From: an uncultured archaeon
GTDB lineage: Archaea > Aenigmatarchaeota > Aenigmatarchaeia > CG10238-14 > SCSR01
Reading direction: 5' to 3'
DNA length: 64,000 nt
Assembly: GCA_964512235.1 (NCBI GenBank)
Contig: CAZEGD010000001.1
Location: forward strand, 42,874-106,873
Both the position numbers and the translations under genes were made by a program. This document shows positions 1-64,000 of this stretch, in pieces; position 1 is the first letter of the stretch, and the number at the start of each line of letters is the position of its first letter. The notes below the pieces were generated by a model. That model did not search any database, was not told where the DNA came from, and worked only from the letters and a program-made list of their open reading frames with translations.

Positions 1-259
1 TGAAAACGCGCAAATGCTGTATGATTTTCTCTAAGGCAGACAGGACATTCTTTCTCGTCGCTTTAGATTTTATATTGCTTGCAGTACCCTGTTCATCCTT
101 GAGCTGGCCGATTACGTCTGTTACGCTATAGCCCGATGGTATGTACACTGAAACGAGCTCAGTATGCCTACCGCGTATGGCATCAAGCTCTTTCACAATC
201 TTCTTCAGTTTCAATGCATTATCAATATTTACACTTTTCTTAGCCATAGGAGCACCCAT
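1..259 (-). CDS. prf1: Peptide chain release factor aRF1, N-terminal part (gene runs off the left edge)
   Basis: My reverse-strand translation from ATG 257-259 (alternative ATG 245-247) reads MGAPMAKKSVNIDNALKLKKIVKELDAIRGRHTELVSVYIPSGYSVTDVIGQLKDEQGTASNIKSKATRKNVLSALEKIIQHLRVF. It contains the eRF1/aRF1 NIKS motif. It is absent from the ORF track because it is truncated by the window edge. Confidence 0.85.
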   Translation of the reverse strand, partial: MGAPMAKKSVNIDNALKLKKIVKELDAIRGRHTELVSVYIPSGYSVTDVIGQLKDEQGTASNIKSKATRKNVLSALEKIIQHLRVF

Positions 260-2590
260 TCATTTCTTACCTTTAGCCTTTATATTGTGCATTTCCTTCA
301 GATCTTTTTCAAACGGTTTTAGCTCTTTAGGTATTTCAATTTCTATTGAATCTTTCAGAGACAGTCCTTGCTCTTTCTTCGTATTCCATACTTTTGAATT
401 AAATCCAGTGAGTGCTTGAGTAATCTCTGTCGCAGATTCATTCCATTCGGGCTTTGGAAAACTTAGCATATGTATGCTCTCTTCATCGCCCACGTAAATC
501 TCTTGCCACAAATACTCTGTTACGAATGGTACTATTGGAGCGAGCAAGAGCAGCAGAGTACGCATGCATTTGTGCAGAGCATACCACGCTGATTTAGAGC
601 CGGCATATGCACGAATCTTCACCATCTCCACATAATGGGATGCAAATAGGTTCCATGCAAACTCCCTTATAGCATTTGCTACAGCATTGAATTCATACGC
701 AAGGGATTTTTCCTCTACAAGTTTGACAAGCTTAGACAGCTCTGCAAGTATCCATTCGTCAGTCTTTTCTAGCTTGACCTTTTTTGGTTCCGGAAACATT
801 GAGATGAACCGGGCTATGTTCCACAGCTTAGTGATGAACTTGTTCGTGCCTTCAATGCGTTCAAAACTGCAGCGTATATCACCTCTTGCAATATCCCCTT
901 CCAGGCAAGTCCATATCCTCAGGGCTTCAGCCCCATATTTCTTTAGCACGTCTTGCGGGTCTATGACATTGCCCATACTCTTGCTCATCTTTATGCCCGA
1001 CTCGTCCATGATGTGATGATTTATCCATACTTCGTTGAAAGCCCGCTTCTTCTCCAGCAGCCATGCCTTCAATAGTGTGAAATAAAGCCAAGTGCGCACT
1101 ATCTCTTTGCCCTGCGGCCTGAGTGAGCATGGCAAGTTTGACTGGAAGAATTCCTTGTCCCATAAATAGCCAAGTATGTAAAACTCAGAAGTGCTAGAAT
1201 CGAACCATGTATCAAATACTCTCGTCTCCCCTGTGAATTCGCTACCTCCGCACTTGGGACATTTCTTGATTGGTGGTCGCTTGAGCCAAGGCTGGTAGTA
1301 CTTTCCAGGCTCAGGTACGTACACATATCCGCACTTGCAGTACCATAATGGTATTTCCGTCCCGTAGTATCGCCTGCGCGAGATGACCCAGTCAATGTTT
1401 ATCGCATTTATCCAGTCTATCAGTATCTGCTTGCTCTCTGGTGCAAAGACCTTGATCTGCCTAGCCATTTCCAGCATATCATCCTTTGAATCTATCTGCT
1501 TGAGATAGAGCTCTTTCATCGGTACAAATTCTATGGGGTTCTTGCTGCGCCAGCATATGGGTTGCCTGTTTGTTATCTGCTCCTGCTTTTCAACCAAGCT
1601 AGCAGCTTGCAAGTCTTTAATGATTGCTTGTCTAGCTTCTTTTACAGTCATACCCTTATACTTGCCAGCATTCTCAGTCATCCTCCCCTTTTCGTCAATC
1701 GCATAAGTCGGTTCTATGTCCAACTCCCTGAGCAATCGCACATCTCCATAATCGCCAAAGCTGCACACCATCATCATACCGCTGCCAAATTCCATCTTAG
1801 CATAAGGATGCTCTATTATGCTGACTTCCTGGCCAAAGATTGGAACTATTGCTGTCTTGCCCTTCAGCTTCCTGTATCTGTCATCGTCTGGGTGATAGAG
1901 GACGACTTTGCACGTAGATAGCAATTCTGGTCTGGTGGTTGCTATTATTGCATCCTCGCCAGTCTCCTTTATCTTGAACTTTATGTAGTTCAACGCAGCC
2001 TTCTCTTCTTTGTATTCCACTTCTGCATCGGATATTGTAGTGCGACACACGGGGCAATAATTGGTTGGCTTTAGGTCCTCATAGACAAGTCCCTTATGCC
2101 ATAACTCGATAAATGTCTGCTGTGTCAGCCTTCTGAATTCTGGATCATCCGTATCATACCTGCCACCTATTGCATACTCCAGCTCCCAGCCGCTGAAGCT
2201 TATGCCAAGCCTGCGGAAGCTATCTAGGCTTGCATCTCCGCTTTTTGCAATCAGTTCTTTGCACCTCTTTAAGAATTCCTCTCTTGGCGTGTCGTGTATG
2301 CTTATGCCAAATTCTTTCTCCACCTGCACTTCTATAGGCAATCCATTCTTGTCCAATCCTACAGGAAAAAGTACGTTCCATCCCATCATCCGCCTGAAGC
2401 GGGCTATGATGTCCATGATTGTGTATGTGAACGCATGTCCCATGTGTATTGGTGCATTCACATAGGGTGGTGGCGTGTCTATGCTGAATAGCGGCTTGCG
2501 GTTGCGTTTGTCAAATTTATACAGTCCAAGCTCCTGCCATCGCTTGAATATATCTGGCTCTAAGTCTTTGCTCCATCTCTTCTCCTTTAT
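260..2590 (-). CDS. valS: Valyl-tRNA synthetase (class Ia); start codon unresolved
   Basis: IDTPPPYVNAPIHMGHA (HIGH-type motif). IKMSKSMGNVIDP (KMSKS motif). Editing-domain strings TTRPELL and FGSGMMMVCSFGD. The track ORF starts at an internal GTG (2459-2461). The frame stays open upstream to a stop at 2660-2662 and encodes KIKEKRWSKDLEPDIFKRWQELGLYKFD, which looks like a normal ValRS N-terminus. The 2590 end is a guess (ATA codon). Confidence 0.8.
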   Translation of the reverse strand: MKEKRWSKDLEPDIFKRWQELGLYKFDKRNRKPLFSIDTPPPYVNAPIHMGHAFTYTIMDIIARFRRMMGWNVLFPVGLDKNGLPIEVQVEKEFGISIHDTPREEFLKRCKELIAKSGDASLDSFRRLGISFSGWELEYAIGGRYDTDDPEFRRLTQQTFIELWHKGLVYEDLKPTNYCPVCRTTISDAEVEYKEEKAALNYIKFKIKETGEDAIIATTRPELLSTCKVVLYHPDDDRYRKLKGKTAIVPIFGQEVSIIEHPYAKMEFGSGMMMVCSFGDYGDVRLLRELDIEPTYAIDEKGRMTENAGKYKGMTVKEARQAIIKDLQAASLVEKQEQITNRQPICWRSKNPIEFVPMKELYLKQIDSKDDMLEMARQIKVFAPESKQILIDWINAINIDWVISRRRYYGTEIPLWYCKCGYVYVPEPGKYYQPWLKRPPIKKCPKCGGSEFTGETRVFDTWFDSSTSEFYILGYLWDKEFFQSNLPCSLRPQGKEIVRTWLYFTLLKAWLLEKKRAFNEVWINHHIMDESGIKMSKSMGNVIDPQDVLKKYGAEALRIWTCLEGDIARGDIRCSFERIEGTNKFITKLWNIARFISMFPEPKKVKLEKTDEWILAELSKLVKLVEEKSLAYEFNAVANAIREFAWNLFASHYVEMVKIRAYAGSKSAWYALHKCMRTLLLLLAPIVPFVTEYLWQEIYVGDEESIHMLSFPKPEWNESATEITQALTGFNSKVWNTKKEQGLSLKDSIEIEIPKELKPFEKDLKEMHNIKAKGKK

Positions 2591-2773
2591 CTTCGGTTTA
2601 AACTCTTGAGCTATACCATCACCACTAAAACTAATTTTAGAATTAGCACTAAATAAAAGTCAGGAATCGTTTCTGCTTTGAGTTCCAGGCATCAGAATTT
2701 TACTATGCATACGAACACCTAGAGAATAATTAAAATCCAATCATATTTAAATTTTGATTTTCTTCTTAATCTT

Positions 2774-3091
2774 ATGAGAATATGGGATACAGTGAAAGAT
2801 ACATACACGCAAGATGACATAGATTTAGCAATAATACGCTCGATATTAGACTATAAGTCACAATTCAAGACAAGGAGCGTTAGGAGAGATTTGAATCGAA
2901 AACTTAGGGATAGGGAATTTGACTCTCGACGCGTTAGCAGCTATTTAAAGAATCTCGTAAATGGAGACTTAAAAGGTCTTATAGAAATTGATAGGAGTTC
3001 TGGAACAATGGTATATATAATAAAAGATAAAGTCGGTATAAAAAAGGTGTATGATAGACTCTATGAACGGAATGCTCAGGAAAAAAAGTAA
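2774..3091 (+). CDS. Hypothetical protein (105 aa, basic)
   Basis: Non-overlapped ORF in an intergenic gap with an AT-rich upstream region. No motif recognised. Confidence 0.35.
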   Translation: MRIWDTVKDTYTQDDIDLAIIRSILDYKSQFKTRSVRRDLNRKLRDREFDSRRVSSYLKNLVNGDLKGLIEIDRSSGTMVYIIKDKVGIKKVYDRLYERNAQEKK

Positions 3092-3176
3092 GTAGGAACA
3101 AATCACTTTCTCAACTTGGTTTCTTAACGAAATTAAAATAGAACAGCTTAAATCTTTAACTCTGTTTTTATTTCAT

Positions 3177-3428
3177 ATGAGTTATCGCAGATGGGAATGG
3201 GGTACCAATAAAAAGAAATATTTATTTTCAATCGAAGTACATCCATACAAACTAAGCAAGCAGTCTAACATCATTACCAGCCGCGGAGGGAGTATGATGG
3301 GACATTACTCCCGTGGCGATTCTAGAGGTGTGTTTATGGTTATGATCAGCCACACTGATATGAACGAGCTTGAGAAAGAATTCGATTGGATTGAAGAATC
3401 CTATGTAGGACTTCCAACTCATAGATGA
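3177..3428 (+). CDS. Hypothetical protein (83 aa)
   Basis: ORF only. No motif recognised. Confidence 0.2.
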   Translation: MSYRRWEWGTNKKKYLFSIEVHPYKLSKQSNIITSRGGSMMGHYSRGDSRGVFMVMISHTDMNELEKEFDWIEESYVGLPTHR

Positions 3429-3434
3429 AAGATA

Positions 3435-3827
3435 TCATGCCATAGCATCGTAGAATCTTTTTGTTTCTATTGCCGTTTCAACCACTATACCAAATGTCTT
3501 TTTTCCATGGTCTGTAATTTCGTAGCGAGTGTCTTCTTGGTAAGGACGAGTAGATACCACTAAACCATTTCCTGCCATTTTGCTCAAATAACCCCCGAGA
3601 TTTCCAATCGGTATCTTCGTACGCTTACTGATTGTTCCCCTTGTACATCCTTGAGAGCTACGAGCAAGCACCCCTAGGATTTTGGCTCTATTTAGACCAT
3701 GTTGAAATTCTGTAGGTTTCAAATCATCTGGACATCTGGTATATAGCCACTCAACTAAATTATTTTGGTCCATACTAGCACTAAGAAGAATGAAGACATC
3801 AAAAGATTTAAGTCTTACACTAATCAA
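3435..3827 (-). CDS. Winged-helix (MarR/ArsR-like) transcriptional regulator
   Basis: LGVLARSSQGCTRGTISKRTKIPIGNLGGYLSKMAGNGLVVST...RYEITDHGKK has a helix-turn-helix plus wing pattern. The start may be the internal MDQNN. Confidence 0.5.
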   Translation of the reverse strand: MISVRLKSFDVFILLSASMDQNNLVEWLYTRCPDDLKPTEFQHGLNRAKILGVLARSSQGCTRGTISKRTKIPIGNLGGYLSKMAGNGLVVSTRPYQEDTRYEITDHGKKTFGIVVETAIETKRFYDAMA

Positions 3828-4109
3828 TTCTAAATTACGCCTTGTCCCTTAAGCCTCTGTTGAATTGTGATCCCGAAGGTGAGTAATGACTATAGAAGCA
3901 CAGGACAAGGTTACATAATTATTAACTACTCTAAGGTGACAAAGAATAGAAACATTTATATACTAACTAAACATAACTAAGAAAAAGTAAAAAAACAAGA
4001 AGTATAGAGTTGTGACAAATAGCATTAGTTGATTTCGACATTAAAGATGATTGAACGTGCTAATTCTATTGCTTATGTGACTTCTTTGAAATAAAGTGAG
4101 GAATATAAA

Positions 4110-5447
4110 ATGAAATTTGAAGAACTAGGTATAGAAGAAAGAATACTGGGATCCATGGGTGAAATGGGATTCAAGACACCCACCAGGATACAGACAGAAG
4201 CGATCCCTGTGATAAAGAAGGGTAGAGACGTTATAGGACAGTCCGAGACTGGGTCTGGAAAGACTGCTGCCTTCGGAGTACCTATCATAGAGAATGTGGA
4301 GAGGGGAAGGGGGATACAGGCACTGGTGCTTGCGCCCACTAGGGAGCTTGCAAAGCAGATAGCAGGCGACTTTGAGAACCTTTCAAAGTACAAGAAACTC
4401 TTTATCGAGGCTGTTTATGGCGGAACTTCAATGAACCCGCAGATAAGGAATCTGAGGAATGCTGACATTGTAGTTGGCACTCCCGGAAGGATAATGGATC
4501 ATATGAGAAGGGGTACGTTGATTACCGACAGAGTCAAGATTTTCGTTCTGGACGAGGCTGACAAGATGATAAGCATGGGCTTCATAAACGACATAAAGAC
4601 CATAGAGAGGCACATTCCCAGACAGAGGCAGACTCTGCTCTTCAGCGCTACTATGCATGAGAGCTTGCTTGGGATAGCCAGGAGCTTCACAAATGACGCG
4701 AAGAGGATAAAGACTGCCAATAAGGTCAGTGATGACGTGCTGAAGCAGTTCTACTATGACATCCACAGGCAGGAGAAGTTCTCTCTGCTTGTCCATCTGA
4801 TAAAGAATGAGAATCCTGACCGTTTCATAGTGTTCTGCAACACTAGGAGAGATGTTGATGGTGTGATAAACAACCTGAAGATACAGGGTATCAGGGGGGA
4901 TTTCCTTCATGGAGGGCTCACTCAGAACAGGAGAGAGGATGCTATGGAGAGGTTCCACAAGGGAGAGACAAGGTGCCTTATAGCGACTGACGTTGCCGCG
5001 AGGGGACTTGACATCAAGGACATCAGCCATATCTTCAACTACAGCATACCAAAGACTATCGACGACTACGCGAACAGAATCGGAAGGACTGCCAGAGCAG
5101 GGAAGACAGGCAAAGCAATCACACTGCTAAGCAAGGACGACCACATGTCGTTCGGCAGGATACTGAGAAAGTTCTCGTATGAGATAGAGAAAGTACCTTT
5201 GCCGCAGTTCGAGAGCCTACCTTTCAGCAGGAACAGGCAGGACAGATATGGAAGAAGTGGCAGATTCTCGCGACCGAGTGGACGTTCCGGAGGCAGGCGA
5301 TACGGCAGCTCAAGCAGAGGCCGTTCAAACTATGGAAGTGGCCGTTCAGGGTATAGAAACTCAAGGAACAGCCGTTCCAGAGGACGCGGTTCTATGGGAG
5401 GCCGTTCAAGAAGCGGCAACTCCGGAAGTTTTAGAAGAAGGCGTTGA
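4110..5447 (+). CDS. DEAD-box ATP-dependent RNA helicase with an RG/RS-rich C-terminal tail
   Basis: Q-motif region FKTPTRIQ. Motif I SETGSGKTAAF. Motif II VLDEADKM. Motif III SAT. ATDVAARGLDI. NRIGRTARAG. The last ~70 aa are GRSGRFSRPSGRSGGRRYGSSSRGRSNYGSGRSGYRNSRNSRSRGRG... Confidence 0.92.
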   Translation: MKFEELGIEERILGSMGEMGFKTPTRIQTEAIPVIKKGRDVIGQSETGSGKTAAFGVPIIENVERGRGIQALVLAPTRELAKQIAGDFENLSKYKKLFIEAVYGGTSMNPQIRNLRNADIVVGTPGRIMDHMRRGTLITDRVKIFVLDEADKMISMGFINDIKTIERHIPRQRQTLLFSATMHESLLGIARSFTNDAKRIKTANKVSDDVLKQFYYDIHRQEKFSLLVHLIKNENPDRFIVFCNTRRDVDGVINNLKIQGIRGDFLHGGLTQNRREDAMERFHKGETRCLIATDVAARGLDIKDISHIFNYSIPKTIDDYANRIGRTARAGKTGKAITLLSKDDHMSFGRILRKFSYEIEKVPLPQFESLPFSRNRQDRYGRSGRFSRPSGRSGGRRYGSSSRGRSNYGSGRSGYRNSRNSRSRGRGSMGGRSRSGNSGSFRRRR

Positions 5448-6398
5448 ATGTTGCACGTAACAGTCGGGATATTTGGTATGCGTGAGGATGCGAACAAACT
5501 TGCATCAAGTCTGGCTAAGAAAGGAACAATTAGTGATATCGCACTCTACAGTCATACCAGTTCGGAAGGCGTAGTTACATACGTCTGCCCCAATTCTGAG
5601 AGCAATAAGATACAGCCACTGCTAGAATGTTTAAACATGATAGACTTTCCTGTAATCGTCGTTAACGAGTTGACAAAGGAGATAGGTGAGATAATAATAG
5701 CCGTAAGTGAAATGGCATTCGACAAAGGATTCTTCATTGCAGCATCTGGGATGGACGAGCCGATAAGGAGTCTGACAAAGGGCACGGTACTTGAGAATTT
5801 CACATTTGTAGATGAGAACGCTCTGAGGGTAGAAATAATGAAGATTGGAAATGATATACGAAGACCTGACAAAGCAGAAGACCCGCTGATTATGCCCATA
5901 GACAACTGCTTCAAGGTGAAGGGTGTGGGGACTATCGCACTTGGAATTGTGAGAAGCGGTGTGATAAAGAAGCATGATAAAGTAATGATAGAACCGTTTG
6001 GAAAAGAAGCCACTGTGAAGGGTATACAGTCACAGGACAACAGTCTGGAAGAGGCAGTTGCCGGAATGAGACTTGGAGTCAACCTGAGGGGAGTAGAGCC
6101 TGAAGGAATAGACAGAGGCTTCATAATATGTGGCAAAGAAAACAAAATCATCAAGTCTTCAGAGCTGAAGGTAAATCTGAAGCGCAACAAATTCTTCAAG
6201 CAGGAGCTGAAAGAGAACGTGTCAGTCATGATAAACGTGGGTCTGCAGACAGTCTCCTGTGACGTAAAATCGGTCAACGGCGAGAAAATCGCACTTTCAG
6301 CTTCACAACCCGTAGCATATACGGATGGTCAAAGGTTCATACTGGCATCCAGCAATGATATAATGCCCAAAATAATCGGAAGCGGTCAAATAGAATGA
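5448..6398 (+). CDS. EF-Tu/SelB-like translation-factor paralogue with degenerate G domain
   Basis: Domain-II-like beta-barrel string IDNCFKVKGVGTIALGIVRSGVIKKHDKVMIEPFGKEATVKGIQSQDNSLEEAVAGMRLGVNLRGV. The N-terminus VGIFGMREDANKLASSLAKKGT sits where GHVDHGKT/S is expected. No NKxD motif seen. The start codon directly abuts the helicase stop. Confidence 0.6.
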   Translation: MLHVTVGIFGMREDANKLASSLAKKGTISDIALYSHTSSEGVVTYVCPNSESNKIQPLLECLNMIDFPVIVVNELTKEIGEIIIAVSEMAFDKGFFIAASGMDEPIRSLTKGTVLENFTFVDENALRVEIMKIGNDIRRPDKAEDPLIMPIDNCFKVKGVGTIALGIVRSGVIKKHDKVMIEPFGKEATVKGIQSQDNSLEEAVAGMRLGVNLRGVEPEGIDRGFIICGKENKIIKSSELKVNLKRNKFFKQELKENVSVMINVGLQTVSCDVKSVNGEKIALSASQPVAYTDGQRFILASSNDIMPKIIGSGQIE

Positions 6399-6427
6399 AT
6401 ACAGTTCAGCACAAGGCTATACTACTT

Positions 6428-6787
6428 TTATTGAACATATACTTTAGTCCCTAATTTGATTTTGTGTTTTTCCACAAATCCTGAGTTTACTTCCAGGACG
6501 TACTTTGCACGCTTCTTTGGAACGTAAGTCTTGCAAAAGAGCAGACATGGTTTGGCATCTTCTACTATGTCAACTACGCATCTATCATTTATCCATATGA
6601 TGTCTATGGAAAACTGCATCCCAAACATCCATATCGAGTAGTACCCATCTCTTTCAAAGGTAAGAAGCATCCCTTTATTCCTTTCCAATCCTTGTCTAAG
6701 CATCAATCCCCTCATTCTACTTAAGAACGAATCAGCTGTCTCTACATAAACAACAGTCTTCCCTATTTTGACCCTTGAATAACCCAT
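6428..6787 (-). CDS. DUF192-family protein
   Basis: RMRGLMLRQGLERNKGMLLTFERDGYYSIWMFGMQFSIDIIWIND...VLEVNSGF resembles DUF192/COG1430. I trimmed the start to MGYSRVKIG (6787) to remove the overlap with the 6836 gene. Confidence 0.6.
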   Translation of the reverse strand: MGYSRVKIGKTVVYVETADSFLSRMRGLMLRQGLERNKGMLLTFERDGYYSIWMFGMQFSIDIIWINDRCVVDIVEDAKPCLLFCKTYVPKKRAKYVLEVNSGFVEKHKIKLGTKVYVQ

Positions 6788-6835
6788 AGAAGCATATTTA
6801 ACTTTTAAACCAAAATATATTTTAGGGCAGATTGA

Positions 6836-8125
6836 ATGGTAGGGTACCTTACAGTGTTGGCAATATTTGCGCTGATGTCCGCGATTGGAGTTATGGTAAA
6901 GTCGAAGCTGCAAAGGACTGAAATCTCAAAATATCTCTTTTCTGGCCTGTTTGTCATGGTCATCGCACTCATAATTGACTACTTTGGGACTGCTTCAGGA
7001 GCTTGGACATACAATAATTCACTATCCATCATTCCCTTGGCTTCCGCTTCTATCCCCATAGAATCATTCCTATTGTTTTTCTCAATAGGTGTCTTGGCCA
7101 GATTCTTCATTTTGAACATGAAAGGTTTCAACCTTCCCATCAGCCATAATGTCATACTCTACATTCTTCTCATGGTCGTTCTCGTCCCTGTCATCTTAGG
7201 GTTGTCAGAGGGCAAGTTTCCCGACATGCTTCCATTGGCTGCGATAATCGGATTGTGGGGGGTGCTGAATGCATCGGGTGAAAACAGGAAAAATATCATA
7301 CTTTTGGCTGCTATGTTCATAGCAGCAGACTGGATGATCGAGTCCGCTATAATTGGCAAAGGCGGCTACAGCTTCAGTTCAGGCTTTTCAATATCTACAG
7401 CTATTACACACGGGCTGTTTGCACTTGGTTTCCTTACGGCATTGGATAAGCTGAAAGACAACACTCTAAGTATGCCTTTTACCCTGCCAAAAATTGGAAG
7501 GGGTCAGTGGTCAAGGGAATGGAAAGGACCAATGGGAAGAAGAAGTCCACCTAGAGTTAAAGCACCTTCTCCGTCTAGAGTCAGAATGCCTTCTACATCT
7601 AGAATTTCTAGGGAAGTCTTAGTTATAGTCGGTATAATCGGTGCATCGTCTATTGTAATTCTCTATTTGCTAGGATTCATAAACCCGTCAGGATGGTTAT
7701 CTGCCATCATACCAACCACTACTACAACGATACCTAATGAAACGACTACTACAATCGTGCCAACTACAACAACAGTACCAACCACCACTACTACAACAAC
7801 TACTACCACTACAACTACGACAACATTGCCACCCTGCTCAGGCAACTATTGTGTGTATATGAACAGTCTAAAATGCAGCAACAAAATATTAGTCGCCAAT
7901 CTTACCAATTCTGGCCCTAAAACAATTACAGAGTATGAGTTGTCATACTTCAAATTCTTAGTCAATGGTAATGAGACCAGCATTTTCATATGCTCACCAT
8001 CGGCTATTTCGCCCGGAGAAACTATGAAGTGTTCTTATCCTGCACCAAGTACGGGAACGTATGAAGTTGAAATCCGGGGATTGAGCCTCGGCAATATAGA
8101 AACAGCAAGTGCGTTCTGCAGTTGA
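6836..8125 (+). CDS. Polytopic membrane protein fused to a Thr-rich stalk and a Cys-containing C-terminal domain
   Basis: About 6 hydrophobic segments. Then an R/S/P-rich linker and a TM segment. Then TTTTIPNETTTTIVPTTTTVPTTTTTTTTTTTTTTTLPP. Then a ~95-aa domain with 5 Cys. Confidence 0.6.
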   Translation: MVGYLTVLAIFALMSAIGVMVKSKLQRTEISKYLFSGLFVMVIALIIDYFGTASGAWTYNNSLSIIPLASASIPIESFLLFFSIGVLARFFILNMKGFNLPISHNVILYILLMVVLVPVILGLSEGKFPDMLPLAAIIGLWGVLNASGENRKNIILLAAMFIAADWMIESAIIGKGGYSFSSGFSISTAITHGLFALGFLTALDKLKDNTLSMPFTLPKIGRGQWSREWKGPMGRRSPPRVKAPSPSRVRMPSTSRISREVLVIVGIIGASSIVILYLLGFINPSGWLSAIIPTTTTTIPNETTTTIVPTTTTVPTTTTTTTTTTTTTTTLPPCSGNYCVYMNSLKCSNKILVANLTNSGPKTITEYELSYFKFLVNGNETSIFICSPSAISPGETMKCSYPAPSTGTYEVEIRGLSLGNIETASAFCS

Positions 8126-8129
8126 TCTG

Positions 8130-8903
8130 TCAAAACATCAGAACAACTAATGCAGAAAATATTAACAGGCTTCCTAGATCCGCTATTGCCGTAGTCAATG
8201 GAATCAAAAAGTTGTTTGGGTCCATCTTCTTCTTATACAAGTACATGCCTACAATGACGGAAACAGAGAATATTATGCCAAACAGAGAAACTGCAGTGAT
8301 GATTGTTATCATTAAGACTTTCACCATTATGCTGCTGCTTGCAGGAAATCCCATCCAGTATGCGAGAATATTTGACATAAAACCGATGAATAGTGATGCG
8401 GCTATTGCTGCGACAAAGAGTATGATAAAAAGCTTTTGTAACTCCCTAGATTTCCACCATCGCTTTGTGACCATGTGGAAGAATAGCATATTTGTGAATT
8501 TTGAAGACGTTATAGTGCCAAAGCTCCCCACCATATCCATGAGAGCAGGCATGACTATGAGCAAAGGCATTATTGTGACAATATTCTCCCTTATGTAAGT
8601 GAGCCTTAGGCCGCCCAACGAGCTAAGTACTGCTGTAAGCACAAGGACTTTCCAACTCTCTTTAATTATTTTCAATGGCACATTAGACTTTGCACTGTAC
8701 TCTTTCATGTAAAAGAGCGTACGGTGCGATATCTTATACTCCCTGTGTATGCGGTGAGCCGTCCGGCTATGCTTGCTGCGTTTGTGTTTTATGACTTTTT
8801 TCAGCTTTCTCTTCAGCCTCTTTCCCGCTCCATCTTTCACTCCATCTATTCTATATAATATGTCATCCATTACTGTCCTTTCAGCCTTTCTCTTCTTTTT
8901 CAT
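8130..8903 (-). CDS. MgtE-type divalent-cation transporter domain protein (with basic N-terminal extension)
   Basis: C-terminal DPNNFLIPLTTAIADLGSLLIFSALVVLMF matches the MgtE/SLC41 membrane-domain signature. Multiple TM segments. Confidence 0.65.
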   Translation of the reverse strand: MKKKRKAERTVMDDILYRIDGVKDGAGKRLKRKLKKVIKHKRSKHSRTAHRIHREYKISHRTLFYMKEYSAKSNVPLKIIKESWKVLVLTAVLSSLGGLRLTYIRENIVTIMPLLIVMPALMDMVGSFGTITSSKFTNMLFFHMVTKRWWKSRELQKLFIILFVAAIAASLFIGFMSNILAYWMGFPASSSIMVKVLMITIITAVSLFGIIFSVSVIVGMYLYKKKMDPNNFLIPLTTAIADLGSLLIFSALVVLMF

Positions 8904-8907
8904 ACAA

Positions 8908-9444
8908 TCACACCAACATTACTGCCGCAAGCAGGGAGAGTATGCTTATTATGTCTCCCGTGACCGTCACATAGGGCCCGATTATGTTGTTCGGGTCGTT
9001 GCCTCGCTTGAAAAAGTAAAATACTGCAAAAACAGTCAAAGGTATGCTTATAGTACTTGACACTACACCAGCTATTACAGCAACGAACACTATCCTTAGT
9101 GAAAATTCACCAAAGACTGCAAAGTTCGCCACAGATGCAATGATACCTAGGCAAGAGCTAACTAGGATTGCAAGGAGGATGGCAGCTATTATGTTACCGT
9201 ATAGGATCCTGCTTTTCTTTATTTCAGGCTTTATTGCACGGACGAACAGTCCAGAAGTCAGCCTTGCTGCCAACGACCCGCTAATGCCGCCACGCATCTC
9301 TAGGAAGCCGGGGAGGAAGATGAATATTGCAGGCAGCAGATAGAGTTTATCTATAGCAGCCGATAACAGCGTACCTGCTATAAGTCCGCCGCATACTGAC
9401 AAGAATTCAGCCGTCAATATTTCCTTCAAAGTCTTGCTTTCCAT
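8908..9444 (-). CDS. MgtE-type divalent-cation transporter domain protein
   Basis: GNDPNNIIGPYVTVTGDIISILSLLAAVMLV. Tandem with 8130-8903, which is the usual paired arrangement of archaeal MgtE-domain genes. Confidence 0.65.
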   Translation of the reverse strand: MESKTLKEILTAEFLSVCGGLIAGTLLSAAIDKLYLLPAIFIFLPGFLEMRGGISGSLAARLTSGLFVRAIKPEIKKSRILYGNIIAAILLAILVSSCLGIIASVANFAVFGEFSLRIVFVAVIAGVVSSTISIPLTVFAVFYFFKRGNDPNNIIGPYVTVTGDIISILSLLAAVMLV

Positions 9445-9483
9445 TAATTAGAATTGGGTTTTGGCACAAAAATGTTTGCAGAG

Positions 9484-10194
9484 CTACTCTACAAACTTTG
9501 TCAACCCAGGCTTCAACTTCTCCGTATCAATCAGTACTATCTCATGCCATATCGGCAATGAAACGTTGAATACGGGCACTGTATCTATCCATGCCTGCTT
9601 CTTGCCACGGTGTGAATGGCTGTGAAGCACGAGGTCGGGCTTCTGACGGACGAGGACATTCTCATATACGTTCCAACCCATACTGCTGTAGAATCTTGGG
9701 TTCTCTCCCTCTAGAGTCTTGTAAGTGGGAGCATAGTGCATAAGCAGTATACGGAAGCCTACGCGCAGGTTCTGCAAATGTCTCTCTACGAAATCCACAC
9801 GCTCCTTGTATATCCTTTCTATGTTGGGTATGTTGTTCCTTTGCCAGGGTGTAGGCGTTTCCAAGCTTCCTGTGGTGCCTACTATACCCACCCCCATTCC
9901 ACCGATTTTGATGACAATGCTCTGATCGTCCAAGAATCTTATGTTGAGATATTTGCGCTTGAGCTCGCCACGCAGTTCTGTAAACTCATTATTGCCAAAG
10001 CAAGCCACTATCGGGCACTTGATCTTGCCAAATAGAGTATTATATACCTTCTCATACTCGTCAATGTCACCTCTATACACCATATCCCCAGTAATCAAAA
10101 AGAGGTCTGGATTATCTATAAGATTGTCTACAGCACGCACATATTCGTCAAAGTATCTGGGGCTATGCACGTCACCTGTTACAGCTATTAGCAT
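9484..10194 (-). CDS. Calcineurin-like metallophosphoesterase
   Basis: MLIAVTGDVHSP, LITGDMVYRGD, CFGNNEF and LHSHSH follow the DxH / GD / GNHE / H..H pattern. Confidence 0.8.
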   Translation of the reverse strand: MLIAVTGDVHSPRYFDEYVRAVDNLIDNPDLFLITGDMVYRGDIDEYEKVYNTLFGKIKCPIVACFGNNEFTELRGELKRKYLNIRFLDDQSIVIKIGGMGVGIVGTTGSLETPTPWQRNNIPNIERIYKERVDFVERHLQNLRVGFRILLMHYAPTYKTLEGENPRFYSSMGWNVYENVLVRQKPDLVLHSHSHRGKKQAWIDTVPVFNVSLPIWHEIVLIDTEKLKPGLTKFVE

Positions 10195-10235
10195 ACTATA
10201 TATTTTGGGGAATTAACGTAAGAATTTTATTGAAA

Positions 10236-10307
10236 TGGACCGACCGGGACTCGAACCCGAAACCTCTGCCTTGCGGAGGCAGCGATCTACCATTGATCTA
10301 TCGGCCC
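10236..10307 (-). tRNA. tRNA-Ala (anticodon CGC)
   Basis: Cloverleaf drawn by hand. Acceptor GGGCCGA/TCGGTCC with G3:U70. Anticodon stem CTGCC/GGCAG, loop TCCGCAA. T arm TCGGG-TTCGAGT-CCCGG. No encoded CCA. Position 33 reads C, not U. Confidence 0.8.
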
Positions 10308-10378
10308 ATGTAAAAATCTTAGCAAACCATAATAAAAAGCTTAAGTAAGAACAATTTAATATAAGTTACTGTTGTAAA

Positions 10379-10466
10379 GGGCCGGTAGCTTAGTTTGGTT
10401 GGAGCACTCGGCTGATAATCAAAATCAGATACCGAGCGGTCGCCGGTTCAAATCCGGCTCGGCCCA
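10379..10466 (+). tRNA. tRNA-Ile (anticodon GAU) with a 13-nt intron at 37/38
   Basis: Acceptor GGGCCGG/TCGGCCC. Anticodon stem CTCGG/CCGAG. Loop CTGATA + intron ATCAAAATCAGAT (10418-10430) + A. Intron UCAG pairs with CUGA (32-35), followed by the bulge AU|A. Confidence 0.85.
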
Positions 10467-10512
10467 CTCCAACGAAAAGATTAAAAATAGAGAGACTAAT
10501 GAAATATATTGG

Positions 10513-10634
10513 GCTCCCTTCGTCTAGTCCGGTCAAGGATCTCAGGCTTTCGGGTTATACTTAGAAAGCATTGAGCTGAAAAGCTGTGATAACGAAGATA
10601 CCTGATGACGCGGGTTCAAATCCCGCAGGGAGCA
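10513..10634 (+). tRNA. tRNA-Glu (anticodon UUC) with a 47-nt intron at 37/38
   Basis: Acceptor GCTCCCT/AGGGAGC. Anticodon stem TCAGG/CCTGA. Loop CTTTCG + intron 10553-10599 + A. Central helix CUUU/GAAG. Flanking 3-nt bulges. Inner helix GUUAU/AUAAC. This is a canonical BHB. Confidence 0.85.
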
Positions 10635-10712
10635 TCTTAAGATAAAGCCCATTCAAAACCTGATATGAGCCTAAAGGATAACAGTTATCGTTGAGTAAAT
10701 CTTAACTTATTC

Positions 10713-11249
10713 ATGAAATTTACGGTTCACAACATGGTAATTACGGTTGAATTTTCTGGTAAAATAGATCTTAACAAGCTATTCAAAAAACTCGAAAATT
10801 CTGAGTACGAACCAAAGCAGTTCCCCGGTTTGGTGTATAGGATGAAAAAGCCGAGAGTGAGCTTTTTAATATTCTCTTCTGGAAAGATGAACTGTACAGG
10901 CGCTACAAGCTTGAAAGAGGCAAAAAACGCGATAGGTAAGATGCTGAAAATATTCAGACAAACTGGAATAAAAACACACAAGCCGAGGATAGAAATTCAA
11001 AATATCGTCGCATCCGCCGAACTATATGCAAGGTTAAAACTCGATACCATAGCATTTAATTTGGAAAATTCTGAGTACGAACCAGAGCAGTTCCCTGGAC
11101 TAGTTTACAGAATAGCCAAGCCGAAGGTTGCATTTTTGCTGTTTGGTTCTGGGAAGATAGTATGTACTGGTGCAAGAAATACAAAGCAAATAGGGGAAGC
11201 TATCAACTACCTCACTAGGAAGTTGAAGAAAGTTCATGCTTTCAAATAA
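10713..11249 (+). CDS. tbp: TATA-box binding protein
   Basis: Two internal repeats: NSEYEPKQFPGLVYRMKKPRVSFLIFSSGKMNCTGA and NSEYEPEQFPGLVYRIAKPKVAFLLFGSGKIVCTGA. Confidence 0.95.
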   Translation: MKFTVHNMVITVEFSGKIDLNKLFKKLENSEYEPKQFPGLVYRMKKPRVSFLIFSSGKMNCTGATSLKEAKNAIGKMLKIFRQTGIKTHKPRIEIQNIVASAELYARLKLDTIAFNLENSEYEPEQFPGLVYRIAKPKVAFLLFGSGKIVCTGARNTKQIGEAINYLTRKLKKVHAFK

Positions 11250-11380
11250 TATTGACTTTTCAAGTCCCTATACTCAATTATAACGTATTATATAGTCCAC
11301 AATACTGCAACTCTTTTAAATCTTCCCCATTTTACACATCAAACTTATATCTCTTAATTTTCCCTATACAATTGGTAAGA

Positions 11381-11494
11381 ATGAGCGAGACGACCATAGG
11401 CGTAAGCAAAAGGCTCAAGCGAGAACTGAACAAGAAAAAGAAGCACAAAAAGGAAAGCTACGAGGAAGTCATCTGGTGTCTCATAAGAAAATAG
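11381..11494 (+). CDS. Small ribbon-helix-helix / VapB-like protein (37 aa)
   Basis: MSETTIGVSKRLKRELNKKKKHKKESYEEVIWCLIRK follows the I-x-V-S...L...K...ESY..VI..L pattern of short archaeal antitoxin-like proteins. The track ORF (11252) has an implausible N-terminal extension. Confidence 0.4.
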   Translation: MSETTIGVSKRLKRELNKKKKHKKESYEEVIWCLIRK

Positions 11495-11558
11495 TTTAGA
11501 ACAACCAATAACGTAACATTTAAATCCTCTGCACAACCCAACTAATTTTTAGAGAGAT

Positions 11559-11894
11559 ATGTCAAAAAGCATGTCGCTGTCTAGATTGAACAGGACATTA
11601 TATGCCAGGGTTGGCGGCAGAATCCCGAAATCTTGCATTCCCAGTAATCTTTTCGACTCAATTGAAAAGGCATTACATTTCCTCAAAGAGAGACTATCTT
11701 CAATTGACTTTAAATACGGGCCGTTGAAAGGTGACTTAAAGAGATGGAAAGATGTCCTACCTGAAGCCGAGAAGTTGATAGAAGAGCATAATGGAGGTAG
11801 CCCGAATTATGAAAGAGAACATGTGCTTGCATCACTCCAGATTTTGAACATTTACAACGGATATAAAGACCTTCTAGAGGCATACGATTCATAA
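11559..11894 (+). CDS. Hypothetical protein (111 aa)
   Basis: ORF only. Confidence 0.35.
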   Translation: MSKSMSLSRLNRTLYARVGGRIPKSCIPSNLFDSIEKALHFLKERLSSIDFKYGPLKGDLKRWKDVLPEAEKLIEEHNGGSPNYEREHVLASLQILNIYNGYKDLLEAYDS

Positions 11895-11944
11895 AGGCAT
11901 GACAGGAACAGAACTAATATACATGTTCTATCTAAGATAATTTT

Positions 11945-12748
11945 ATGGTTGACTTGAAGTTTGTGACAGATGTCTTTTCTGAAGAGGAGGCAAACGTCAT
12001 TGCAGTTAGGGTCAACTGTCCACAGTCTCTGATAGAAGCCAGTCGGATGGTCGAACCTTTTGACATTGACAGACAAAAGAATCTCTTAGAAGATGTGAAG
12101 ATTTTCGATGCGGGAGAAGCAGACTTAGACGGTGTATATAATGAGATCAAAGAAGTCATTACTGGAAAAAAGATTCCATTGATTCTTGCTGAAAGGCATA
12201 TTGCAAGCTTGGAAGCCATTCGGGCTTTACCAGAGGGTACAAAGATAGTAGTTTTTGATGCACATGCTGATCTGAAGGATGAATATTCAGAAGGCAATTA
12301 CAAACCTGTAGATGAGAAGAGAAATTATGCAACATGGCTTCGCAGAGCTTGTGAGATAATTGACCCGAAGAATGTATGCTTGATTGGAGTTAGATCGTGT
12401 GATGAGGATGAGTTTGAATTTATGAAAGACAGCGGGTTACTTTATTTTACAATTAATGATATTAAGAGTGGTGTGGAAAGCGTTAAGCAACGCCTGCAAA
12501 AATTTATAGGTGATTCATCAGTTTATGTGAGCATAGATATGGATGTATTTGACCCGTCGATTGTACCTGCTGTAGAGAATCCAGAGCCAAACGGTATATT
12601 ATATAGTGACTTTTTGCAGCTGAGTGAAGTCTTGGAGAAGATAATAGGAATAGACTTGGTCGAGATTCGACCATTAGCTAAAAACAGAGTTACAGAGTTC
12701 CTTGCAGTAAAGGTTATATTTAAGCTGTTGTCATTAATTTTTAGTTGA
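11945..12748 (+). CDS. speB: Ureohydrolase family (agmatinase/arginase-like)
   Basis: VVFDAHADLKDEY and YVSIDMDVFDPSIVPAVENPEPNGI are the Mn-binding DAHxD and SxDxDxxDP motifs. Confidence 0.8.
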   Translation: MVDLKFVTDVFSEEEANVIAVRVNCPQSLIEASRMVEPFDIDRQKNLLEDVKIFDAGEADLDGVYNEIKEVITGKKIPLILAERHIASLEAIRALPEGTKIVVFDAHADLKDEYSEGNYKPVDEKRNYATWLRRACEIIDPKNVCLIGVRSCDEDEFEFMKDSGLLYFTINDIKSGVESVKQRLQKFIGDSSVYVSIDMDVFDPSIVPAVENPEPNGILYSDFLQLSEVLEKIIGIDLVEIRPLAKNRVTEFLAVKVIFKLLSLIFS

Positions 12749-12757
12749 TTGTTAAAA

Positions 12758-12843
12758 GCGGGGGTCCGATAGTCTGGTCAATTCGGCTAGCTTGAGGTGC
12801 TAGTGGGTTAGTCCCTACGTGGGTTCAAATCCCACCTCCCGCA
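12758..12843 (+). tRNA. tRNA-Leu (anticodon GAG), type II with long variable arm
   Basis: Acceptor GCGGGGG/CTCCCGC. Anticodon stem CTAGC/GCTAG, loop TTGAGGT. Variable arm TGGGTTAGTCCCTAC. T arm GTGGG-TTCAAAT-CCCAC. Confidence 0.9.
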
Positions 12844-12897
12844 TTTAAAAAATCCCTTTGGAAAAGCTATAAATCTCTTCCCTTTCTCTATTATCTT

Positions 12898-13428
12898 ATG
12901 GTCAAAAAGGTAGCTGTATTAGGTCCATCTGGCTCGTTCTCAGAAGAGGCGGCTGTTGAGAGGTATGGGAAGGATATTATACTGGTCTATGGGAAGAAAT
13001 TTGATGACGTGTTAGATCTCGTGGAGATGGGAGAAGCGGACATTGCATTCCTTCCGGAACGGACTTCAGTGGGGGGACCAGTGTACCCGGTTCTTGATGC
13101 AATGTTGAACCATTCGCTTTTCATTACAGAAAAGTATGATTTCGAGCCGACATATTGCCTTGTTGGGAAGGGAGAGGAAAGTGACATTAAAAAGGTAGGT
13201 TCGCACCCACATGCATTGATTGCCATGAAAAAATATCTGGACAAAAACTTTCCAAATGCTGAAAGAGTGGAGACTCCGAGCACGTCCTTTGCTGCCCAGC
13301 TGGCATCAGAGAACCCGACATTCGGGGCCATAGCAAGCCGGACCGCGGCCAAGATATACAATCTGAAAGTGTTTTACAGTGTACAGTTCCCCCGGCCAAG
13401 GAATGGAAACGCACGCCTGAAGAGATAG
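12898..13428 (+). CDS. Prephenate dehydratase (PDT) domain protein, lacks ACT domain
   Basis: VAVLGPSGSFSEEAA...FLPERTSVGGPV...VGSHPHALIAMKKYL...FGAIASRTAAKIYNLKV resembles the PDT catalytic domain. The ORF ends ~15 aa after the PDT-like part with unrelated residues. Confidence 0.6.
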   Translation: MVKKVAVLGPSGSFSEEAAVERYGKDIILVYGKKFDDVLDLVEMGEADIAFLPERTSVGGPVYPVLDAMLNHSLFITEKYDFEPTYCLVGKGEESDIKKVGSHPHALIAMKKYLDKNFPNAERVETPSTSFAAQLASENPTFGAIASRTAAKIYNLKVFYSVQFPRPRNGNARLKR

Positions 13429-13497
13429 AATTTGGCATAAAGGTCAGATGAGTCTCAAAACATTTTTATAACTAAGAATTCCACCTCCCACATCATG

Positions 13498-14763
13498 TTA
13501 ATTTGCTTTTAATAGAATTCTTTTACCAGTGACATCATTTAGCAAATTTTGCAATTCTTTCAATTTTTCTTCTTTATCTTTTTGTAACCTTTTTCTTCTC
13601 TCTCCAATCATTTCATTCTCAATCTTAGTTTCTTCCATTCTTCTCTTTAGCTCATTAATCTCATTTTCCAATTTATTCTTTCTCTTTGGAACTTCCTGCA
13701 ATTCTATCCTTTCTTCTTGTCTTTCCAATTCCTCTGAAAGCCCTGAATATTCCTCAAGGATTTTTCCCATGGTATTGTCCTCTATCATCCTTTCAATAAC
13801 AGCCAAGAATTTGCCGCTATCCTTCAAATTCATCTTCCCCTCAATTATATTTGTTTTCATACCTTTGATGGCAGACATGAAAACTTCTCCCTTAGGATCT
13901 TTAGATAAAATGGATTCAAAGGAATGTTGTGCATAATCATCCAAAATTCTATTTTTAACAGACCATTTGTATTTCCTCAGGGGCTTTTCCACTTTTGCGA
14001 GAGATTGTATAAAGTCAGACTTTTTATTCTGCAGATTCATTTTCATTTCTTCTTTAATCCTCCGCATCTCTAAGAATGCCTTCCATTCATTGCCATCGAG
14101 TAATTTTTTCAACTCATCTTCAATTTTCTTATTCCTATCCTCCATTTCTTTCATTGTCTTCTCCAATTCCTTTGTTTCATCCTTCTTCAGCTCTTCTGTT
14201 AATCTTAATACTTCATTAGCAACCTCTTGCGTCCTTAGCAATTGCACGTTGGACTCTGCAAATTCTTTTACTATATTCCCCAGTCTCTTGTCTATTTCGA
14301 CTATCTGGCGGAAGCTCTCTATTACTTTATCTGCTTCCTTTTCGAACAATTCCTTCAAAAATGCATACTCTCTCACTGTTTTTGCGTTTATGATATTGAG
14401 TAATTTGGCAGTTTCATTATGGAAATTTAGGATAGAAGTCATGTCTTCTCCCATCGGTTTTTGTATTTGCTTGACCAGACTTTTCATCTTATTCGCAAAA
14501 CTCTTTCTGCTTCCCACAGCTTTTCTTATAAGCATGCGATCGTTTATTGTGGAATATGGAGCTTGTCCAAGAATTTCCAGTTGGTCTTGCATAGTATTGG
14601 CAGCCATCTGTAAGTTTGCATATTCCCTTTCAGCTGACTCTTTTAGAGGCTTGAAATCCTTTTTCATCTTCTCTGCTAGGAACCCTTCTACTTCTTTCAG
14701 CTGCATCTTCTCTTCTTCAAACTTTTCTTCTCTTTTTCCAAAAATTCTGTCTAACCAACCCAA
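13498..14763 (-). CDS. Long K/E-rich coiled-coil protein (421 aa)
   Basis: Heptad-like charged sequence throughout (e.g. EELERQEERIELQEVPKRKNKLENEINELKRRMEETKIENE). No enzymatic motif seen. Confidence 0.55.
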   Translation of the reverse strand: MGWLDRIFGKREEKFEEEKMQLKEVEGFLAEKMKKDFKPLKESAEREYANLQMAANTMQDQLEILGQAPYSTINDRMLIRKAVGSRKSFANKMKSLVKQIQKPMGEDMTSILNFHNETAKLLNIINAKTVREYAFLKELFEKEADKVIESFRQIVEIDKRLGNIVKEFAESNVQLLRTQEVANEVLRLTEELKKDETKELEKTMKEMEDRNKKIEDELKKLLDGNEWKAFLEMRRIKEEMKMNLQNKKSDFIQSLAKVEKPLRKYKWSVKNRILDDYAQHSFESILSKDPKGEVFMSAIKGMKTNIIEGKMNLKDSGKFLAVIERMIEDNTMGKILEEYSGLSEELERQEERIELQEVPKRKNKLENEINELKRRMEETKIENEMIGERRKRLQKDKEEKLKELQNLLNDVTGKRILLKAN

Positions 14764-14828
14764 TCCAATCAGAATTATGTAAGGTTATATAAAATAAAAG
14801 TTTATGTGTTCTGGAATGCTGTGTTGCA

Positions 14829-14852
14829 GGTTCAAATCCCACCTCCCACATT
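14829..14852 (+). repeat. Partial copy of the tRNA-Leu 3' end (T loop to acceptor end)
   Basis: ggttcaaatcccacctccc is identical to 12822-12840. One mismatch follows (a for g), then catt. Confidence 0.85.
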
Positions 14853-14932
14853 GTTTACAGCTGTAAATAAGAGTCCAATATTGCGGAAGGTAAGTTTGCT
14901 TTAAGATTCAAATTCAACTAATTAATAAGAAA

Positions 14933-15529
14933 TTAATTTCTAAAATTATATTTTTTTAAAAGTTCAGTATTTATACCTTCAATTAATAACTTTTCTTCCT
15001 CTGAAATTTCTCCTAATCTACCGATTTCAAAACTTAAAACAACTTTATTACCAACATATCTTTTAGGATGGTCAACAAATAAACTATAATATGAGAAAGA
15101 CGATGGAGAAGGCCAACTTAGTTGTTCATTTCTCGTCCTACAACTCAAAGTTACAAAAACATTTCCTCTATGCATTATAGCTTTAGCAATTTCTTCTGGA
15201 TTTTCTGTTTTAGCAGCCACATTTTTTATTTCAAAATTTACTTTTTCAAGATACTCTACAATTTCAAATAATTCATCTCGAAAATCTTTTTCTAATTCTT
15301 TTTGAACAGTTAATGCTGGAGTTGGCATACCTCTTGGACCAGGTGCATAAAGAACTCCGTCTTCAAATTTTATTAATTTCTCTGGTTCACCTTTTCCTCT
15401 TACATTAAAGCGTCCATACTGGAGAATGTCTGCAGAAAAATACCCAGATTTTCTACCTTCATATAAGATTTTAGGATATTCAACATGGCTTTGACCAGTA
15501 GTTAGTAAAGTACTTGTTTCTGCACCCAT
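14933..15529 (-). CDS. Hypothetical protein (198 aa) in a very AT-rich cassette
   Basis: ORF only. My hand count for 14941-15000 is 10 G+C of 60. Confidence 0.45.
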   Translation of the reverse strand: MGAETSTLLTTGQSHVEYPKILYEGRKSGYFSADILQYGRFNVRGKGEPEKLIKFEDGVLYAPGPRGMPTPALTVQKELEKDFRDELFEIVEYLEKVNFEIKNVAAKTENPEEIAKAIMHRGNVFVTLSCRTRNEQLSWPSPSSFSYYSLFVDHPKRYVGNKVVLSFEIGRLGEISEEEKLLIEGINTELLKKYNFRN

Positions 15530-15652
15530 ATTATCAAATTAATAAAGAACAGTTAAAGATTTATATATTTCCTCTAAGACCCCTTAGAGAAATCTTAAAT
15601 CTTTTCAAAACAATATAACAAAAAAGACGCACCGTACTTTTTGTTCTGTGCT

Positions 15653-15665
15653 CACCTCCCGCATT
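15653..15665 (+). repeat. Second partial copy of the tRNA-Leu 3' end
   Basis: cacctcccgcatt is identical to 12833-12845. The following gttt is shared with the flank of the 14829 copy. Confidence 0.7.
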
Positions 15666-15718
15666 GTTTTTTAGTTCTACATCAAGTTCAAGGTGGGCAT
15701 CCTAAAGAAAGTATCCTA

Positions 15719-16120
15719 TTATCCTTTCAATAGTATTTCCAACTTCATCCTTCTAAGCATCCTAGACCTTTTACCGGAGAAGATGTACAGTTCCTTTCCA
15801 TCATCAATTTCATAGAATCTGGTATTAGAGTAGTTCCCTATCACATGGTTCTGAGGATTATACTGGTTAAGGACCCTTTTGATTTTTTTGACTTCCTCGG
15901 GATACCTTGTTTTTTCTGAACCGAATCTAGGAAATGATACCTGATTTGTAGTGACGAGCAACTGAAAAGTGTACAAAAAATCTTCATCTGTAAAAGCCTT
16001 AAAAACTGAACTATCCCTGAAATCGGAATAACTTACCTCTAGATAATGTTTGTCCAGCTCATAGATTATTAGCCCCTTCAGGTCGAATATTTTATCTCCC
16101 ATATACGAGAATTCTTTCAA
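15719..16120 (-). CDS. Hypothetical protein (133 aa)
   Basis: ORF only. Confidence 0.4.
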   Translation of the reverse strand: MKEFSYMGDKIFDLKGLIIYELDKHYLEVSYSDFRDSSVFKAFTDEDFLYTFQLLVTTNQVSFPRFGSEKTRYPEEVKKIKRVLNQYNPQNHVIGNYSNTRFYEIDDGKELYIFSGKRSRMLRRMKLEILLKG

Positions 16121-16156
16121 TTAAATCTTAAATATGTAACATCCCTCGTAATATCT

Positions 16157-16882
16157 ATGCTGACCCAAGAAGAGTTGAATAAATCCTATATGAGGAGCGG
16201 TATATCCTCTGCTAAGATTTATGCACATATATGGGAATCTTTCTCAAGAGATAATGGAAAGACAAAACCAAGAGGATATTTGAGCCTATCACCTTCGATA
16301 GAGAGTTACGTTTTAGCGCAAGTTGGACATCTGAATAAGAAATTAGAGTGGAGTTCTATTGGTAAGGAAATCATGTCATTCTTCAAATGTTATCCATATT
16401 CTCCAGAGAATGTTCTAAGTTTGGGCTGTGGTATTGGCAATGGTTTAAAGACTGTGAAAAAATATGGAAGTAAACTACTTGTGGGAATTGACGTGGGTCT
16501 TCCGGTATTAAAATTGGCCAAGTCAAACTTGCCAGACGGAGATTTTGTATGTGCATCCTCCACTCATTTACCTTTTAGAGATTCAGTTTTCGACACGTTT
16601 ATAACTGGACATTTTTTTGAACCTATGACCAATCGGGAATCCAGATTTACATTTGAGGAAATCAAAAGATGCTCCATAAAAAATTGTCTATGGTTTGTTT
16701 CAGTCGAAGGGGAAGAGATTTTTGAAAGTTATCATATACAAAAATTCGGTAAGGGTGGGTGGGGTGTTATTCACAAACATCCATATATAAGCAAAGTTTC
16801 CCCAGTACCGGGTTCGGATTATAGACTGTGTGGTGCCGAATTTTTAGTCTTAAAGTCATTATACAGTGGTAATGATGAATGA
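16157..16882 (+). CDS. Class I SAM-dependent methyltransferase
   Basis: Motif I-like LSLGCGIGNG. Then GIDVGLPVLKLAK, then LPFRDSVFDTF (Methyltransf_11-like layout). Confidence 0.6.
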   Translation: MLTQEELNKSYMRSGISSAKIYAHIWESFSRDNGKTKPRGYLSLSPSIESYVLAQVGHLNKKLEWSSIGKEIMSFFKCYPYSPENVLSLGCGIGNGLKTVKKYGSKLLVGIDVGLPVLKLAKSNLPDGDFVCASSTHLPFRDSVFDTFITGHFFEPMTNRESRFTFEEIKRCSIKNCLWFVSVEGEEIFESYHIQKFGKGGWGVIHKHPYISKVSPVPGSDYRLCGAEFLVLKSLYSGNDE

Positions 16883-17222
16883 AAAGAAACTCATTCCAAT
16901 AGAGGACGCTTGGGACACCCCGCTCATATTTTATATTTACTTTGAGGGTGGAGTTGAAGAATACTACAATATTCCAAGGGACAAGAGAAGGGAATTCAAT
17001 AAAAAGTTTAAAAAAGAATATACCCCAAATTCAACCAGTTCAACTGTTCCAGACATTTCAATTGTCCGAAAGTTGTGTAGAAAATACGGGTCCTTTATGT
17101 TAAAGTCGCAGTTTGAAAAGCTGTCTACACTACCTGTAGGAATTTCGACTACTGGTAGAGAAGGGTATAGAAAATACGTAGTAATGGGATATAAAGTACC
17201 CAAAGATGAAGAAAACATTTGA
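16866..17222 (+). CDS. Hypothetical protein (118 aa)
   Basis: ORF only. Overlaps the preceding gene by 17 nt on the same strand. Confidence 0.35.
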   Translation: MVMMNEKKLIPIEDAWDTPLIFYIYFEGGVEEYYNIPRDKRREFNKKFKKEYTPNSTSSTVPDISIVRKLCRKYGSFMLKSQFEKLSTLPVGISTTGREGYRKYVVMGYKVPKDEENI

Positions 17223-17287
17223 ACATTACGAATGCTATGCAATCCTCAAAGGAACATATTTAAATCCAATGACTACTAGTTGATTTT

Positions 17288-17530
17288 ATGAAAGACGAGG
17301 AAAAAGAGAAAGATGTAAAACTGGGAGAGTTTCAACTCAAGCAAGATTCCGTCCTTGTGATAAAGAAGACCACATACAAAGGCAATGAAAGGATAGACTT
17401 TCGCGTGTGGAAGAACTCACCAACATACAAAGGCCCAACTAAGCAGGGGTTTGTTCTGCAGATGGACCAAATAGACGATTTCATAGAGATGATAGAAGAG
17501 ATGAAGGGAAAGTTGAAAGAAGTGGAATAA
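17288..17530 (+). CDS. PC4/Sub1-like ssDNA-binding fold protein (80 aa)
   Basis: VLVIKKTTYKGNERIDFRVWKNSPTYKGPTKQGFVLQMDQIDDFIEMIEEM follows the PC4 C-terminal-domain pattern (KG..hDhR.W....+PTKKGhsL...Q...h). Recognised by eye only. Confidence 0.45.
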   Translation: MKDEEKEKDVKLGEFQLKQDSVLVIKKTTYKGNERIDFRVWKNSPTYKGPTKQGFVLQMDQIDDFIEMIEEMKGKLKEVE

Positions 17531-17536
17531 ATCTGT

Positions 17537-18772
17537 CTAACGTTTTTTCTTCTTTGAATTGTTTGCATTTCTGTGATCCAACACAGCCCTGTATAAGCCA
17601 CGTCTTAGAAAAGCCACACCTACAGTCGTAATGACTATGCTCGTTATTATGACTATTATTATCAAATCCGTATAGGTCTCCGCATTGGCTATGCCGTAAT
17701 TGAGAGGTATCTGCGTAAGGACAGCTGCTGCCAGACCTCTAGGTATCAAAGCACTCATCAGCTTCTTCTCGGCGGAGAATATACCTGCTTTTATTGTTGA
17801 TGCATAGACTGCTAGGAATCGCATAACCAGCAAAGCAACAGTGAGGATTATGCCGAAAATTATTATATTCAAGCTTCCAACTGTCAACAGTACTCCCAAA
17901 TAGACGAAGAAGAATGTCCTTATCAGAAATGCAACTTCCCTGTGGAACCTTTGCACATTTTTGTCGATTATTATCTTTCTCCTTATCTTGAGCATCTTAG
18001 ATATGTTCAAAGGATTTGCAATCACAACTCCGAATATAAGTGCCGCTATCGCTCCGCTACCGCCTACGCTTTCAGTGAAAGAGTACAATAAAAGCAATAG
18101 TGCAAGAGTAAGCATGTATTCGAAAGGCTTTCTTTTGAATGTAGTAAGGAGGAATATTGCTACTATACCGGTGGCAAATCCCAGTATGGCACCTATGGAG
18201 AAAGAGCCCAGTATCCTGTTTGCAATCTCAGTAGGTACGTATGTCCCATACACTATCAATTCTGCCACTACAATTGCCAATATTATACAGAGAGCATCTG
18301 TAAGGGTGGATTCGATATTGAGAAGCGTCTTTACTTTTTCATCAGCCTTTACTTTAGAAGTTATGGAGAATATTATCGGCGAGCTCGATCCTCCGAGTAT
18401 TGCTCCAAGGAGAACTCCATTGAGCAAAGGCCACTCGAATGCATACATCATGAAAAACCCAGCTGCTGCCATGGAGAGCAAGATAGTCATTGTTGCGAGA
18501 AGTATTGAACGTGGCGATTCCCTTATGAGCATGAATATATTTGTATTCAAGCCACCCTCAAAAAGAATAATCATTATGGCAAGTGATGTAAAGAATGGTA
18601 TGGCAGCTGCGAACATAGATGGATCTATTACATTAAATACTGGGCCTAAAAATATGCCAAGAAGTACGAGCCATATTATGTCTGGTATCATAGTTTTTTG
18701 GAAGAAAAAATTGCCTGCAAATCCTAGGAGTATCACCAAAGCGACTGCTGCAAATGCAATAAGCACTATCAT
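17537..18772 (-). CDS. Cation:proton antiporter (Na+/H+ exchanger family)
   Basis: About 11-12 TM segments. The strings FEGGLNT and PRGLAAAVL are typical of CPA1 exchangers. Confidence 0.75.
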   Translation of the reverse strand: MIVLIAFAAVALVILLGFAGNFFFQKTMIPDIIWLVLLGIFLGPVFNVIDPSMFAAAIPFFTSLAIMIILFEGGLNTNIFMLIRESPRSILLATMTILLSMAAAGFFMMYAFEWPLLNGVLLGAILGGSSSPIIFSITSKVKADEKVKTLLNIESTLTDALCIILAIVVAELIVYGTYVPTEIANRILGSFSIGAILGFATGIVAIFLLTTFKRKPFEYMLTLALLLLLYSFTESVGGSGAIAALIFGVVIANPLNISKMLKIRRKIIIDKNVQRFHREVAFLIRTFFFVYLGVLLTVGSLNIIIFGIILTVALLVMRFLAVYASTIKAGIFSAEKKLMSALIPRGLAAAVLTQIPLNYGIANAETYTDLIIIVIITSIVITTVGVAFLRRGLYRAVLDHRNANNSKKKKR

Positions 18773-18872
18773 TTTATCAGCACTTTATCTTCTTATTGAA
18801 AATTTGTGAACGTTGGAATAAAAGCATGCCGAAATGTATTAAAGTCTCATATCACTCTTAATTCTTGGTAAT

Positions 18873-19358
18873 ATGCCAATACGAGATTATTGGAGAGGAA
18901 GAAAATTCTCAAAGAAGCCGCTCTGGTGGAGAGAAGAATTTCCAGATAAGCGACTTGGTAGAAAGTCATATAATAAGACTAAGAAAGAACAGCGTGAACG
19001 GGAAGTGAAGTATGAAGCCAACCCATACCTTCTTAGGAAATTCGGCATATTGTTTGGGGACAACCACGTAAAGTTTGAATATCTTTATTATTCTAAGCAC
19101 AGCATAGTTTCCGACACTGCAATAAAGTTATACGAGAGTTTCGTAGAGATGTATAGGGGTTCATCGACTCTGTCTACCAAGGACGTCAAGGAAAGGGCGC
19201 GCGAAATAATTGAAGGCGTGTCTGAAAATTTGGAAAACTTCAGGCTATGGCATTCTGACAATTGTAATACCTGCCCTGAAAACGCGTACAACTGCGAGGG
19301 TTGGCAATTGCTGCACCTGGTTAGGCACATATTTGACCAAGAAGAAAGTGACATATAG
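18873..19358 (+). CDS. Hypothetical protein (161 aa)
   Basis: ORF only. C-terminal CNTCPENAYNCEGW cluster. Confidence 0.35.
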   Translation: MPIRDYWRGRKFSKKPLWWREEFPDKRLGRKSYNKTKKEQREREVKYEANPYLLRKFGILFGDNHVKFEYLYYSKHSIVSDTAIKLYESFVEMYRGSSTLSTKDVKERAREIIEGVSENLENFRLWHSDNCNTCPENAYNCEGWQLLHLVRHIFDQEESDI

Positions 19359-19422
19359 AAAATGAATCAATTTTAGCTTCGTACACATTAACTTTTTAAA
19401 CCTCGACAAGCAAAGGATAATT

Positions 19423-19689
19423 ATGGCAGAAGGATCTGGGAAAAAGAAGCTTGTAGGCAAGATTGATCATTACTATACAAAGATAGGTGTTGCCGTAATC
19501 GAACTCAGCGGTGCTTTGGCAGTAGGCGACAAAATAAGCATAGAGGGTGCTACTACTAATCTGCAACAGGACATAGACTCTATGCAGGTAGAACATAAAT
19601 CTGTAGATTCTGCAAAGAAAGGCGACAGCATAGGATTGAAAGTTACCGATAGAGTAAGACCAGGTGACAATGTCTACAAAGTTGCTTAA
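19423..19689 (+). CDS. Small EF-Tu domain-2-like beta-barrel protein
   Basis: VGKIDHYYTKIGVAVIELSGALAVGDKISIEG...VDSAKKGDSIGLKVTDRVRPGDNVY resembles the translation-factor domain II fold. Confidence 0.5.
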   Translation: MAEGSGKKKLVGKIDHYYTKIGVAVIELSGALAVGDKISIEGATTNLQQDIDSMQVEHKSVDSAKKGDSIGLKVTDRVRPGDNVYKVA

Positions 19690-19795
19690 ATTTGCTCTAA
19701 AATAAGACCGAATTTCTAACTTGCTGAGTAGGAGAAAGTTTATTTACATTGTCTTCTATATTTATTTAAAACAGGTTGGTTTAACGTTTGAATAA

Positions 19796-20488
19796 GTGGT
19801 TACAGTGAAGATTGTGATTTCAATAGGCGGGTCGCTTCTGACTAGGAAGCTGAACGCAAAAAACTATAAAAAATACGCCAATGTCCTGCTGAAACTGTGG
19901 AAAAAAGGGCATAAAATCATAGTTGTGTGCGGTGCTGGCAAGTTAAAGGAATACATAAAAATAGCTAGAAAAATAGGTGCTGAAAAGTCTTTGCAGGACC
20001 GCATAGGGATTGATGGGACGCACATAAACGCAAAGATGCTCTTGGCTGCACTTGGTAAAGAAGGCCAATTGATACCATTGCAAACAGAGAGAGATGCGAT
20101 TAGAGAAGTGAAGAAAAAATTTGGAAGGAAAATCCTTGTTTGCGGCGGCTATGAAGCTGGTCACTCTACAGACTACGATGCTGCCATATTTGCAAAGGTC
20201 GTGAAAGCGGATTTAGTAATCAACGCAAGCAATGTCAGTGGAGTGTATGCCAGAGATCCGAAGAAGAAAGTTTTTGTAAAGAGATATAAGAAGCTGAGTT
20301 ACAAAGACTTTTTGAAAATTATAAGAAAGAATCCCCAGATACCAGGCGAATATAAGCTCTTTGATCTGCCTGGGGCAAAAGTGCTTGCAAAGACAAAAAT
20401 TAAACTGGTAATGATAAGCGGAAAAGATCCTAAAGAGATACTGCGTGCTGTAAAAGGCAAACATAAGGGAACAGTCGTGGAAGGGTAA
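19796..20488 (+). CDS. pyrH: Uridylate kinase, archaeal type
   Basis: ISIGGSLL, VVCGAGK, GIDGTHINAKML, GGYEAGHSTDYDAAIFA and NVSGVYARDPKK. GTG start. Confidence 0.85.
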   Translation: MVTVKIVISIGGSLLTRKLNAKNYKKYANVLLKLWKKGHKIIVVCGAGKLKEYIKIARKIGAEKSLQDRIGIDGTHINAKMLLAALGKEGQLIPLQTERDAIREVKKKFGRKILVCGGYEAGHSTDYDAAIFAKVVKADLVINASNVSGVYARDPKKKVFVKRYKKLSYKDFLKIIRKNPQIPGEYKLFDLPGAKVLAKTKIKLVMISGKDPKEILRAVKGKHKGTVVEG

Positions 20489-20539
20489 ACAACTATATTC
20501 TTTAAGCAACTATTTTTAACATATAGAATAATTAATCGT

Positions 20540-20633
20540 GCCTCAGTAGCTCAGTTAGTGAGAGCACCACACTGGTAATGTGGAGGTCGCGGGTGCGATT
20601 CCCGCCTGAAAGTCTGAGACTTGGTGAAAGGCT
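20540..20633 (+). tRNA. tRNA-Thr (anticodon GGU) whose 3' acceptor strand is interrupted by 20 nt
   Basis: GCCTCAG-TA-GCTC...GAGC-A-CCACA-CTGGTAA-TGTGG-AGGTC-GCGGG-TGCGATT-CCCGC-CTGA[aagtctgagacttggtgaaa]GGC-T. Without removal of 20610-20629 the acceptor stem cannot form. Confidence 0.7.
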
Positions 20634-20715
20634 CTCTCCGCGACTTTATTTAGTGGTTCAAATATCAACCTCGACGTAAGGAGGATTTAAATCTTTTGTT
20701 CTATTTAGTTTCTAT

Positions 20716-21066
20716 ATGAAAATCAGATGTTTGTATGGTTTGGCACCATTAGTAAAATTCAAATCTTATGCAGTTGCTCACCCAGAAACCAATACTATTG
20801 TTTTGTATGAACATTTGAGAGGATTACCAAAACCAATTAAAAAAGTTATTGTTGCGCATGAAGAAATTCATATAAGATTTCCATGGATAAAACATGAAGA
20901 ATTTGGAGATTTAGATCATATGTTAATAGAAACTATTGCATCATTAGATTCAACTAACCCTATAGATTATGTACATATGTCAAAGGTACTTAATGAAGAA
21001 CTTTTAGAATGGTGTTATAAAAAATACCAGCAAGATTTTAAATTTAATAAAAGCCCTCAAAAATAG
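20716..21066 (+). CDS. Small HExxH protein (116 aa, putative minimal metallopeptidase)
   Basis: VIVAHEEIHIRF contains HEEIH. It is the only ORF between the tRNA-Thr gene and the downstream copy of its 3' end. Confidence 0.4.
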   Translation: MKIRCLYGLAPLVKFKSYAVAHPETNTIVLYEHLRGLPKPIKKVIVAHEEIHIRFPWIKHEEFGDLDHMLIETIASLDSTNPIDYVHMSKVLNEELLEWCYKKYQQDFKFNKSPQK

Positions 21067-21079
21067 AACCTTTGTACAC

Positions 21080-21097
21080 ATTCCCGCCTGAGGCTCT
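21080..21097 (+). repeat. Uninterrupted copy of the tRNA-Thr 3' end
   Basis: attcccgcctgaggctct equals 20598-20609 plus 20630-20635, that is, the tRNA 3' end without the 20-nt insertion. Confidence 0.85.
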
Positions 21098-21103
21098 GTA
21101 AAT

Positions 21104-22528
21104 CTAAAGAATTTCTCTGGGTTCGTATTCAGCCTCTTTTGAATATCTGCCAATCAACTCGTTTGCTTTTTCGACCACTTTGTAGATTTGTCGTGCTGCA
21201 TTCCCAGTAAGGCGCATTTTTTCTTCCAATATATTCTTTATTTCCTCTTTGTTCAAAGGAAAGTCTGAGTCGTTCCCAAGCAATTCTGCCAAATTGTTGT
21301 CATAACTACCTTCCTGTCTCATTCTTAGAGCTTCCCCGACCGCATATTTCTTGATTATATCATGCGCATCTTCCCTTCCCATGCCTCTTTTAGTGGCAGC
21401 GTTCAGAAGCTCTGTCGTAGCTAGGAATGGCATGTGTCTATCATTCTCTGCTTCAATCGTTTTATCATATGCGCCCATTTCATTCAAGACAGTCAACATA
21501 GTCTCAACAAGACCGTCAGAAGCATAGGACATACCAGGAATAATCACCCTTCTAACGACAGAACAAGACACGTCACCCTCTTCCCACTGGTCCCCTGAAA
21601 TTAATGAGACTCCCATCGCAAACATCTTTAATAATTTAGCAAAACCTGAAACTCTCTCAGAGCTGCGTGTATTCATTTTGTGCGGCATTGCGCTAGAGCC
21701 TACTTGACCTGGTTTAAACCCCTCCGTCACAAGTCCAAGCCCAGACATCAATCGCATTGTTTTACTAAGATTCTCACATGACGCGCTGAGACTAGAAAGA
21801 TTTGACGCTAGTTTATAATCCAAAGACCTTGGATACACTTGACCAGGTGAAATGAGTATGTTTTCAAATCCGAGATGCTTGGCAATCATCTCCTCCAATT
21901 TCTCCACTTTTTCCTCACTGCATAGAAGGCTTAGCAGGTCAGATTGAGTACCAATAGCTCCCTTTAATCCCCTTAGCGGGTATGTCTGTATGAAATTCTC
22001 GAAATCAACCAAATGTCCGTAGAGTTCTTCTGCCCACATCGAGAATCTTCTTCCAAGTGTCGTTAGTTGTGCTACCTGATGATGGGTCCTTCCAGACATT
22101 ACTAAATCTGCATAGTGTTCTGCTTTTTCAACAAGATGTCTAAGCACAGAGACATATTTTCCAAAGATTATTTCGGCTGTTCTTTTGATTTGCATTTGTT
22201 CTACATTGTCTGAAAGATCTCTAGAAGTCATTGGTCTATGGATTAGTTGGTATTTTCCACCGGCAGCTTCGTTAAAGGCCTGAATCTTTGCTTTTATGTC
22301 GTGCTTTGTAACTCTTTCAATCTCTTTTATTCTCTCCAAATCAATATTTTCCTTAGCGTTTTCATATGCAGCTATTGCATCGTCCGGAATATCCACCCCT
22401 AAGTCTTTTTCACCCTTCAGAACAGCAATCCACAATTCCCTTTCAAAGAGATTTTTACCATACTCTGAAAAGATATAATTAATTTCATCTGTGGCATATC
22501 TTAGAGATAAAATATCTGGGTTTACCAC
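21104..22528 (-). CDS. purB: Adenylosuccinate lyase
   Basis: Fumarate-lyase signature GSSAMPHKMNTRSSE. N-terminus LSLRYATDEINYIFSE is typical of PurB. Confidence 0.9.
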   Translation of the reverse strand: MVNPDILSLRYATDEINYIFSEYGKNLFERELWIAVLKGEKDLGVDIPDDAIAAYENAKENIDLERIKEIERVTKHDIKAKIQAFNEAAGGKYQLIHRPMTSRDLSDNVEQMQIKRTAEIIFGKYVSVLRHLVEKAEHYADLVMSGRTHHQVAQLTTLGRRFSMWAEELYGHLVDFENFIQTYPLRGLKGAIGTQSDLLSLLCSEEKVEKLEEMIAKHLGFENILISPGQVYPRSLDYKLASNLSSLSASCENLSKTMRLMSGLGLVTEGFKPGQVGSSAMPHKMNTRSSERVSGFAKLLKMFAMGVSLISGDQWEEGDVSCSVVRRVIIPGMSYASDGLVETMLTVLNEMGAYDKTIEAENDRHMPFLATTELLNAATKRGMGREDAHDIIKKYAVGEALRMRQEGSYDNNLAELLGNDSDFPLNKEEIKNILEEKMRLTGNAARQIYKVVEKANELIGRYSKEAEYEPREIL

Positions 22529-23027
22529 AAAATCACTAAGAATACATTATAAGGAAAAATATTTATCATGCATAGAAACATTTATATACCACTCTCGAGT
22601 AGTGATAATTGTGAGACCTAAAGAACCTTATGCTGCTTGGTTGGATAGAACGTTGGGTAGGGAAATTCTGTTCACTGAATTAAAAAGTAACGGGAGTATC
22701 TTATGTTATACAAAAGATGGTACAGAACTAGATACTTCGATGTTGCAGCTGATAGCAGTTGGTTCTAATCATGATGCTATTCTCGGATATCGTCCACAGT
22801 TGAAAACAAAACTATTAGCAGAAAATTATCAATTATTCTTAGGTTCATTCTTTAAAAGAATGAAAAGTCGGGAAAGGAAAGTGGATAGATTCGAAAAACG
22901 TAAATTGGTCTCAAGTGGAAATAATGGATTTCCTCCAACACCTCCATCCTCTATAGGAGAGATAGCAGCAAATGAAATTTTTTACACCTATAAAGTGAGG
23001 GTACAACCTAGTGAGAGAATTAAATAA
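22491..23027 (+). CDS. Hypothetical protein; true start probably downstream (GTG near 22600)
   Basis: ORF only. The 5' part overlaps the purB start. The TATA-like atttatata at ~22585 suggests a shorter product. Confidence 0.3.
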   Translation: MAYLRDKISGFTTKSLRIHYKEKYLSCIETFIYHSRVVIIVRPKEPYAAWLDRTLGREILFTELKSNGSILCYTKDGTELDTSMLQLIAVGSNHDAILGYRPQLKTKLLAENYQLFLGSFFKRMKSRERKVDRFEKRKLVSSGNNGFPPTPPSSIGEIAANEIFYTYKVRVQPSERIK

Positions 23028-23029
23028 TT

Positions 23030-23548
23030 TCATTCTTCAATTTCTATTTTCGTCTTTGGCGCTAGTTTAGAACTAGCACGCTTTAGTGCATCCTTTGCAA
23101 TTTTTATACCTGCCTTCTTCGTTCTTACTGTAATAAGTCTCTGACCGGCTTTTACACTTGCAGCTATTCCAGCAGGCTTGCCAAAGGCATGAGCCATTCC
23201 CTGACTGTACCTGTCAGCGCCAGCACCCATTGCAATTGAATGCTCACGGAGAACTTGATGCGGGTATACAAGGATTTTCATAAAATAACCGCCCTCCCCG
23301 AGCTTGTTTGCCAAGTACTTTGATGCGACTATCCTAGCAGACTCTAGCGCGTTGTCCCTTATCTGCACTCCCTCTTTTGTAATTAGATGCAATGCTACAT
23401 TAAACTTTCCGTTCTTCTTTCCCATTTCAAACACATGTATCCTCGGGAAAGGAACGCCCACAACATAGCTCTTTCTCGGCTTCTTCTTCGACACTCTAGT
23501 GTAAGGCCTTTTCCTCTTTCTTATAGTTCTTCCTGGTCTAAGTCCCAT
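23030..23548 (-). CDS. rpl10e: Ribosomal protein L10e (uL16)
   Basis: MGLRPGRTIRKRKRPYTRVSKKKPRKSYVVGVPFPRIHVFEMG... Confidence 0.92.
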   Translation of the reverse strand: MGLRPGRTIRKRKRPYTRVSKKKPRKSYVVGVPFPRIHVFEMGKKNGKFNVALHLITKEGVQIRDNALESARIVASKYLANKLGEGGYFMKILVYPHQVLREHSIAMGAGADRYSQGMAHAFGKPAGIAASVKAGQRLITVRTKKAGIKIAKDALKRASSKLAPKTKIEIEE

Positions 23549-23584
23549 ACAATCACTTATCTTTATCTATCTAGAATAAAACAT

Positions 23585-24160
23585 TTAACTCTTTATTTTT
23601 TTAGCTTTGAATTCTTCACTTATCTTCGATACACCTGGCTCAGTCGCACCGACATACTTTCCGACTTTCTTGTAGCTGTGTTCTACGGGCGTGCTTGTCT
23701 TCTCGAAAATCAGACTGCAGAATTTCATCCCAGGATATAGTGCTACAGGTAGCTTGCCGATGTTGCTTATTTCTAGGGTGAGCTTGCCTGCAAACCCCGG
23801 GTCAACATGACCAGCTGTGCTATGGACTATAATGCCCAATCTCCCTAAGCTAGATCGCCCATCTATCCTCCCTGCAATATCATCAGGCAGTTCCACAAAT
23901 TCACGAGTGACACCAAGTATAAAGTCACCTGGATGTACCATAAATGGCTTGCCATCTTCTGCTTTGACAAGATATGTTGTGTCACCGACCTGCGGATTGG
24001 ATGGGTCTATATGAGATTTATGGTCCATTTTAAAGATTCTAAATTCATTACCCAAACGTAAGTCAACGCCTATTGGCATTACGTTCTCTTCTTCAAATGG
24101 CTTGATTTTTATCTTACCTTCTTTCACTGCAGCCAATACGTCTTTGTCTGATAAAATCAT
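23585..24160 (-). CDS. dcd: dCTP deaminase (possibly bifunctional dCTP deaminase/dUTPase)
   Basis: MILSDKDV, GVDLRLGNEF, GRIDGRSSLGRLGI, VHSTAGHVDPGF and LEISN. Confidence 0.88.
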   Translation of the reverse strand: MILSDKDVLAAVKEGKIKIKPFEEENVMPIGVDLRLGNEFRIFKMDHKSHIDPSNPQVGDTTYLVKAEDGKPFMVHPGDFILGVTREFVELPDDIAGRIDGRSSLGRLGIIVHSTAGHVDPGFAGKLTLEISNIGKLPVALYPGMKFCSLIFEKTSTPVEHSYKKVGKYVGATEPGVSKISEEFKAKKIKS

Positions 24161-24250
24161 TAAACCACTGAGGATTATTTGTTTTTTGGTATTTAATATA
24201 ATTAGGTGTAGGAAGGTTCGGTGAGAAACGCCCGGAATTTTAGGACTTAA

Positions 24251-25366
24251 TCATTTCAGTCTTTCCATATAGAGACAAGTCTCACATATTGGGAGCAGGT
24301 TGTTACTTAGAAGCTTCTTCCTGAATTCCTTCATCTCCTCTGAGTTCCACACTTCTTCAAACGACTTTTCCAAGAGGTTGCCAAATGCTTTCCTTATGGC
24401 ATGACAATGTATGAGGTTGCCCTGCGGATCAATCCTACCAACGAAAAGGAATTTACATAGGTATTTTCCATTCTCCCGCAAAGTCTCATTGTAGCAATTG
24501 TCCAAGTCTTTAAGCAAAAAGGATGGAAAAAGACCGACATTGACACCAAGACTTTTCCCAAGTCTCAAAGACTCTTCCAGCTTCTCTCTCAGTAATTCGG
24601 CTTTATAGCGGCGGCTACTATTTTTGCTGATTGATAATGGGAACGCCTCTTTGGGAAACCCCATAAGTCTAGAGGCTTCTTCCAATTCATCTTCGGTATA
24701 CTTCCTCTCGTATTCAAATGTAAGATTCTTGATCCCTACTTCGCCCATCAGTTTTACTATATTCGGGAGTTGCTCGACGTTGTCATCCATCACCACAGAC
24801 ACGACATATGTAGGGATTTTATCCTTGACGAGTTTCATACCCTGTATTGTATTGTCAAAAGCGAAATCAGTCCGCCTGATTGAATTATGAAGCTCTCTAT
24901 CACCGTCTATGGATGTGGTTATAGCTGTGATGTTCGGGTTTGACCTAAGCCTTTCAGCATTACTTTCATTTATCATCGTGGCATTTGTCCCCAATTGAAT
25001 CTCCACTCCAATGGATTTTAGGTAATCCATTATGTCAAAAATGTCTTTGCGGAGCATGACTTCGCCGCCTATCAAGTTTACAAATTTTGCAAATTTGATA
25101 CGATCAAATATCTTCTTAATCTCGTCAAGAGTCATTTCATTCGGCTTGACTGTCATATCCCTGTTGAAAAAACACATTTTACATCTCAAATTGCAACGCT
25201 GTGTCGGCTCGAAGAGTATCCTCTTCGGTAGAGGTGCTTCACCGGTTTCTTTCATTTTTTTGTAAGCTCTCTTTCTCTTCATTGAATTGTATCTGTTATA
25301 GAGAGATGCCGCAGGGTAGTAGAGCTTGGACTTCTTCAATAATTTCTTAAAAAGTTTCTCCGCCAA
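24251..25366 (-). CDS. Radical SAM enzyme with C-terminal SPASM/twitch-like Cys cluster
   Basis: FEPTQRCNLRCKMCFF (CxxxCxxC). The C-terminus has CKF...CHAIRKAFGNL...PICETC. Confidence 0.8.
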   Translation of the reverse strand: MAEKLFKKLLKKSKLYYPAASLYNRYNSMKRKRAYKKMKETGEAPLPKRILFEPTQRCNLRCKMCFFNRDMTVKPNEMTLDEIKKIFDRIKFAKFVNLIGGEVMLRKDIFDIMDYLKSIGVEIQLGTNATMINESNAERLRSNPNITAITTSIDGDRELHNSIRRTDFAFDNTIQGMKLVKDKIPTYVVSVVMDDNVEQLPNIVKLMGEVGIKNLTFEYERKYTEDELEEASRLMGFPKEAFPLSISKNSSRRYKAELLREKLEESLRLGKSLGVNVGLFPSFLLKDLDNCYNETLRENGKYLCKFLFVGRIDPQGNLIHCHAIRKAFGNLLEKSFEEVWNSEEMKEFRKKLLSNNLLPICETCLYMERLK

Positions 25367-25374
25367 ATCATCAC

Positions 25375-26397
25375 CTAGACTTTTACTTCTTTCTTTAACC
25401 TGGTAGATTCGTATATTGCATTAACTATCTTCAATGTCTTCAATCCTTCTTCACCATTGACTTTTATCTCTCCACCCTTTCTTATGGAGTTTACTATGTC
25501 TTCTAACTGCGTACGTATGCTTGCCTTTCTCATGGGAATGGCAGACTTTACTTTTGCCGTCGTCATCGATTTTAGTATGTTCTTCTTTGAATACCCGCCT
25601 ACATTCCATTCGACTATCCTGTCACCTTCTAGGATAGCCATACCGTTCTCACCGAAAAACTCTATTCTGTCCTCCAATGTCTTATTTGAAAAAGTCAATC
25701 CCTCTATCACTCCAATGGCACCATTCTTAAATTTCAGGATTGCAACTCCAATATCTTCCACATCAATATTATGCTTTAGTGTGCCAGCTCTCGCCATCAC
25801 CGAATCCACAGGCCCCATTAGCCACTGTGCAATGTCTATGTAGTGGATTGCCTGGAGCATAAGCGCTCCACCACCGGAAGTGTAAGCACAGCCCCGCCAT
25901 TTCGATTCTTTATAGTATCCTTCTGGCCTATGCCACCTCACGAAAAAATTGACTGCCAAAGGCTTTCCAAATATCCTAGCATCAATTGTATGCTTCAGCT
26001 TTTCCACATTACCCTTGTAGCGGTGCTGGGATATAACAGCAAGCTTCACGTTCTTGCTCTTGCAAACTTCCACCAGTTTTTCTGCCTTTTCTACAGACAC
26101 GTCAATCGGCTTTTCAACAATCACATTCTTACCACTAATAGCAGCTTTAATTCCCAAGTCAGCATGCAGATGGTTCGGACAGACTATATCCACGACATCT
26201 ATTTCCGGATCTTTCAAAATATCCTCATAGCTAGCATATGCTTTAGTTCCATACTTACGAGCGAATGCTTCGGCCCGATCGATAGAAATATCTTCAACTG
26301 CATACAACCTAGCACCTTTTATGTCCTTTATTGCCTTCGCATGTACATTGGCAATGATACCAGTACCGATTAGAGCAAAGTTTAACACATCTTTCAT
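25375..26397 (-). CDS. Gfo/Idh/MocA-family NAD(P)-dependent oxidoreductase
   Basis: N-terminal Rossmann FALIGTGIIANVHAKA. EKPI motif (VIVEKPIDVS). 8-nt gap to the radical SAM gene. Confidence 0.8.
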   Translation of the reverse strand: MKDVLNFALIGTGIIANVHAKAIKDIKGARLYAVEDISIDRAEAFARKYGTKAYASYEDILKDPEIDVVDIVCPNHLHADLGIKAAISGKNVIVEKPIDVSVEKAEKLVEVCKSKNVKLAVISQHRYKGNVEKLKHTIDARIFGKPLAVNFFVRWHRPEGYYKESKWRGCAYTSGGGALMLQAIHYIDIAQWLMGPVDSVMARAGTLKHNIDVEDIGVAILKFKNGAIGVIEGLTFSNKTLEDRIEFFGENGMAILEGDRIVEWNVGGYSKKNILKSMTTAKVKSAIPMRKASIRTQLEDIVNSIRKGGEIKVNGEEGLKTLKIVNAIYESTRLKKEVKV

Positions 26398-26547
26398 TTA
26401 AATCAATAATTGTTTTGTGTTTTTATATCTTATTTATGTGATATCCAAAAGCGCCTTTTTCAGCAGTTCTGAGCTATTCTAGAGCGGTATTTATATATAG
26501 GAAAAAATATGTTTAATTAACAATTTGCACACATTGGAGGTGTATGA

Positions 26548-26727
26548 ATGGCAAAAAGAAGGAAATCATTGGCTGTTAAATCTGCCGTGCGAGGTGTAGC
26601 CGGTAAGATGAGAGTGAGCGGTGACTTCTGGGGTGCTCTTGACGATAGGATAGAGTGGAAGGTCAATAATGCTGCTCGCAGAGCCAAGTCAAACGGAAGA
26701 AAGACTATAAGAGGAAATGACCTTTAA
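26548..26727 (+). CDS. Small basic histone-fold-like protein (59 aa), below the ORF-track threshold
   Basis: My translation is MAKRRKSLAVKSAVRGVAGKMRVSGDFWGALDDRIEWKVNNAARRAKSNGRKTIRGNDL. The RVS.D....L and A...GRKTI...D spacing recalls archaeal histone / DUF1931-type folds. GGAGGTG lies 6 nt upstream. Confidence 0.4.
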   Translation: MAKRRKSLAVKSAVRGVAGKMRVSGDFWGALDDRIEWKVNNAARRAKSNGRKTIRGNDL

Positions 26728-26860
26728 AGATTAATATACTCTTGGAAACTATTTTTTCCCTTTTTGGGTTTTTAGGGAATCTACACATTTTTATATAAAA
26801 ATATTTAAAATAGAAATTCGAATATAGAAAGATAAGAATCATGGTGTTTGGTGAATTGTA

Positions 26861-27430
26861 ATGAAAGTCGTAGGGTTGACTGGAACTTTAGGTGCTGGAA
26901 AAAACATCGTAAAGCAATTCTTGATTAAGAGCTTCAACTGCTAACATGTCACTCTTTCCGGTGTCATCCGAGGGGAGATAGAGAAAAAACGTGGCAACTT
27001 CATCCGTAAGACTATGCAGGACATGGGCAACGAGCTTAGAGAGAAGTATGGTGGGCATATTCTAGCCAAGCTGGCGATTGAATATCTGCCCAGAGACAAA
27101 GAGATGATAGTTATAGATGGGATACGCAATCCAGGAGAGGTGGAGTGGCTGAAAAAGGAGTTTGGCAGTAATTTTGTTCTTATAGCTGTAGATGCCCCGG
27201 CTGAGAAACGACTTAAATTCCTTCTCGAGCGAGGAGAGGAAAGGGACCCGAAGAGTGAAGAGGAGTTCCAAGCAATGGACGCACGCGACCGAGGAGCGGA
27301 CGAGACTCAAACAGGCCAGCAAGTCGACAAATGCATGGCAATAGCAGACCACAAAGTTATCAATGACGGCACTGTAGAAGAGCTTGAGAATAAATTGAGA
27401 GAAATTATGCAAAGGGTAATGTCGTCATAA
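26861..27430 (+). pseudogene. P-loop nucleotide kinase (dephospho-CoA kinase-like family) interrupted by an in-frame TAA
   Basis: ATG 26861 gives MKVVGLTGTLGAGKNIVKQFLIKSFNC, then TAA (26942-26944), then HVTLSGVIRGEIEKKRGNFIRKTMQDMGNELREKYG... The frame continues into track ORF 27014-27430 (27014-26861=153). The Walker A motif lies upstream of the stop. Confidence 0.7.
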
Positions 27431-27437
27431 TTAGAAA

Positions 27438-28220
27438 TCATTTTTCATAAAGTTCCTTTGCTTGATTGTACATATCCTTGTAGATGTTCATAGAGACGGA
27501 AAAGTGATTGTACGTGCCGACATCCACGCCTATTTCATTGGCCATATGTTCTTGCAATTTTACCATCGCGTATGCATTCAATGGCCATGCATTGAATAGG
27601 TCATTGGTTTTCATCACCACAAAGAAATGTAGTTTGCCATCTATAATCTGCGGCTGTATGTAGACTACGCACGGTGACCCGCTCTTCTCTCTCTTTGGCC
27701 CGAACTTTATTGAATCGCGGGAAGGAATCCAGCTCATTAGTACAATGCTACGACGTGTAGGATCGCGCTTCAGTGTGTCAATGGCAATCTGGACTTGGTC
27801 CATGACTTTTACTATGCATTTGCCTTCGCACAGCTTTTGCTTAAGCCCTTCAATTTCATCTTCACTAGTGACATTCGGCCAGTCCGCGCGCACTTCGCAG
27901 TCTGGATAGCACCTGAATCTACCGTGATAAGTATAGTCAAACTTATTCTCCACGTCCTTGTCTGGCACGCCAAATATCACATCGCGCACATAGTCCTTCT
28001 CCTGCCCGGAAACAATGGGTGCTTTAGGATGTAGCATAGGTTCTTTCAAAGGATTGGTAATGATCATAAAGACTGGAGCATCCCTTTGATATGTCAAATA
28101 ATCGGGCGCCTCTATCTTCCTTTCATGCCCATTTTTCATAAGAGCCTCCACTGATTTCTCCCATGCTTCAGCAAGAGTTTCAGCGCGAATGATTATCGGT
28201 TCGTAAGGCACCAGTCTCAC
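27438..28220 (-). CDS. thyA: Thymidylate synthase-like protein (archaeal ThyA type)
   Basis: SGSPCVVYIQPQIIDGKLHFFVVMKTNDLFNAWPLNAYAMVKLQEHMANEIGVDVGTYNHFSVSMNIY aligns by eye with the ThyA core (PC..., RSND..G.P.N, H.Y). Confidence 0.7.
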   Translation of the reverse strand: MRLVPYEPIIIRAETLAEAWEKSVEALMKNGHERKIEAPDYLTYQRDAPVFMIITNPLKEPMLHPKAPIVSGQEKDYVRDVIFGVPDKDVENKFDYTYHGRFRCYPDCEVRADWPNVTSEDEIEGLKQKLCEGKCIVKVMDQVQIAIDTLKRDPTRRSIVLMSWIPSRDSIKFGPKREKSGSPCVVYIQPQIIDGKLHFFVVMKTNDLFNAWPLNAYAMVKLQEHMANEIGVDVGTYNHFSVSMNIYKDMYNQAKELYEK

Positions 28221-28222
28221 CT

Positions 28223-29095
28223 TTAATCTTTCTTCTCTTTTAATTTACTTAAGTCTAGGTTGTTTTCCTGTTCATAAGGCAGATCATACCTAAGGGCAAT
28301 CTCAGCTTTCGCCAATTCCTTCCCCAGATATGCACCATGATAAGGAACTGTGACTAGCTTTCGCCTGGCAGCAGTCCCAGCTATGCTTTCAGCAGTCGTG
28401 CCGACTATGCGGCATTGTAGCTTTGAGTCAGTACCATATCCTATATAATAGTCTGCAACTATCAACTTCTTCGGCCGGTTGATGCTTATGGCAAACCATC
28501 CCTTGTCTTTCCGCTCGTCTGCCGTAAAGCCCTTACTCGGATCGTAGTCTGCATCTATAGTCTCTACATGGCTAATCTCCACTTTTGAGCGAAAGGGCTT
28601 TGGTTTGTTTTTATTGCACTCGTCTATGAAGTGCAATATCTCATCTATATCTTCGCATTCTATCAAATCTATAATCTCAACCTGCCGCCTGAACGTATCT
28701 ATTTCATCTTTTGTCAAGTTCTTCACGAGTGGCATCGGTCCCTTAGCACCGACTATTCTGCCTTCGTGCACGCCATCGGATATTATGGCTTTCAATGACT
28801 GTCCTACGAAATGTCCCTGACTCTCCCTGCCACACAGCAGAAGATAGCGTATGTTTGGGTTGCTGATGACATTCTGCACAATCTTTTCTATGCCTACGTT
28901 CTCAGTCACGATCTTGCCAACGATGGCTACCTTCTCCAAGAACTGCGGGTCATTGAACTGCTCTAGAAGGTCTACACTAGCCAGAGTACATACTGCTACG
29001 GCAGAATTTTTATTGCCCAAGTAGTACCTGCCTGATACAGGCGGCCATTCTTTTAGATTGTTCGACGGCTCTTCATTCTCAGAATTCATTATCAT
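28223..29095 (-). CDS. MtrA-like corrinoid-binding domain fused to an uncharacterised C-terminal domain (no TM anchor)
   Basis: [39 protein letters not shown]...[21 protein letters not shown] closely parallels MtrA ([35 protein letters not shown]...DGRIVGATGAIPYVENL). The C-terminal ~120 aa are unrelated to the MtrA membrane anchor. Confidence 0.8.
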   Translation of the reverse strand: [290 protein letters not shown]

Positions 29096-29148
29096 TATAT
29101 TGGATTTTACTTTAAAATATCTTCAGAAATGAAACTTTTATAATTATT

Positions 29149-30369
29149 TCAGCCACCAATTAGCCACTTGAGCATGCTCTTCTTTTCCTTCTTCTTTCTC
29201 GCTTTCACTATGCGCTGGATTTCTTTCGCTGCTTTCTCTGCATCTTTCACATCAGCCGCGCTGTTACCTATGCCCGAGCAGTTGCCTACGCCCACTACGA
29301 GTATGCTTCCTTTTTCCTTCGTGCTTGCGATGTTATCCTCCACGCGTTGGACTACATTCTTTGTTGCTGTGATAATCGATTCTAGCATCGGCTGTATTGC
29401 CTCTTCTTGGCTCATCTTTATTGCATAAGCGTCCAGCGGTATCTTCTTCTTCACAGCTATGTTTTCTATGACAAAACTATCCACGCCTATGCCACCTATT
29501 GCCACGCCCACAGCATCTGCTATGCTCCCCGTCTTCTCGCCCTCGAGCTTGGCTGCAGCATCAACTGTTATTATCTTTGCTATCTTATTCTTTTTCACTA
29601 TATCCACGACTGTATTGCCTAGGTCGCCAATTCTGCCACCAGGTCCCTTTGCACGCATTATGATGGCATTCCTGCCGCGAATCTTCTTTTTCACAACAAT
29701 TATCTCCTCTTCCTTATAGCTCTTTGAAATCTTAGAACCCCCTATCATCAAGCTAGCCACCATCGGTCCTGCACCATCCCCTACAGACCATCCATTTGTG
29801 AGTGCTTCCGTCCCATCTACAACAGCTTTGGCAATCCTCTCAATCAAAGGCAGCTGCATTTGCAGAACCATAGCTAGCTGCAAGTTCTTTGTTTTTCTTA
29901 TGAGTTCTACCCAATGCCGCACAATCTTGGCAATCTGGTTCATTGTTATCGCCCCAGACAGGCCGCCGACTAAGTTTGCTTTCTCCTCCTCTCCCATCTT
30001 AGGTGCGACTCCATTCACAAAATACTTGAACCGATTTCTATAGAGCTTGATTATGTGATCTAGTTTAGGGACTACGCCGTAAGGGTCCAAGTTATTTGGC
30101 ATAATCGGGACTGTCTCTAAGAAGTTTGACACAGAAGTACGCAGCTTCAAATCAGGCCGCTTGGATATCTTCTTCATCACAGTACTCTTGGTCTTCTTGG
30201 ACATATTCTCCATTCTAACGGCACTCTGCTCCAGCTTCCAAAGCATCTGAGTAATCATCAGCTTAGGGTAGAAGAGCATGAATACCATAAAGATTACTAG
30301 CCAGATTATGTTGTCTAATATGCCGCCAGTCTGTGCAAGGCGTACGGGGGGTGATATCATATTGACCAT
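29149..30369 (-). CDS. Conserved archaeal membrane-anchored protein (DUF1512-like)
   Basis: N-terminal TM followed by KLEQSAVRMENMSKK and a long soluble domain. The family was assigned from memory only. Confidence 0.45.
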   Translation of the reverse strand: MVNMISPPVRLAQTGGILDNIIWLVIFMVFMLFYPKLMITQMLWKLEQSAVRMENMSKKTKSTVMKKISKRPDLKLRTSVSNFLETVPIMPNNLDPYGVVPKLDHIIKLYRNRFKYFVNGVAPKMGEEEKANLVGGLSGAITMNQIAKIVRHWVELIRKTKNLQLAMVLQMQLPLIERIAKAVVDGTEALTNGWSVGDGAGPMVASLMIGGSKISKSYKEEEIIVVKKKIRGRNAIIMRAKGPGGRIGDLGNTVVDIVKKNKIAKIITVDAAAKLEGEKTGSIADAVGVAIGGIGVDSFVIENIAVKKKIPLDAYAIKMSQEEAIQPMLESIITATKNVVQRVEDNIASTKEKGSILVVGVGNCSGIGNSAADVKDAEKAAKEIQRIVKARKKKEKKSMLKWLIGG

Positions 30370-30522
30370 CCGATTCTTCTATATCCTCTTGAACACTTAT
30401 TTTTAAAGCTTTATTCGATTAATATATCTTTAGAATCTAATAAGTGTTTAGCACGTAATAATATATATAATATACTTGCTAACCAAGATTTAGAGGTATT
30501 AACTGGAGTTAAAGACCTTGAA

Positions 30523-31212
30523 GTGATGCAAATGAATTGGAAACCTTTGCTGGCCGTTTTCATTATTGTAGGCATAATAGGAATTCTAATGCTTACTAAT
30601 GTTGGAAGGGAGTATACGCAATTCTTAGGTACGAAAGTCGGCAATTTCCTTGCAACGATGTTGAATATGGACTTCTTCCAAAGTGGGGACAGTTTCAGGA
30701 TTCTCCTTGAAACAGACAAAGTTGCCTTCTATGGCCAAAGATATACTTTATCCAATTCGAGCCTGCGTGTTTCCGGCATATGCCAGAGCTCAGTCACTGT
30801 GGGAAAGACAATAATGCAGATGGCTGGGAAAAGATGTAGCGTTCAAGTCTACAACACGCAAGGCAAATTCGACTACACTGTAGGTGGCAGTGTAAAACTT
30901 ACAGGTACGGCAGACATGTTGACAGTGAATGAATATCCATTCCTATCGACTGGTACGCCATTTGAAGTGGGCTTTGAAGTGATTCCTATGGAGGATTTCA
31001 ATCTTATGGGAATTTTACAAGGCAAGATAGAACTTACTTCAGTGAGCGGAAGCATAAAGGGTTGGAAAGGTGAAACCACTCTGAACATTGACAATCTAGC
31101 GAATGACGAACTCACAATATCCAACTTCAACGGCGATATAAAGATGGATGGGAACTTTATTCTACTTGTAGGTCTGGCTACTTCTGTGAAAGGTGAAGAC
31201 TTCAGTTGGTAA
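30523..31212 (+). CDS. Membrane-anchored hypothetical protein (229 aa)
   Basis: N-terminal TM (LLAVFIIVGIIGILML) followed by a beta-rich sequence. Confidence 0.45.
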   Translation: MMQMNWKPLLAVFIIVGIIGILMLTNVGREYTQFLGTKVGNFLATMLNMDFFQSGDSFRILLETDKVAFYGQRYTLSNSSLRVSGICQSSVTVGKTIMQMAGKRCSVQVYNTQGKFDYTVGGSVKLTGTADMLTVNEYPFLSTGTPFEVGFEVIPMEDFNLMGILQGKIELTSVSGSIKGWKGETTLNIDNLANDELTISNFNGDIKMDGNFILLVGLATSVKGEDFSW

Positions 31213-31253
31213 CTCGATTTGGAAATTTAAAGTAGACTGAAGGAGTTGATACC

Positions 31254-31730
31254 ATGAATATGTATAGGCAGAGAAAGGATACTGCTAGAAGGCTCAGACC
31301 TAATAAAAGGATAGCCCTTTTTGTTGACGGGCCGAATATGCTCAGAAAGGAATTTATGATTGATCTGAGAGATTTGAAGAAGAGGGTGAAACGGCATGGC
31401 CGCGTAGTCATATCACGCGTTTACCTAAACCAATTCGCACCCGAAAAGCTGATAGAGGCTATAATCAACGAAGGCTTTGAAACTATAATAGTGCTTGCCG
31501 AACAGGAAGCTGAAAAGAATGATGTGGATGTGGCGATGGCTGTGGCTGCGGTAGAGGCAGCGATGGCAAAACCCGACATAGACATAGTCGCCATAGCGAC
31601 TAGGGATGCAGATTACCTGCCAGTGGTGCAGAAGATCAAGGAATACGGAAAGGAAGCAATAGTCGTTGGTGCGGAGCCAGGTTTCAGCAGTAGTTTGCAG
31701 AATGCAGCAGATTATGTGGAATGTTTGTAA
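31254..31730 (+). CDS. NYN/LabA-like (DUF88) domain protein
   Basis: IALFVDGPNMLRKEF, DVDVAMAVAAVE and IATRDADYLPVV. Confidence 0.7.
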   Translation: MNMYRQRKDTARRLRPNKRIALFVDGPNMLRKEFMIDLRDLKKRVKRHGRVVISRVYLNQFAPEKLIEAIINEGFETIIVLAEQEAEKNDVDVAMAVAAVEAAMAKPDIDIVAIATRDADYLPVVQKIKEYGKEAIVVGAEPGFSSSLQNAADYVECL

Positions 31731-31818
31731 GAACCCAGGCAGTTGCAGAACTCGTAGATTTATTTAAATCTATGAATTACCAAATTAATTACAAGTCCAA
31801 TTAATACAAAGTGGTTGA

Positions 31819-32145
31819 ATGGGTATAGGGGATATTTTCAAAAGAGTTGTACCAGAGGACGAATCTATAGAGTTGCCTATAGAGCAAGAAGAACCAACGG
31901 AAAAGATAATGGTAAGAGTAGAAAATCTGACTGGAATGATAGATGTAGAGCACATTGAGCGGCTGCTAAGGGAAGGCAACATACTATTGCTTAAAGTGAA
32001 AGAGTTGCAGACAAAGGACCTTGGTGAATTCAAGAATGCAGTGAGCAAACTCAAGCGACGCTGCATGCAGTATGGGTGGGACTTAGTTGCAATTTCAGAC
32101 GGTTATATCCTGATGGCTCCGAAATTTGCGAAGATTGTGAGATAG
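31819..32145 (+). CDS. sepF: SepF-like cell-division protein
   Basis: Short acidic N-terminus. Core IMVRVENLTGMIDVEHIERLLREGNILLLKVKEL...ISDGYILMAP follows the DUF552/SepF pattern. Confidence 0.55.
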   Translation: MGIGDIFKRVVPEDESIELPIEQEEPTEKIMVRVENLTGMIDVEHIERLLREGNILLLKVKELQTKDLGEFKNAVSKLKRRCMQYGWDLVAISDGYILMAPKFAKIVR

Positions 32146-32231
32146 CGATTTCTAAAAAGTTAGATTCAACTCAGCTACTATTTCCATAGGTTAAAATTTT
32201 AACTACGGTAAATACAATTTAATTAGATTGG

Positions 32232-34523
32232 ATGCCTTACAAATTTATAAAATGGTTCGACGAGCTGACAAAGAATGACGTACCTATAGTCGGTGGCAAG
32301 ACTGCGAACCTTGGAGAGATGATAAACAAGACTAAAGTGCCAGTACCGGCAGGGTTTGCAATCACTGCTAAAGCTTACCGCTTCCATATTCTATGCAACA
32401 ACCTTCAGACAAAGATGGAGAAAGCCCTCGAAGGATTGGATACGCATGACGTAAAAAATCTGGCTGAACGCGGACAGAAAATACGTAGACTCATAAGTGA
32501 TGCAGAATTGCCATTGCAATTGAAGAAAGAGATTATCAAAGCGTATGAAGAATTGGCGGAAAAACTGAAGGCCAAGAAACTCTATGTTGCAGTGCGTAGC
32601 TCGGCTACGGCAGAAGACCTGCCGGGTGCGAGCTTTGCTGGACAGCAGGAGACCTATCTGAATGTCACAGGCAAGGAATTGTTGCTTAAGCGCGTGAAGG
32701 ACTGCTTTGCCTCGCTATTTACAAATCGGGCAATAAGCTACCGTGAAGACAAAAGTTTTGACCATTTCAAAGTCGCTCTCAGCGTGGCTGTGCAGAAGAT
32801 GGTGAACAGCAAGTGCGCGGGCGTTGCATTCACAATCGACCCTGATAGCGGACATGAAAATTTTATCATGCTCAATGGCAGTTGGGGACTGGGTGAATAT
32901 ACAGTTCAAGGAAAGGTCAACCCGGACACATTTCTCGTTTTCAAACCGACTCTTGCAGTGATTGAGAAGAACCTGGGAGATAAAAAGCTGAAACTTGTGA
33001 GGGGAGACAAGGAGAATAAAGAAGAAAAAGTACCGGACTCAGATAGGAAAAGATTCGTGCTGAGCGATTATGAGATAAAAGGATTGGCAGAATACTGCAT
33101 GGCTATTGAAGACCACTATAAAATGCCCATGGACATAGAATGGGGCAAGGATGATGATGGCAAGATGTACATACTGCAGGCGAGGCCGGAGACTGTGCAT
33201 GCGATAAAGAAGAATATAATCGAAGTCTATGAACTGACAAGCCGTGGTAGTGTCTTGGTAAGGGGAGGAGCTGTCGGCCGCAAGATTGGTCAAGGTGTTG
33301 TAAACGTCATAGAGGATGCAGGCGATATTAGCAAATTCAAACCGAAACAAGTACTTGTGACTGACATGACCGATCCCGACTGGGAACCGATAATGAAGGT
33401 TGCTTCGGCAATTGTCACCAACCGCGGCGGTCGCACCTGCCATGCGGCAATCGTCTCACGGGAGCTTGGTATACCTTGCATAATCGGCACGCAGAATGCC
33501 ACTAAAGTCTTGAAAAACGGCCAAGAGGTAACAGTCGTATGCGCAGAAGGCGAAGGCAAGGTCTATGAAGGCTTGCTAAAATTCAAGAGAAGGGAGGTAG
33601 ACATAAAAGAGGTGCCAAAGACTAAGACTAAGATTTATGTAAACCTAGGCATACCCGACCAGGCTCTGAGTGTGGGGAGACTGCCCGTGGACGGTGTTGG
33701 TCTGGCCCGGCTGGAGTTCATAATCAATTCCTACATCGGCGTCCATCCGCTCCACATGATAAAAAACCGCAAGTCTCAGTTGTTCATAGACAAACTTGCT
33801 ACAGGTATAGCAAAGATCGCTGCCTCTTTCTATCCGCGGCCGGTGATTGTGAGGCTGAGCGATTTCAAGAGCAACGAATATGCCAATCTGGAAGGCGGTG
33901 AGAAGTACGAACCTCAAGAGAGCAATCCAATGCTTGGATGGAGGGGTGCGAGCCGCTACTACGATCCTAAATTTCTGCCCGCATTCAAACTAGAGTGCAA
34001 GGCATTAAAGAAAGTGAGGGATGAATACGGGTTGACAAACGTGAAAGCAATGGTGCCTTTTTGCAGGACACCTGAAGAAGGCAGGCGAGTGATTTCAATA
34101 ATGGAAGATGAGGGATTGAAGCGAGGCAAGAATGGCTTTGAAGTTTGGTGCATGGCCGAGATACCGAGCAATGTCATACTTGCGGACGAGTTCAGTAGAG
34201 TCTTTGACGGCTTCAGCATAGGCAGCAACGACCTTACACAGCTTACGCTTGGCTTAGACCGCGACAGTGAACAAGTTGCACACTTGTTTGACGAGCGTGA
34301 TGAAGCTGTAAAACAGATGGTGAGTCAGCTCATAAAGACTGCGCACAAGCATGGCAAACCTGTGAGCATTTGCGGGCAAGGCCCTAGCGATTTCCCAGAA
34401 TTTGCAGAATTTCTGGTGCAAGAAGGTATAGACAGCATTAGCCTGAATCCGGATGTTGCATTGCGGACTAAAATAGATGTAATTGCACCTGCTGAGAAAA
34501 AATTGGAAAAACGACCAATATAA
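32232..34523 (+). CDS. ppsA: Phosphoenolpyruvate synthase (pyruvate, water dikinase)
   Basis: GGKTANLGEM. Phosphohistidine segment TNRGGRTCHAAIVSRELGIPCIIG. C-terminal PEP-utilising domain GFSIGSNDLTQL. Confidence 0.93.
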   Translation: MPYKFIKWFDELTKNDVPIVGGKTANLGEMINKTKVPVPAGFAITAKAYRFHILCNNLQTKMEKALEGLDTHDVKNLAERGQKIRRLISDAELPLQLKKEIIKAYEELAEKLKAKKLYVAVRSSATAEDLPGASFAGQQETYLNVTGKELLLKRVKDCFASLFTNRAISYREDKSFDHFKVALSVAVQKMVNSKCAGVAFTIDPDSGHENFIMLNGSWGLGEYTVQGKVNPDTFLVFKPTLAVIEKNLGDKKLKLVRGDKENKEEKVPDSDRKRFVLSDYEIKGLAEYCMAIEDHYKMPMDIEWGKDDDGKMYILQARPETVHAIKKNIIEVYELTSRGSVLVRGGAVGRKIGQGVVNVIEDAGDISKFKPKQVLVTDMTDPDWEPIMKVASAIVTNRGGRTCHAAIVSRELGIPCIIGTQNATKVLKNGQEVTVVCAEGEGKVYEGLLKFKRREVDIKEVPKTKTKIYVNLGIPDQALSVGRLPVDGVGLARLEFIINSYIGVHPLHMIKNRKSQLFIDKLATGIAKIAASFYPRPVIVRLSDFKSNEYANLEGGEKYEPQESNPMLGWRGASRYYDPKFLPAFKLECKALKKVRDEYGLTNVKAMVPFCRTPEEGRRVISIMEDEGLKRGKNGFEVWCMAEIPSNVILADEFSRVFDGFSIGSNDLTQLTLGLDRDSEQVAHLFDERDEAVKQMVSQLIKTAHKHGKPVSICGQGPSDFPEFAEFLVQEGIDSISLNPDVALRTKIDVIAPAEKKLEKRPI

Positions 34524-34576
34524 AAATGTTAATTGCTATTCCTTTCATATGAGAAGAATCCTATCTCGATGGTGTA

Positions 34577-35008
34577 GTGATTCAATTGCCTGAAAGACGA
34601 GAAGTCCTTTGTAAGAAATTAGAATTAATTAAAGGTATTGTTGGAGAAGTCAATGGAACCCCTAGTCTAGAGTTAGGATTAGCAGACGGTGCACTTTCCA
34701 TAACCGAATACGTTGATGGGAGGAGACCTCTAAAGAGGAGATATGAAGTCAATGCGAGAGGGGATTATAAGATTGCGTACATACTCTTATCGATGCTCTA
34801 TGAGGTACTGAAAAATAAAGAATTTGATAGATGGGATATTAAAGATTCGATAGAAATTGGGCTTTTAAGAGAGTCTAATATCTATACAGATGGCGGTCAT
34901 ATAAATCAAGTTATTAGATCTTCTATTGAACAGTTTAAGATTTTTGAAGAGGATACAAAAATCAGAGCAACTTATGACCTCATGAATAAAGTATTGGTTA
35001 AATTTTAA
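34577..35008 (+). CDS. Hypothetical protein (143 aa)
   Basis: ORF only. Confidence 0.35.
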   Translation: MIQLPERREVLCKKLELIKGIVGEVNGTPSLELGLADGALSITEYVDGRRPLKRRYEVNARGDYKIAYILLSMLYEVLKNKEFDRWDIKDSIEIGLLRESNIYTDGGHINQVIRSSIEQFKIFEEDTKIRATYDLMNKVLVKF

Positions 35009-35056
35009 CCGTATTCCTGGAATCTAAAACTTATTTTCTAAAACCAAGTTATATTT

Positions 35057-35827
35057 ATGAAATTCAATAAGTTTTCCACTTTCATCTTTGACTTGGACGG
35101 TACAATGTGGAGATGGAATAAGCTAATACCAGGCGCTAAAGAGACTATTGAACAACTGCAGAAGCAAAAGAAGCAAGTCCTATTCATAACAAACAGTACT
35201 ATAGTCTCCCGGTACAAACTCGTAAAGAAGCTTTGGAAATTTGGCATTGACATAAGACATAATCAGCTTCTGAACTCGGGGCTTGTCGCTGCAAAATATT
35301 TTAAAAAGAGGGTGAAGAGAGGAGAGTGTGTCTTTGCAGTTGGTAAAGGATTGAGGGATGACTTAAAGGCTGGAAAAGTGAGGACTACAAGCAGAGTAAC
35401 GGCCGATTATGTAGTCGTTGGGCATGATTTGAAGTTTGATTTTATGAAACTTTTTACGGCAATAGAAGCCCTGCGCCGTGGTGCTAAGCTCTATACGACT
35501 GCGCGAGGCAGATATTTTGTCGCAGGCAATGACTTGTGGCCCGGTACTGGAGTGATGACAAAGGCTATAGAATACGGGAGTGGTAAAGAGGCAAAGCTTT
35601 TGGGCAAACCATCGATTTTTATGACTAGAGCTATTAAGTCCATGAATAAATCCAGACCAAGTAGGACTGTGCTCATCGGCGATAGTATTGGGACGGATAT
35701 AGCAGTCGGTAAAGAGTTGGGCTATTACACCGTCCTCGTGAAGACGGGTGTGAACAGGAGTACAAAAGTAAAGAGAAGGATGAGGCCGGATTTGGTGTTG
35801 AAGTCTGTTGCGGATATAAAAACGTAA
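35057..35827 (+). CDS. HAD-superfamily hydrolase, subfamily IIA (NagD-like)
   Basis: FIFDLDGTMW, FITNST and LIGDSIGTDI. Confidence 0.8.
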   Translation: MKFNKFSTFIFDLDGTMWRWNKLIPGAKETIEQLQKQKKQVLFITNSTIVSRYKLVKKLWKFGIDIRHNQLLNSGLVAAKYFKKRVKRGECVFAVGKGLRDDLKAGKVRTTSRVTADYVVVGHDLKFDFMKLFTAIEALRRGAKLYTTARGRYFVAGNDLWPGTGVMTKAIEYGSGKEAKLLGKPSIFMTRAIKSMNKSRPSRTVLIGDSIGTDIAVGKELGYYTVLVKTGVNRSTKVKRRMRPDLVLKSVADIKT

Positions 35828-35836
35828 ACTCGGTTT

Positions 35837-36511
35837 TTACAATTTAAGACTATCCATGATCATGCACAAAGAATCTGGGTCATGTTTTCTGAATGGTCTT
35901 TTCATTCCCCACCTTTCAGAGTATATTTTCCTAAAACTTCTGATATTATTTGGATTAAAATCTCTATAGTCCCTAGTTGCGAGGTTGAGACCAAGCACGT
36001 AAGCCGCTACTGCAACCGAGAAGTCACCATTGGAATTGAAAAGTCTGGAAATATTATCGTATTTTTTGCGAAAACTGTTGGCATCAAAGTCTATGTAGTA
36101 TAAATATTCCATTATATCGCCCATCCAATTTTTAGGGATATCGTACGTTGACCTAAAATTCCTCAAATCCCAAAGTTCAAGTTCAACTTGTCTAGTCATG
36201 GCCATATATAGCCCCCGCTTGGATAGACTGCCATCTTCAATTGCGTTAACTACGCGTATGCATTTTCTAAGTTCTCGCTCGCTCAACTTTCTTAGTATAT
36301 GTTTATCATCGCTTTCTCTCAACGGATTCAGTTTTTCCGAATATTTCCTTAAGGAATTTACATTCCTTTTATTTCTGGACAGTATCTCTGGAAAAAGCAC
36401 GCATGCATCGACAACTGTAATTTCTCTCGAGAATATCGGCCTAATGTCCCCTGTAGTAAAAATCTGGAGCCCGTGAAGATCATTGTACAGCTCAATTGAG
36501 TTCATTATCAC
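35837..36511 (-). CDS. Hypothetical protein (224 aa)
   Basis: ORF only. Confidence 0.4.
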   Translation of the reverse strand: MIMNSIELYNDLHGLQIFTTGDIRPIFSREITVVDACVLFPEILSRNKRNVNSLRKYSEKLNPLRESDDKHILRKLSERELRKCIRVVNAIEDGSLSKRGLYMAMTRQVELELWDLRNFRSTYDIPKNWMGDIMEYLYYIDFDANSFRKKYDNISRLFNSNGDFSVAVAAYVLGLNLATRDYRDFNPNNIRSFRKIYSERWGMKRPFRKHDPDSLCMIMDSLKL

Positions 36512-36598
36512 ACAACCCGAATAGATAGACTATCAATAAACAAAAAGGACTGTTAGATTTAAATACACTTATTCCAAACTTCTAAATTATCTATTAGG

Positions 36599-38254
36599 GT
36601 GATTGATTTCAAGGACGAAAAGGTAATTATCACATCTGGGTTGCCGTATGCAAACGGTGAGCTGCATCTAGGACATGTAACGTCTACATATTTACCGGCA
36701 GACATATTTGCACGCTACTGCAGGCTGAAAGGTAGAAGAGTAGTCTTTGTATGTGCGACCGACGATTTTGGAACACCGATTCTTATAAAAGCCGAGCAGG
36801 AAAAGAAGGAATTGAAGGACTTTGTTGCATATTGGAATAGGCATGATAGGGAAGATTTTGAAGCTCTGGGCATATCCTTTGATATTTTCGACAAGACTAG
36901 CTCGAAGGAGAATATAGAATTCGTACAGAGTTTTTTCCTTACGCTGAAAAAGAAAGGTTTCATATTCAAGCAGACAGTGCAACTACCTTACTGTGAAAAA
37001 TGCGGCAAATTCCTGCCTGATAGATATGTAAAAGGTACTTGCCCGTTCTGTGGGGCAGAAGAGCAGTACAGTGACTGGTGCGAGAAGTGTGGGAGAGTGT
37101 TCCAATCGGGGCAAATCAAAGACCCGCACTGTGCAATCTGCGGAACTACACCAGTGACAAAGATCAGCGATCATTACTTCTTTAAACTGTCTGCCTTTGC
37201 TAAGCAGCTTAATGAATGGTTCAACAAAAACAGCGATTTGCAGAGTGAAGTGAAAAATTATGTGCTTAGATGGATAGAGGATGGGTTGCTTGACTGGGAT
37301 ATTACACGGGATATGCATTGGGGTGTGCCGATTCCCTTGGAAGATGCGAAAGGCAAAGTGTTCTATGGCTGGTTTGACAACCAGTTGTGCTACATATCCA
37401 CAGCACTCAAGCATCTGGCAAGCAAGAAGATTGATGGTGAGAATTTCTGGAATTCCGCTCGCATCTACCACTTCATAGGCAAGGACATAGTATACCACCA
37501 CTATTTATTTTTGCCGGCTATGAGGATTGGTGAAGGCAGGTTCAAGCTGCCTGAATTCATACCCGTACGCGGTCATTTGTTGCTGCAGGGTAAGAAGTTT
37601 TCAAAGAGTAGGAACTGGTATGTAGGGTTGCATGACTTCTTGGATAGCTTTCCGGCAGATTATTTACGATATTATCTCTCAACCATTACAACTTACAGCC
37701 AGGCAGACATCAACTTCGATTGGAAAGATCTCCAAGCGAGGATAAACAACGAGCTAGTTGCGACTATAGGCAACTTTATTCATAGAGCCCTGACATTCAT
37801 TGACTCGAAATTCGACGGCAAAGTACCTGAGCCGGATGGATTTGATGATGTGGATAAGGAGTTTGAAGAAAGGATTAAGACTATTGCTACGGAAGTAAGT
37901 GAATTTATAGAAAATAATGAACTACATAGAGCATTGAAGAAGATAATAGAGTTTGCAGGCGCCTGCAACCAGTACTTCCAGAAAAAGGAGCCCTGGAAGG
38001 GCAATGCAAACAATTGTCTCTATCTCAGTATAAACGCAGTCCGTACTCTTGCCATCATACTAGAGCCGTACTTGCCTTTTGCAGCAGAAGATTTGTGGAA
38101 TCAGTTGAATCTCAAGGGATCTGTACACAAGCAAAAATGGGAATCTGCGAAAGAATTAAAGATTAAAACCGGTCACAAAATCAATAAGCCAAAAGTTCTT
38201 TTCAAGAAGATTGAAAACGAGGAGATAGAAAGAGAGATTAAGAAACTAAGGTAA
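36599..38254 (+). CDS. metG: Methionyl-tRNA synthetase
   Basis: LPYANGELHLGH. Zn knuckles CEKCGKF...CPFCG...CEKCG...CAICG. KFSKSRNW (KMSKS-type). GTG start. Confidence 0.92.
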   Translation: MIDFKDEKVIITSGLPYANGELHLGHVTSTYLPADIFARYCRLKGRRVVFVCATDDFGTPILIKAEQEKKELKDFVAYWNRHDREDFEALGISFDIFDKTSSKENIEFVQSFFLTLKKKGFIFKQTVQLPYCEKCGKFLPDRYVKGTCPFCGAEEQYSDWCEKCGRVFQSGQIKDPHCAICGTTPVTKISDHYFFKLSAFAKQLNEWFNKNSDLQSEVKNYVLRWIEDGLLDWDITRDMHWGVPIPLEDAKGKVFYGWFDNQLCYISTALKHLASKKIDGENFWNSARIYHFIGKDIVYHHYLFLPAMRIGEGRFKLPEFIPVRGHLLLQGKKFSKSRNWYVGLHDFLDSFPADYLRYYLSTITTYSQADINFDWKDLQARINNELVATIGNFIHRALTFIDSKFDGKVPEPDGFDDVDKEFEERIKTIATEVSEFIENNELHRALKKIIEFAGACNQYFQKKEPWKGNANNCLYLSINAVRTLAIILEPYLPFAAEDLWNQLNLKGSVHKQKWESAKELKIKTGHKINKPKVLFKKIENEEIEREIKKLR

Positions 38255-38293
38255 ATTAGATAAGTCCAGATTTGCAATTAATTATTGAGAAGT

Positions 38294-38773
38294 ATGAAAA
38301 AAGTAAAGGACTTTATGAACAAGAAAGTCGTTTCCTTCAAGCCTGAGGATTCTATATTCGATGTTGCCCAACTATTTTCAAGACTTAACATCTCCGGCGC
38401 GCCCGTGGTAAGCAGGGGTAAAGTGCTTGGTGTCGTAAGCGAAACAGACATTGTCAAATTTATGAGTATGAAATTGTCACAATCGCTCAATTCAAAGTCT
38501 CTGCCTCTACAGTCCCTAAGCATGATTTGTCTAAACTTAATCAAGACAGGGAAGAGTCATTTAGCCATAAAGGAAGATTTGGAGAGAATATCTAGGATAA
38601 AAGTCAAAAACGTTATGACAAAGGAGGCTGTGAGTGTGGGCCCGGATACGAACATATTCGATGCTGCTGCTATGATGGAAAGGCATGACATCAATAGGTT
38701 GCCTGTCGTGAGCAGGGGTAAACTCGTGGGTATAATCGCACGTGCGGATTTGATAAAGGCGCTTGTAGATTAG
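38294..38773 (+). CDS. CBS-domain pair protein
   Basis: Two CBS-like units: VKDFMNKKVVSFKPEDSIFDVAQLFSRLNISGAPVV and VKNVMTKEAVSVGPDTNIFDAAAMMERHDINRLPVV. Confidence 0.85.
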   Translation: MKKVKDFMNKKVVSFKPEDSIFDVAQLFSRLNISGAPVVSRGKVLGVVSETDIVKFMSMKLSQSLNSKSLPLQSLSMICLNLIKTGKSHLAIKEDLERISRIKVKNVMTKEAVSVGPDTNIFDAAAMMERHDINRLPVVSRGKLVGIIARADLIKALVD

Positions 38774-38821
38774 GACCTATGCAACTCAACGAACTTCTCT
38801 ATCGATCTATCGTATGTACGC

Positions 38822-39316
38822 TCATCTTTTCAAGACTTTCATAAATCTTTCAGGATGCGATGGCGTTATCAAATAATGCCTGCCGCCTTTTGCAGTTATT
38901 ATCAATCCGTCCCTTAAGTTTGTTATTATTGTCCTTGTCCATCCTAGACTTGGAATGTAAAATCTGCCAGAATAGAAGCTCGCACCGACTCTGAAATAGA
39001 ATGGGGTTAGAGTTCTTTCAACTTTTTTAATGTCTTTCAGCTTGAGTCTTATGATTGCAAATGGCGACCAGGACGTCAATATCCCGTCTTTCACGACATA
39101 CTTTGTTCTATAAAGACTTAGAGTCGTGGCGATTAGCAGTATTGTAGTGAAAGACATGACAGCTATGGTTATAACTTGTGATGGCATTGAGGAAGAATAA
39201 ATAAGAGTAAAGAGAGAAATCCCAAGAAATACGGAGATGACAAGAATTGATAATGTTATATACATGCCACCTATCCATTTACTGATGTATGGTTTGTTGA
39301 CAATTTTCTTTGGCAT
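38822..39316 (-). CDS. Membrane protein with bacterial-PH (DUF304-like) domain
   Basis: Two N-terminal TM segments, then YRTKYVVKDGILTSWSPFAIIRLKLKDIKKVE. Confidence 0.45.
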   Translation of the reverse strand: MPKKIVNKPYISKWIGGMYITLSILVISVFLGISLFTLIYSSSMPSQVITIAVMSFTTILLIATTLSLYRTKYVVKDGILTSWSPFAIIRLKLKDIKKVERTLTPFYFRVGASFYSGRFYIPSLGWTRTIITNLRDGLIITAKGGRHYLITPSHPERFMKVLKR

Positions 39317-39464
39317 AATTACTATATTCTAATAGGATTTTAAAAACGCCGAGGGTGGACGCTGTACAACTTGTACAGAGCCTAAAGTTCGGTGTAAAAT
39401 CAAAAAGAATATTAAATACAGAAAGATAATAAACTTTTTAAATTCAAAATCCACCTTCTTAAAT

Positions 39465-40589
39465 ATGGTGTTCACAACATTAGAAGATGGGAGGATAAAA
39501 TACCAAGGGAATAAGTTATTTCCACCTATCGATGATATAAAAAGTAGAAATTTAGCCGTAGAACATATAGAAAATAGAATACATAGTATAAAAACCAATC
39601 AAATGTGGGAAAAAATAACTCTTATAAATGACATTATCTTCAAATCTACAGTTGACTTTTTCTCTTCTATAGGAGCAAAATTCATTCCTTTACCACTTAC
39701 AACAAAAATGATATCTTCTCCGGGAGCTGTTTATGGAAAGAAAAAAATCAATTATACAACTGATACAAAACCAATAAAGTTAAAATGGTTCAATTTATCT
39801 GAACCTGTCTTTCTGTCAGAATCTTCACAAATATACCTAGAACTTGTTCTTCTACAAAATAATATCGACCATGTTTTTTCTATTTATAACTCTTTTAGGA
39901 AAGAAGAAGCAGATACTACTCACCTATCGGAGTTTCATCATATAGAATACGAAGGACACGTCACACAGGAAAAAAACTTGGAAACGATAGAAAGTCTTGT
40001 GAAAACTATTTTAAAAAATATTCTAAAGAAAAAATATCTTTTAGAGTTTTTCCTAGAAGAAGGGGATATAAGAAATTTGGAAATCCTTGCAAAGGATCAC
40101 TTTATCCAAATAAAATTTAAAGACGTTCTAAGAATGTTATACGAGGAGACAAAAGATGAAAAATACAAGAAATTTACAACTAAGTATTTTGGATTTTGGG
40201 AAGAAGTTAAGATCACAGAAATATTGGGTAATAAAATAGTAGTTATCAAAGAGTTTCCATTATTAGAAACGGCGTTCTACCATGCACCAAAAGTTGTTGA
40301 TGGAGTACAAGTTGCAAACAATGCTGATATAATATGGCCTAGTTATAAGGAATTTGTAGGAAGTGGACAACGTGTAGGAACACTAAAAGAACTGATGAAA
40401 AAAGCAAAATTTTTCACTCTACCAAAAAAAGATTATGAACCATATTTACAATCCAGAAGATACGATGACTATAAAATAAGTTCTGGATTTGGAATGGGCT
40501 GGGAAAGATTATTACAAGGTTTACTTAAAATGCCTACCATAATATCAGTTTGTCACTTTCCAAGAATCCACGATAAAATGATACCCTAA
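39465..40589 (+). CDS. AsnRS/AspRS-like class IIb catalytic core without anticodon-binding domain (AsnA-like)
   Basis: Motif 1 region GAKFIPLPLTT. LSESSQIYLEL. Motif 2 VFSIYNSFRKEEADTTHLSEFHHIEYE. EFVGSGQRVGTLKEL...YEPYLQSRRYDDYKISSGFGMGWERLL parallels the AsnRS pattern GEIIGGSQRE...YWWYLDLRRYG..PHSGFGLGFERL. No OB-fold N-domain. Confidence 0.7.
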   Translation: MVFTTLEDGRIKYQGNKLFPPIDDIKSRNLAVEHIENRIHSIKTNQMWEKITLINDIIFKSTVDFFSSIGAKFIPLPLTTKMISSPGAVYGKKKINYTTDTKPIKLKWFNLSEPVFLSESSQIYLELVLLQNNIDHVFSIYNSFRKEEADTTHLSEFHHIEYEGHVTQEKNLETIESLVKTILKNILKKKYLLEFFLEEGDIRNLEILAKDHFIQIKFKDVLRMLYEETKDEKYKKFTTKYFGFWEEVKITEILGNKIVVIKEFPLLETAFYHAPKVVDGVQVANNADIIWPSYKEFVGSGQRVGTLKELMKKAKFFTLPKKDYEPYLQSRRYDDYKISSGFGMGWERLLQGLLKMPTIISVCHFPRIHDKMIP

Positions 40590-40643
40590 TTAAGTTATTA
40601 TTTTTAACTATCAATTAATTATAATTCAGAGGATGATTATACT

Positions 40644-41684
40644 ATGAAATTGATTAAACCACCTTCATTGCAAAAAGGGGATAGTATAGCTATAGTAGCT
40701 CCCTCTTCTGGTTTAGCTGCTTTATTTCCTCATCGTTTGGAAAGAGCTGTAAAGTTTTTGGAAAAAATTGGTTATAAAATAAAGGTTTTTCCGACAGCTC
40801 GCTCTATAAAGAAATGGAGTTCGGGGAGTCCTAAGGAAAGGGCATGCGATATAAACAATGCATTTGAAGACAATGAGGTTAAAGCTATAATATGTTCCAT
40901 AGGAGGTATAGTCGCGAATCAGACACTCAAATACATTAATTTTGATATTATAAGGAAGAAGCCAAAAATATTTTGCGGGTACTCGGATATCTCAGTTCTA
41001 CATTATGCGTTTCATACAGTCGCCGGTTTAGTCACGTTCTACGGTCCTTGTGCAATGACCCAATTTGGTGAATATCCTGAACCATTAAAATATACAGTAA
41101 ACCACTTTGAAATGGCTGTAGGGAATAACAAACCTATCGGTAGAATAAACCCCTCTGAAAAATGGACAGATGAAGTGTTGGATTGGGCTAACAAGTTAGA
41201 TATTGAAAGACCAAGAGGGCTAAAGACTAACTCAGGATTTCAATGGTTACGTGAGGGTAAGGTTTCTGGCCGTGTAATGGGGGGGTGTATATCTTCTATT
41301 GTACATCTCCGTGGAACCAAATTCTGGCCGAATCAAAAAGACCGAATATTTTTTATAGAAATTTCAGAGGGTCAAGAGTCTTCTAGTGGTGAACCACTCT
41401 CATACGTGGATTCATATCTGACAAATCTTGAAATTTCAGGTGTCTTTCAAGATATAAATGGTCTTATAGTAGGTAGACCCTTCAGGTACACCAATGAAGA
41501 TACAGAGGAATTAAAAAGGATAATTTTAGAACAAACAAAAGAGTACGATTTCCCAATTTTATTTGGTGCGGACATTGGTCATACGGATCCAATGATAACA
41601 ATACCACTAGGAACTAAAGTAGAGTTAGATTCGAACTCTAATAGCTTTGTTTTTCTAGAATCTGGAACATCAAACAACCTTTGA
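40644..41684 (+). CDS. S66-family LD-carboxypeptidase / MccF-like serine peptidase
   Basis: GDSIAIVAPSS. Nucleophile elbow FCGYSDISVLH. C-terminal FGADIGHTDPMITIPLG (Ser-His-Glu family layout). Confidence 0.8.
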   Translation: MKLIKPPSLQKGDSIAIVAPSSGLAALFPHRLERAVKFLEKIGYKIKVFPTARSIKKWSSGSPKERACDINNAFEDNEVKAIICSIGGIVANQTLKYINFDIIRKKPKIFCGYSDISVLHYAFHTVAGLVTFYGPCAMTQFGEYPEPLKYTVNHFEMAVGNNKPIGRINPSEKWTDEVLDWANKLDIERPRGLKTNSGFQWLREGKVSGRVMGGCISSIVHLRGTKFWPNQKDRIFFIEISEGQESSSGEPLSYVDSYLTNLEISGVFQDINGLIVGRPFRYTNEDTEELKRIILEQTKEYDFPILFGADIGHTDPMITIPLGTKVELDSNSNSFVFLESGTSNNL

Positions 41685-41733
41685 CTCATGGGAATAGAAA
41701 GACATTAATCCTTTTGGGTATATGACTTAACTT

Positions 41734-42864
41734 ATGAGAGTTTCGAGTCTAATTGGACACAAAATAAAAACGAGGAAGAAGTTTGATGATCTTGCAGAGC
41801 TTTTGACCAGCAGTTTTTTAGTAGAAACCTCTTTTTTCGACAACGATGGCTACAAAGGCCTTATAAAATTATCCATTGAAAAGTCTGTAGAGAATAATCT
41901 AGAAGCGTTGTTGAAAGAGCTAATGCAGAGAAGTGGAATACAACCAATTGAGTTGCCTACACTTCAACCTTATAATATTTTTGAGACTACTGATAGGATA
42001 GAAAAGTTTGGTAGAGAATTTGTGTCCACTACAGACGATAGGGTAGTTTTTCCCACATCAGAAGAACCCATAATCAACTATCTGGGCCGATTTGCAAACT
42101 TGTCATACAGAGAATTACCGATGTTAGTTTACCAATTTAAAAACTTCTTCAGGGCAACAACTCCGAAAGCCCTTATACGTCTACAAGAGTTTAAAGTACT
42201 TGATATATACAGCTTGAATGAAACTGAGGACTCCCTGAGAGAAACAATAAAAACAATAATAGAACCGATGTTTTTCCAACTGTGGGAAAGGCTAAACCTC
42301 AAAACAATACAACTGAAGAAAGATGAAAACTACATAGACATAAAAGTAAAGACAGCAGAAGGAAATGATACGATACCTAAAACTGGCGAAAGATGTCTAG
42401 GAATTGGCGTAATAATGAACCTTGGCAACAACTATTCAAAAAAATTTGGATTGGGGGTTGCCGATTCTTCTAATAACCTAGTGTATCCGTATCTTGGATC
42501 CTACGCTATAGGGATAGAACGGTTGATTTATGCTATGGTAGACCAAGGAAGAACAAAATCAAAAGGGGTCAACACTATTAAATGGCCTGAAGGAATCGAA
42601 CCTGTAACTTATTATGTTATAAAAATAGGAGAAAGCAATTATGGTGAAAAAATATATAAAGAACTTATTTCTAGAAATAAAAGAGTTCTATTGGATGATA
42701 GTAAAGACACTTTAGGAACAAAATTCGCACGGGCCTATGCCATAGGAGCACCATACATCATTAGTGCTGGCCCAAAAGAAGAGTCTAGAAAGATTGTAGG
42801 TATTGAAGAAAGTTACACAGGTGAGAGATGGGAAATAGAGTTTGATAAACTATTGTGCATGTGA
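41734..42864 (+). CDS. Divergent ProRS-like class IIa paralogue (motif 2 degenerate)
   Basis: LPTLQP, FPTSEEPI, SYRELPMLVYQFKNFFRATTPKALIRLQEFKVLDIYSL (compare YQF..KYRDE..R.GLFRTKEFLMKDAYSF in the next gene), GSYAIGIERL, and a HGTP-type anticodon-binding domain YYVIKIGES...LLDDSKDTLGTKFARAYAIGAPYIISAGPKE. Confidence 0.6.
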   Translation: MRVSSLIGHKIKTRKKFDDLAELLTSSFLVETSFFDNDGYKGLIKLSIEKSVENNLEALLKELMQRSGIQPIELPTLQPYNIFETTDRIEKFGREFVSTTDDRVVFPTSEEPIINYLGRFANLSYRELPMLVYQFKNFFRATTPKALIRLQEFKVLDIYSLNETEDSLRETIKTIIEPMFFQLWERLNLKTIQLKKDENYIDIKVKTAEGNDTIPKTGERCLGIGVIMNLGNNYSKKFGLGVADSSNNLVYPYLGSYAIGIERLIYAMVDQGRTKSKGVNTIKWPEGIEPVTYYVIKIGESNYGEKIYKELISRNKRVLLDDSKDTLGTKFARAYAIGAPYIISAGPKEESRKIVGIEESYTGERWEIEFDKLLCM

Positions 42865-42869
42865 ATACT

Positions 42870-44132
42870 ATGAGAAGGTCACAACTTTTTACACCAACAG
42901 GCAAAGCCGATGAGAGAGAAATGCTTAGTCGAAGTCTGGAATTAAGTTTGAGGGGTGGCTTTGTTCGCCAGACAGGTTCTGGCCTTTATAGTTATACACC
43001 CACAGGTGTCAGGGTTCTTTATAATATATCATCTCTTGTCAGAAAGGAAATGAATAATATTAATGCACAGGAAGTACTTCTTCCATCCTTACAGCCAGCA
43101 GAGTTGTGGAAGGAGAGCGGTAGATGGGAAGTATACAAAGGTAGTATATTTACTATCCAAGATAGCCAAAACAAGAAGTATTGTCTAGCCCCAACATGCG
43201 AAGAAGCCATGGTAGATCTTGTGAGGGGTAATGTCAGATCATATAAGAACTTGCCACTAACCTTATATCAGTTCAGCCAGAAGTATAGGGATGAAAAGGT
43301 AAGACAGGGTCTCTTCAGAACAAAAGAATTCTTAATGAAAGATGCTTATAGCTTCCATTTTAGTGAGGATGACCTCGATAAGACGTATCAGAAGATGAGG
43401 CAGGCATATACTAACATCTTTGAAGAACTAGAACTGGATTTCTTCTTATCTTCAGCCGAGACTGGTGAGATGGGAGGGAAAAGGTCTGAAGAACTTATTG
43501 CCTTGACGGATGTTGGAACAGACAAGTTCGTTGTTTGTTCACAGAAGGAATGTCATTTTGGAAGCCCCATAGATAGTGGTATAAAAGAGTGTTCTATCTG
43601 TGGTAGAGACTTGCAACTGAAAACAGGTATTGAATTAGCTCACTTGTTCAAGTTGGGAGACCGATACAGTAAACAAATGGATCTAACCTTCGCTGACAGA
43701 GATGGTTCGATAAGATATATGGAAATGGGTTGTTATGGGATAGGGATTAGCAGACTAATCCCAACAATAATAGAACAGAACAATGACGAAAAAGGTATAA
43801 TATGGCCAGAAAATGTGGCTCCATTTAAAGAAGTTATTATTCCTACAAGCCAAAAGAAGTCAAATCTCGCTAGACTCTCTAATCAGTTATACTATGAGCT
43901 GAACGAAAAAAGATTAGATCCGTTGTTGGACGATAGAGATGTTTCAGCTGGCACAAAATTTGCTGAATCTGATTTGATGGGGATTCCAAGAAAAATAATT
44001 ATAGGTCCTAAATCCTTGGCCAAAGGTAAGATAGAGGTGGAGCATCGTAGAGGCGGTAAAGATTTTTTAGAAATTGAAAATTTCGTTGCAGAATATATAA
44101 AAAAGTATTATTTAGGACATACAACTGCCTAA
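42870..44132 (+). CDS. proS: Prolyl-tRNA synthetase, bacterial-type architecture without INS editing domain
   Basis: MRRSQLFTPTGK...GSGLYSYTPTGVRVL...LLPSLQPAELWKESGRWEVY...LAPTCEEAM...SYKNLPLTLYQFSQKYRDEKVRQGLFRTKEFLMKDAYSF...MGCYGIGISRL...DDRDVSAGTKFAESDLMGIPRKIIIGPK. The track start 42855 is a GTG 5 codons upstream. Confidence 0.75.
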   Translation: MRRSQLFTPTGKADEREMLSRSLELSLRGGFVRQTGSGLYSYTPTGVRVLYNISSLVRKEMNNINAQEVLLPSLQPAELWKESGRWEVYKGSIFTIQDSQNKKYCLAPTCEEAMVDLVRGNVRSYKNLPLTLYQFSQKYRDEKVRQGLFRTKEFLMKDAYSFHFSEDDLDKTYQKMRQAYTNIFEELELDFFLSSAETGEMGGKRSEELIALTDVGTDKFVVCSQKECHFGSPIDSGIKECSICGRDLQLKTGIELAHLFKLGDRYSKQMDLTFADRDGSIRYMEMGCYGIGISRLIPTIIEQNNDEKGIIWPENVAPFKEVIIPTSQKKSNLARLSNQLYYELNEKRLDPLLDDRDVSAGTKFAESDLMGIPRKIIIGPKSLAKGKIEVEHRRGGKDFLEIENFVAEYIKKYYLGHTTA

Positions 44133-44188
44133 GATGTTGATAAAGTAATAATAAATTTATTGTAAACTTACAAACTCATATTATAGAA

Positions 44189-45013
44189 ATGATAAATATG
44201 TCAAGAGAAATCACACCAGCTAGTATAAAGGACATGTCCTATATAGATTTTATGGCTTTTCTCAATGAGACCAACAAACCGCCAGGAGGAAAGAAATCAC
44301 TAATAGATGTAGCTCAACTATGCTTCTTGAATAAGGACAAGAAAGTTCTTCATGTAGGTTGTAGTACTGGATATTCGACCTTTGAACTTAACCGATTAAC
44401 AGGTTGTAAAATAGTAGGGATAGACATCAGTTCCAACATGATTAAAAGAGCCAATGAGAAAAGAGAGAAAGATATGAATAGAACCAATGTAACATTTCGA
44501 GTTGCCGATGCCACAAAATTTCCTTTCGAGGACAATACATTCGATGTTGTGTTTTCGGCGGGTGCTACAGCTTTCTTTGAGGACATACAAAAAGGAGTAG
44601 CTGAATGCAAACGTGTTGTTAAACCATGGGGCTTCATGGTCGATGTAAACTTCTATTATAAGAAAGACCCACCGCAGAGTTTGATAGATGAATTGAATAA
44701 GACTATGGATATCCACATAAAAAAACGGAGTAAGGAAGATTGGATAAGAATATACGAAGATGCCGACCTGGATGTTTATTATATTAAAGATGGAAAAACA
44801 AAAACTGTTACGAAAGAGCAAATAGAAGAATACGCAGAAAAAACCGCTAGGAGAGTGACCTCTGGTTCAGAAATCATAAAAACGATAAAGGAAAAACTGA
44901 TACCCATAATGGAGCTTTTCAATAGAAACAATGAGTACTTAGCATACTCGATATTCATCTTTCGCAAGCACCCTGACGAAGAGCCTAAAGATATCTACTT
45001 GTTTGAACCTTAA
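44189..45013 (+). CDS. Class I SAM-dependent methyltransferase
   Basis: Motif I VLHVGCSTGYST. GIDISSNMIKRANEK. FDVVFSAGA. Confidence 0.7.
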   Translation: MINMSREITPASIKDMSYIDFMAFLNETNKPPGGKKSLIDVAQLCFLNKDKKVLHVGCSTGYSTFELNRLTGCKIVGIDISSNMIKRANEKREKDMNRTNVTFRVADATKFPFEDNTFDVVFSAGATAFFEDIQKGVAECKRVVKPWGFMVDVNFYYKKDPPQSLIDELNKTMDIHIKKRSKEDWIRIYEDADLDVYYIKDGKTKTVTKEQIEEYAEKTARRVTSGSEIIKTIKEKLIPIMELFNRNNEYLAYSIFIFRKHPDEEPKDIYLFEP

Positions 45014-45132
45014 CCAAATATTTTTCAAGAATACAATTAGTTCAACGCCTACTCAACATTCTATTTCCAATTTTCAAAAAATTGAGCTAGATGCTGATTT
45101 GACAGCAAAAACTAAAGAATTGAAAAATTCTA

Positions 45133-45215
45133 CGCCGAGGGTGGGATTTGAACCCACATGGGCAAAGCCCGCTGGTTTTCAAGACCAGTGCACCACCTGG
45201 TTATGCGACCTCGGC
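45133..45215 (-). tRNA. tRNA-Ser (anticodon UGA), type II
   Basis: Acceptor GCCGAGG/CCTCGGC, discriminator G. Anticodon stem CTGGT/ACCAG, loop CTTGAAA. Long variable arm CGGGCTTTGCCCAT. T arm GTGGG-TTCAAAT-CCCAC. Confidence 0.9.
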
Positions 45216-45274
45216 ATACCTAAAGAATAATTCATAGAAATAAGATATAAAAGTACTCTCCCAATCCAATGAGC

Positions 45275-45577
45275 TTAGACATCTTTCACTGAGTTTACGA
45301 CTTCCAGCTTGCCTGACCTGGGTATGTTAAGCTGAATCTGGTCCCTGAACACAGTAATGTATGCCCCGGAGACTGTAACCATATCCCCTATCGCTATGGA
45401 CTTTATTTGATCTTCCCACAACGATAGCTTGATTTGGCCACTATCATCTTCTATTTCCGCATCAGCTACTTGCTTAGGGCCATATCGAGTGTTCACCTGT
45501 CTAGGCTCTGATATGTCTATCACTTTGCCTTCTACAGTTACGTTACTCATGCCCTGTTTAACTTCATTTATCTTCAT
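45275..45577 (-). CDS. Single OB-fold nucleic-acid-binding protein (SSB/RPA-like)
   Basis: VTVEGKVIDISEPRQVNTRYGPKQVADAEIEDDSGQIKLSLWEDQ...GDMVTVSGAYITVFRDQIQLNI has an OB-fold pattern. Confidence 0.6.
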   Translation of the reverse strand: MKINEVKQGMSNVTVEGKVIDISEPRQVNTRYGPKQVADAEIEDDSGQIKLSLWEDQIKSIAIGDMVTVSGAYITVFRDQIQLNIPRSGKLEVVNSVKDV

Positions 45578-45709
45578 GACTACAACCTAATAACACTTTT
45601 TTAACACACCAGTTTAAATATTTAACTTCTGTGTTGAAATGATTATGAGCAACTCCAATTTAACGGACTTAGACCCGCATACCTCTGAGTAGATATTATA
45701 GATGCATAT

Positions 45710-46690
45710 CTATCTAGACTTGACTTTCCATTTTGGATAAGTTTCTCTTTTCATAAAGACTCTGTCCGTTCTCACTGCTATGCCGCGTTTTGATTTAAAC
45801 ATCTCTTTGCTAGTCATTCTTGCTATGCCAATTGCGACAAGCTCGCCCTTCAGAGTATACACAGCTACAAGCTCGCCCTTTACTATGCCATCTTGGATTC
45901 TCGTGAGACCGGAAGCATAGACTGGCGAACCGTTGCATATGGCACCGACAGCTGAATCCTTCACGAGCACGCGCTTCACATGTAAAATAGCGTGATCTGT
46001 GGGGATTAGAATCTTTTTCAGTTTCTTCTCTTTGCCTTCTTGCCAGAATTCGTATGCATCCTTCACTTCCAGCAAACTATGGCTCTCCTCTTCCGTGAAT
46101 GGTCCCACTCTTGTCCTTCTGAGCTCAGCCATGTGCGCACCTATGCCCAAGCTCTGGCCGATGTCATGGCATAGCTTGCGTATGTACGTGCCTGCCTGGC
46201 ATCCTACTTTGAAGAGTACGTCTTTGCCATCTATTTCAAGAATATCGAAAAAGTAGATTTCGCGCACCCTGAGCCTCCTTGCAACGGCAGACTTCACAGG
46301 AGGCATCTGCTTAATCTTGCCTATGAATCTTTTCACTGCATCTTCTATGGCTTTCTTGGGCAGCTCCTTGTGCAAGTGCATTATGCCTACATATTCTTTA
46401 TCCAAGTTGGAGAGTGCAGGCATAGCCTTCGTAGCATTGTCCATAGCAATGGGTAGTACGCCTGTCACTGCAGGGTCGAGAGTGCCTGCATGCCCGCAAT
46501 TCTTCAGGGCAAAAATATCACACACCCATCTAGTCACTTGATGGCTAGTCGGTCCACTCTGCTTGTCTAGGATGATGACAGAATTGCTTATGTGTTCTTC
46601 AATAGTCCGCTGCTCCAACGGTTTGCCATAAGCCTCGTCAGTCTCTTCCTCAGATTTAATCAGCCATTTCGCTTTCTTTAAATTTGGCAT
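45710..46690 (-). CDS. cbf5: H/ACA RNP pseudouridine synthase Cbf5
   Basis: GPTSHQV, GHAGTLDPAVTGVLPI (TruB catalytic Asp motif), and a C-terminal PUA-like segment. Confidence 0.9.
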   Translation of the reverse strand: MPNLKKAKWLIKSEEETDEAYGKPLEQRTIEEHISNSVIILDKQSGPTSHQVTRWVCDIFALKNCGHAGTLDPAVTGVLPIAMDNATKAMPALSNLDKEYVGIMHLHKELPKKAIEDAVKRFIGKIKQMPPVKSAVARRLRVREIYFFDILEIDGKDVLFKVGCQAGTYIRKLCHDIGQSLGIGAHMAELRRTRVGPFTEEESHSLLEVKDAYEFWQEGKEKKLKKILIPTDHAILHVKRVLVKDSAVGAICNGSPVYASGLTRIQDGIVKGELVAVYTLKGELVAIGIARMTSKEMFKSKRGIAVRTDRVFMKRETYPKWKVKSR

Positions 46691-46729
46691 AAATAATGGT
46701 TGGTGTTGAGAATTAAATTAATTTGAGGT

Positions 46730-47482
46730 CTAATGCCTGCGAACCAGCCAGAATTTTACAATTGCTAGAATTGTTATGAGCGCGCATAGACCGATTATAA
46801 TCATCTCTAGCGGAGTGCACTCACATATACGCGTCAGTTTCTCAATCATCGCATTTACATAGGCGCTCAGTTGTGCCTCCGGGGAAGTCACATTGGTTAT
46901 CGGTATTTGGGTTGTAGTTGTTATAGGTATGACCGTGGTAGTTGTAGGTACAGTCGTGGTAGTCGTTCCAATCGTCGTAGATGTCAGACCCGCCCCAACC
47001 GATATGTCTTCTGATATAACTACATCGGTTTCTGGTGCATCTGCTTCGGATGTTATGTTTATCATTATGGGCTTGCTTGCGGAAGCTCTCAATTGGCCAT
47101 ACTCTCCATAGACATTAAGCGAATAGATAGCATATCCTGCCTGGGCCTCTGGGATTGTTATGTCGTAGTAGAGCTTACCGCTCTCCCCAAACTCCAGGGA
47201 TATGCTTTCATGCTGCCTGAGCCAATCTTCAGGGATTTTTGAAACGCCTACATATATTGGATCAAGCTCAAGCACACCTGTGTTTTTCACTTCCACCCAG
47301 TACGTTGCTGTAGTGCCGGGTGGCTGAAGTACGTAGGAGTCATAGTCAACAATCTCTACGTCAACTATAAAGGGGATGGACTGCGCAAGCGCTGTAGCTG
47401 CAAAGATTGAAAACATAGTTAGAAACGTAATTGTGACTGCATAAACTCTTAAAGCCGTTGCAACTTTCGTCGAATCTTCCAT
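46730..47482 (-). CDS. Secreted/surface protein with Thr-rich stalk and C-terminal TM anchor
   Basis: N-terminal hydrophobic signal. Ig/CARDB-like core (VEVKNTGVLELDPIYVGVSKIPEDW). TSTTIGTTTTTVPTTTTVIPITTTTQIPIT. C-terminal TM IIIGLCALITILAIVKFWLV. Confidence 0.6.
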   Translation of the reverse strand: MEDSTKVATALRVYAVTITFLTMFSIFAATALAQSIPFIVDVEIVDYDSYVLQPPGTTATYWVEVKNTGVLELDPIYVGVSKIPEDWLRQHESISLEFGESGKLYYDITIPEAQAGYAIYSLNVYGEYGQLRASASKPIMINITSEADAPETDVVISEDISVGAGLTSTTIGTTTTTVPTTTTVIPITTTTQIPITNVTSPEAQLSAYVNAMIEKLTRICECTPLEMIIIGLCALITILAIVKFWLVRRH

Positions 47483-47630
47483 TAAAACAACCTAATACTA
47501 GTTTGTTTTGAAAACTTTAATTTCTGAGACGGAAAATGATAATCTTAAATCCTTTTGCATAAAAAATGCAAAAAGTTTAAAAACCTTTTCGGCGAATAGC
47601 ATAAAAGCTTACACGGACTTGTATAGATAA

Positions 47631-48761
47631 GTGAACATGAAAATGAAACTGCTTTTTCAGGAGAAATTGTTTTTAGTATCCGTATTTGCTTTAGCTATCT
47701 CAGTTATCGTACTCAGCTCTATTGCCGTATCGAGGATGACATTCTACAGCTTCTCGATTAGCTTGCCAGATGAAGTGATAGCCAAGCCAGGGGAGGCTGT
47801 GACTATAGACGGTGACATCCAAGTGACTGGATTTTATTGGCTGCATCGGTTTGAGCTGGTAATGGATGGGATAGATTACGATTATGAGATTGATCCAGAA
47901 TATTGGCAGGACATACGCATAATCCGGGAATGGAACCCCCGAGATGGCGTCTATCGTATACCAGAGACTTTTTCAATAACTATCAATGTACCGGAAGATG
48001 CAAGCGGGTTGTATATAGCCACAGTCACCGGCCAAGAGCATCACTCTTGGAGAGAAGTTTCGAACTCGACTTTCTTCGTTCTAAAGATAGAAGGTGTGCC
48101 TCCTGTGGAAGAGCCTGAAAAGGTCATTAACGTCACGGACATACTCGTTCCTGAAGAGATAGAATCGGGTGAGCAATTCAGCATAACATTCCGCGTAGAT
48201 AATTATGGGGAAGAAAAGACTGCTGTTGAGGTATCTATTCTCGCTCCAGAAGACTGGGATATTGAACAGGAGTCACAGTATTTGGATGTAGCTGCCGGAG
48301 AGTCGGCAGCAGGAATGTTCAAACTGACACCGACAGAATCTGCAGGAACAATTTCGCTCTATCTTGAATATCCATACAGAGAAGAAATCATAAACTTCAC
48401 GCGGGTAGGGCCATACTTGCAACCTGTCACTACGACTACAACAACCACTACAACTGTTGTTGAGAAGCCGTTTATAGTCGAGATTTATGATAGCATTGTG
48501 AATACCATCGGCAATGTTTGGAACAGTATTAAAGTGGTTGTTGGTGGAGATGGGGATGCAGTCGATACATTCACGCCACTGACTTTAGGCATAATCGGAG
48601 TCCTGATTGTCGTAATCATTTGGCTTGTATGGGGCATAGTAAAAGACATCGGTAAGGGTGGCAGTAAGAAACCGGAGACCATGAAAAAGGAAATGCCAGC
48701 TACTGCAGAAGTAGGCGTCGTTAGCGAATCAGGTACCTTCGATGGAGTAGATAAATTATAA
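47631..48761 (+). CDS. Secreted/surface protein with Thr-rich stalk and C-terminal TM anchor
   Basis: Signal-like LFLVSVFALAISVIVL. CARDB/NEW3-like FSITFRVDNYGEEKTAVEVSILAPEDW. VTTTTTTTTTVV. TM LTLGIIGVLIVVIIWLVWGIV. The start may be ATG 47637. Confidence 0.6.
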   Translation: MNMKMKLLFQEKLFLVSVFALAISVIVLSSIAVSRMTFYSFSISLPDEVIAKPGEAVTIDGDIQVTGFYWLHRFELVMDGIDYDYEIDPEYWQDIRIIREWNPRDGVYRIPETFSITINVPEDASGLYIATVTGQEHHSWREVSNSTFFVLKIEGVPPVEEPEKVINVTDILVPEEIESGEQFSITFRVDNYGEEKTAVEVSILAPEDWDIEQESQYLDVAAGESAAGMFKLTPTESAGTISLYLEYPYREEIINFTRVGPYLQPVTTTTTTTTTVVEKPFIVEIYDSIVNTIGNVWNSIKVVVGGDGDAVDTFTPLTLGIIGVLIVVIIWLVWGIVKDIGKGGSKKPETMKKEMPATAEVGVVSESGTFDGVDKL

Positions 48762-48778
48762 TCTTGTTCTATGCAACT

Positions 48779-49162
48779 TTACTTCTTTTTCTTAGAAACC
48801 TTCTTTGATTCCTTCTTTTTTGGTTTCTTCTCGACTTTCTTCTCTTCTTTCTTTACTTCCTTCTGTTTCTCTGATTTTATCTGAGCTATAGATGGTTTCT
48901 TCAAATTGAGCTTATTTGTAAGTCCTGCCACGTCGAATGCTGTAATTACATCCTCGTCGCTAGTATTTTCTTTTACGTCAAGCATATGCTCAGTAGGATT
49001 CAGATGATTGACATTACACCTTCGTCTCTTAATCCCAGTGAGCAACTTCGGACCTGTGACTAGGACGAAGCTTTGTTTTTCTTTATTCAGGATCACACAA
49101 TATTTTCCCGCTTCACGCCCAACATTCTTTATACACACGCGCCCTATTTCAAATACTACCAT
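48779..49162 (-). CDS. rpl14e: Ribosomal protein L14e (eL14) with Lys-rich tail
   Basis: MVVFEIGRVCIKNVGREAGKYCVILNKEKQSFVLVTGPKLLTGIKRRRCNVNHLNPT. Confidence 0.88.
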   Translation of the reverse strand: MVVFEIGRVCIKNVGREAGKYCVILNKEKQSFVLVTGPKLLTGIKRRRCNVNHLNPTEHMLDVKENTSDEDVITAFDVAGLTNKLNLKKPSIAQIKSEKQKEVKKEEKKVEKKPKKKESKKVSKKKK

Positions 49163-49178
49163 TTAATTACCTCCGTGA

Positions 49179-49700
49179 CTAATCAAAGCCTAACAACTTT
49201 CTCAAGACCCAGCCGATTGTAAATGATACAAGTATATACCACATTATCCAAGCACTTATCTCCGACCCTAGGATGGGTATTGTGATGCTTTTGATTGCAT
49301 TTCCTACAAAAGGTATGTTTAGCTCCATATTTCCATATCTAAAGCCCACCCAAGGCAAAAACAGCATGACTACGACCATAGAGACGATGAGGGATTTGTA
49401 AGTCTGCCTGAAGTATTTGCTGTTCAACTTCATGATTTCACTCATCATCTTTGTCACCTGCTCTGTATCTCCCAATTTCTGTGCTTTAGTCATGGCTTCG
49501 CGCAGTTCTTCCATTCCATCCTTTATCCCTCTCACCATCTTCTTGTTAATCAGCAATATATTGAAAAAGATTATTATCAGTGATATTATCAGCGATACTG
49601 TAAATAGAGAAAGGACTGGACTAAGCATAATCAGGGGTGCAAATACAACATCAAACCCACTAACTAATGCCCCTGTTATTTGTTCTAACATCTTTCGCAC
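49179..49700 (-). CDS. DUF106 / Oxa1-superfamily (YidC-like) membrane protein
   Basis: TM, then a coiled basic segment (KKMVRGIKDGMEELREAMTKAQKLGD), then TM-TM. Located directly downstream of secY, as in many archaea. Confidence 0.65.
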   Translation of the reverse strand: MRKMLEQITGALVSGFDVVFAPLIMLSPVLSLFTVSLIISLIIIFFNILLINKKMVRGIKDGMEELREAMTKAQKLGDTEQVTKMMSEIMKLNSKYFRQTYKSLIVSMVVVMLFLPWVGFRYGNMELNIPFVGNAIKSITIPILGSEISAWIMWYILVSFTIGWVLRKLLGFD

Positions 49701-51119
49701 CTATTCTCCGAATACGCCACGTATCAATGGATGAGCCTCTTCAAGCCTCTGACCCCGTAGCTCTTCGTAATAATTATACACAATCATAACAGTTAAAAGC
49801 ATACCGGTTCCAGTGCCTATAGCGCCCGTGAAGTCGGCAAACGCTGCAAGTATACCTATGCACAATCCGCCTACAACGGCAAGCGCAGGTATATAACGGT
49901 TAAGCACGCTTTCCATTATCCTCTTGTCTTTTCTATAGCCAGGTATCTGCATGCCTATGCTGTCTATCTGGTCAGCTACAGAGCCAGCATCCATGCCAGA
50001 CGTACTGACCCAAAAAATAGAGAATATCATTGCTAGTATTGCCATGAATAACGTGTATGTCACAGCACGTACTATCTCTAATGCTGACACAGTGGAGGAT
50101 ATGATATTTATAATTAGATTCCTCGGTGCAGTGAGGTAGTAGATTATACCACTGATGGGATTGCCTTGCCCGTCAAAACAACCAAGTAAGCCGCAAACAC
50201 CGTCGCCTACAGGTGTAGCCCCGATTCTACCAAAAAGCTGAAGATTTGCTATTAATGCTGCTGTCAGTATTACGGGTATGTTGCTCGTGTAGAAGAGCTT
50301 GAGAGACCATGACCGGCCAAAGCCACGCAAGGCTGCAAAGCTGAGCGGTATGTCGATACTTATGTCTTGTGCATACACGACTAGGCAGAATACTGCAGCC
50401 GTGGCAATTATCGGTGTGATAAATACGATTGCCTGAAAGTTGTTAGCGGCGAAGATGCTGATTATGAAATTCCAGAAGAGGCCGGTTGGTGGACTGCCAA
50501 CAGTTGGCAGGCAGCTGCCTATGTTTCCTGGTATGCATGCCGTGGTGAATGGGGAGAACATGCGCACTAGTATTTGACTGGTAACGCCTGCAGCTATGAA
50601 TAGGCTTATACCAGAACCGAATCCCCACTTGCTGACTAAATCATCTAGCATTATTGTAATGATTCCGCCTGCTGCAAGCTGCAGGATTACAACCGTTAAA
50701 ATGAATGCACCGCCCGCTACAGGCACAGCCCCTGTAAAAACGAATATGAATGCCTCTGCAAAGCAGAGGATGACAGCGAGGAGTTTGTTCCAGCTCTGGA
50801 ATTTCTTACGACCTTCTTCTTGAGTGGTATCCCAGTTTATTATCTTCGACCCCACAAGCAGCTGCAGCAATATACCTGCTGTAACTATTGGTCCTATACC
50901 TAGCGTCATCAAACTGCCAAACTTTGAGCCGAGAACGATTTCAAAGAAGCGAAACTGCTCAAAGCCTCCAGTTTCTATTCCGTATACCGTTACAGAGGAT
51001 AGAATGAAATAGAGCAGTAGTGCAATACCAGTCCATTTTATGCGCGTATTGAATGGCTGTTTGTAAGTTGGCTTTTCTACTGCAGGTACATAATTTGCAA
51101 TCTTTGATACGTCTACCAT
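49701..51119 (-). CDS. secY: Preprotein translocase subunit SecY
   Basis: 10-TM protein. KWTGIALLLYFILS...GIGPIVTAGILLQLL...GSGISLFI. Confidence 0.93.
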   Translation of the reverse strand: MVDVSKIANYVPAVEKPTYKQPFNTRIKWTGIALLLYFILSSVTVYGIETGGFEQFRFFEIVLGSKFGSLMTLGIGPIVTAGILLQLLVGSKIINWDTTQEEGRKKFQSWNKLLAVILCFAEAFIFVFTGAVPVAGGAFILTVVILQLAAGGIITIMLDDLVSKWGFGSGISLFIAAGVTSQILVRMFSPFTTACIPGNIGSCLPTVGSPPTGLFWNFIISIFAANNFQAIVFITPIIATAAVFCLVVYAQDISIDIPLSFAALRGFGRSWSLKLFYTSNIPVILTAALIANLQLFGRIGATPVGDGVCGLLGCFDGQGNPISGIIYYLTAPRNLIINIISSTVSALEIVRAVTYTLFMAILAMIFSIFWVSTSGMDAGSVADQIDSIGMQIPGYRKDKRIMESVLNRYIPALAVVGGLCIGILAAFADFTGAIGTGTGMLLTVMIVYNYYEELRGQRLEEAHPLIRGVFGE

Positions 51120-51139
51120 TCACTCCCCTTAAACTCTAA

Positions 51140-51571
51140 TTATTCTTTCTCTTTTTTAATTTCAGGTTTGACTATCTTGCCGCCTGCGGCTTCAATCTTT
51201 TCTATCGATTTCTTTGAAAATAATTTAGCTTTGACTGTTAGAGCTGCAGTCAGCTTGCCTGTACCAAGCACTTTTTCATACCCGAGTTCGGCCAAATCAA
51301 TATTTTTTTTACCCAACTCTTTCGCTAGCATGTCCAATTCTTTCAAGTTTATAGCTTTCGGTCTTCTACCCTTTGCAAAAGCTCTCTTAAATCCTCTCTT
51401 CCCAAAATGATCAGGCTCGTACTTCACAGTATAGCTCCATTTGTGCTTGTGCATGCCAGCATTGCCCCTACCGCCTCGGCTACCTCCGCCTCTATGTTTT
51501 TTATGGCTGCCATACCCGTAGCTGCGGTGCCCTCGGAACTTTCGAACTTTTTTCTTCTTTCTGACAACCAT
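51140..51571 (-). CDS. rpl15: Ribosomal protein L15 (uL15)
   Basis: KKVRKFRGHRSYGYGSHKKHRGGGSRGGRGNAGMHKHKW. Confidence 0.92.
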   Translation of the reverse strand: MVVRKKKKVRKFRGHRSYGYGSHKKHRGGGSRGGRGNAGMHKHKWSYTVKYEPDHFGKRGFKRAFAKGRRPKAINLKELDMLAKELGKKNIDLAELGYEKVLGTGKLTAALTVKAKLFSKKSIEKIEAAGGKIVKPEIKKEKE

Positions 51572-51581
51572 TTATTTCACC

Positions 51582-52037
51582 TTAAACCATCTTCTCTATA
51601 AGTTCGCTGATTGCTTCCTTGCGATTGCCCAAATCACCCTTTGGATATTGCTTGCGTGTGGATTTGAAGCCGTGTTTTGGCGGTCTGAGTCTGAACGTCC
51701 GCTTCAATTTCGTATCATTCATCTTTAGTTTGCCTTCAAAGATTGCATTAGCAAGCTCCTTCACATCTTTATAGCCCCCCATAGATTTCAGCACTTCCCC
51801 AGTCAGCTTTTTATCACCTTCTATTCTACCGCGCTTCTCAAGCATCGCTGTAAGGGCTTCTAAGCTTATGGTGCCGTATGTCACATAATCCTTTACTTTA
51901 TCTATCATACCCTTGTAACTGGGTGTCTCTGGAAGGACTGTACAATTGTTCGCAGCCTTCAGTCCGAGCATCTTCAACGTATCCTTTATCTTCTTGTTTA
52001 CTCCAACATTACCTGTCAGTCTGATTACAGCAAACAT
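51582..52037 (-). CDS. rpl30: Ribosomal protein L30 (uL30)
   Basis: MFAVIRLTGNVGVNKKIKDTLKMLGL. Confidence 0.9.
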   Translation of the reverse strand: MFAVIRLTGNVGVNKKIKDTLKMLGLKAANNCTVLPETPSYKGMIDKVKDYVTYGTISLEALTAMLEKRGRIEGDKKLTGEVLKSMGGYKDVKELANAIFEGKLKMNDTKLKRTFRLRPPKHGFKSTRKQYPKGDLGNRKEAISELIEKMV

Positions 52038-52049
52038 TTTTTTTTCACC

Positions 52050-52844
52050 TTAGCGCTCATAAATGTAAAGATTCTTTAAAGCATTGAAACCAGCCTGTAT
52101 CAAATTCAGACGCATGCCCGTATTGCCGTAAGTATTTACCCACGCGTCCTTTATCCCAGCCAGTCTTAATATCTTCTTCGTTTCATCGTCTGCAGCCAAG
52201 CCCAGGCCTTTTGGTGCAGGCATTATCACCACACGGACTGAGCCAGACTTTCCTTCCGTCTTGTAGGGTATGCTATGGTCGCCATCGCAACCACACTCCC
52301 AGCTACCGCATCCGCGCTTTATTCTTATCACATTCATCTTTGCCTTTCCTATAGCTTTTTCTATAGCGCCACGGCTCTCTAGGCTAGAAGCTTTGCTTAT
52401 TCCTATCAAGCCATTTCCATCTCCTACTGCAACAAAAGCATTCATCTTAAATCTTCTCCCAGATCTATGCATAGTCGCAGTAATCTTCACTGGTATCCTT
52501 TTGATACCTCCGCCTTTGCCAGACCTTCCACCTATAAGTATCAATTCACTCTTCAAATCTGGAACAAGCATATCGACTATTTCCGATTCCATTATTCTTT
52601 TGCCAGAATTCAGAATTTCATCTATACTTTTTATTTTGCCTTCAAGCACATCCCTACCCATTTTTGTCTTTGGCTTCCACCCCATAAACTCTCTGCGCTC
52701 TTCAGCCTTGCCTACAACTGTTGGCGTCTCGCCAGGCTTTATAACTTTTCCCGTTTCTTCTGCCCTTTTCTCTGTCTTTACATCTTCTTCCACTTTCTTT
52801 ACATTTACCTCTTCAACATTTTTTTCACTCTTCTCTTCTACCAT
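52050..52844 (-). CDS. rps5: Ribosomal protein S5 (uS5) with K/E-rich N-terminal extension
   Basis: GRSGRRFKMNAFVAVGDGNGLIGISKASSLESRGAIEKA. Confidence 0.92.
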   Translation of the reverse strand: MVEEKSEKNVEEVNVKKVEEDVKTEKRAEETGKVIKPGETPTVVGKAEERREFMGWKPKTKMGRDVLEGKIKSIDEILNSGKRIMESEIVDMLVPDLKSELILIGGRSGKGGGIKRIPVKITATMHRSGRRFKMNAFVAVGDGNGLIGISKASSLESRGAIEKAIGKAKMNVIRIKRGCGSWECGCDGDHSIPYKTEGKSGSVRVVIMPAPKGLGLAADDETKKILRLAGIKDAWVNTYGNTGMRLNLIQAGFNALKNLYIYER

Positions 52845-52853
52845 ATTCTCACC

Positions 52854-53402
52854 CTATTTCTCCTTCTTTGCCTTTAAGACTTGTCTGCCTACAATTGTTC
52901 CCCTTGTTTTTTCAAATTGAGTAAGTATATCTTTAAACTTTTCCTGAGTTGCTATATGTTTGCCCGCTATTCTATCTTCACTTGGAAACATTTTTTCGTC
53001 CACATTAATCTGAAGCCCACCATCTCTTACACCCTTCACCACTGCATAAATGCGTGAGCCTTTTGTAGATGTGTACAATCCTGTGTCGAGCACGACTTCT
53101 TTAATCTTCTTTTCACCTGCTTTTTTTGCAATCAACATCCCTGTCAAATATGCTGCAGGTATATTATCGCATGAAAACTGCCATCCAAAAGACCTGAGTT
53201 GCTTGGAGCTTACACTTACCACAGTTCTATCTCCGACTTCATCGTATCCGATTATCTGTACGGTTATGTACTTCAGACTCTTGCGTACTACAAGTCTGTG
53301 CTTGCCCGATTTCAATAGGGCCAGCCTTTTTCTATAGTTTGTCTTTCCTTCTCTACGCCTGCGGAAAGGCATCTTGTATGTCGGCTTTAGTCTTTTTGAC
53401 AT
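52854..53402 (-). CDS. rpl18: Ribosomal protein L18 (uL18)
   Basis: FRRRREGKTNYRKRLALLKSGKHRLVVRKSLKYITVQII. Confidence 0.92.
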   Translation of the reverse strand: MSKRLKPTYKMPFRRRREGKTNYRKRLALLKSGKHRLVVRKSLKYITVQIIGYDEVGDRTVVSVSSKQLRSFGWQFSCDNIPAAYLTGMLIAKKAGEKKIKEVVLDTGLYTSTKGSRIYAVVKGVRDGGLQINVDEKMFPSEDRIAGKHIATQEKFKDILTQFEKTRGTIVGRQVLKAKKEK

Positions 53403-53406
53403 TCAA

Positions 53407-53844
53407 TCACTTCTTCTCCTTCAATATCCCACGCTGCTTCAGGTATATGCGCAAGTGCGAGCGATTACGGAACTGTCCGCCCTTCACGAGCATGTACAGC
53501 TTGCGATATGTGCGATTGTCTATCTGACCACTCTCTTTCAATTCTTTAAGCATCCTCCTCAACGGACGCACTGTGTTTATCCACCTTCTCTTCTTCGGAA
53601 GCCTTGCGTGCTTAGACCCTTTTCTGCTCCCAGGTCCACGCTTTCTTTTCTTCTTCTCTTTTGGCATCTTCACCTTTCCCGGTATCTTTTTGATTACGCC
53701 TTGATTTATCAGCTTTTTCACGTCTATCCTTGTGATTGCAGTTTGCGCATCTTTAATCCTAGCTGAATCTATCCATATCTTGCTCTTGCCTACTTTCAGT
53801 ATCTTTGCTGCCAATCGTCTTTGCAATGTAAGTCTTGATGCCAT
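53407..53844 (-). CDS. rpl19e: Ribosomal protein L19e (eL19)
   Basis: LTLQRRLAAKILKVGKSKIWID. Confidence 0.92.
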   Translation of the reverse strand: MASRLTLQRRLAAKILKVGKSKIWIDSARIKDAQTAITRIDVKKLINQGVIKKIPGKVKMPKEKKKRKRGPGSRKGSKHARLPKKRRWINTVRPLRRMLKELKESGQIDNRTYRKLYMLVKGGQFRNRSHLRIYLKQRGILKEKK

Positions 53845-53849
53845 AACTA

Positions 53850-54197
53850 TTACCTCGGATTCAAAATTTTGACCTTCAGCTCCTTCGCCTTTTCAATTAT
53901 TTCTGCACGCTTTTTCTTTCCAATTTTTGCTGCTATTCTTGCAGCTTCCTTTTTTACATCGATTTTTTGCAATTCAACTGCATTGTGTATGATTACTTCC
54001 CTCAATCCAGACGGATGCAGACCGCGTATGCGTCTAGCTGCACTGTAGCCTATGTGTGGCATTTTTGCCTTTCCCTTCTCGCCTCTGCGCATCTTGCTTT
54101 GACTGCCTTTAGTCTTGCGCCACTTGACTCTCTTCAGCCTCTTTAGCGAGCGCCAGTCCTGACGTTTGAATTTTGGCTTCTTTTTCCTCTTTGCCAT
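53850..54197 (-). CDS. rpl32e: Ribosomal protein L32e (eL32)
   Basis: KFKRQDWRSLKRLKRVKWRKTKGSQSKMR...GYSAARRIRGLHPSG. Confidence 0.9.
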   Translation of the reverse strand: MAKRKKKPKFKRQDWRSLKRLKRVKWRKTKGSQSKMRRGEKGKAKMPHIGYSAARRIRGLHPSGLREVIIHNAVELQKIDVKKEAARIAAKIGKKKRAEIIEKAKELKVKILNPR

Positions 54198-54210
54198 AAA
54201 GCTTCACCCT

Positions 54211-54759
54211 TCAATCCTTTCCTCTTTCCCTTGTCACACGATAGATGCCATCTTGAAAGACTTTTCTGTCATGCTTCTTTATCTTCGTGGCCTGCTCGAG
54301 GTTTGCAGATGTCTGTGCGACATCTTCCACGTCTATTCCCGTCACAGTTATGTCCGCGCCCTTTACTTCCACTTTTGTGTCACCGACTATCTTTCCTACA
54401 CGTGGTATCTTTTCGCCAAGGAAATTTTGCACGAACACTTGTTTGTTCGCATCATCGACTTTTATAGTCACTGGAAAATGAGAGTAGACTACTTTCAGCG
54501 TATATGTATACCCTTTAGTTACGCCATGTATCATATTCCTCACATGCGCAATTATCGTACCCACTAGAGCTTTGACTTTTCTGCGCTCCGATTCTGAAGA
54601 TACTTTCAATTTGTTGCCCGCAATTTCAATCTTCACACTACCATTTCCGAATTCCCTCTCCAAGCTGCCCTTCTCTCCAGATATCTTTATTTTTCTCCCT
54701 TGCAGCTCAGCCGTAACGCCTTCTGGAATCTTAATCTCTTTCGAATACATAGCCATCAC
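54211..54759 (-). CDS. rpl6: Ribosomal protein L6 (uL6)
   Basis: IKIPEGVTAELQGRKIKISGEKGSLEREF...GYTYTLKVVYSHFP. Confidence 0.92.
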   Translation of the reverse strand: MMAMYSKEIKIPEGVTAELQGRKIKISGEKGSLEREFGNGSVKIEIAGNKLKVSSESERRKVKALVGTIIAHVRNMIHGVTKGYTYTLKVVYSHFPVTIKVDDANKQVFVQNFLGEKIPRVGKIVGDTKVEVKGADITVTGIDVEDVAQTSANLEQATKIKKHDRKVFQDGIYRVTRERGKD

Positions 54760-55146
54760 TCAATACACAAACGCCAATATCTTCCCACCTATCTGCAACT
54801 GCTTAGCTTTTTTATGTTCCATTATGCCTTTAGGCGTGCTCAGAATCAGCAGCCCAAACTCCCTCGCAGGCAGAAAACGCTTCTCCCATTTTTCAAATTC
54901 CGCAGCCTTCACAGAGAATCTCGGCTTGACGACGTTGCAATCTATTATTTTTCCTTTGAGCTCTATTTTGTACTTACCGCCCCTACCATCTTCCACATAT
55001 TCATAAGTCCCTATGTAGCCCGATTCTTGCAGAATCTTAAGCACTTCACCAATAACTTTAGAAGCAGTAGTGATACAGCTAACTTTCCCTGTATGTTCAG
55101 CATTTTTTATTGTACTCAATACATCAGCCAACGGGTCATGGAGCAT
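54760..55146 (-). CDS. rps8: Ribosomal protein S8 (uS8)
   Basis: DPLADVLSTIKNAEHTGK...ILKILQESGYIG. Confidence 0.92.
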   Translation of the reverse strand: MLHDPLADVLSTIKNAEHTGKVSCITTASKVIGEVLKILQESGYIGTYEYVEDGRGGKYKIELKGKIIDCNVVKPRFSVKAAEFEKWEKRFLPAREFGLLILSTPKGIMEHKKAKQLQIGGKILAFVY

Positions 55147-55293
55147 TTGTATTCACCTTCCTTTCTATTGTTTTTATTCTTAAATAGTTGCGGCCAAAGC
55201 CGCTCCCATTCCAAATACGACTCTAACTACCCATTCCACATTATAATGTAAAGGATATTATAATTTAAAAGGTTTAAATGTTTTTTGAGAAAA

Positions 55294-55367
55294 TGCGTCG
55301 AGCGGGATTTGAACCCGCGTTGCGAGCTTGGAAGGCTCGAGTCTTAGCCAGGCTGGACCATCGACGC
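55294..55367 (-). tRNA. tRNA-Trp (anticodon CCA), intronless
   Basis: Acceptor GCGTCGA/TCGACGC. Anticodon stem GAGCC/GCTCG, loop TTCCAAG. T arm GCGGG-TTCAAAT-CCCGC. Confidence 0.9.
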
Positions 55368-55410
55368 ATGTCAAGTCTCTAAATAGACTTTATGATTAAT
55401 AAATCTTAAG

Positions 55411-55935
55411 CTATTGGCTATACAACTCTTTGATTCTTTTAACGCCGTTGAACTCTAAGATTTTTTCACGCACTTGATCGGGGACCATCTTCTTCCAGTC
55501 TTCATCCCCGACTGCAATCATATCCCTTACTTTTCCGCCCGAAATTCTTGCTTCGTCTCTTTCCATCAGAGTTTTTATGACTCTGTACCCTTCATTTTCG
55601 AATAGTTTTTTGATTGAGCCGTTAGCATAGATTATATCGAACTTTGGTGTAAGTCTCTTTACATTAGACATCCATATCGAATCAGAATTCACATCGTTGA
55701 TGGCTACAATGCTGTATTTCACTCCAATATCTTTCAGGACAGATTCAACTATTTCTTTCCTTTCATTTATGGTAAATGGATCTCCTTTTGTATGCGAATA
55801 CTGCGCACTTCCAATAACAATGACGATTTCTTCAATCCCATCTCTTCTCATTCTCTCTAAAACTGTAAGATGCCCGGAATGAAAGGGTTGGAACCTACCT
55901 ACAAACAAAGCTCTCCTCATAACTCCTATCACCAA
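55411..55935 (-). CDS. nadM: Nicotinamide-nucleotide adenylyltransferase (archaeal NadM type)
   Basis: RALFVGRFQPFHSGHL (the H/TxGH cytidylyltransferase motif). Confidence 0.85.
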   Translation of the reverse strand: MVIGVMRRALFVGRFQPFHSGHLTVLERMRRDGIEEIVIVIGSAQYSHTKGDPFTINERKEIVESVLKDIGVKYSIVAINDVNSDSIWMSNVKRLTPKFDIIYANGSIKKLFENEGYRVIKTLMERDEARISGGKVRDMIAVGDEDWKKMVPDQVREKILEFNGVKRIKELYSQ

Positions 55936-56004
55936 AGTCTATACATTCTACTATATCTCTAAAAAGCATTTTTAAAAGTTTAATCGTCCAAGGCTTGGAA
56001 GTGC

Positions 56005-57333
56005 CTATTTAGATTTCTTCTTTTTCCATTTCTTAATTACATCATTTAGCTTCAGCCTGCTCACTTCATTCAGTGTATATTGCACACGAACAGTAGGTTT
56101 GTTGAGTTTCATAAACCTGCACAGATCGATTGGTGTCCCCATTAGCACAAAGTCGCACTTCACAGCATTTATAGTCTTTTCAAGCTCGCGTATCTGTTTT
56201 TTGCTATATCCCATTGCCGGGAGCACCGGACCCAGATGCTTGAATTCTTCATAGACCTTTTCTATAGACCCTACGTCGTATTTTCTTGGATTGACTATTT
56301 TGCAGCGATTTTCTTTTGCTATTATATAGGCCGCACCCGTAGGTAGTCCTCCATGTGTAAGCGTCGGTCCATCTTCCACACAGAGCACGCGCTTTCCCCT
56401 AATCAGCTTAAGGACTTCAGGTTTCTTTACGCCAACTTTCATATCAGCGTATATTATCTTTGCCTTTGGGTTCGATGCACGCACATTCTTCCTCACAATT
56501 TCCACATCTTTCACTTTGGCTGAATAGATTTTGTTTATTATCACAACATCAGCCATTCTCAAATTTGTTTCACCTGGATGGTATGTGAGCTCGTGCCCGG
56601 GCCTTCTTGCATCTGCAACTACTATTAAGAGGTCTGGTTTGTAAAAGGAGAAATCGTTATTGCCACCATCCCATACGATGATGTCTGCTTCACGCTCGGC
56701 AGCACGCAGAATCTTTTCATAATCCACACCGGAATAGATGACTATGCCAATATCTATAAACGGTTCATACTCCTCCCGTTCTTCTATAGTACATTTGTAT
56801 CTGTCCAGACCATCGTAGCTGTCATATTTCTCCACAGTCTTCTTAGCTAGCATGCCATATGCCATAGGATGGCGGATGGCAACGACTCTGTAGCCACGGT
56901 CTTTCAGTAGTTTGCATATCTTTCTAGAAGTCGGGCTCTTGCCCGCGCCCGTGCGCACTGAACATACTGCAATCAATGGCTTCTTTGACTTTATCATCGT
57001 CTCCTTTGGCCCGAGGAGTCTAAAGCTAGCGCCTGTTGCTAGAACGATGGATGCTTTGTGCATTACATACTCATGCGATACATCGCTATACGAGAAAACT
57101 ACTTCGTCCACATCAAATTTTTTAATCAACTCTTGTAGCTTTGATTCAGGATATATTGGAATGCCATGAGGGTACAGCTTGCCAGCGAGCTTCTTCGGAT
57201 ATTTGCGTCTTGCTATGCCAGGAATTTGTGTCGCAGTAAAAGCTACGACTCTGTATTTTTTGTTATTGCGAAAATATACATTGAAGTTATGGAAGTCCCT
57301 GCCAGCGGCGCCCATTATGATGACTCTTTTCAT
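56005..57333 (-). CDS. COG2403-type P-loop protein (predicted GTPase / cyclic 2,3-diphosphoglycerate synthetase-like)
   Basis: RVIIMGAAGRDFHNFN and AVCSVRTGAGKSPTSR (P-loop). The family was assigned from memory. Confidence 0.5.
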   Translation of the reverse strand: MKRVIIMGAAGRDFHNFNVYFRNNKKYRVVAFTATQIPGIARRKYPKKLAGKLYPHGIPIYPESKLQELIKKFDVDEVVFSYSDVSHEYVMHKASIVLATGASFRLLGPKETMIKSKKPLIAVCSVRTGAGKSPTSRKICKLLKDRGYRVVAIRHPMAYGMLAKKTVEKYDSYDGLDRYKCTIEEREEYEPFIDIGIVIYSGVDYEKILRAAEREADIIVWDGGNNDFSFYKPDLLIVVADARRPGHELTYHPGETNLRMADVVIINKIYSAKVKDVEIVRKNVRASNPKAKIIYADMKVGVKKPEVLKLIRGKRVLCVEDGPTLTHGGLPTGAAYIIAKENRCKIVNPRKYDVGSIEKVYEEFKHLGPVLPAMGYSKKQIRELEKTINAVKCDFVLMGTPIDLCRFMKLNKPTVRVQYTLNEVSRLKLNDVIKKWKKKKSK

Positions 57334-57336
57334 ATG

Positions 57337-57900
57337 TTATAGTTTGTTTCTGTGCAATAAATTTTTCAATTTTTTGAAATCCTGCTGTAGCTTCACTTTG
57401 TTCCTTGTAGCTCGTATGCCAGCGGCCGGGTGGAATGTGAGAAAATATAGACTGCCATCTCTACGGACAGTCTTGCCATGGATTTTGTTTATGCCATCCA
57501 TCTTGCCGAGGATTGTCTTTATCGCAGTGTTGCCAAGGAGGACAATGACTTTCGGTTTGATAATTTTAATCTGTTTTTCAAGATAAGGCATGCATGTGTC
57601 GATCTCTTTTTGCTTAGGCTTCCTGTTTTTAGGCGGCCTGCATTTTACTGGGCTTGTGATGAATGTACTTTTTCGCTTCAATCCCATGGATTCTATCAAT
57701 TCAGTCAGAAGCTTTCCACAACGGCCAATAAACGGCCTACCTGTTTCATCTTCTGTGCGTCCGGGAGCTTCGCCTATAAACATTATTTTAGCTCTACTCA
57801 ATCCTTCGCCTGGTACTGCATGCGTACGCGTCTTATACAAACCGCATTTTTTACAAACTCTAGTTTTCCTATGTAATTGATTCAATCTTTTATTGTCCAA
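57337..57900 (-). CDS. udg: Uracil-DNA glycosylase, family 4
   Basis: CKKCGLYKTRTHAVPGEG...IMFIGEAPGRTEDETGRPFIGRCGKLL. Confidence 0.88.
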   Translation of the reverse strand: MDNKRLNQLHRKTRVCKKCGLYKTRTHAVPGEGLSRAKIMFIGEAPGRTEDETGRPFIGRCGKLLTELIESMGLKRKSTFITSPVKCRPPKNRKPKQKEIDTCMPYLEKQIKIIKPKVIVLLGNTAIKTILGKMDGINKIHGKTVRRDGSLYFLTFHPAAGIRATRNKVKLQQDFKKLKNLLHRNKL

Positions 57901-57973
57901 AAATTACAACCCCAAATATTTACTTATATTTTGCAACGCCTCTAAATCACTTAAAATTAACTATAAAACAAAA

Positions 57974-58501
57974 TCAGCCTAATTCCATTTCTCTCTTCAT
58001 CCAATAAACATCTTCTTTGCTGCGCTTTGTTTCTTTAACTTCTTCCTTGGGTTCTTCGATCTTTGGTTCTTCCTTGGGTTGCGTCTGTATTTCTCCTATT
58101 GCCGACTTAATTCTATTCATTATCTCAGTCAACTGCTCTTTTGTCATCTTCTTGATTTTAGTTCTGTCCGGAAGGGACGGGTGTCCGTCATTCTCAAACC
58201 TCGGCAGCACGTGTATATGCGCGTGCTCCACCGCCATTTCTCCAAAGCCCATTGTAAAGAAGTTTACTGTGGATGCGTCAAGAACTTTAATTGCAGCAAG
58301 CGCAACCCCTTTTGCAACTTCCCAGTATTCGCCGAATTCTTCCACTTCAAAAGTCCATCTTTTGTGCTGTTTGGGTATAACTAACATATGGCCGGGATTA
58401 AGCGGGTTTATGTCTAGAAAAGCGAGAAATTTGTCATCTTCATACACAGTAAAAGTTGGCATCTGCTTTGCTGCAATCTTGCAGAATATGCACTCTCCCA
58501 T
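57974..58501 (-). CDS. HIT-family nucleotide hydrolase/transferase with K/E-rich tail
   Basis: CIFCKI, NPGHMLVIPKQH and HAHIHVLPR (histidine triad). Confidence 0.88.
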   Translation of the reverse strand: MGECIFCKIAAKQMPTFTVYEDDKFLAFLDINPLNPGHMLVIPKQHKRWTFEVEEFGEYWEVAKGVALAAIKVLDASTVNFFTMGFGEMAVEHAHIHVLPRFENDGHPSLPDRTKIKKMTKEQLTEIMNRIKSAIGEIQTQPKEEPKIEEPKEEVKETKRSKEDVYWMKREMELG

Positions 58502-58535
58502 ACTCTATTTTTCTATGGGAGGAATTTAAGTTTGT

Positions 58536-59519
58536 TTATTTACTCAGCTGTTCGTAAACCAGAATGGCCGTAATAAGATCTTCGTGTGCGACTCCTGTCG
58601 ATTTGAAGAATGTTATTTCTTTGTCATTGGTCCTGCCCTTTGCTTTTCCTATTAGTACGTTGCCTATGGGTGTAAGATTGGACTTTTTTATAATCTTCTT
58701 TGTCAGCCCTTGGCAGACTTCACCAGAGTTTATGCACTGCTCCATATCATCTACGAAAATTTTTGATTTCTTAAGCACTTCTGGTTCAAACTCGATTTTG
58801 TGTTTGGAGTCTGCGCCTACGCCGTTGACATGCATGCCATTAGTGATGAGTTTGGATGATATGAATGGTTCTGTGGTTGGAGTCAGAGTCGTCACTATAT
58901 CCGAGTCATTTATCGCTTCTTCCACAGAGTTCGATATAACTATCTCAACGCCAAATTCTTTCTCATAACTCTTGAAATTCTCCATAGCGTCTTTCGAAGT
59001 GTCAAATATTTTTATCTTATCTATCGACGGTCTGACTGTGAGAATGCCTTTAACTTGGTAGAATGCCTGCTTGCCAATGCCAATTATGCACATCGTCTTG
59101 ACGTCTTTTCTTGCCAAAGCGTCTGTTGCGACCGCTGTTGCCGCTCCAGTTCGGTAAGCAGTAAGCTCTTCTGCCTGCATGATTGCAAGGAGCTTTTGCG
59201 TTTCTGCATCCCTCAGGATGTATTCACCAATCACCGTAGGTATACCCTTGCCAATGTTCTTTGGCGCGACACAGACTACTTTCACACCGCAGTATTTTCC
59301 GCCTTTGTATTCTGTAAGATATGCCGGCATGCACCGCATATCAGACTCAAAAGGAGTATTCACATATATTTTGTGCGGTATGTCTGCTTTGCCTGCTGCA
59401 CTCTGTTCAAACCCCTTTCTTATCTCTTCTATGTACTTTTTCCAGCCAATCTTTTCTATGAGTGTACGCACGTCATCATTAGTAAAAATGGGTATACCAA
59501 GCTCTCCTGAGACTTTCAT
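58536..59519 (-). CDS. Ornithine cyclodeaminase / mu-crystallin family (archaeal alanine dehydrogenase-like)
   Basis: TAYRTGAATAVATDALARKD and IIGIGKQAF (Rossmann). Confidence 0.75.
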   Translation of the reverse strand: MKVSGELGIPIFTNDDVRTLIEKIGWKKYIEEIRKGFEQSAAGKADIPHKIYVNTPFESDMRCMPAYLTEYKGGKYCGVKVVCVAPKNIGKGIPTVIGEYILRDAETQKLLAIMQAEELTAYRTGAATAVATDALARKDVKTMCIIGIGKQAFYQVKGILTVRPSIDKIKIFDTSKDAMENFKSYEKEFGVEIVISNSVEEAINDSDIVTTLTPTTEPFISSKLITNGMHVNGVGADSKHKIEFEPEVLKKSKIFVDDMEQCINSGEVCQGLTKKIIKKSNLTPIGNVLIGKAKGRTNDKEITFFKSTGVAHEDLITAILVYEQLSK

Positions 59520-59571
59520 AATGTTAATTAGAGAGCGCGAAATTTAAACTTTCAGTAGTTATTTAAAGATT

Positions 59572-59579
59572 TTTATATA
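59572..59579 (+). promoter_or_regulatory. Candidate TATA box for the L3 operon
   Basis: tttatata preceded by aaag (BRE-like), ~92 nt upstream of the L3 ATG. This implies a ~65-nt leader. Confidence 0.3.
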
Positions 59580-59670
59580 ATGTTATTAAATTGAATATAG
59601 TCGATAACCGGCGGTCGACGGGCAGGAATGGGTTAAAACAGATATTTGACCCGTTTAGAAGGTGTAGTAG

Positions 59671-60654
59671 ATGGTAAGGCATTCGAAGCCTAGAGAAGGC
59701 AGTAAAGCATATTGGCCAAGGAAGCGAGTTAGACGTATTTATCCACGGATGAAAAGGTATCCAAAGTCAGACGAAGCTAAGCCCCTTACGTTTGCCGGAT
59801 ACAAGGCTGGAATGCTGCATGCGATCGTGGTAGACAACAAAAAAGGCTCACCGAGCTTTGGACAGGAAATCAGCATACCTATAACCGTTCTCGATTGCCC
59901 GCCATTGTTCGCTGTTGGTATGCGTGCCTATAAAATGACTCCTAAGGGTTTGGTAGTTTTGAATGAAACTTGGGCGAGCAAGATCCCGAAAGACGTTGCA
60001 AGTTCTCTAGAGAGGAAAGTGAAGACGAAGGGTGTGAAAACTGATGAAAAATTGGCTGAGATTGAAAAGGTAATTGATTCTGCGCATACGATAAGGATGA
60101 TTGTTGCGACTCAACCGAAGCTTGCTGCCGTGGGAAAGAAAAGGCCGGAATTGTTTGAGATTGAAGTTGCCGGCAAGGCTGCAAAAGAAAAGTTTGAATT
60201 TGCAAAATCCATTCTAGGCAAGGAAATCAAAGCGAATGAGGTTGTAAAAGAAGGCGAACTTGTGGATGCCATAGCCATAACCACGGGCAAAGGTACAGTC
60301 GGACCAGTGAAGAGATTCGGAATCAAAATCCAGAATAGACATGCTAAAGGAAAAAGAAGGCACACAGGAACACTGGGACAGGAAAGACCGGGAAAGGTCA
60401 GGACTACTGTTCCCATGGCAGGTCAGATGGGAATGTTTAGACGTACGGAGATAAACAAGCGCGTATTGAAAATCGGTTCTGCTGATATCACGCCAGTATC
60501 TGGTTTCAATAGATATGGCATTGTAAAGGGAGATTATGTAATTATTGAAGGTTCGGTACCTGGACCGAAGAAGAGATTGGTGTTTATGCGGTCTGCTATA
60601 AGACCTAGAGGGGTAAAAATTGCTGTAAAAGAAGTGAAGAAGATTGTGAAGTGA
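59671..60654 (+). CDS. rpl3: Ribosomal protein L3 (uL3)
   Basis: SKPREGSKAYWPRKR...FAGYKAGMLH...GKGTVGPVKRFG. Confidence 0.93.
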   Translation: MVRHSKPREGSKAYWPRKRVRRIYPRMKRYPKSDEAKPLTFAGYKAGMLHAIVVDNKKGSPSFGQEISIPITVLDCPPLFAVGMRAYKMTPKGLVVLNETWASKIPKDVASSLERKVKTKGVKTDEKLAEIEKVIDSAHTIRMIVATQPKLAAVGKKRPELFEIEVAGKAAKEKFEFAKSILGKEIKANEVVKEGELVDAIAITTGKGTVGPVKRFGIKIQNRHAKGKRRHTGTLGQERPGKVRTTVPMAGQMGMFRRTEINKRVLKIGSADITPVSGFNRYGIVKGDYVIIEGSVPGPKKRLVFMRSAIRPRGVKIAVKEVKKIVK

Positions 60655-61457
60655 TGTGTATGGCAAAAGTGAACGTGTATAATATAGATGGAAAAGCTGT
60701 GGGAACGGTAGACTTGCCTAAAGTTTTCAATACTGATTTGAGAGAGGACTTGATTCTACGCGCGGTACTCACTTCACAGAGCAATCGCAGGCAACCGTAT
60801 GGAACGGATGTGACAGCTGGCATGAAGACATCTGCACACTATCATGGCCGTCGTAGACGTGTTAGATGGAGTATGATGGGCAAGGAAATGGCGAGGATGA
60901 GCAGGTTGCATGGTAAAATACCTGGTTATCTGATGTACCGTGCAAGGAGAGTCCCGCAGTCAGTAAAGGGGAGGAGCGCACATCCTCCATTGGTTGAAAA
61001 GATATGGAAGCAGGGTATAAACAAAAAAGAGCGCAAGCTCGCAATAAAATCTGCTATTGCAGCTACAGCTGACAAAGATTTAGTAGCGCAACGTGGCCAT
61101 AAAATCAAAAATGTGAAAGAACTCCCAATAATTGTAAGTGATGCCATAGAAGAAATCAAAAAGACCGCTGACGTGAAGAAAGCTTTGGAGGCTTTAGGAC
61201 TTAATGATGAGTTGAAGAGAATCGGAAAGAGAAAAATCCGTGCAGGTAAGGGTAAAGCACGCGGTAGGAAGTATAGAAAGAAAGTGGGACCGTTGATTGT
61301 TGTCGTGAATGACAAGGGAATAAGCAAAGCTGTGAAGAGTATGAGTGGTGTGGATGCCGTAAGAATTGGAGAGCTCTCAGCAGAGGCATTGGCACCTGGA
61401 ACGATGCCTGGCAGAGTGACGATATGGAGTAAGGGAGCTGTTGAAAAATTGAAATAA
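60654..61457 (+). CDS. rpl4: Ribosomal protein L4 (uL4)
   Basis: AKVNVYNIDGKAVGTVDLPKVF...RRQPYG. ATG 60654 overlaps the L3 stop (TGATG). An alternative ATG lies at 60660. Confidence 0.9.
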   Translation: MCMAKVNVYNIDGKAVGTVDLPKVFNTDLREDLILRAVLTSQSNRRQPYGTDVTAGMKTSAHYHGRRRRVRWSMMGKEMARMSRLHGKIPGYLMYRARRVPQSVKGRSAHPPLVEKIWKQGINKKERKLAIKSAIAATADKDLVAQRGHKIKNVKELPIIVSDAIEEIKKTADVKKALEALGLNDELKRIGKRKIRAGKGKARGRKYRKKVGPLIVVVNDKGISKAVKSMSGVDAVRIGELSAEALAPGTMPGRVTIWSKGAVEKLK

Positions 61458-61470
61458 TTGTGTGGTATGT

Positions 61471-61794
61471 ATGGCTGCAAAAATAAAAAAAGCTGCAAGG
61501 AAGAAGCTGGTTAAAGCTGTAAAAGTCAAAGTCAAGGACCCGTGGAAGGTATTGAAGTATTCATACCTGACGGAAAAATCGATGAGTCTGGTGGAACGTG
61601 CCAATACCATAGTCTTTATCGTCGACCAGAAAGCGACTAAGCACCAAATCAAGCAGGCATTCGAGCAGGTATTCGAGGTGAAGGTGGACAGGGTGAATAC
61701 GATGATAACATCAGATGCGGAGAAGAAAGCATTTATAAAATTGAAGAAGGGGTACAAAGCTGCAGATGTTGCAGTAAAGCTTGGAGCAATATGA
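61471..61794 (+). CDS. rpl23: Ribosomal protein L23 (uL23)
   Basis: DPWKVLKYSYLTEKSMSLVERANTIVFIVDQKATKHQIKQAFEQVFEVKVDRVNT. Confidence 0.9.
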   Translation: MAAKIKKAARKKLVKAVKVKVKDPWKVLKYSYLTEKSMSLVERANTIVFIVDQKATKHQIKQAFEQVFEVKVDRVNTMITSDAEKKAFIKLKKGYKAADVAVKLGAI

Positions 61795-61808
61795 TTGGGT
61801 GATATGAT

Positions 61809-62057
61809 ATGTATTCAAGTTGTAGCATGAATATTCCAAGAATGCATGTTGGACATCTTATATTAGATGAACTAAAAAAAGATGGTATTGAAGAGTCGGA
61901 GTATGTGATAGACATAATTAACAATGTGTTAGATAAGTACAATTTAAATGCTGTTATTAGAGGTCTTAAATTAGTTGCAAATGTACCGGACCTTCCAGAA
62001 ATGTGTACAATTTATAGAGAAGTCAAATCAAAAATAGATTCGAAACAGGTGTCTTAA
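61809..62057 (+). CDS. ORFan (82 aa or shorter) inserted between L23 and L2
   Basis: ORF only. Its TAA overlaps the L2 ATG (TAATG at 62055-62059). It is AT-rich compared with its neighbours. Confidence 0.35.
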   Translation: MYSSCSMNIPRMHVGHLILDELKKDGIEESEYVIDIINNVLDKYNLNAVIRGLKLVANVPDLPEMCTIYREVKSKIDSKQVS

Positions 62058-62761
62058 TGGGAAAAAGAATAATTGCACGTGCGAGGGGAAAGGGTGGTCC
62101 GCGCTACCGCGCACCTAGCCATCGGTATCGTGGAAAAGTAGAGTATGCCAAAGCCAAAAAGGCAAAAGGCGTAGTGGTAGATATAGTACACGATCCTGGT
62201 CGCAGTGCACCCGTTGCAATCATAAAATTCGAAAGCGGTGAGAAACTTTTGCATGTGGCTCCAGAAGGCATGTATGTGGGTGATATTGTGGAATATAGGG
62301 GAAAGGTAAAAGTTGGGAATGTATTAAATTTGTCTGACCTACCAGTTGGCACGCGCGTGTCTGGGGTAGAGAGCTATTATGGATCTGGGCCTAAGTTCTG
62401 CCGCAGCTCAGGTTCGTTCGCAACAGTTGCAAACGTCGCTGCGGACACAGTCACTTTGAAATTTTCATCTGGTAAGCTCAAAAGTTTTAAGGGCACTTGT
62501 AGAGCTACAATAGGTGTACCTGCAGGTGGTGGTAGACTCGAGAAGCCATGGGCCAAGGCAGGCAAGCGCTCGCATGCAATGCTGGCACGCGGCAAGCTCT
62601 ATCCGCGCACAGTTGGTGTGGCTATGACAGCGACAGACCATCCATTTGGTGGAAGCAGGAAAGCGCCAAGGCCATCTGGGAATGTGAGTAGGCATGCGCC
62701 ACCGGGAGCCAAAGTCGGTAGCATATCACCTAGACGTACAGGTAGGAGAAAGAGGAAGTGA
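62057..62761 (+). CDS. rpl2: Ribosomal protein L2 (uL2)
   Basis: GKRIIARARGKGGPRYRAPSHRY...MTATDHPFGGS. Confidence 0.93.
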   Translation: MGKRIIARARGKGGPRYRAPSHRYRGKVEYAKAKKAKGVVVDIVHDPGRSAPVAIIKFESGEKLLHVAPEGMYVGDIVEYRGKVKVGNVLNLSDLPVGTRVSGVESYYGSGPKFCRSSGSFATVANVAADTVTLKFSSGKLKSFKGTCRATIGVPAGGGRLEKPWAKAGKRSHAMLARGKLYPRTVGVAMTATDHPFGGSRKAPRPSGNVSRHAPPGAKVGSISPRRTGRRKRK

Positions 62762-62765
62762 TTAG

Positions 62766-63149
62766 ATGCCAAAAAAATTCAGTTACAGAGGTTATAGCTT
62801 AGAAGAATTGAGAAAGCTCAGTATAGATGAATTTACAAAACTTGTGAAGAGCAGGGAAAGACGTGCACTCAAACGGGGCCTGACTGATGCGCAGAAGAAG
62901 TTGCTAGAGAATGTACGTAAGAATCCGAAAGGATTTCACAAGACGCACGAGCGTGATATGATAATTTTACCGGAGATGGTTGATGTAAAGTTCGGTGTGT
63001 ACAACGGCAAAGAATGGATTACTGTAGAAGTGAAACCAGAAATGATCGGTCATCGACTGGGTGAATTTTCACTCACTAGACAGCGCATAAAGCACAGCGC
63101 TCCGGGTGTAGGCGCTTCCAGAAGCAGTAAGCACGTATCAATCAAATAA
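62766..63149 (+). CDS. rps19: Ribosomal protein S19 (uS19)
   Basis: FSYRGYSLEEL...VYNGKEWITVEVKPEMIGHRLGEFSLTR. Confidence 0.92.
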   Translation: MPKKFSYRGYSLEELRKLSIDEFTKLVKSRERRALKRGLTDAQKKLLENVRKNPKGFHKTHERDMIILPEMVDVKFGVYNGKEWITVEVKPEMIGHRLGEFSLTRQRIKHSAPGVGASRSSKHVSIK

Positions 63150-63158
63150 AGTGGTTAG

Positions 63159-63527
63159 ATGAAAAAACGAAAGACGGCAACGGCAAGAGCGACAGAAGCT
63201 AGGATTTCGCTAAAGCACAGTGTAATAATATGCAAAGCACTCAAAGGAAAACGATTGGAGAAAGCAATAGACTTGCTTGAAGGCATGTCCATGGGCAAGC
63301 TCGACTTGGATGGTAAGTACTATACGAGTGCATCAAAGAAGTTGCTTGAGATGCTTAATGCTGCAGGAGCAAATGCTGCGCAGAAAGGCATGGACTCTAC
63401 TAAGCTCTTTGTAGCAGCGGCAAAGCCGAATAAAGGTAGGGGTTTTATGAGACCAAGAAGCCGTGCAAAGCTACGAGGAAGATATGCAAAATCCACAAAC
63501 ATTGAAATAATTTTGGAGGAACGATAA
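63159..63527 (+). CDS. rpl22: Ribosomal protein L22 (uL22)
   Basis: ARISLKHSVIICKALKGKRLEKAIDLLE...RGRYAKSTNIEIIL. Confidence 0.85.
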   Translation: MKKRKTATARATEARISLKHSVIICKALKGKRLEKAIDLLEGMSMGKLDLDGKYYTSASKKLLEMLNAAGANAAQKGMDSTKLFVAAAKPNKGRGFMRPRSRAKLRGRYAKSTNIEIILEER

Positions 63528-64000
63528 TGGCGATAGAAAAGACATTTGTCAAAGAGGGGATAAAAGAATCGCAAGTTGAAAACTTCCTTCGAAAAGAGTT
63601 CGACCGCGCAGGATATAGCCGTACTGAGATACAGCGCACACCTGTAGGCACGAGGATAGTAGTGCATGTGCATAAGCCAGGCTTAGTCATTGGACGCAGT
63701 GGCAGGAGGGTGAATGAAATCACTAAAAAACTAAAGGAAAATTTTGGTTTTGAAAATCCTCTGATAGATGTGCGAGAAGTACGAGAGCCGATGCTAGATG
63801 CGAATATAGTTGCATCCAGAGTGGCATCTTCCCTAGAACGCGGCATACACTACAAGAGAGTGTGTAATTTCTATCTGAGTAAAGTGATGCAAGCGGGTGC
63901 GGTGGGCATACAGATAAACGTCTCAGGTAAGCTTGTTGGCGTACAGCGCTCACGCTTTCAAAAATTCCGTGAGGGCTTTGTAGCTCATAGTGGTGACTAT
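63527..64000 (+). CDS. rps3: Ribosomal protein S3 (uS3), N-terminal part (runs off the right edge)
   Basis: ATG overlaps the L22 stop (TAATG). My translation is MAIEKTFVKEGIKESQVENFLRKEFDRAGYSRTEIQRTPVGTRIVVHVHKPGLVIGRSGRRVNEI (KH domain). Confidence 0.9.
   Translation, partial: MAIEKTFVKEGIKESQVENFLRKEFDRAGYSRTEIQRTPVGTRIVVHVHKPGLVIGRSGRRVNEITKKLKENFGFENPLIDVREVREPMLDANIVASRVASSLERGIHYKRVCNFYLSKVMQAGAVGIQINVSGKLVGVQRSRFQKFREGFVAHSGDY

What the first reader, a model, noticed from the sequence alone, without database searches (positions are those of the whole stretch)
39346..45144. A 5.8-kb same-strand cassette is bracketed by a 13-nt direct repeat of the tRNA-Ser 3' end
The exact string acgccgagggtgg occurs at 39346-39358 and at 45132-45144. 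The right copy is the 3' terminus of the minus-strand tRNA-Ser(UGA) gene: 4 nt of T stem, the 7-nt acceptor strand, the discriminator and 1 flanking nt.

A partial duplicate of a tRNA 3' end is the classical attL/attR footprint of site-specific integration. All five ORFs between the copies are on the + strand with short spacers, whereas both flanking genes are on the minus strand. A perfect 17-nt palindrome (ctgtacaa-c-ttgtacag, 39362-39378) sits 3 nt inside the left repeat. No integrase-like ORF is visible inside.

Composition is patchy by my hand counts. G+C per 60 nt is 15 at 39601-39660 and 17 at 42301-42360, but 26 at 41001-41060 and 25 at 43501-43560. A core region (50581-50640) gives 28. 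Composition alone therefore does not settle the question.
Basis: partly seen in the sequence, partly recalled or inferred. Interest (0 to 1): 0.75.

Follow-up and report, generated by a model that had tools for sequence, protein, structure and literature searches.

The report
tRNA-inserted archaeal agrocin-like antibiotic cassette
A 5.8-kb block of foreign DNA inserted next to a serine tRNA gene of an uncultured archaeon carries a compact gene set related to the one bacteria use to make and survive agrocin 84, so it probably makes, and protects against, a small molecule that blocks the enzyme that loads proline onto its tRNA (prolyl-tRNA synthetase).

Summary
ACGCCGAGGGTGG occurs only at 39346-39358 and 45132-45144, and the right copy is the 3' end of tRNA-Ser(UGA). 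Five same-strand genes lie between the copies.

The integration reading is supported:
- The segment has the lowest G+C and the most deviant tetranucleotide usage in the window.
- Both junctions recur at 100% identity in independent assemblies.
- The same gene module is bracketed by tRNA 3'-end repeats at tRNA-Gly (17 nt) and tRNA-Asp (14 nt) in two other metagenome contigs.
- No integrase and no empty site were found.

The cargo is the real finding. Three genes are homologues of the agrocin 84 (agn) cluster of pAgK84:
- ORF1 matches AgnA, a truncated AsnRS.
- ORF5 matches the SAM enzyme AgnB1 and also MccD.
- ORF2 matches the MccF-like AgnC5.

ORF3 is a diverged ProRS paralogue. ORF4 is a bacterial-type ProRS without its editing domain, sitting where agn has its resistant LeuRS.

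The same core recurs in dozens of DPANN and haloarchaeal loci with interchangeable synthetases.

Best reading: a mobile module that makes, and gives immunity to, a prolyl-adenylate mimic. The chemistry is inferred, not shown.

The parts
39346..39358 (.). Left copy of the 13-nt direct repeat. It is the displaced 3' end of tRNA-Ser (the distal att-like site). On the tRNA strand it is followed by TTTT.
   Evidence: Exact match to 45132-45144 with no other copy in the window. Sequence read. G+C drops from 0.42 to 0.30 exactly here.
39362..39378 (.). Perfect 8+1+8 palindrome CTGTACAA-C-TTGTACAG. It lies in the 148-nt divergent intergenic region between the bPH membrane-protein gene and ORF1. It may be an operator or a recombinase-binding dyad; its function is not shown.
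   Evidence: Sequence read. No similar palindrome lies upstream of ORF1 homologues in 62 other distinct upstream regions. About 6 such palindromes are expected by chance in 64 kb (my estimate), so only its position is notable.
39465..40589 (+). ORF1, 374 aa. An AgnA-like class II (D/K/N) adenylate-forming core without an anticodon-binding OB domain. It is the invariant anchor of the module.
   Evidence: Pfam tRNA-synt_2, 7e-28. PDB: AsnRS catalytic domain, 1e-21, covering aa 107-374. Below all NCBIfam AsnRS and asparagine synthetase A cut-offs. AgnA: 25% identity over 344 aa, E 1e-24. AlphaFold pLDDT 82.6 with best PDB fold matches to AsnRS, TM 0.72-0.75. Motif 2 R145/E147 and motif 3 R348 are invariant in 25 homologues.
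40644..41684 (+). ORF2, 346 aa. An S66 serine hydrolase of the MccF/AgnC5 clade, predicted to cleave the aminoacyl-nucleotide and so give immunity.
   Evidence: Pfam Peptidase_S66 plus S66C. PDB: MccF-type proteins 1e-64 to 1e-43, against murein LD-carboxypeptidases 1e-17 to 1e-9. AgnC5: 38% identity over 330 aa, E 2e-76. Ser114 and His313 are invariant in 44 of 44 family members and Glu242 is present in 33 of 44.
41734..42864 (+). ORF3, 376 aa. A diverged ProRS-like class IIa paralogue with an anticodon-binding domain. It is the counterpart, by position, of AgnC1.
   Evidence: Pfam tRNA-synt_2b plus HGTP_anticodon. PDB: bacterial ProRS, 6e-25. 151 bits against a 558-bit ProRS cut-off. Motif 2 Arg is present in 23 of 26 family members and motif 3 Arg in 26 of 26. 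hhalign against AgnC1 gave only E 0.005 and probability 7%.
42855..44132 (+). ORF4, 425 aa; 420 aa if it starts at the ATG at 42870. A bacterial-type (family II) ProRS that lacks the INS editing domain. A Cys-x4-Cys...Cys-x2-Cys segment sits in place of INS. It overlaps the end of ORF3 by 10 nt. Predicted to be a drug-insensitive ProRS.
   Evidence: TIGR00409 proS_fam_II, 473 bits, above the 306.7 cut-off. S. aureus ProRS 1e-99, aligned in two blocks that skip the INS domain. Nearest relatives are a small INS-less clade at 53-59% identity, then bacterial ProRS at 42-50%. Both relatives looked up are next to S66 genes, and one of those genomes also has an archaeal-type ProRS.
44189..45013 (+). 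ORF5, 274 aa. A class I SAM-dependent transferase of the AgnB1/MccD type.
   Evidence: Pfam methyltransferase domains. The best PDB hit is MccD (5fcd, 4e-24); the next methyltransferase scores 2e-14. AgnB1: 30% identity over 256 aa, E 2e-47.
45132..45144 (.). Right copy of the 13-nt direct repeat. It covers the last 12 nt of the intact tRNA-Ser plus 1 flanking nt (the proximal att-like site).
45133..45215 (-). Intact tRNA-Ser(UGA), the apparent integration target.
   Evidence: ARAGORN. Rfam RF00005, 56.3 bits. The closest relative, L001, has a tRNA-Ser(UGA) with an intron after the same OB-protein gene, with an identical 3' end (CGCCGAGGGTGG, read on the + strand).

Best explanation
Window 39359-45131 is a horizontally acquired cassette that entered the 3' end of tRNA-Ser(UGA) by site-specific recombination. 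The insertion left a 13-nt duplication of the tRNA terminus. The cassette carries no recombinase of its own, so either it was mobilised in trans or it is the remnant of a larger element.

Its five genes form a compact archaeal version of the core of the agrocin 84 (agn) system.
- ORF1 (AgnA-like truncated AsnRS) and ORF3 (ProRS-like paralogue) are adenylate-forming enzymes. They are inferred to build an aminoacyl-nucleotide in which the labile acyl-phosphate is replaced by a stable linkage, probably N-acyl phosphoramidate as in agrocin 84 and microcin C.
- ORF5 (AgnB1/MccD-like SAM enzyme) is inferred to alkylate the molecule, most plausibly on the phosphate as MccD does.
- ORF2 (MccF/AgnC5-like serine hydrolase) is inferred to cleave the toxic species inside the producer.
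- ORF4, a bacterial-type ProRS without an editing domain, is inferred to be a drug-insensitive copy of the target, the role the LeuRS AgnB2 plays for agrocin 84.

The predicted product is therefore a prolyl-adenylate mimic that targets ProRS.

Shown: the repeat, the composition, the homologies, the conserved gene order and the recurrence of the module.
Inferred: the chemistry, the target, the immunity roles and the way the cassette moved.
For: Insertion:
- The 13-mer is exact and unique and lies on the 3' side of an intact tRNA.
- G+C and tetranucleotide usage are the most extreme in the window, and GC3 is low in all five genes.
- Both junctions are 100% identical in five contigs from four other samples.
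- The cassette is absent after tRNA-Ser in the closest relatives.
- The same module is bracketed by a duplicated tRNA terminus in L073 (tRNA-Gly, 17 nt, exactly four genes) and in L084 (tRNA-Asp, 14 nt).

Function:
- ORF1, ORF5 and ORF2 hit AgnA, AgnB1 and AgnC5 of pAgK84 at E 1e-24, 2e-47 and 2e-76.
- The order AgnA-like, SAM enzyme, extra class I synthetase, ProRS-like protein, S66 hydrolase in L052, L071, L099 and L077 follows agnA-agnB1-agnB2-agnC1...agnC5.
- Among 31 non-redundant loci with at least 5 kb downstream of an ORF1 homologue, 29 have the SAM enzyme, 27 the S66 hydrolase and 26 an extra synthetase.
- The extra synthetase varies: ProRS, LysRS, AsnRS, and LeuRS-like or MetRS-like proteins. 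ORF1 homologues stay 50-60% identical throughout.
- Other module genes are the remaining microcin C decoration and immunity types: HIT hydrolase, GNAT acetyltransferase and a PLP decarboxylase of the Orn/DAP/Arg type.
- ORF4-type ProRS sits next to S66 genes in both other contexts examined. One of those genomes also has an archaeal-type ProRS.
- Published proposals: AgnA is proposed to form the phosphoramidate bond, AgnB2 is the resistant LeuRS, AgnC1 is ProRS-like, and agn-like clusters in Actinobacteria carry MetRS (PMC8323819; PMC4392301).
Against: - No integrase was found in the cassette, among the other window ORFs scanned against Pfam or read by eye, or near any related module.
- No empty site or excision junction was seen.
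- The repeat is only 13 nt.
- The window cassette has no exporter, although the Natrinema version has an ABC pair.
- Homology between the ORF3 family and AgnC1 is not statistically supported.
- ORF1 is only 25% identical to AgnA.
- The agrocin 84 pathway itself has not been worked out biochemically (PMC8323819), so enzyme roles are transferred from proposals rather than from experiments.
- Whether this genome has a second, housekeeping ProRS could not be checked, because only 64 kb is available.
- L084 shows no G+C contrast with its flanks.
Confidence: 0.6

Rival explanations
1. The cassette is an acquired resistance-only island. It protects its carrier against aminoacyl-adenylate-type antibiotics made by neighbours, through a bypass ProRS and an MccF-like hydrolase, and makes no compound itself.
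For: The window cassette has no exporter. L111 shows a minimal pair of ORF4-like ProRS plus S66 hydrolase, with no ORF1 or SAM enzyme, next to an archaeal-type ProRS. That looks like immunity alone. The microcin C literature notes that stand-alone MccF and MccE homologues are common (PMC4010828).
Against: ORF1 (AgnA-like) and ORF5 (AgnB1/MccD-like) match enzymes assigned biosynthetic or decorating roles, not resistance roles. They are the most constant parts of the module: the SAM enzyme is present in 29 of 31 loci. ORF1 keeps all class II catalytic residues.
Confidence: 0.2
2. The cassette serves the cell's own metabolism. Examples would be an aminoacyl-nucleotide or amino-acid amide salvage or modification route, or an alternative tRNA-charging or editing route in a genome-reduced archaeon. 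On this reading the resemblance to antibiotic clusters reflects shared chemistry only.
For: Most carriers appear to be DPANN archaea, going by the organism names attached to a minority of the hits. By general knowledge DPANN archaea have reduced genomes and depend on scavenging. ORF4 scores as a genuine ProRS. NCBI annotates AgnA-like proteins as asparagine synthetase A.
Against: The partner synthetase changes between loci while the rest stays. The module moves between tRNA sites and between distant lineages, including a haloarchaeon and bacterial plasmids. It travels with five different known antibiotic-immunity or decoration enzyme types. Its distribution is patchy, not lineage-wide.
Confidence: 0.1
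3. The 13-nt repeat is a chance match. The five genes are native, or arrived by some route unrelated to the tRNA, such as homologous recombination of flanks.
For: 13 nt is short. There is no integrase, no empty site and no longer imperfect similarity around the two copies. Dozens of unrelated exact 13-mer pairs are expected somewhere in any 64-kb window (my estimate).
Against: This particular 13-mer ends at a tRNA terminus, lies on the correct side and coincides with the compositional boundaries. My estimate for such a match at any of the 7 tRNAs is about 0.006. The same configuration recurs with longer repeats at two other tRNAs around the same module.
Confidence: 0.07

Closest known systems
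Agrocin 84 biosynthesis and immunity cluster (agn) of plasmid pAgK84, Rhizobium rhizogenes K84
   Same: Both contain a truncated AsnRS without an anticodon domain (AgnA / ORF1). In both it is followed directly by a SAM enzyme (AgnB1 / ORF5-type). Both have an additional complete synthetase (AgnB2 / ORF4), a ProRS-like protein (AgnC1 / ORF3) and an MccF-like S66 hydrolase (AgnC5 / ORF2). Several archaeal loci keep the same gene order. Both are on mobile DNA.
   Different: The host here is an archaeon. The module has only 5 genes against 17. The tailoring genes agnC2-C4 and C6-C7 are absent. The agnD-F genes, which I take (my own attribution, not checked here) to add the sugar-phosphate opine-mimic uptake moiety, are absent, as is the AgnG exporter. 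The extra synthetase is ProRS, not LeuRS. ORF1 is only 25% identical to AgnA. The ORF3-AgnC1 relationship is unproven. The cassette sits in a chromosome at a tRNA gene, not on a conjugative plasmid.
Microcin C (mcc) clusters of Enterobacteria and other bacteria
   Same: MccD is the best solved-structure match of ORF5 and MccF-type proteins are the best matches of ORF2. Related archaeal modules also carry HIT, GNAT and PLP-decarboxylase genes, the counterparts of MccH and the two halves of MccE. The payload of microcin C is a non-hydrolysable aminoacyl-adenylate (PMC9239234).
   Different: There is no MccB (ThiF-like adenylyltransferase), no MFS exporter and no recognised MccA precursor peptide. 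The nucleotide-linking step would be done by synthetase-like enzymes. The presumed target is ProRS, not AspRS.
Genomic islands and integrative elements inserted at tRNA genes
   Same: A direct repeat that duplicates the tRNA 3' end. The tRNA is left intact with the cargo on its 3' side. Composition is foreign and the cargo is accessory.
   Different: There is no integrase or excisionase gene. The border spacers of 106 and 118 nt leave no room for split SSV-type integrase fragments. The cassette is very small, 5.8 kb here and 4.4 kb in L073. In these respects it resembles non-autonomous, trans-mobilised elements or decayed remnants.
Uncharacterised plasmid clusters in Xenorhabdus bovienii CS03 (NZ_FO818638.1) and Peribacillus psychrosaccharolyticus (NZ_CP068052.1)
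   Same: An AgnA-like 'asparagine synthetase A', a class I SAM methyltransferase, an S66 peptidase, a full synthetase (LeuRS or AlaRS) and a synthetase-related protein.
   Different: The hosts are bacteria. An MFS exporter and further enzymes are present. The synthetases differ. No product is known for these clusters either.
Phosmidosine (Streptomyces durhameusis), compared on chemistry only
   Same: It is a natural phosphoramidate nucleotide antibiotic (PMC6429109). From my own knowledge, not checked here, it links L-proline to 8-oxoadenosine through an O-methylated N-acyl phosphoramidate. That is the kind of product a ProRS-linked module with a SAM enzyme would be expected to make.
   Different: I know of no gene cluster for phosmidosine, so no sequence comparison was possible. 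This resemblance is a lead, not a test.

Membership tests
tRNA-targeted integrative element / genomic island | Direct repeats that duplicate part of the target tRNA and flank the inserted DNA, with an intact tRNA at one end | tested here: met
   13-nt exact repeat, tRNA-Ser intact, cargo on the 3' side.
tRNA-targeted integrative element / genomic island | Integrase (tyrosine or serine recombinase) gene inside the element | tested here: not met
   None of the five ORFs has a recombinase domain. None was found among ten further window ORFs scanned, nor by eye among the rest. The L073 and L084 cassettes also lack one.
tRNA-targeted integrative element / genomic island | Composition distinct from the host genome | tested here: met
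   G+C z = -3.0. Tetranucleotide distance 0.296 against a largest other value of 0.249. GC3 0.24-0.37 against 0.435.
tRNA-targeted integrative element / genomic island | Empty target site in related genomes | tested here: inconclusive
   The relatives L001 and L002 lack the cassette after the OB-protein gene and tRNA-Ser, but their downstream genes also differ from the window's left flank. Contexts of bPH homologues are not syntenic. Same-population contigs all carry the cassette.
tRNA-targeted integrative element / genomic island | Excision or circular junction | not testable with these tools
   This needs raw reads from JGI 3300031651, 3300031551 and 3300031257 and from SRR9707468.
Agrocin 84-type (agn) cluster | AgnA-type truncated AsnRS homologue without an anticodon-binding domain | tested here: met
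   ORF1 against AgnA: 25% identity over 344 aa, E 1e-24. No OB domain. AsnRS fold.
Agrocin 84-type (agn) cluster | AgnB1-type SAM-dependent enzyme | tested here: met
   ORF5 against AgnB1: 30% identity over 256 aa, E 2e-47. In most archaeal loci this gene directly follows the ORF1 homologue.
Agrocin 84-type (agn) cluster | MccF-like hydrolase (AgnC5) | tested here: met
   ORF2 against AgnC5: 38% identity over 330 aa, E 2e-76. The catalytic Ser and His are invariant.
Agrocin 84-type (agn) cluster | Extra, drug-insensitive copy of the target synthetase (AgnB2) | tested here: inconclusive
   An extra complete synthetase is present (ORF4, ProRS family II without INS). Its relatives are linked to S66 genes, and one sits in a genome with a second ProRS. 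Insensitivity, and the presence of a second ProRS in this genome, could not be tested.
Agrocin 84-type (agn) cluster | AgnC1 homologue | tested here: inconclusive
   ORF3 is ProRS-like, and AgnC1 is reported to be remotely ProRS-like (PMC8323819). Direct profile comparison gave E 0.005 and probability 7%.
Agrocin 84-type (agn) cluster | Tailoring genes agnC2-C4 and C6-C7, uptake-moiety genes agnD-F and exporter agnG | tested here: not met
   No counterparts among the five ORFs. The cassette therefore matches only the core of the cluster.
Microcin C (mcc) cluster | MccB ThiF-like adenylyltransferase acting on a ribosomal MccA peptide that ends in Asn | tested here: not met
   No ThiF/E1 domain in any ORF. 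Short peptide genes were not searched systematically.
Microcin C (mcc) cluster | MccD-type and MccF-type proteins | tested here: met
   ORF5 best PDB hit is MccD 5fcd, 4e-24. ORF2 hits MccF 3gjz at 4e-46 and E. coli MccF 3tla at 1e-43.
Canonical aminoacyl-tRNA synthetases | Score above the curated equivalog cut-off, with a full domain set | tested here: not met
   ORF1 scores 147 bits against 414 for AsnRS. ORF3 scores 151 bits against 558 for ProRS. Only ORF4 passes (TIGR00409, 473 against 306.7), and it lacks the INS editing domain.

The most novel reading that the evidence does not exclude
Archaea, mainly DPANN lineages and also haloarchaea such as Natrinema, widely carry a small, self-contained cassette. 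It has no integrase and moves between tRNA genes. It synthesises aminoacyl-adenylate-mimic antibiotics. Its specificity would be re-tuned by swapping the linked synthetase genes (Pro, Lys, Leu, Met, Asn). This would be the first family of synthetase-targeting natural products from archaea. For ectosymbiotic DPANN cells it would be a possible means of competing with other microbes or controlling hosts. The recurrent bracketing by 13-17 nt of a tRNA 3' end without any recombinase gene would also point to an undescribed trans-acting or host-encoded insertion mechanism.
Probability: 0.4. Interest if true: 0.8.

Novelty: new variant of a known kind. Interest (0 to 1): 0.66.

Why it matters
Agrocin 84 is the only characterised compound of its class, and its biosynthesis is still unsolved (PMC8323819). 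The archaeal cassette reduces that system to four or five genes: an AgnA-like enzyme, a SAM enzyme, a ProRS-like enzyme, an MccF-like hydrolase and a spare synthetase. This offers a minimal, testable set for working out how synthetase-like enzymes build a non-hydrolysable aminoacyl-nucleotide.

The interchangeable synthetase gives a direct prediction of each variant's target. That helps in mining for new synthetase inhibitors and new resistant synthetases.

If the cassette is active, it would show that genome-reduced, uncultured archaea invest in chemical antagonism. It would also show that such modules move between archaea and bacteria.

I found no paper describing agn-like modules in archaea in the searchable library. 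That library is incomplete, so prior description cannot be excluded.

Tried and rejected
- Exact look-up of ORF1 in the contig index returned nothing, although the protein is in the collection.
- Empty-site search through Cbf5 relatives in GTDB genomes found only relatives at 68% identity or less, and synteny breaks at the tRNA.
- Empty-site search through homologues of the left-flank bPH protein found contexts that are not syntenic.
- Same-population short contigs confirmed both junctions but gave no empty site.
- A longer or degenerate att was sought with 23 nt of the tRNA end at up to 3 mismatches. No further copy was found.
- Conservation of the palindrome upstream of ORF1 homologues was checked and none was found. 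It is a local feature of unknown role.
- A split SSV-type integrase was rejected. The border spacers are 106 and 118 nt and the bordering ORFs are ORF1 and the SAM enzyme.
- Virus carriage was checked. No ORF1 relatives occur in IMG/VR.
- Rfam finds only the tRNA in 38000-46000.
- A housekeeping synthetase operon was rejected. ORF1 and ORF3 fail all curated synthetase cut-offs, and the genes travel with MccF-, MccD-, HIT- and GNAT-type genes.
- Cell-wall LD-carboxypeptidase (LdcA) was rejected for ORF2. It is far closer to MccF-type proteins. The host is an archaeon, and by general knowledge archaea lack murein.
- Profile comparison of the ORF3 family with AgnC1 was inconclusive.
- The neighbouring MetRS (36599-38254) was considered as part of the module, because MetRS-like genes occur in other modules. 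This was rejected: it lies outside the repeats, has normal G+C and passes the MetRS equivalog cut-off.

Full report
**1. The observation**

The string ACGCCGAGGGTGG occurs only at 39346-39358 and 45132-45144, in the same orientation. It appears in none of 100 shuffles. ARAGORN finds tRNA-Ser(tga) at 45132-45216 on the minus strand, and Rfam places it at 45133-45215.

The segment between the copies lies on the 3' side of the tRNA, which is the geometry expected of an att site. On the tRNA strand the left copy is followed by TTTT, as a tRNA trailer would be.

The palindrome at 39362-39378 is real. The five + strand ORFs with short spacers are real, and so are the minus-strand flanking genes. Four of the five hand G+C counts are right.

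From base composition I estimate about 0.006 for a terminal 13-mer of any of the window's seven tRNAs to recur in the window.

**2. Is it an insertion?**

The segment 39359-45131 has G+C 0.352 against 0.416 for the rest (z = -3.0). The lowest-G+C 5.8-kb window of the whole 64 kb starts at 39251. Its tetranucleotide distance from the rest is 0.296, against 0.143 +/- 0.032 for other windows, whose maximum is 0.249. G+C falls from 0.42 to 0.30 at the left repeat and recovers after the tRNA. GC3 of the five genes is 0.24-0.37 against 0.435 +/- 0.074 for 63 other ORFs.

Five short contigs from four other samples are 100% identical across the two junctions, three across the left and one across the right. 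The arrangement is therefore not an assembly artefact. All of them carry the cassette.

The closest genomes available are uncultured archaea with Cbf5 68% and 65% identical. L001 has Cbf5, the OB protein, a tRNA-Ser(UGA) with an intron and an identical 3' end, and then an unrelated membrane protein. L002 has no cassette either. Synteny beyond the tRNA is not kept, and contexts of homologues of the left-flank bPH protein are unrelated. A true empty site was therefore not obtained.

No recombinase domain occurs in the five ORFs or in ten other unassigned window ORFs. None was recognised by eye among the remaining window ORFs.

**3. Independent support from other loci**

I fetched 80 metagenome loci that encode ORF1 relatives and searched them for tRNAs and repeats.

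- In L073, tRNA-Gly(gcc) lies at 9627-9698 on the minus strand. A 17-nt copy of its 3' end (9626-9642) recurs at 5193-5209. The two copies enclose exactly four genes: an ORF1 homologue, the SAM enzyme, a ProRS-like gene and an S66 gene. G+C is 0.298 inside against 0.33 and 0.43 outside.
- In L084, a 14-nt copy of the tRNA-Asp(gtc) 3' end (9915-9928) recurs at 17408-17421. The copies enclose an ORF1 homologue, the SAM enzyme, a LysRS-like gene, a radical SAM gene, S66 and three small genes.
- In all three cases the repeat covers the last 12-16 nt of the tRNA and ends within a base of its terminus. In none is there an integrase.
- Several other modules start within 31-64 nt of a tRNA gene.

This recurrence makes chance very unlikely. 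It shows that the module itself is the mobile unit, or is repeatedly captured at tRNA sites.

**4. What the cassette encodes**

- ORF1 (374 aa) is a class II D/K/N catalytic core without the OB anticodon-binding domain. It is closest to AsnRS in sequence and in predicted fold (pLDDT 82.6, TM 0.72-0.75). It scores below every curated AsnRS or asparagine synthetase A cut-off.
- ORF2 is an S66 hydrolase far closer to MccF-type proteins (1e-64 to 1e-43) than to murein LD-carboxypeptidases (1e-17 or weaker). Its nucleophile Ser and its His are invariant in the family.
- ORF3 is a diverged ProRS-like protein that keeps the motif 2 and motif 3 arginines and an anticodon-binding domain.
- ORF4 overlaps the end of ORF3. 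It is a genuine family II (bacterial-type) ProRS that lacks the INS editing domain.
- ORF5 is a SAM-dependent transferase whose best solved relative is MccD.

**5. The link to agrocin 84**

A tblastn search of ORF1 against plasmids hit agnA of pAgK84. The annotated agn cluster reads agnA, a SAM methyltransferase (agnB1), agnB2 (the resistant LeuRS), agnC1, agnC2-C4, agnC5 (annotated 'MccF-like protein'), agnC6 and agnC7.

Direct comparison gave the following:

| Window gene | agn gene | Identity | E-value |
|---|---|---|---|
| ORF1 | AgnA | 25% over 344 aa | 1e-24 |
| ORF5 | AgnB1 | 30% over 256 aa | 2e-47 |
| ORF2 | AgnC5 | 38% over 330 aa | 2e-76 |

The literature describes AgnA as a truncated AsnRS proposed to form the phosphoramidate bond. 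It describes AgnB2 as the LeuRS that gives immunity and AgnC1 as remotely ProRS-like. It also reports agn-like clusters in Actinobacteria that carry MetRS, and states that the pathway itself is unknown (PMC8323819; PMC4392301).

A profile of the ORF3 family against AgnC1 gave a collinear but statistically weak alignment (E 0.005, probability 7%). I count that relationship as unproven.

**6. The module is widespread and modular**

ORF1 homologues are 50-60% identical to the window protein. Those that carry organism names are Nanoarchaeota, Woesearchaeota, Pacearchaeota and Natrinema. Mean column identity across 25 of them is 67%.

My ORF clustering of 88 loci gave these counts:

| Set of non-redundant loci | n | SAM enzyme | S66 | Extra synthetase-like gene |
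|---|---|---|---|---|
| At least 5 kb downstream of the ORF1 homologue | 31 | 29 | 27 | 26 |
| At least 5 kb on both sides | 17 | 17 | 15 | 15 |

The partner synthetase differs from locus to locus:
- ProRS-like proteins;
- LysRS and diverged LysRS-like proteins;
- AsnRS;
- LeuRS in Natrinema, and a LeuRS-like protein without the editing domain;
- MetRS-like proteins;
- in one case a class I LysRS beside a class II LysRS-like gene.

The ProRS-like proteins of the modules are very diverse, with a median of 22% identity to ORF3.

Other recurrent members are HIT hydrolases, a GNAT acetyltransferase, a PLP decarboxylase of the Orn/DAP/Arg type, radical SAM enzymes, ABC exporters and an AsnC-type regulator. 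S66, HIT, GNAT, the MccD-like enzyme and the PLP decarboxylase are the protein types that decorate microcin C or protect against it (PMC4010828, for MccD, MccE and MccF; PMC9239234; the HIT role, and the match of the decarboxylase to the MccE N-terminal domain, are from my own knowledge).

Bacterial plasmids of Xenorhabdus bovienii and Peribacillus psychrosaccharolyticus carry the same core with LeuRS and AlaRS respectively.

**7. ORF4 as an immunity gene**

ORF4's nearest relatives form a small clade without the editing domain (53-59% identity), followed by ordinary bacterial ProRS at 42-50%. I examined two of the close relatives.

- L113/L114 has S66, HIT, an ORF3 orthologue, an ORF4 orthologue, a radical SAM gene, a regulator, an ORF1 homologue and the SAM enzyme.
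- L111 has the ORF4 orthologue followed by S66 and a sodium:solute symporter. Next to them is an archaeal-type ProRS with the ProRS-C_1 domain, so that genome has two ProRS genes.

This fits a spare, drug-insensitive ProRS. It does not prove it.

**8. Mechanism proposed**

Shown:
- the cassette is foreign DNA inserted at the tRNA-Ser terminus;
- it is homologous in three genes, and in gene order, to the core of the agrocin 84 system;
- the core is conserved while the linked synthetase varies.

Inferred:
- ORF1 and ORF3, both adenylate-forming enzymes, build a stable prolyl-nucleotide. One route would be amidation of the activated carboxylate, as in asparagine synthetase A, followed by N-P bond formation with ATP.
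- ORF5 alkylates the product, by analogy with MccD acting on the phosphoramidate.
- ORF2 hydrolyses the toxic form inside the cell, as MccF does.
- ORF4 keeps proline charging going.

The absence of an exporter and of an uptake moiety in this minimal version is unexplained. A resistance-only role is the main rival.

How the cassette moves without a recombinase is also open. The options are a trans-acting integrase elsewhere in the genome or decay of a larger element. No relatives of ORF1 occur in viral contigs.

**9. Novelty and verdict**

The att-like repeat at a tRNA is an ordinary kind of feature. Here it is well supported, although it lacks an integrase. The cargo is a new variant of a known kind: an agrocin 84-type module reduced to its core, in archaea, with ProRS as the presumptive target, recurring as an integrase-less cassette at different tRNA genes.

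Four literature searches found no description of such modules in archaea. The library is incomplete.

My confidence by claim:

| Claim | Confidence |
|---|---|
| Acquired insertion at the tRNA | about 0.8 |
| Homology to the agn core | about 0.9 |
| Production plus immunity for a synthetase inhibitor | about 0.6 |
| ProRS as the target | about 0.5 |

Noticed in passing
window 12758-12843, 12822-12840 and 14829-14847: A second tRNA-end duplication. 19 nt (GGTTCAAATCCCACCTCCC) of the 3' part of tRNA-Leu(gag) recur 2 kb downstream. The region around 14-16 kb has low G+C (0.335-0.346). The ORF at 14933-15529 has an extreme GC3 of 0.12 and no Pfam match. This may be another insertion scar or island.
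   Followed up: partly
window 10513-10634: Intron-aware ARAGORN finds an additional tRNA-Glu(ttc) with a 47-nt intron that the default run missed. tRNA-Ile(gat) at 10379-10467 also has an intron.
   Followed up: no
window 36599-38254: A MetRS gene lies 1.1 kb left of the cassette. MetRS-like genes occur inside related modules (L040, L044, L057). This one is outside the repeats, has normal G+C and passes the MetRS equivalog cut-off, so it is probably housekeeping.
   Followed up: partly
window 43540-43640 (ORF4, about aa 230-255): Where bacterial ProRS has the INS editing domain, ORF4 has a short Cys-x4-Cys ... Cys-x2-Cys segment (VCSQKEC...ECSIC), possibly a zinc knuckle.
   Followed up: no
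L111 9001-14059: An apparent immunity-only set: an ORF4-like ProRS (59% identical), an S66 hydrolase and a sodium:solute symporter, lying next to an archaeal-type ProRS. No ORF1 homologue or SAM enzyme is present.
   Followed up: partly
L077/L078 about 2900-14000: Two modules lie back to back in one contig. One contains a class I LeuRS-like gene, a ProRS-like gene, HIT and S66. The other is anchored by a 385-aa class IIb (ORF1-family) protein with the SAM enzyme and S66.
   Followed up: no
L040 454-6290; L080 and L082: In L040, tRNA-Lys(ttt) and tRNA-Lys(ctt) genes sit next to and inside a module that carries a genuine class II LysRS and a MetRS-like gene. L080 and L082 carry both a class II LysRS-like gene and a class I LysRS in one module.
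   Followed up: partly
L076 6496-6512 and 6573-6589; L034 10859-10872 and 11012-11025: Short-range duplications of tRNA 3' ends: tRNA-Pro, 17 nt, about 60 nt apart; and tRNA-Lys, 14 nt, about 140 nt apart. They look like scars of past insertion and excision. This suggests that tRNA-targeted integration is frequent in these archaea.
   Followed up: no
L115 (Xenorhabdus bovienii megaplasmid) and L116 (Peribacillus plasmid): Bacterial plasmids carry the same core of AgnA-like enzyme, SAM methyltransferase and S66 hydrolase, with LeuRS or AlaRS plus a synthetase-related protein and an MFS exporter. These are candidate producers of uncharacterised leucyl- or alanyl-adenylate mimics.
   Followed up: partly
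L017-L020 2898-4254: In the closest ORF1-homologue loci (60% identity) the module lies directly beside two toxin-antitoxin pairs (ParE/YafQ-like and MazE-type). This is typical of mobile or accessory regions.
   Followed up: no

Follow-up and report, generated by a model that had tools for sequence, protein, structure and literature searches.

Here we focus on five genes which most likely form an operon for a microcin-C-like aminoacyl-nucleotide that poisons tRNA synthetases and is built without a ribosomal peptide, and for protection of the host against it. The genes lie in the order g1, g2, g3, g4, g5 on the plus strand at 39465-45013 of the 64-kb window (the whole stretch of DNA that was analyzed), where the original prediction had placed them. 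The product would be a non-hydrolysable aminoacyl-nucleotide acting as an aminoacyl-adenylate mimic to block a tRNA synthetase; immunity would be encoded alongside. More specifically, we consider it on balance probable, from the protein sequences and their genomic company, that this is a producer-plus-immunity module for a prolyl- or aspartyl-nucleotide inhibitor of an aminoacyl-tRNA synthetase (aaRS). The original prediction had left two options, a resistance island and a producer with its own immunity; of these the producer is the better fit and the resistance island alone the poorer one. At the level of sequence, that interpretation is supported overall. The arrangement had not been recognized as described, and in the searchable literature no paper describing it, or the wider cluster family to which it belongs, was found.

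The first gene, g1 (39465..40589, plus strand; A in the neighborhood survey), encodes a 374-aa AsnRS-like class IIb catalytic core, which we propose to be the scaffold-forming ligase. Its only domain is tRNA-synt_2, there is no match to PF01336, and its alignment with the 451-position AsnRS model covers positions 106-449; because the match begins at position 106, g1 lacks the N-terminal OB anticodon-binding domain, as had been predicted. Upstream of g1 there are only 148 nt of non-coding sequence. Both motif 2 (FRKE...HLSEF) and motif 3 (GFGMGWER) are retained intact and are invariant in the g1 family, whose 597 relatives are about 376 aa long and share 50-60% identity. Across archaea and bacteria the family has a mean column identity of 68% and keeps every catalytic motif. 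The best PDB matches of g1 are AsnRS chains (E 1e-21); the solved archaeal AsnA is more distant (E 3e-5), and its chains have 294 aa compared to the 374 of g1. Homologues are patchily distributed among DPANN, haloarchaea, Actinomadura, Paenibacillus, Microcoleus and Zixibacteria, and many of the carriers are Woesearchaeota/Nanoarchaeota-type (DPANN) MAGs. Automatic annotation often labels these homologues asparagine--tRNA ligase, which speaks for an ordinary housekeeping function, with g1 as an AsnRS or asparagine synthetase, g4 as the cell's ProRS and the neighboring genes unrelated. However, not only is the anticodon-binding domain missing, but g1 also falls far below the equivalog cut-offs for both AsnRS (147 bits, cut-off 414) and the archaeal asparagine synthetase A, AsnA (103 bits, cut-off 389). 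Moreover, a full-length AsnRS that passes the cut-off adjoins the g1 homologue in three other loci (L006, L018 and L036), and is duplicated in the first two.

At the other end of the cassette, g5 (44189..45013, plus strand; M in the survey) encodes a 274-aa SAM-dependent transferase of the MccD family. Domain calls place it among the class I SAM-dependent enzymes, as had been anticipated, and the assignment can now be made more specific. By itself g5 matches MccD (5fcd) with E=4e-24, and a profile of 20 g5-family members matches MccD residues 7-267 with 3e-43, the next-best methyltransferase being found at 1e-23. The alignment includes the N-terminal YxDFxA...N.PPG segment and the NFYY segment. 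Judged by these matches, g5 and its family are full-length homologues of MccD whose similarity extends beyond the generic Rossmann core, and we propose that g5 alkylates a nucleotide phosphoramidate with a 3-amino-3-carboxypropyl or methyl group.

The hydrolase g2 (40644..41684, plus strand) is a 346-aa S66 serine peptidase with the Pfam domains PF02016 (Peptidase_S66) and PF17676 (S66C). The original prediction spoke of an LdcA/MccF type, and a grouping with murein LD-carboxypeptidases would have refuted it; instead, g2 is far closer to MccF, with E values of 1e-64 to 1e-43 for MccF-type chains in the PDB and 1e-17 to 1e-9 for LdcA, and it scores 92 bits against the NCBIfam LdcA equivalog (cut-off 378). 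In the alignment with B. anthracis BA3275, its GYSD, EISE and GHTDP stretches fall opposite the corresponding segments, and we take their residues to be the candidate Ser-His-Glu triad. A Trp-containing loop (EKWTDEVLDW) is also present and may be the counterpart of the adenine-stacking Trp loop. The proposed activity is hydrolysis of an aminoacyl-nucleotide amide bond, and its proposed role is immunity, perhaps combined with scaffold release.

Between these genes lies a pair of bacterial-type ProRS paralogues, each with tRNA-synt_2b and HGTP_anticodon domains, which are separated by 5 nt and share 27% identity. The degenerate member, g3 (41734..42864, plus strand; 376 aa), is a proposed prolyl transferase. 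Its motif 2 reads FRAT instead of the ProRS FRDE, so that the motif-2 Glu is lost, in line with the degeneration that had been predicted; the GHxF element is likewise degenerate with loss of the His of GH, and the INS domain is absent. PTSEE, both motif Arg residues (including that of motif 3) and the anticodon-binding domain are kept. Its best equivalog scores are below the cut-offs (151 bits vs 558; 119 vs 306.7).

The second member, g4 (42870..44132, plus strand), is a near-canonical ProRS of 420 aa and is proposed to be a toxin-insensitive copy, a tRNA-charging copy, or both. The long ORF opens at 42855, but MRRSQLF is where homologues and the ProRS models of NCBIfam start, which makes the ATG at 42870 the most likely start codon. 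Its score of 473 bits is above the 306.7 cut-off of TIGR00409, the bacterial ProRS equivalog, and it keeps all ProRS signatures (PTCEE, YRDE, HLFKLG and GCYGIGISR), with a motif-2 loop that reads E-KVRQG rather than EIRPRFG. The INS domain, residues 228-401 of S. aureus ProRS, is represented by about 22 residues; a four-Cys mini-insert takes its place, and the distance between anchors is 63 residues compared to 214-221 in canonical enzymes. The view of g4 as a bacterial ProRS without INS is thus borne out. These intact motifs and the score above the cut-off favor a housekeeping role, as does L078, where a g4-like gene stands alone amid metabolic genes. In contrast, the g4 clade has few members, and in about 12 of 14 contexts the gene adjoins S66 or lies in clusters of this kind; besides L078, the exception is L003, a contig of 2.9 kb. 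The L031 cluster has a full archaeal-type ProRS above the cut-off nearby (in L072 the neighboring archaeal-type ProRS-like gene is below it, with 214 bits vs 437, so that either copy may be the housekeeping one there). Together with the conserved linkage of MccD-like and MccF-like genes, and with the foreign GC3 and repeat-bounded ends of the cassette, this makes plain housekeeping highly improbable.

The five genes are not a chance neighborhood, since, as the original prediction required, the five kinds of gene are repeatedly co-localized in other genomes. We surveyed 47 loci in other genomes in which a g1 homologue is followed by 4 kb or more of sequence. A methyltransferase is present in 81% of them, an S66 gene in 72%, at least one of S66/MccF, HIT/MccH or S51/MccG in 89%, and extra aaRS paralogues (Pro, Lys, Leu/Met, Asn/Asp) in 74%, although the loci come from related genomes, so that these percentages overstate their independence. 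All five components are found together again in L075-77 and L079 (with a partial g3), and L080 has a fragmented set in which g1 is split into two ORFs and the second ProRS-like ORF is partial. A serine recombinase adjoins the cluster in L080. Adjacent pairs of a near-canonical and a degenerate aaRS are kept in L003, L075-77, L014, L020 and L047/48. Overall, the aaRS partners of g1 homologues differ in specificity and score below equivalog cut-offs, and a near-canonical copy accompanies them in only some loci, including the present one; being mostly degenerate, the cluster aaRSs look biosynthetic rather than simply resistant. Loci with a degenerate partner carry S66 or S51 in 28 of 30 cases compared to 8 of 17 for the others (Fisher p=6e-4, a value without correction for relatedness that likewise overstates independence). 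Sister clusters add HIT, S51, a PLP-dependent decarboxylase of the Orn/Arg type and a GNAT of the Acetyltransf_3 family beside g1 homologues, as well as radical SAM, glycosyltransferase, ATP-grasp and exporter genes. The ABC exporters were found only in haloarchaeal loci, with ATPase and permease genes in Natrinema clusters and related ORFs near a Haloarcula locus. The cassette is best explained as the proline-type representative of a cluster family that is widespread and centered on a g1-like ligase and a g5-like SAM transferase.

This survey also bears on whether any toxin is made. A cassette conferring only resistance would use g4 as an insensitive enzyme, g2 to hydrolyze incoming aminoacyl-nucleotides, g1 and g3 as decoys and g5 to inactivate the toxin by alkylation. 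In L072 and L081 a g4-like gene is indeed paired with S66 without g1 and g5, as expected of a stand-alone protective unit, and this same absence points to g1 and g5 as the genes responsible for production. Clusters of the mcc type need an exporter, and among the five cassette proteins domain calls found no exporter or transporter, which again agrees with resistance alone, as does the apparent mobility of the cassette (repeat-bounded, low GC3). Bacterial MccF, MccG and MccH homologues are mostly stand-alone resistance genes (PMC9239234, PMC8323819). On the other hand, the strongly conserved g1, with its catalytic motifs all kept, is more in keeping with an enzyme than with a sponge, and the one MccD that has been characterized increases toxicity by the group it adds instead of detoxifying (PMC8323819). 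Furthermore, the core of g1 and the MccD-like gene is constant while hydrolases and aaRS copies vary, as in a biosynthetic core with interchangeable immunity, and the tailoring enzymes (radical SAM, glycosyltransferase, ATP-grasp and decarboxylase) and exporters of sister clusters also speak against resistance alone. We therefore hold resistance alone to be unlikely.

A different possibility is a non-toxic aminoacyl-transfer pathway which builds a modified nucleotide, cofactor or solute, or modifies a tRNA or protein (as EpmA/PoxA and GluQRS do), with the hydrolases recycling or proofreading the product. DPANN genomes are generally considered small, and accessory antibiotic clusters are unexpected in them; that so many carriers are DPANN MAGs thus favors such a pathway. 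The class IIb core without an anticodon-binding domain is shared by g1, AsnA (AS-AR) and EpmA/PoxA, and g1 has weak scores against the AsnA and EpmA models, far below the cut-off for the latter as well. Ligases are known among aaRS cores lacking tRNA-binding domains, namely AsnA, EpmA and amino-acid:carrier-protein ligases (PMC9437257). Unlike AsnA and EpmA, g1 is tied genomically to MccD-like and MccF-like genes. The non-toxic pathway leaves unexplained why three unrelated hydrolase families occur with g1 which share only the destruction of microcin-C-type aminoacyl-nucleotides. It also does not account for the near-canonical second aaRS (g4 here, the duplicated full-length AsnRS of L006 and L018) or for the patchy spread of g1 homologues, which resembles horizontal transfer. 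We rate it as quite unlikely.

With the producer-plus-immunity module as the preferred reading, a four-step route can be proposed. First, g1 would bind Asn and ATP and form an Asn-derived adenylate scaffold with an N-P (phosphoramidate) linkage, in place of MccB and MccA. This is the weakest step: we know of no class II aaRS core that forms an N-P bond, and g1 could instead make an ordinary labile adenylate and hand the amino acid to another acceptor. The phosphate would then be alkylated by g5, as by MccD in microcin C. In the third step, a product-insensitive g4 would charge tRNA-Pro, and g3, translationally coupled to g4 and devoid of the adenine-contacting motif-2 Glu, would move Pro onto the scaffold, in parallel to the ascamycin pathway with its resistant, charging AlaRS copy AcmD and its degenerate AlaRS-like transferase AcmF. 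Alternatively, g3 may activate proline itself instead of using Pro-tRNA, because both motif Arg residues and PTSEE are kept. Finally, g2 would cut the aminoacyl-nucleotide amide bond, thereby protecting the producer and possibly freeing the bare phosphoramidate for re-acylation. The product could be an N-prolyl phosphoramidate adenylate directed against ProRS (phosmidosine-like) or a Pro-extended isoaspartyl-adenylate directed against AspRS.

In our best reading, in which all functions are inferred, the logic of the module mixes that of microcin C (MccD, MccF) with that of ascamycin (a near-canonical and a degenerate aaRS). With microcin C the cassette shares the MccD-family transferase g5 and the MccF-type hydrolase g2, and the sister loci add HIT (MccH-like), S51 (MccG-like), a PLP decarboxylase (with a role like that of MccE1), GNAT and ABC exporters. 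Detoxification of microcin-C-type aminoacyl-nucleotides has been demonstrated for three hydrolase classes, MccF, MccH (HIT) and MccG (S51) (PMC9239234, PMC7157772, PMC8323819). Asn chemistry appears at the core of both, as MccA peptides all end in Asn and g1 is AsnRS-like; in microcin C it is MccB that turns this Asn into an N-P linkage (PMC9239234). The present family differs in having an AsnRS-like class II core instead of the MccA precursor and the ThiF-like MccB. No ThiF domain was found in the five cassette proteins, and ThiF/MccB is absent from the 25 commonest of the 72 families formed by 93 operon mates of g1 homologues. In a scan of the 350 nt upstream of g1 homologues at 64 loci for ORFs of 6-42 aa with an ATG start, only 6 of about 220 have Asn as their last residue, and these 6 show no conservation. 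Further differences are the extra aaRS paralogues, which mcc clusters lack, the many archaeal hosts, and a five-gene cassette without an exporter.

The likeness to ascamycin lies in the layout, with adjacent paralogues of one aaRS (g3 and g4) next to a hydrolase (g2). AcmD is a near-canonical, tRNA-charging and product-resistant copy comparable to g4, and adjoins AcmF, a degenerate paralogue of the same aaRS which has lost activation residues and transfers an amino acid from aminoacyl-tRNA to a nucleoside amine, giving an aminoacyl-adenylate mimic; the hydrolase AcmE strips the aminoacyl group, as g2 might (PMC12945691). Since g3 retains its motif Arg residues, a tRNA dependence of g3 would be by analogy only. 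In contrast to acm, the pair here is of ProRS (class IIa) rather than AlaRS type, sulfamate and halogenation genes are absent, the hydrolase is S66 rather than alpha/beta, and the scaffold enzymes g1 and g5 are unrelated to those of acm. An extra aaRS with the specificity of the target is likewise encoded in the clusters for albomycin (SerRS2), mupirocin (IleRS2), agrocin 84 (LeuRS) and tiarins (PMC9437257), and in the tiarins a constant biosynthetic core is accompanied by aaRS copies of varying specificity that mark the target (bioRxiv 10.64898/2025.12.02.691738). Unlike in these self-resistance systems, most aaRS genes of the present clusters are degenerate.

The type of molecule that a proline-type cluster could make is exemplified by phosmidosine, the N-prolyl, O-methyl phosphoramidate of 8-oxoadenosine, in which the phosphate is alkylated. 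No paper giving its biosynthetic genes was found, so that the likeness is limited to the predicted product and does not extend to homology. It is a natural prolyl-nucleotide phosphoramidate from Streptomyces (PMC6429109).

The five genes are best explained as one operon that was acquired horizontally. They are separated by 54, 49, 5 and 56 nt from g1 to g5, and their GC3 is 0.24-0.37 compared to 0.38-0.51 for the flanking genes (0.40-0.51 without the adjacent bPH gene). The cassette had been described as tRNA-flanked, which holds for one side. Directly downstream is tRNA-Ser(tga) (45132..45216, minus strand), whereas the upstream side lacks a tRNA gene and has only a 13-nt copy of its 3' end, ACGCCGAGGGTGG, at 39346..39358. 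This direct repeat, whose right copy is the tRNA 3' end at 45132-45144, is a candidate att-like boundary, and a tRNA 3'-end repeat at the far boundary is a trait of tRNA-targeted integrative elements. Its 12-nt core occurs twice in the window, where 0.03 occurrences are expected by chance, and none of 100 shuffled sequences had two matches; the 13th nucleotide is a preceding A common to both copies, as read from the sequence. The low GC3 and the att-like repeat around the cassette together point to its foreign origin. No integrase or recombinase was found in the cassette or the annotated flanks. Reading of the sequence upstream of g1 further revealed a TATA-like TTTTTAAA (39435..39442, plus strand), a candidate archaeal promoter element 23-30 nt before the g1 ATG, and, about 90 nt 5' of g1, a perfect palindrome, CTGTACAA-C-TTGTACAG (39362..39378), which is possibly an operator or a transcription stop.

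The cassette lies at 39465-45013 on the plus strand, where five open reading frames run head to tail with intergenic spacings of 54, 49, 5 and 56 nt. The domain calls of the original prediction were borne out by Pfam and NCBIfam for all five: an AsnRS-like core (g1), an S66 peptidase (g2), a degenerate ProRS paralogue (g3), a bacterial-type ProRS (g4) and a SAM-dependent enzyme (g5). PADLOC matched none of g1-g4 to a known anti-phage defence system, and g5 only to a generic methyltransferase model. The flanks are ordinary archaeal housekeeping genes, namely those for MetRS, Cbf5 (DKCLD and PUA domains), SecY with a Sec61-type plug, DUF1512 and PEP synthase. GC3 is 0.24-0.37 in g1-g5 vs 0.38-0.51 in the flanking genes (0.40-0.51 without the adjacent bPH gene). 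A tRNA-Ser(tga) gene is found immediately 3' of the cassette on the minus strand, and its 3' end forms one copy of a 13-nt direct repeat, ACGCCGAGGGTGG on the plus strand, at 39346-39358 and 45132-45144. The left copy, 107 nt upstream of g1, is the sole further copy of the tRNA-Ser 3' end within the 64-kb window, so that the repeat encloses exactly g1-g5. By chance, 0.03 matches are expected, and two matches occurred in 0 of 100 shuffles. The cassette had been described as tRNA-flanked, which holds downstream, while the upstream side carries only the 13-nt copy of the tRNA's 3' end. An arrangement of this kind marks site-specific integration at tRNA genes; since neither the cassette nor its annotated flanks encode an integrase and the repeat is short, we regard it here as suggestive. 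With its GC3 and its tRNA-derived repeat, the cassette looks acquired. A perfect palindrome (CTGTACAA-C-TTGTACAG, 39362-39378) follows the left repeat directly, some 90 nt before g1, and could serve as an operator or a transcript stop.

The only domain recognised in the first gene product, g1 (374 aa), is the class IIb catalytic one, and the protein covers positions 106-449 of the 451 in the AsnRS model. With the alignment beginning at position 106, the OB-fold anticodon-binding domain is missing; the non-coding DNA upstream of g1 is only 148 nt long. Its scores of 147 bits for AsnRS (cut-off 414) and 103 bits for archaeal asparagine synthetase A (cut-off 389) lie below both cut-offs, and g1 is therefore neither enzyme. 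The closest solved structures are AsnRS chains (E=1e-21), with archaeal AsnA at 3e-5. The family comprises 597 relatives of about 376 aa at 50-60% identity, with a mean column identity of 68% and invariant motifs 2 and 3. A housekeeping reading, with g4 as the cell's ProRS and g1 as its AsnRS or asparagine synthetase, was considered and rejected: two of the surveyed loci, L006 and L018, for example, own full-length AsnRS genes above the cut-off beside the g1 homologue, and the g1 homologues there are thus certainly not the AsnRS of those genomes.

Two further genes resemble parts of the microcin C system. In g2 (346 aa) both S66 domains are present. Its assignment to the MccF type was tested against the murein LD-carboxypeptidases, and MccF-type structures match far better (1e-64 to 1e-43, vs 1e-17 to 1e-9). 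As judged by profile and structure-database matches, g5, a class I SAM-dependent enzyme initially called a methyltransferase, is a homologue of MccD. Its closest solved structure is MccD (5fcd, E=4e-24), ten orders of magnitude above other methyltransferases, and the alignment extends to segments beyond the Rossmann core. A family profile built from 20 members covers full-length MccD at 3e-43, with the next match at 1e-23. MccD attaches the 3-amino-3-carboxypropyl moiety of SAM to the microcin C phosphoramidate, after which MccE1 decarboxylates it (PMC8323819).

The remaining two genes are ProRS paralogues. The second of these, g4, scores above the cut-off of the bacterial ProRS equivalog model (473 bits vs 306.7) and most probably starts at the ATG at 42870, where its homologues and the models begin. 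About 22 residues stand in place of the editing (INS) domain of S. aureus ProRS. A 4-Cys mini-insert, CxxxxC...CxxC (window ~43530-43610, g4 residues ~222-246), takes the place of INS and may be a zinc knuckle; it is conserved in the subclade of the window's g4 (P0253, P0275-P0279) and absent in the other INS-less subclade. The g4 clade is small and retains all ProRS motifs, with a shortened motif-2 loop (E-KVRQG vs EIRPRFG). The other paralogue, g3 (376 aa), shares 27% identity with g4, retains the anticodon-binding domain and falls far under all ProRS cut-offs. In all of the degenerate ProRS-like cluster proteins, g3 included, the motif-2 Glu and the GHxF His are gone, while PTxEE is retained and both motif Arg residues usually are. 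The g3 clade is rare, with nine representatives at E<1e-30 among 1.8 billion proteins. In every context seen, a g3-like gene has a g4-like gene after or overlapping it. The Streptomyces enzyme ProRSx, which places Pro at Ala codons (PMC9437257), was considered as a model for g3 and set aside, as the window holds no unusual tRNA-Pro and the linkage is to MccD- and MccF-like genes.

The g4-like gene itself lies beside an S66 gene or within a full cluster in about 12 of its 14 observed contexts, the exceptions being L078, where it is solitary, and L003, a 2.9-kb contig. Two of the ~12 (L072 and L081) are bare pairs of a g4-like and an S66 gene without g1 or g5. In L072 (10001-15059) the pair is joined by a sodium:solute symporter, and a divergent archaeal-type ProRS-like gene (214 bits vs a cut-off of 437) adjoins on the opposite strand; the locus would be a unit for resistance alone, or else a producer of another type. 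In L031 a full archaeal ProRS (563 bits vs 437) is encoded about 10 kb away from the cluster.

A scan for g1 homologues with one genome per species gave 68 loci, in which ORFs were called, clustered and labelled. Most belong to Woesearchaeota, Nanoarchaeota and Pacearchaeota MAGs; further hosts are Natrinema, Haloarcula, Actinomadura, Paenibacillus, Microcoleus and one Zixibacteria MAG. Of these, 47 loci extend at least 4 kb past the g1 homologue on its downstream side; they are not independent of one another. In this set, 81% carry a methyltransferase gene, and 70% a recognisable g5 homologue that is usually the very next gene. An S66 peptidase is present in 72% of these loci, and an S66, HIT or S51 protein in 89%. 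At least one further aaRS-like gene is found in 74% (ProRS-like 43%, class IIb 26%, class I 11%). All five genes are found again, differently ordered, in L075-77, in L079 with a partial g3, and in L080 as a fragmented set with g1 split into two ORFs and a partial second ProRS-like ORF. Co-localisation of the five kinds of gene is therefore recurrent, and the notion that they never occur together fails decisively. The split g1 homologue of L080 may be decaying or frameshifted. The L080 gene set (10001-17442) adjoins a serine recombinase on a bacterial-looking contig, with peptide deformylase and formyltransferase nearby.

The variable aaRS genes of these clusters are mostly degenerate. LysRS-like ones score 270-418 bits vs cut-offs of 428-468 and MetRS-like ones 110-197 bits vs 336-587, and the LeuRS-like ones are devoid of the editing domain. 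Some loci hold full-length AsnRS genes above the cut-off; L006 and L018 have two apiece, so that AsnRS is duplicated in these small archaeal genomes. In L006 and in L018 (1-3800) the full-length class IIb synthetases stand in tandem beside the g1 homologue, and L018 has a third, partial one.

Two types of cluster can be told apart. Type I consists of g1, an MccD-like gene, a 327-aa protein (c7) and a HIT gene, with or without an extra AsnRS, and S66 occurs in 0 of 6 such clusters vs 34 of the 41 others. Type II consists of g1, an MccD-like gene, a degenerate aaRS and S66 or S51. One of these two hydrolases accompanies the degenerate aaRS in 28 of 30 loci, vs 8 of the 17 other loci (p=6e-4, with the loci related and relatedness uncorrected). 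The window cassette is type II, of a proline subtype. The c7 protein, which has no Pfam or PDB match, was seen in L006, L010, L018, L023, L036, L037, L042 and L060; it marks type I, and S66 is never present with it. Besides S66, HIT and S51 proteins, neighbours of g1 homologues include a PLP decarboxylase of the Orn/Arg type, an Acetyltransf_3 GNAT, ABC exporters (haloarchaea), radical SAM enzymes, a glycosyltransferase and an ATP-grasp enzyme. Clusters in cultured organisms were noted in Natrinema (L005, L009), Haloarcula (L053), Actinomadura (L054) and Paenibacillus (L049); the cultured carriers include Natrinema altunense AJ2, N. gari JCM 14663, Haloarcula regularis SYNS111 and Actinomadura miaoliensis JCM 16702. 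The Natrinema clusters add an ABC exporter, with a full LeuRS adjoining. In Haloarcula, ABC-transporter-like ORFs and a pentapeptide-repeat protein are near. Extra genes in Paenibacillus code for a PLP decarboxylase, a ParA/Mrp ATPase, an APH kinase and two AMP-binding enzymes.

Aminoacyl-tRNA synthetase inhibitor biosynthesis with self-immunity is known as a kind of system. With the microcin C (mcc) clusters, the five-gene module shares MccD-like and MccF-like parts; however, MccA and MccB, the defining mcc genes, were not seen in g1-type clusters: in a census of 93 operon mates of g1 homologues, ThiF/MccB was not among the 25 commonest of 72 families, and short ORFs ending in Asn, as MccA-like precursors would, were unenriched upstream of g1 homologues. 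The window cassette holds no exporter gene, which is a weak point of the mechanism proposed below. The microcin C warhead is detoxified by three hydrolase families, MccF (S66), MccH (HIT) and MccG (S51) (PMC9239234, PMC7157772), and all three are found beside g1 homologues. In the ascamycin (acm) cluster, the AlaRS copy AcmD charges tRNA and is resistant, the degenerate AlaRS-like enzyme AcmF acylates the nucleoside sulfamate from Ala-tRNA, and the hydrolase AcmE removes the alanyl group (PMC12945691). The module shares this pattern of a near-canonical aaRS, a degenerate aaRS and a hydrolase, but none of the acm scaffold genes. In the tiarins, variable aaRS copies encoded in the biosynthetic gene clusters point to the target (bioRxiv 10.64898/2025.12.02.691738). 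A literature search of incomplete coverage returned no description of an AsnRS-like/MccD-like/MccF-like cluster, nor of such systems in archaea.

The initial interpretation as a toxin/immunity module is thus supported by comparative genomics, through the conserved linkage and the MccD and MccF homology. Of its two forms, a producer with its own immunity is preferred over resistance only, as far as gene content can tell. By homology, g5 would alkylate a nucleotide phosphoramidate and g2 would cleave an aminoacyl-nucleotide amide bond. By analogy to ascamycin, g4 would supply Pro-tRNA, be insensitive to the product, or both, and g3 would move Pro onto the scaffold. Asn is the residue that MccB turns into the N-P linkage (PMC9239234). 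Since MccB converts Asn and MccD-like genes are constantly paired with the AsnRS-like ligase, g1 is proposed as a substitute for MccB/MccA, and we infer that it might make an Asn-derived N-P adenylate scaffold. N-P chemistry is not known from any class II aaRS fold. Two products can be envisaged. The favoured one would act on ProRS and be an N-prolyl, O-alkyl phosphoramidate of adenosine, as the pairs of g4-like and S66 genes travel together as an apparent resistance unit. A Pro-extended isoaspartyl-adenylate that would target AspRS, as microcin C does, is a less favoured alternative.

Placed beside the other clusters, the favoured ProRS-directed product would belong to a wider class of peptide-free phosphoramidate aminoacyl-nucleotide antibiotics, made by archaea and some bacteria through tRNA-synthetase paralogues. 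Taken jointly with all its parts, this proposal is tentative, and we hold it rather unlikely to be correct throughout. First, the AsnRS-like enzyme would replace MccB/MccA and build the N-P scaffold from free asparagine, after which the MccD-like enzyme would modify the phosphate. The scaffold would be acylated anew by an exchangeable degenerate aaRS (Pro, Lys, Leu, Met, others), and a swap of this enzyme would retarget each cluster's toxin to a different synthetase. Immunity would come from a resistant aaRS copy and from MccF/MccH/MccG-type hydrolases, and the window would hold the proline version, producing a phosmidosine-like ProRS inhibitor. To our knowledge, no aaRS-inhibitor pathway has yet been identified in DPANN-type archaea or haloarchaea, so that this one would be the first. 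If true, it would be a second, convergent route to adenylate-mimic antibiotics of the microcin C type, using neither a ribosomal peptide nor an E1-like enzyme, with a genomic rule by which a cluster's own aaRS type gives its target. Chemical warfare by aaRS inhibitors would then extend to archaea, among them the little-understood DPANN and the culturable haloarchaea. As new activities, a class II aaRS core would form N-P bonds and degenerate ProRS-, LysRS- and LeuRS-like proteins would transfer aminoacyl groups, and candidate inhibitor-insensitive ProRS variants would be supplied. With homologous clusters in cultured Natrinema, Haloarcula and Actinomadura, the hypothesis is directly testable.

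Two observations concern other parts of the window. At 46730-47482 and 47631-48761, two divergent ORFs encode what look like surface proteins, each hydrophobic close to its N-terminus, with long poly-Thr linkers and a hydrophobic anchor at the C-terminus. At 10379-10467, back to back with tRNA-Ala(cgc), a tRNA-Ile(gat) of 89 nt is unusually long for a tRNA other than Leu or Ser and may bear an intron.
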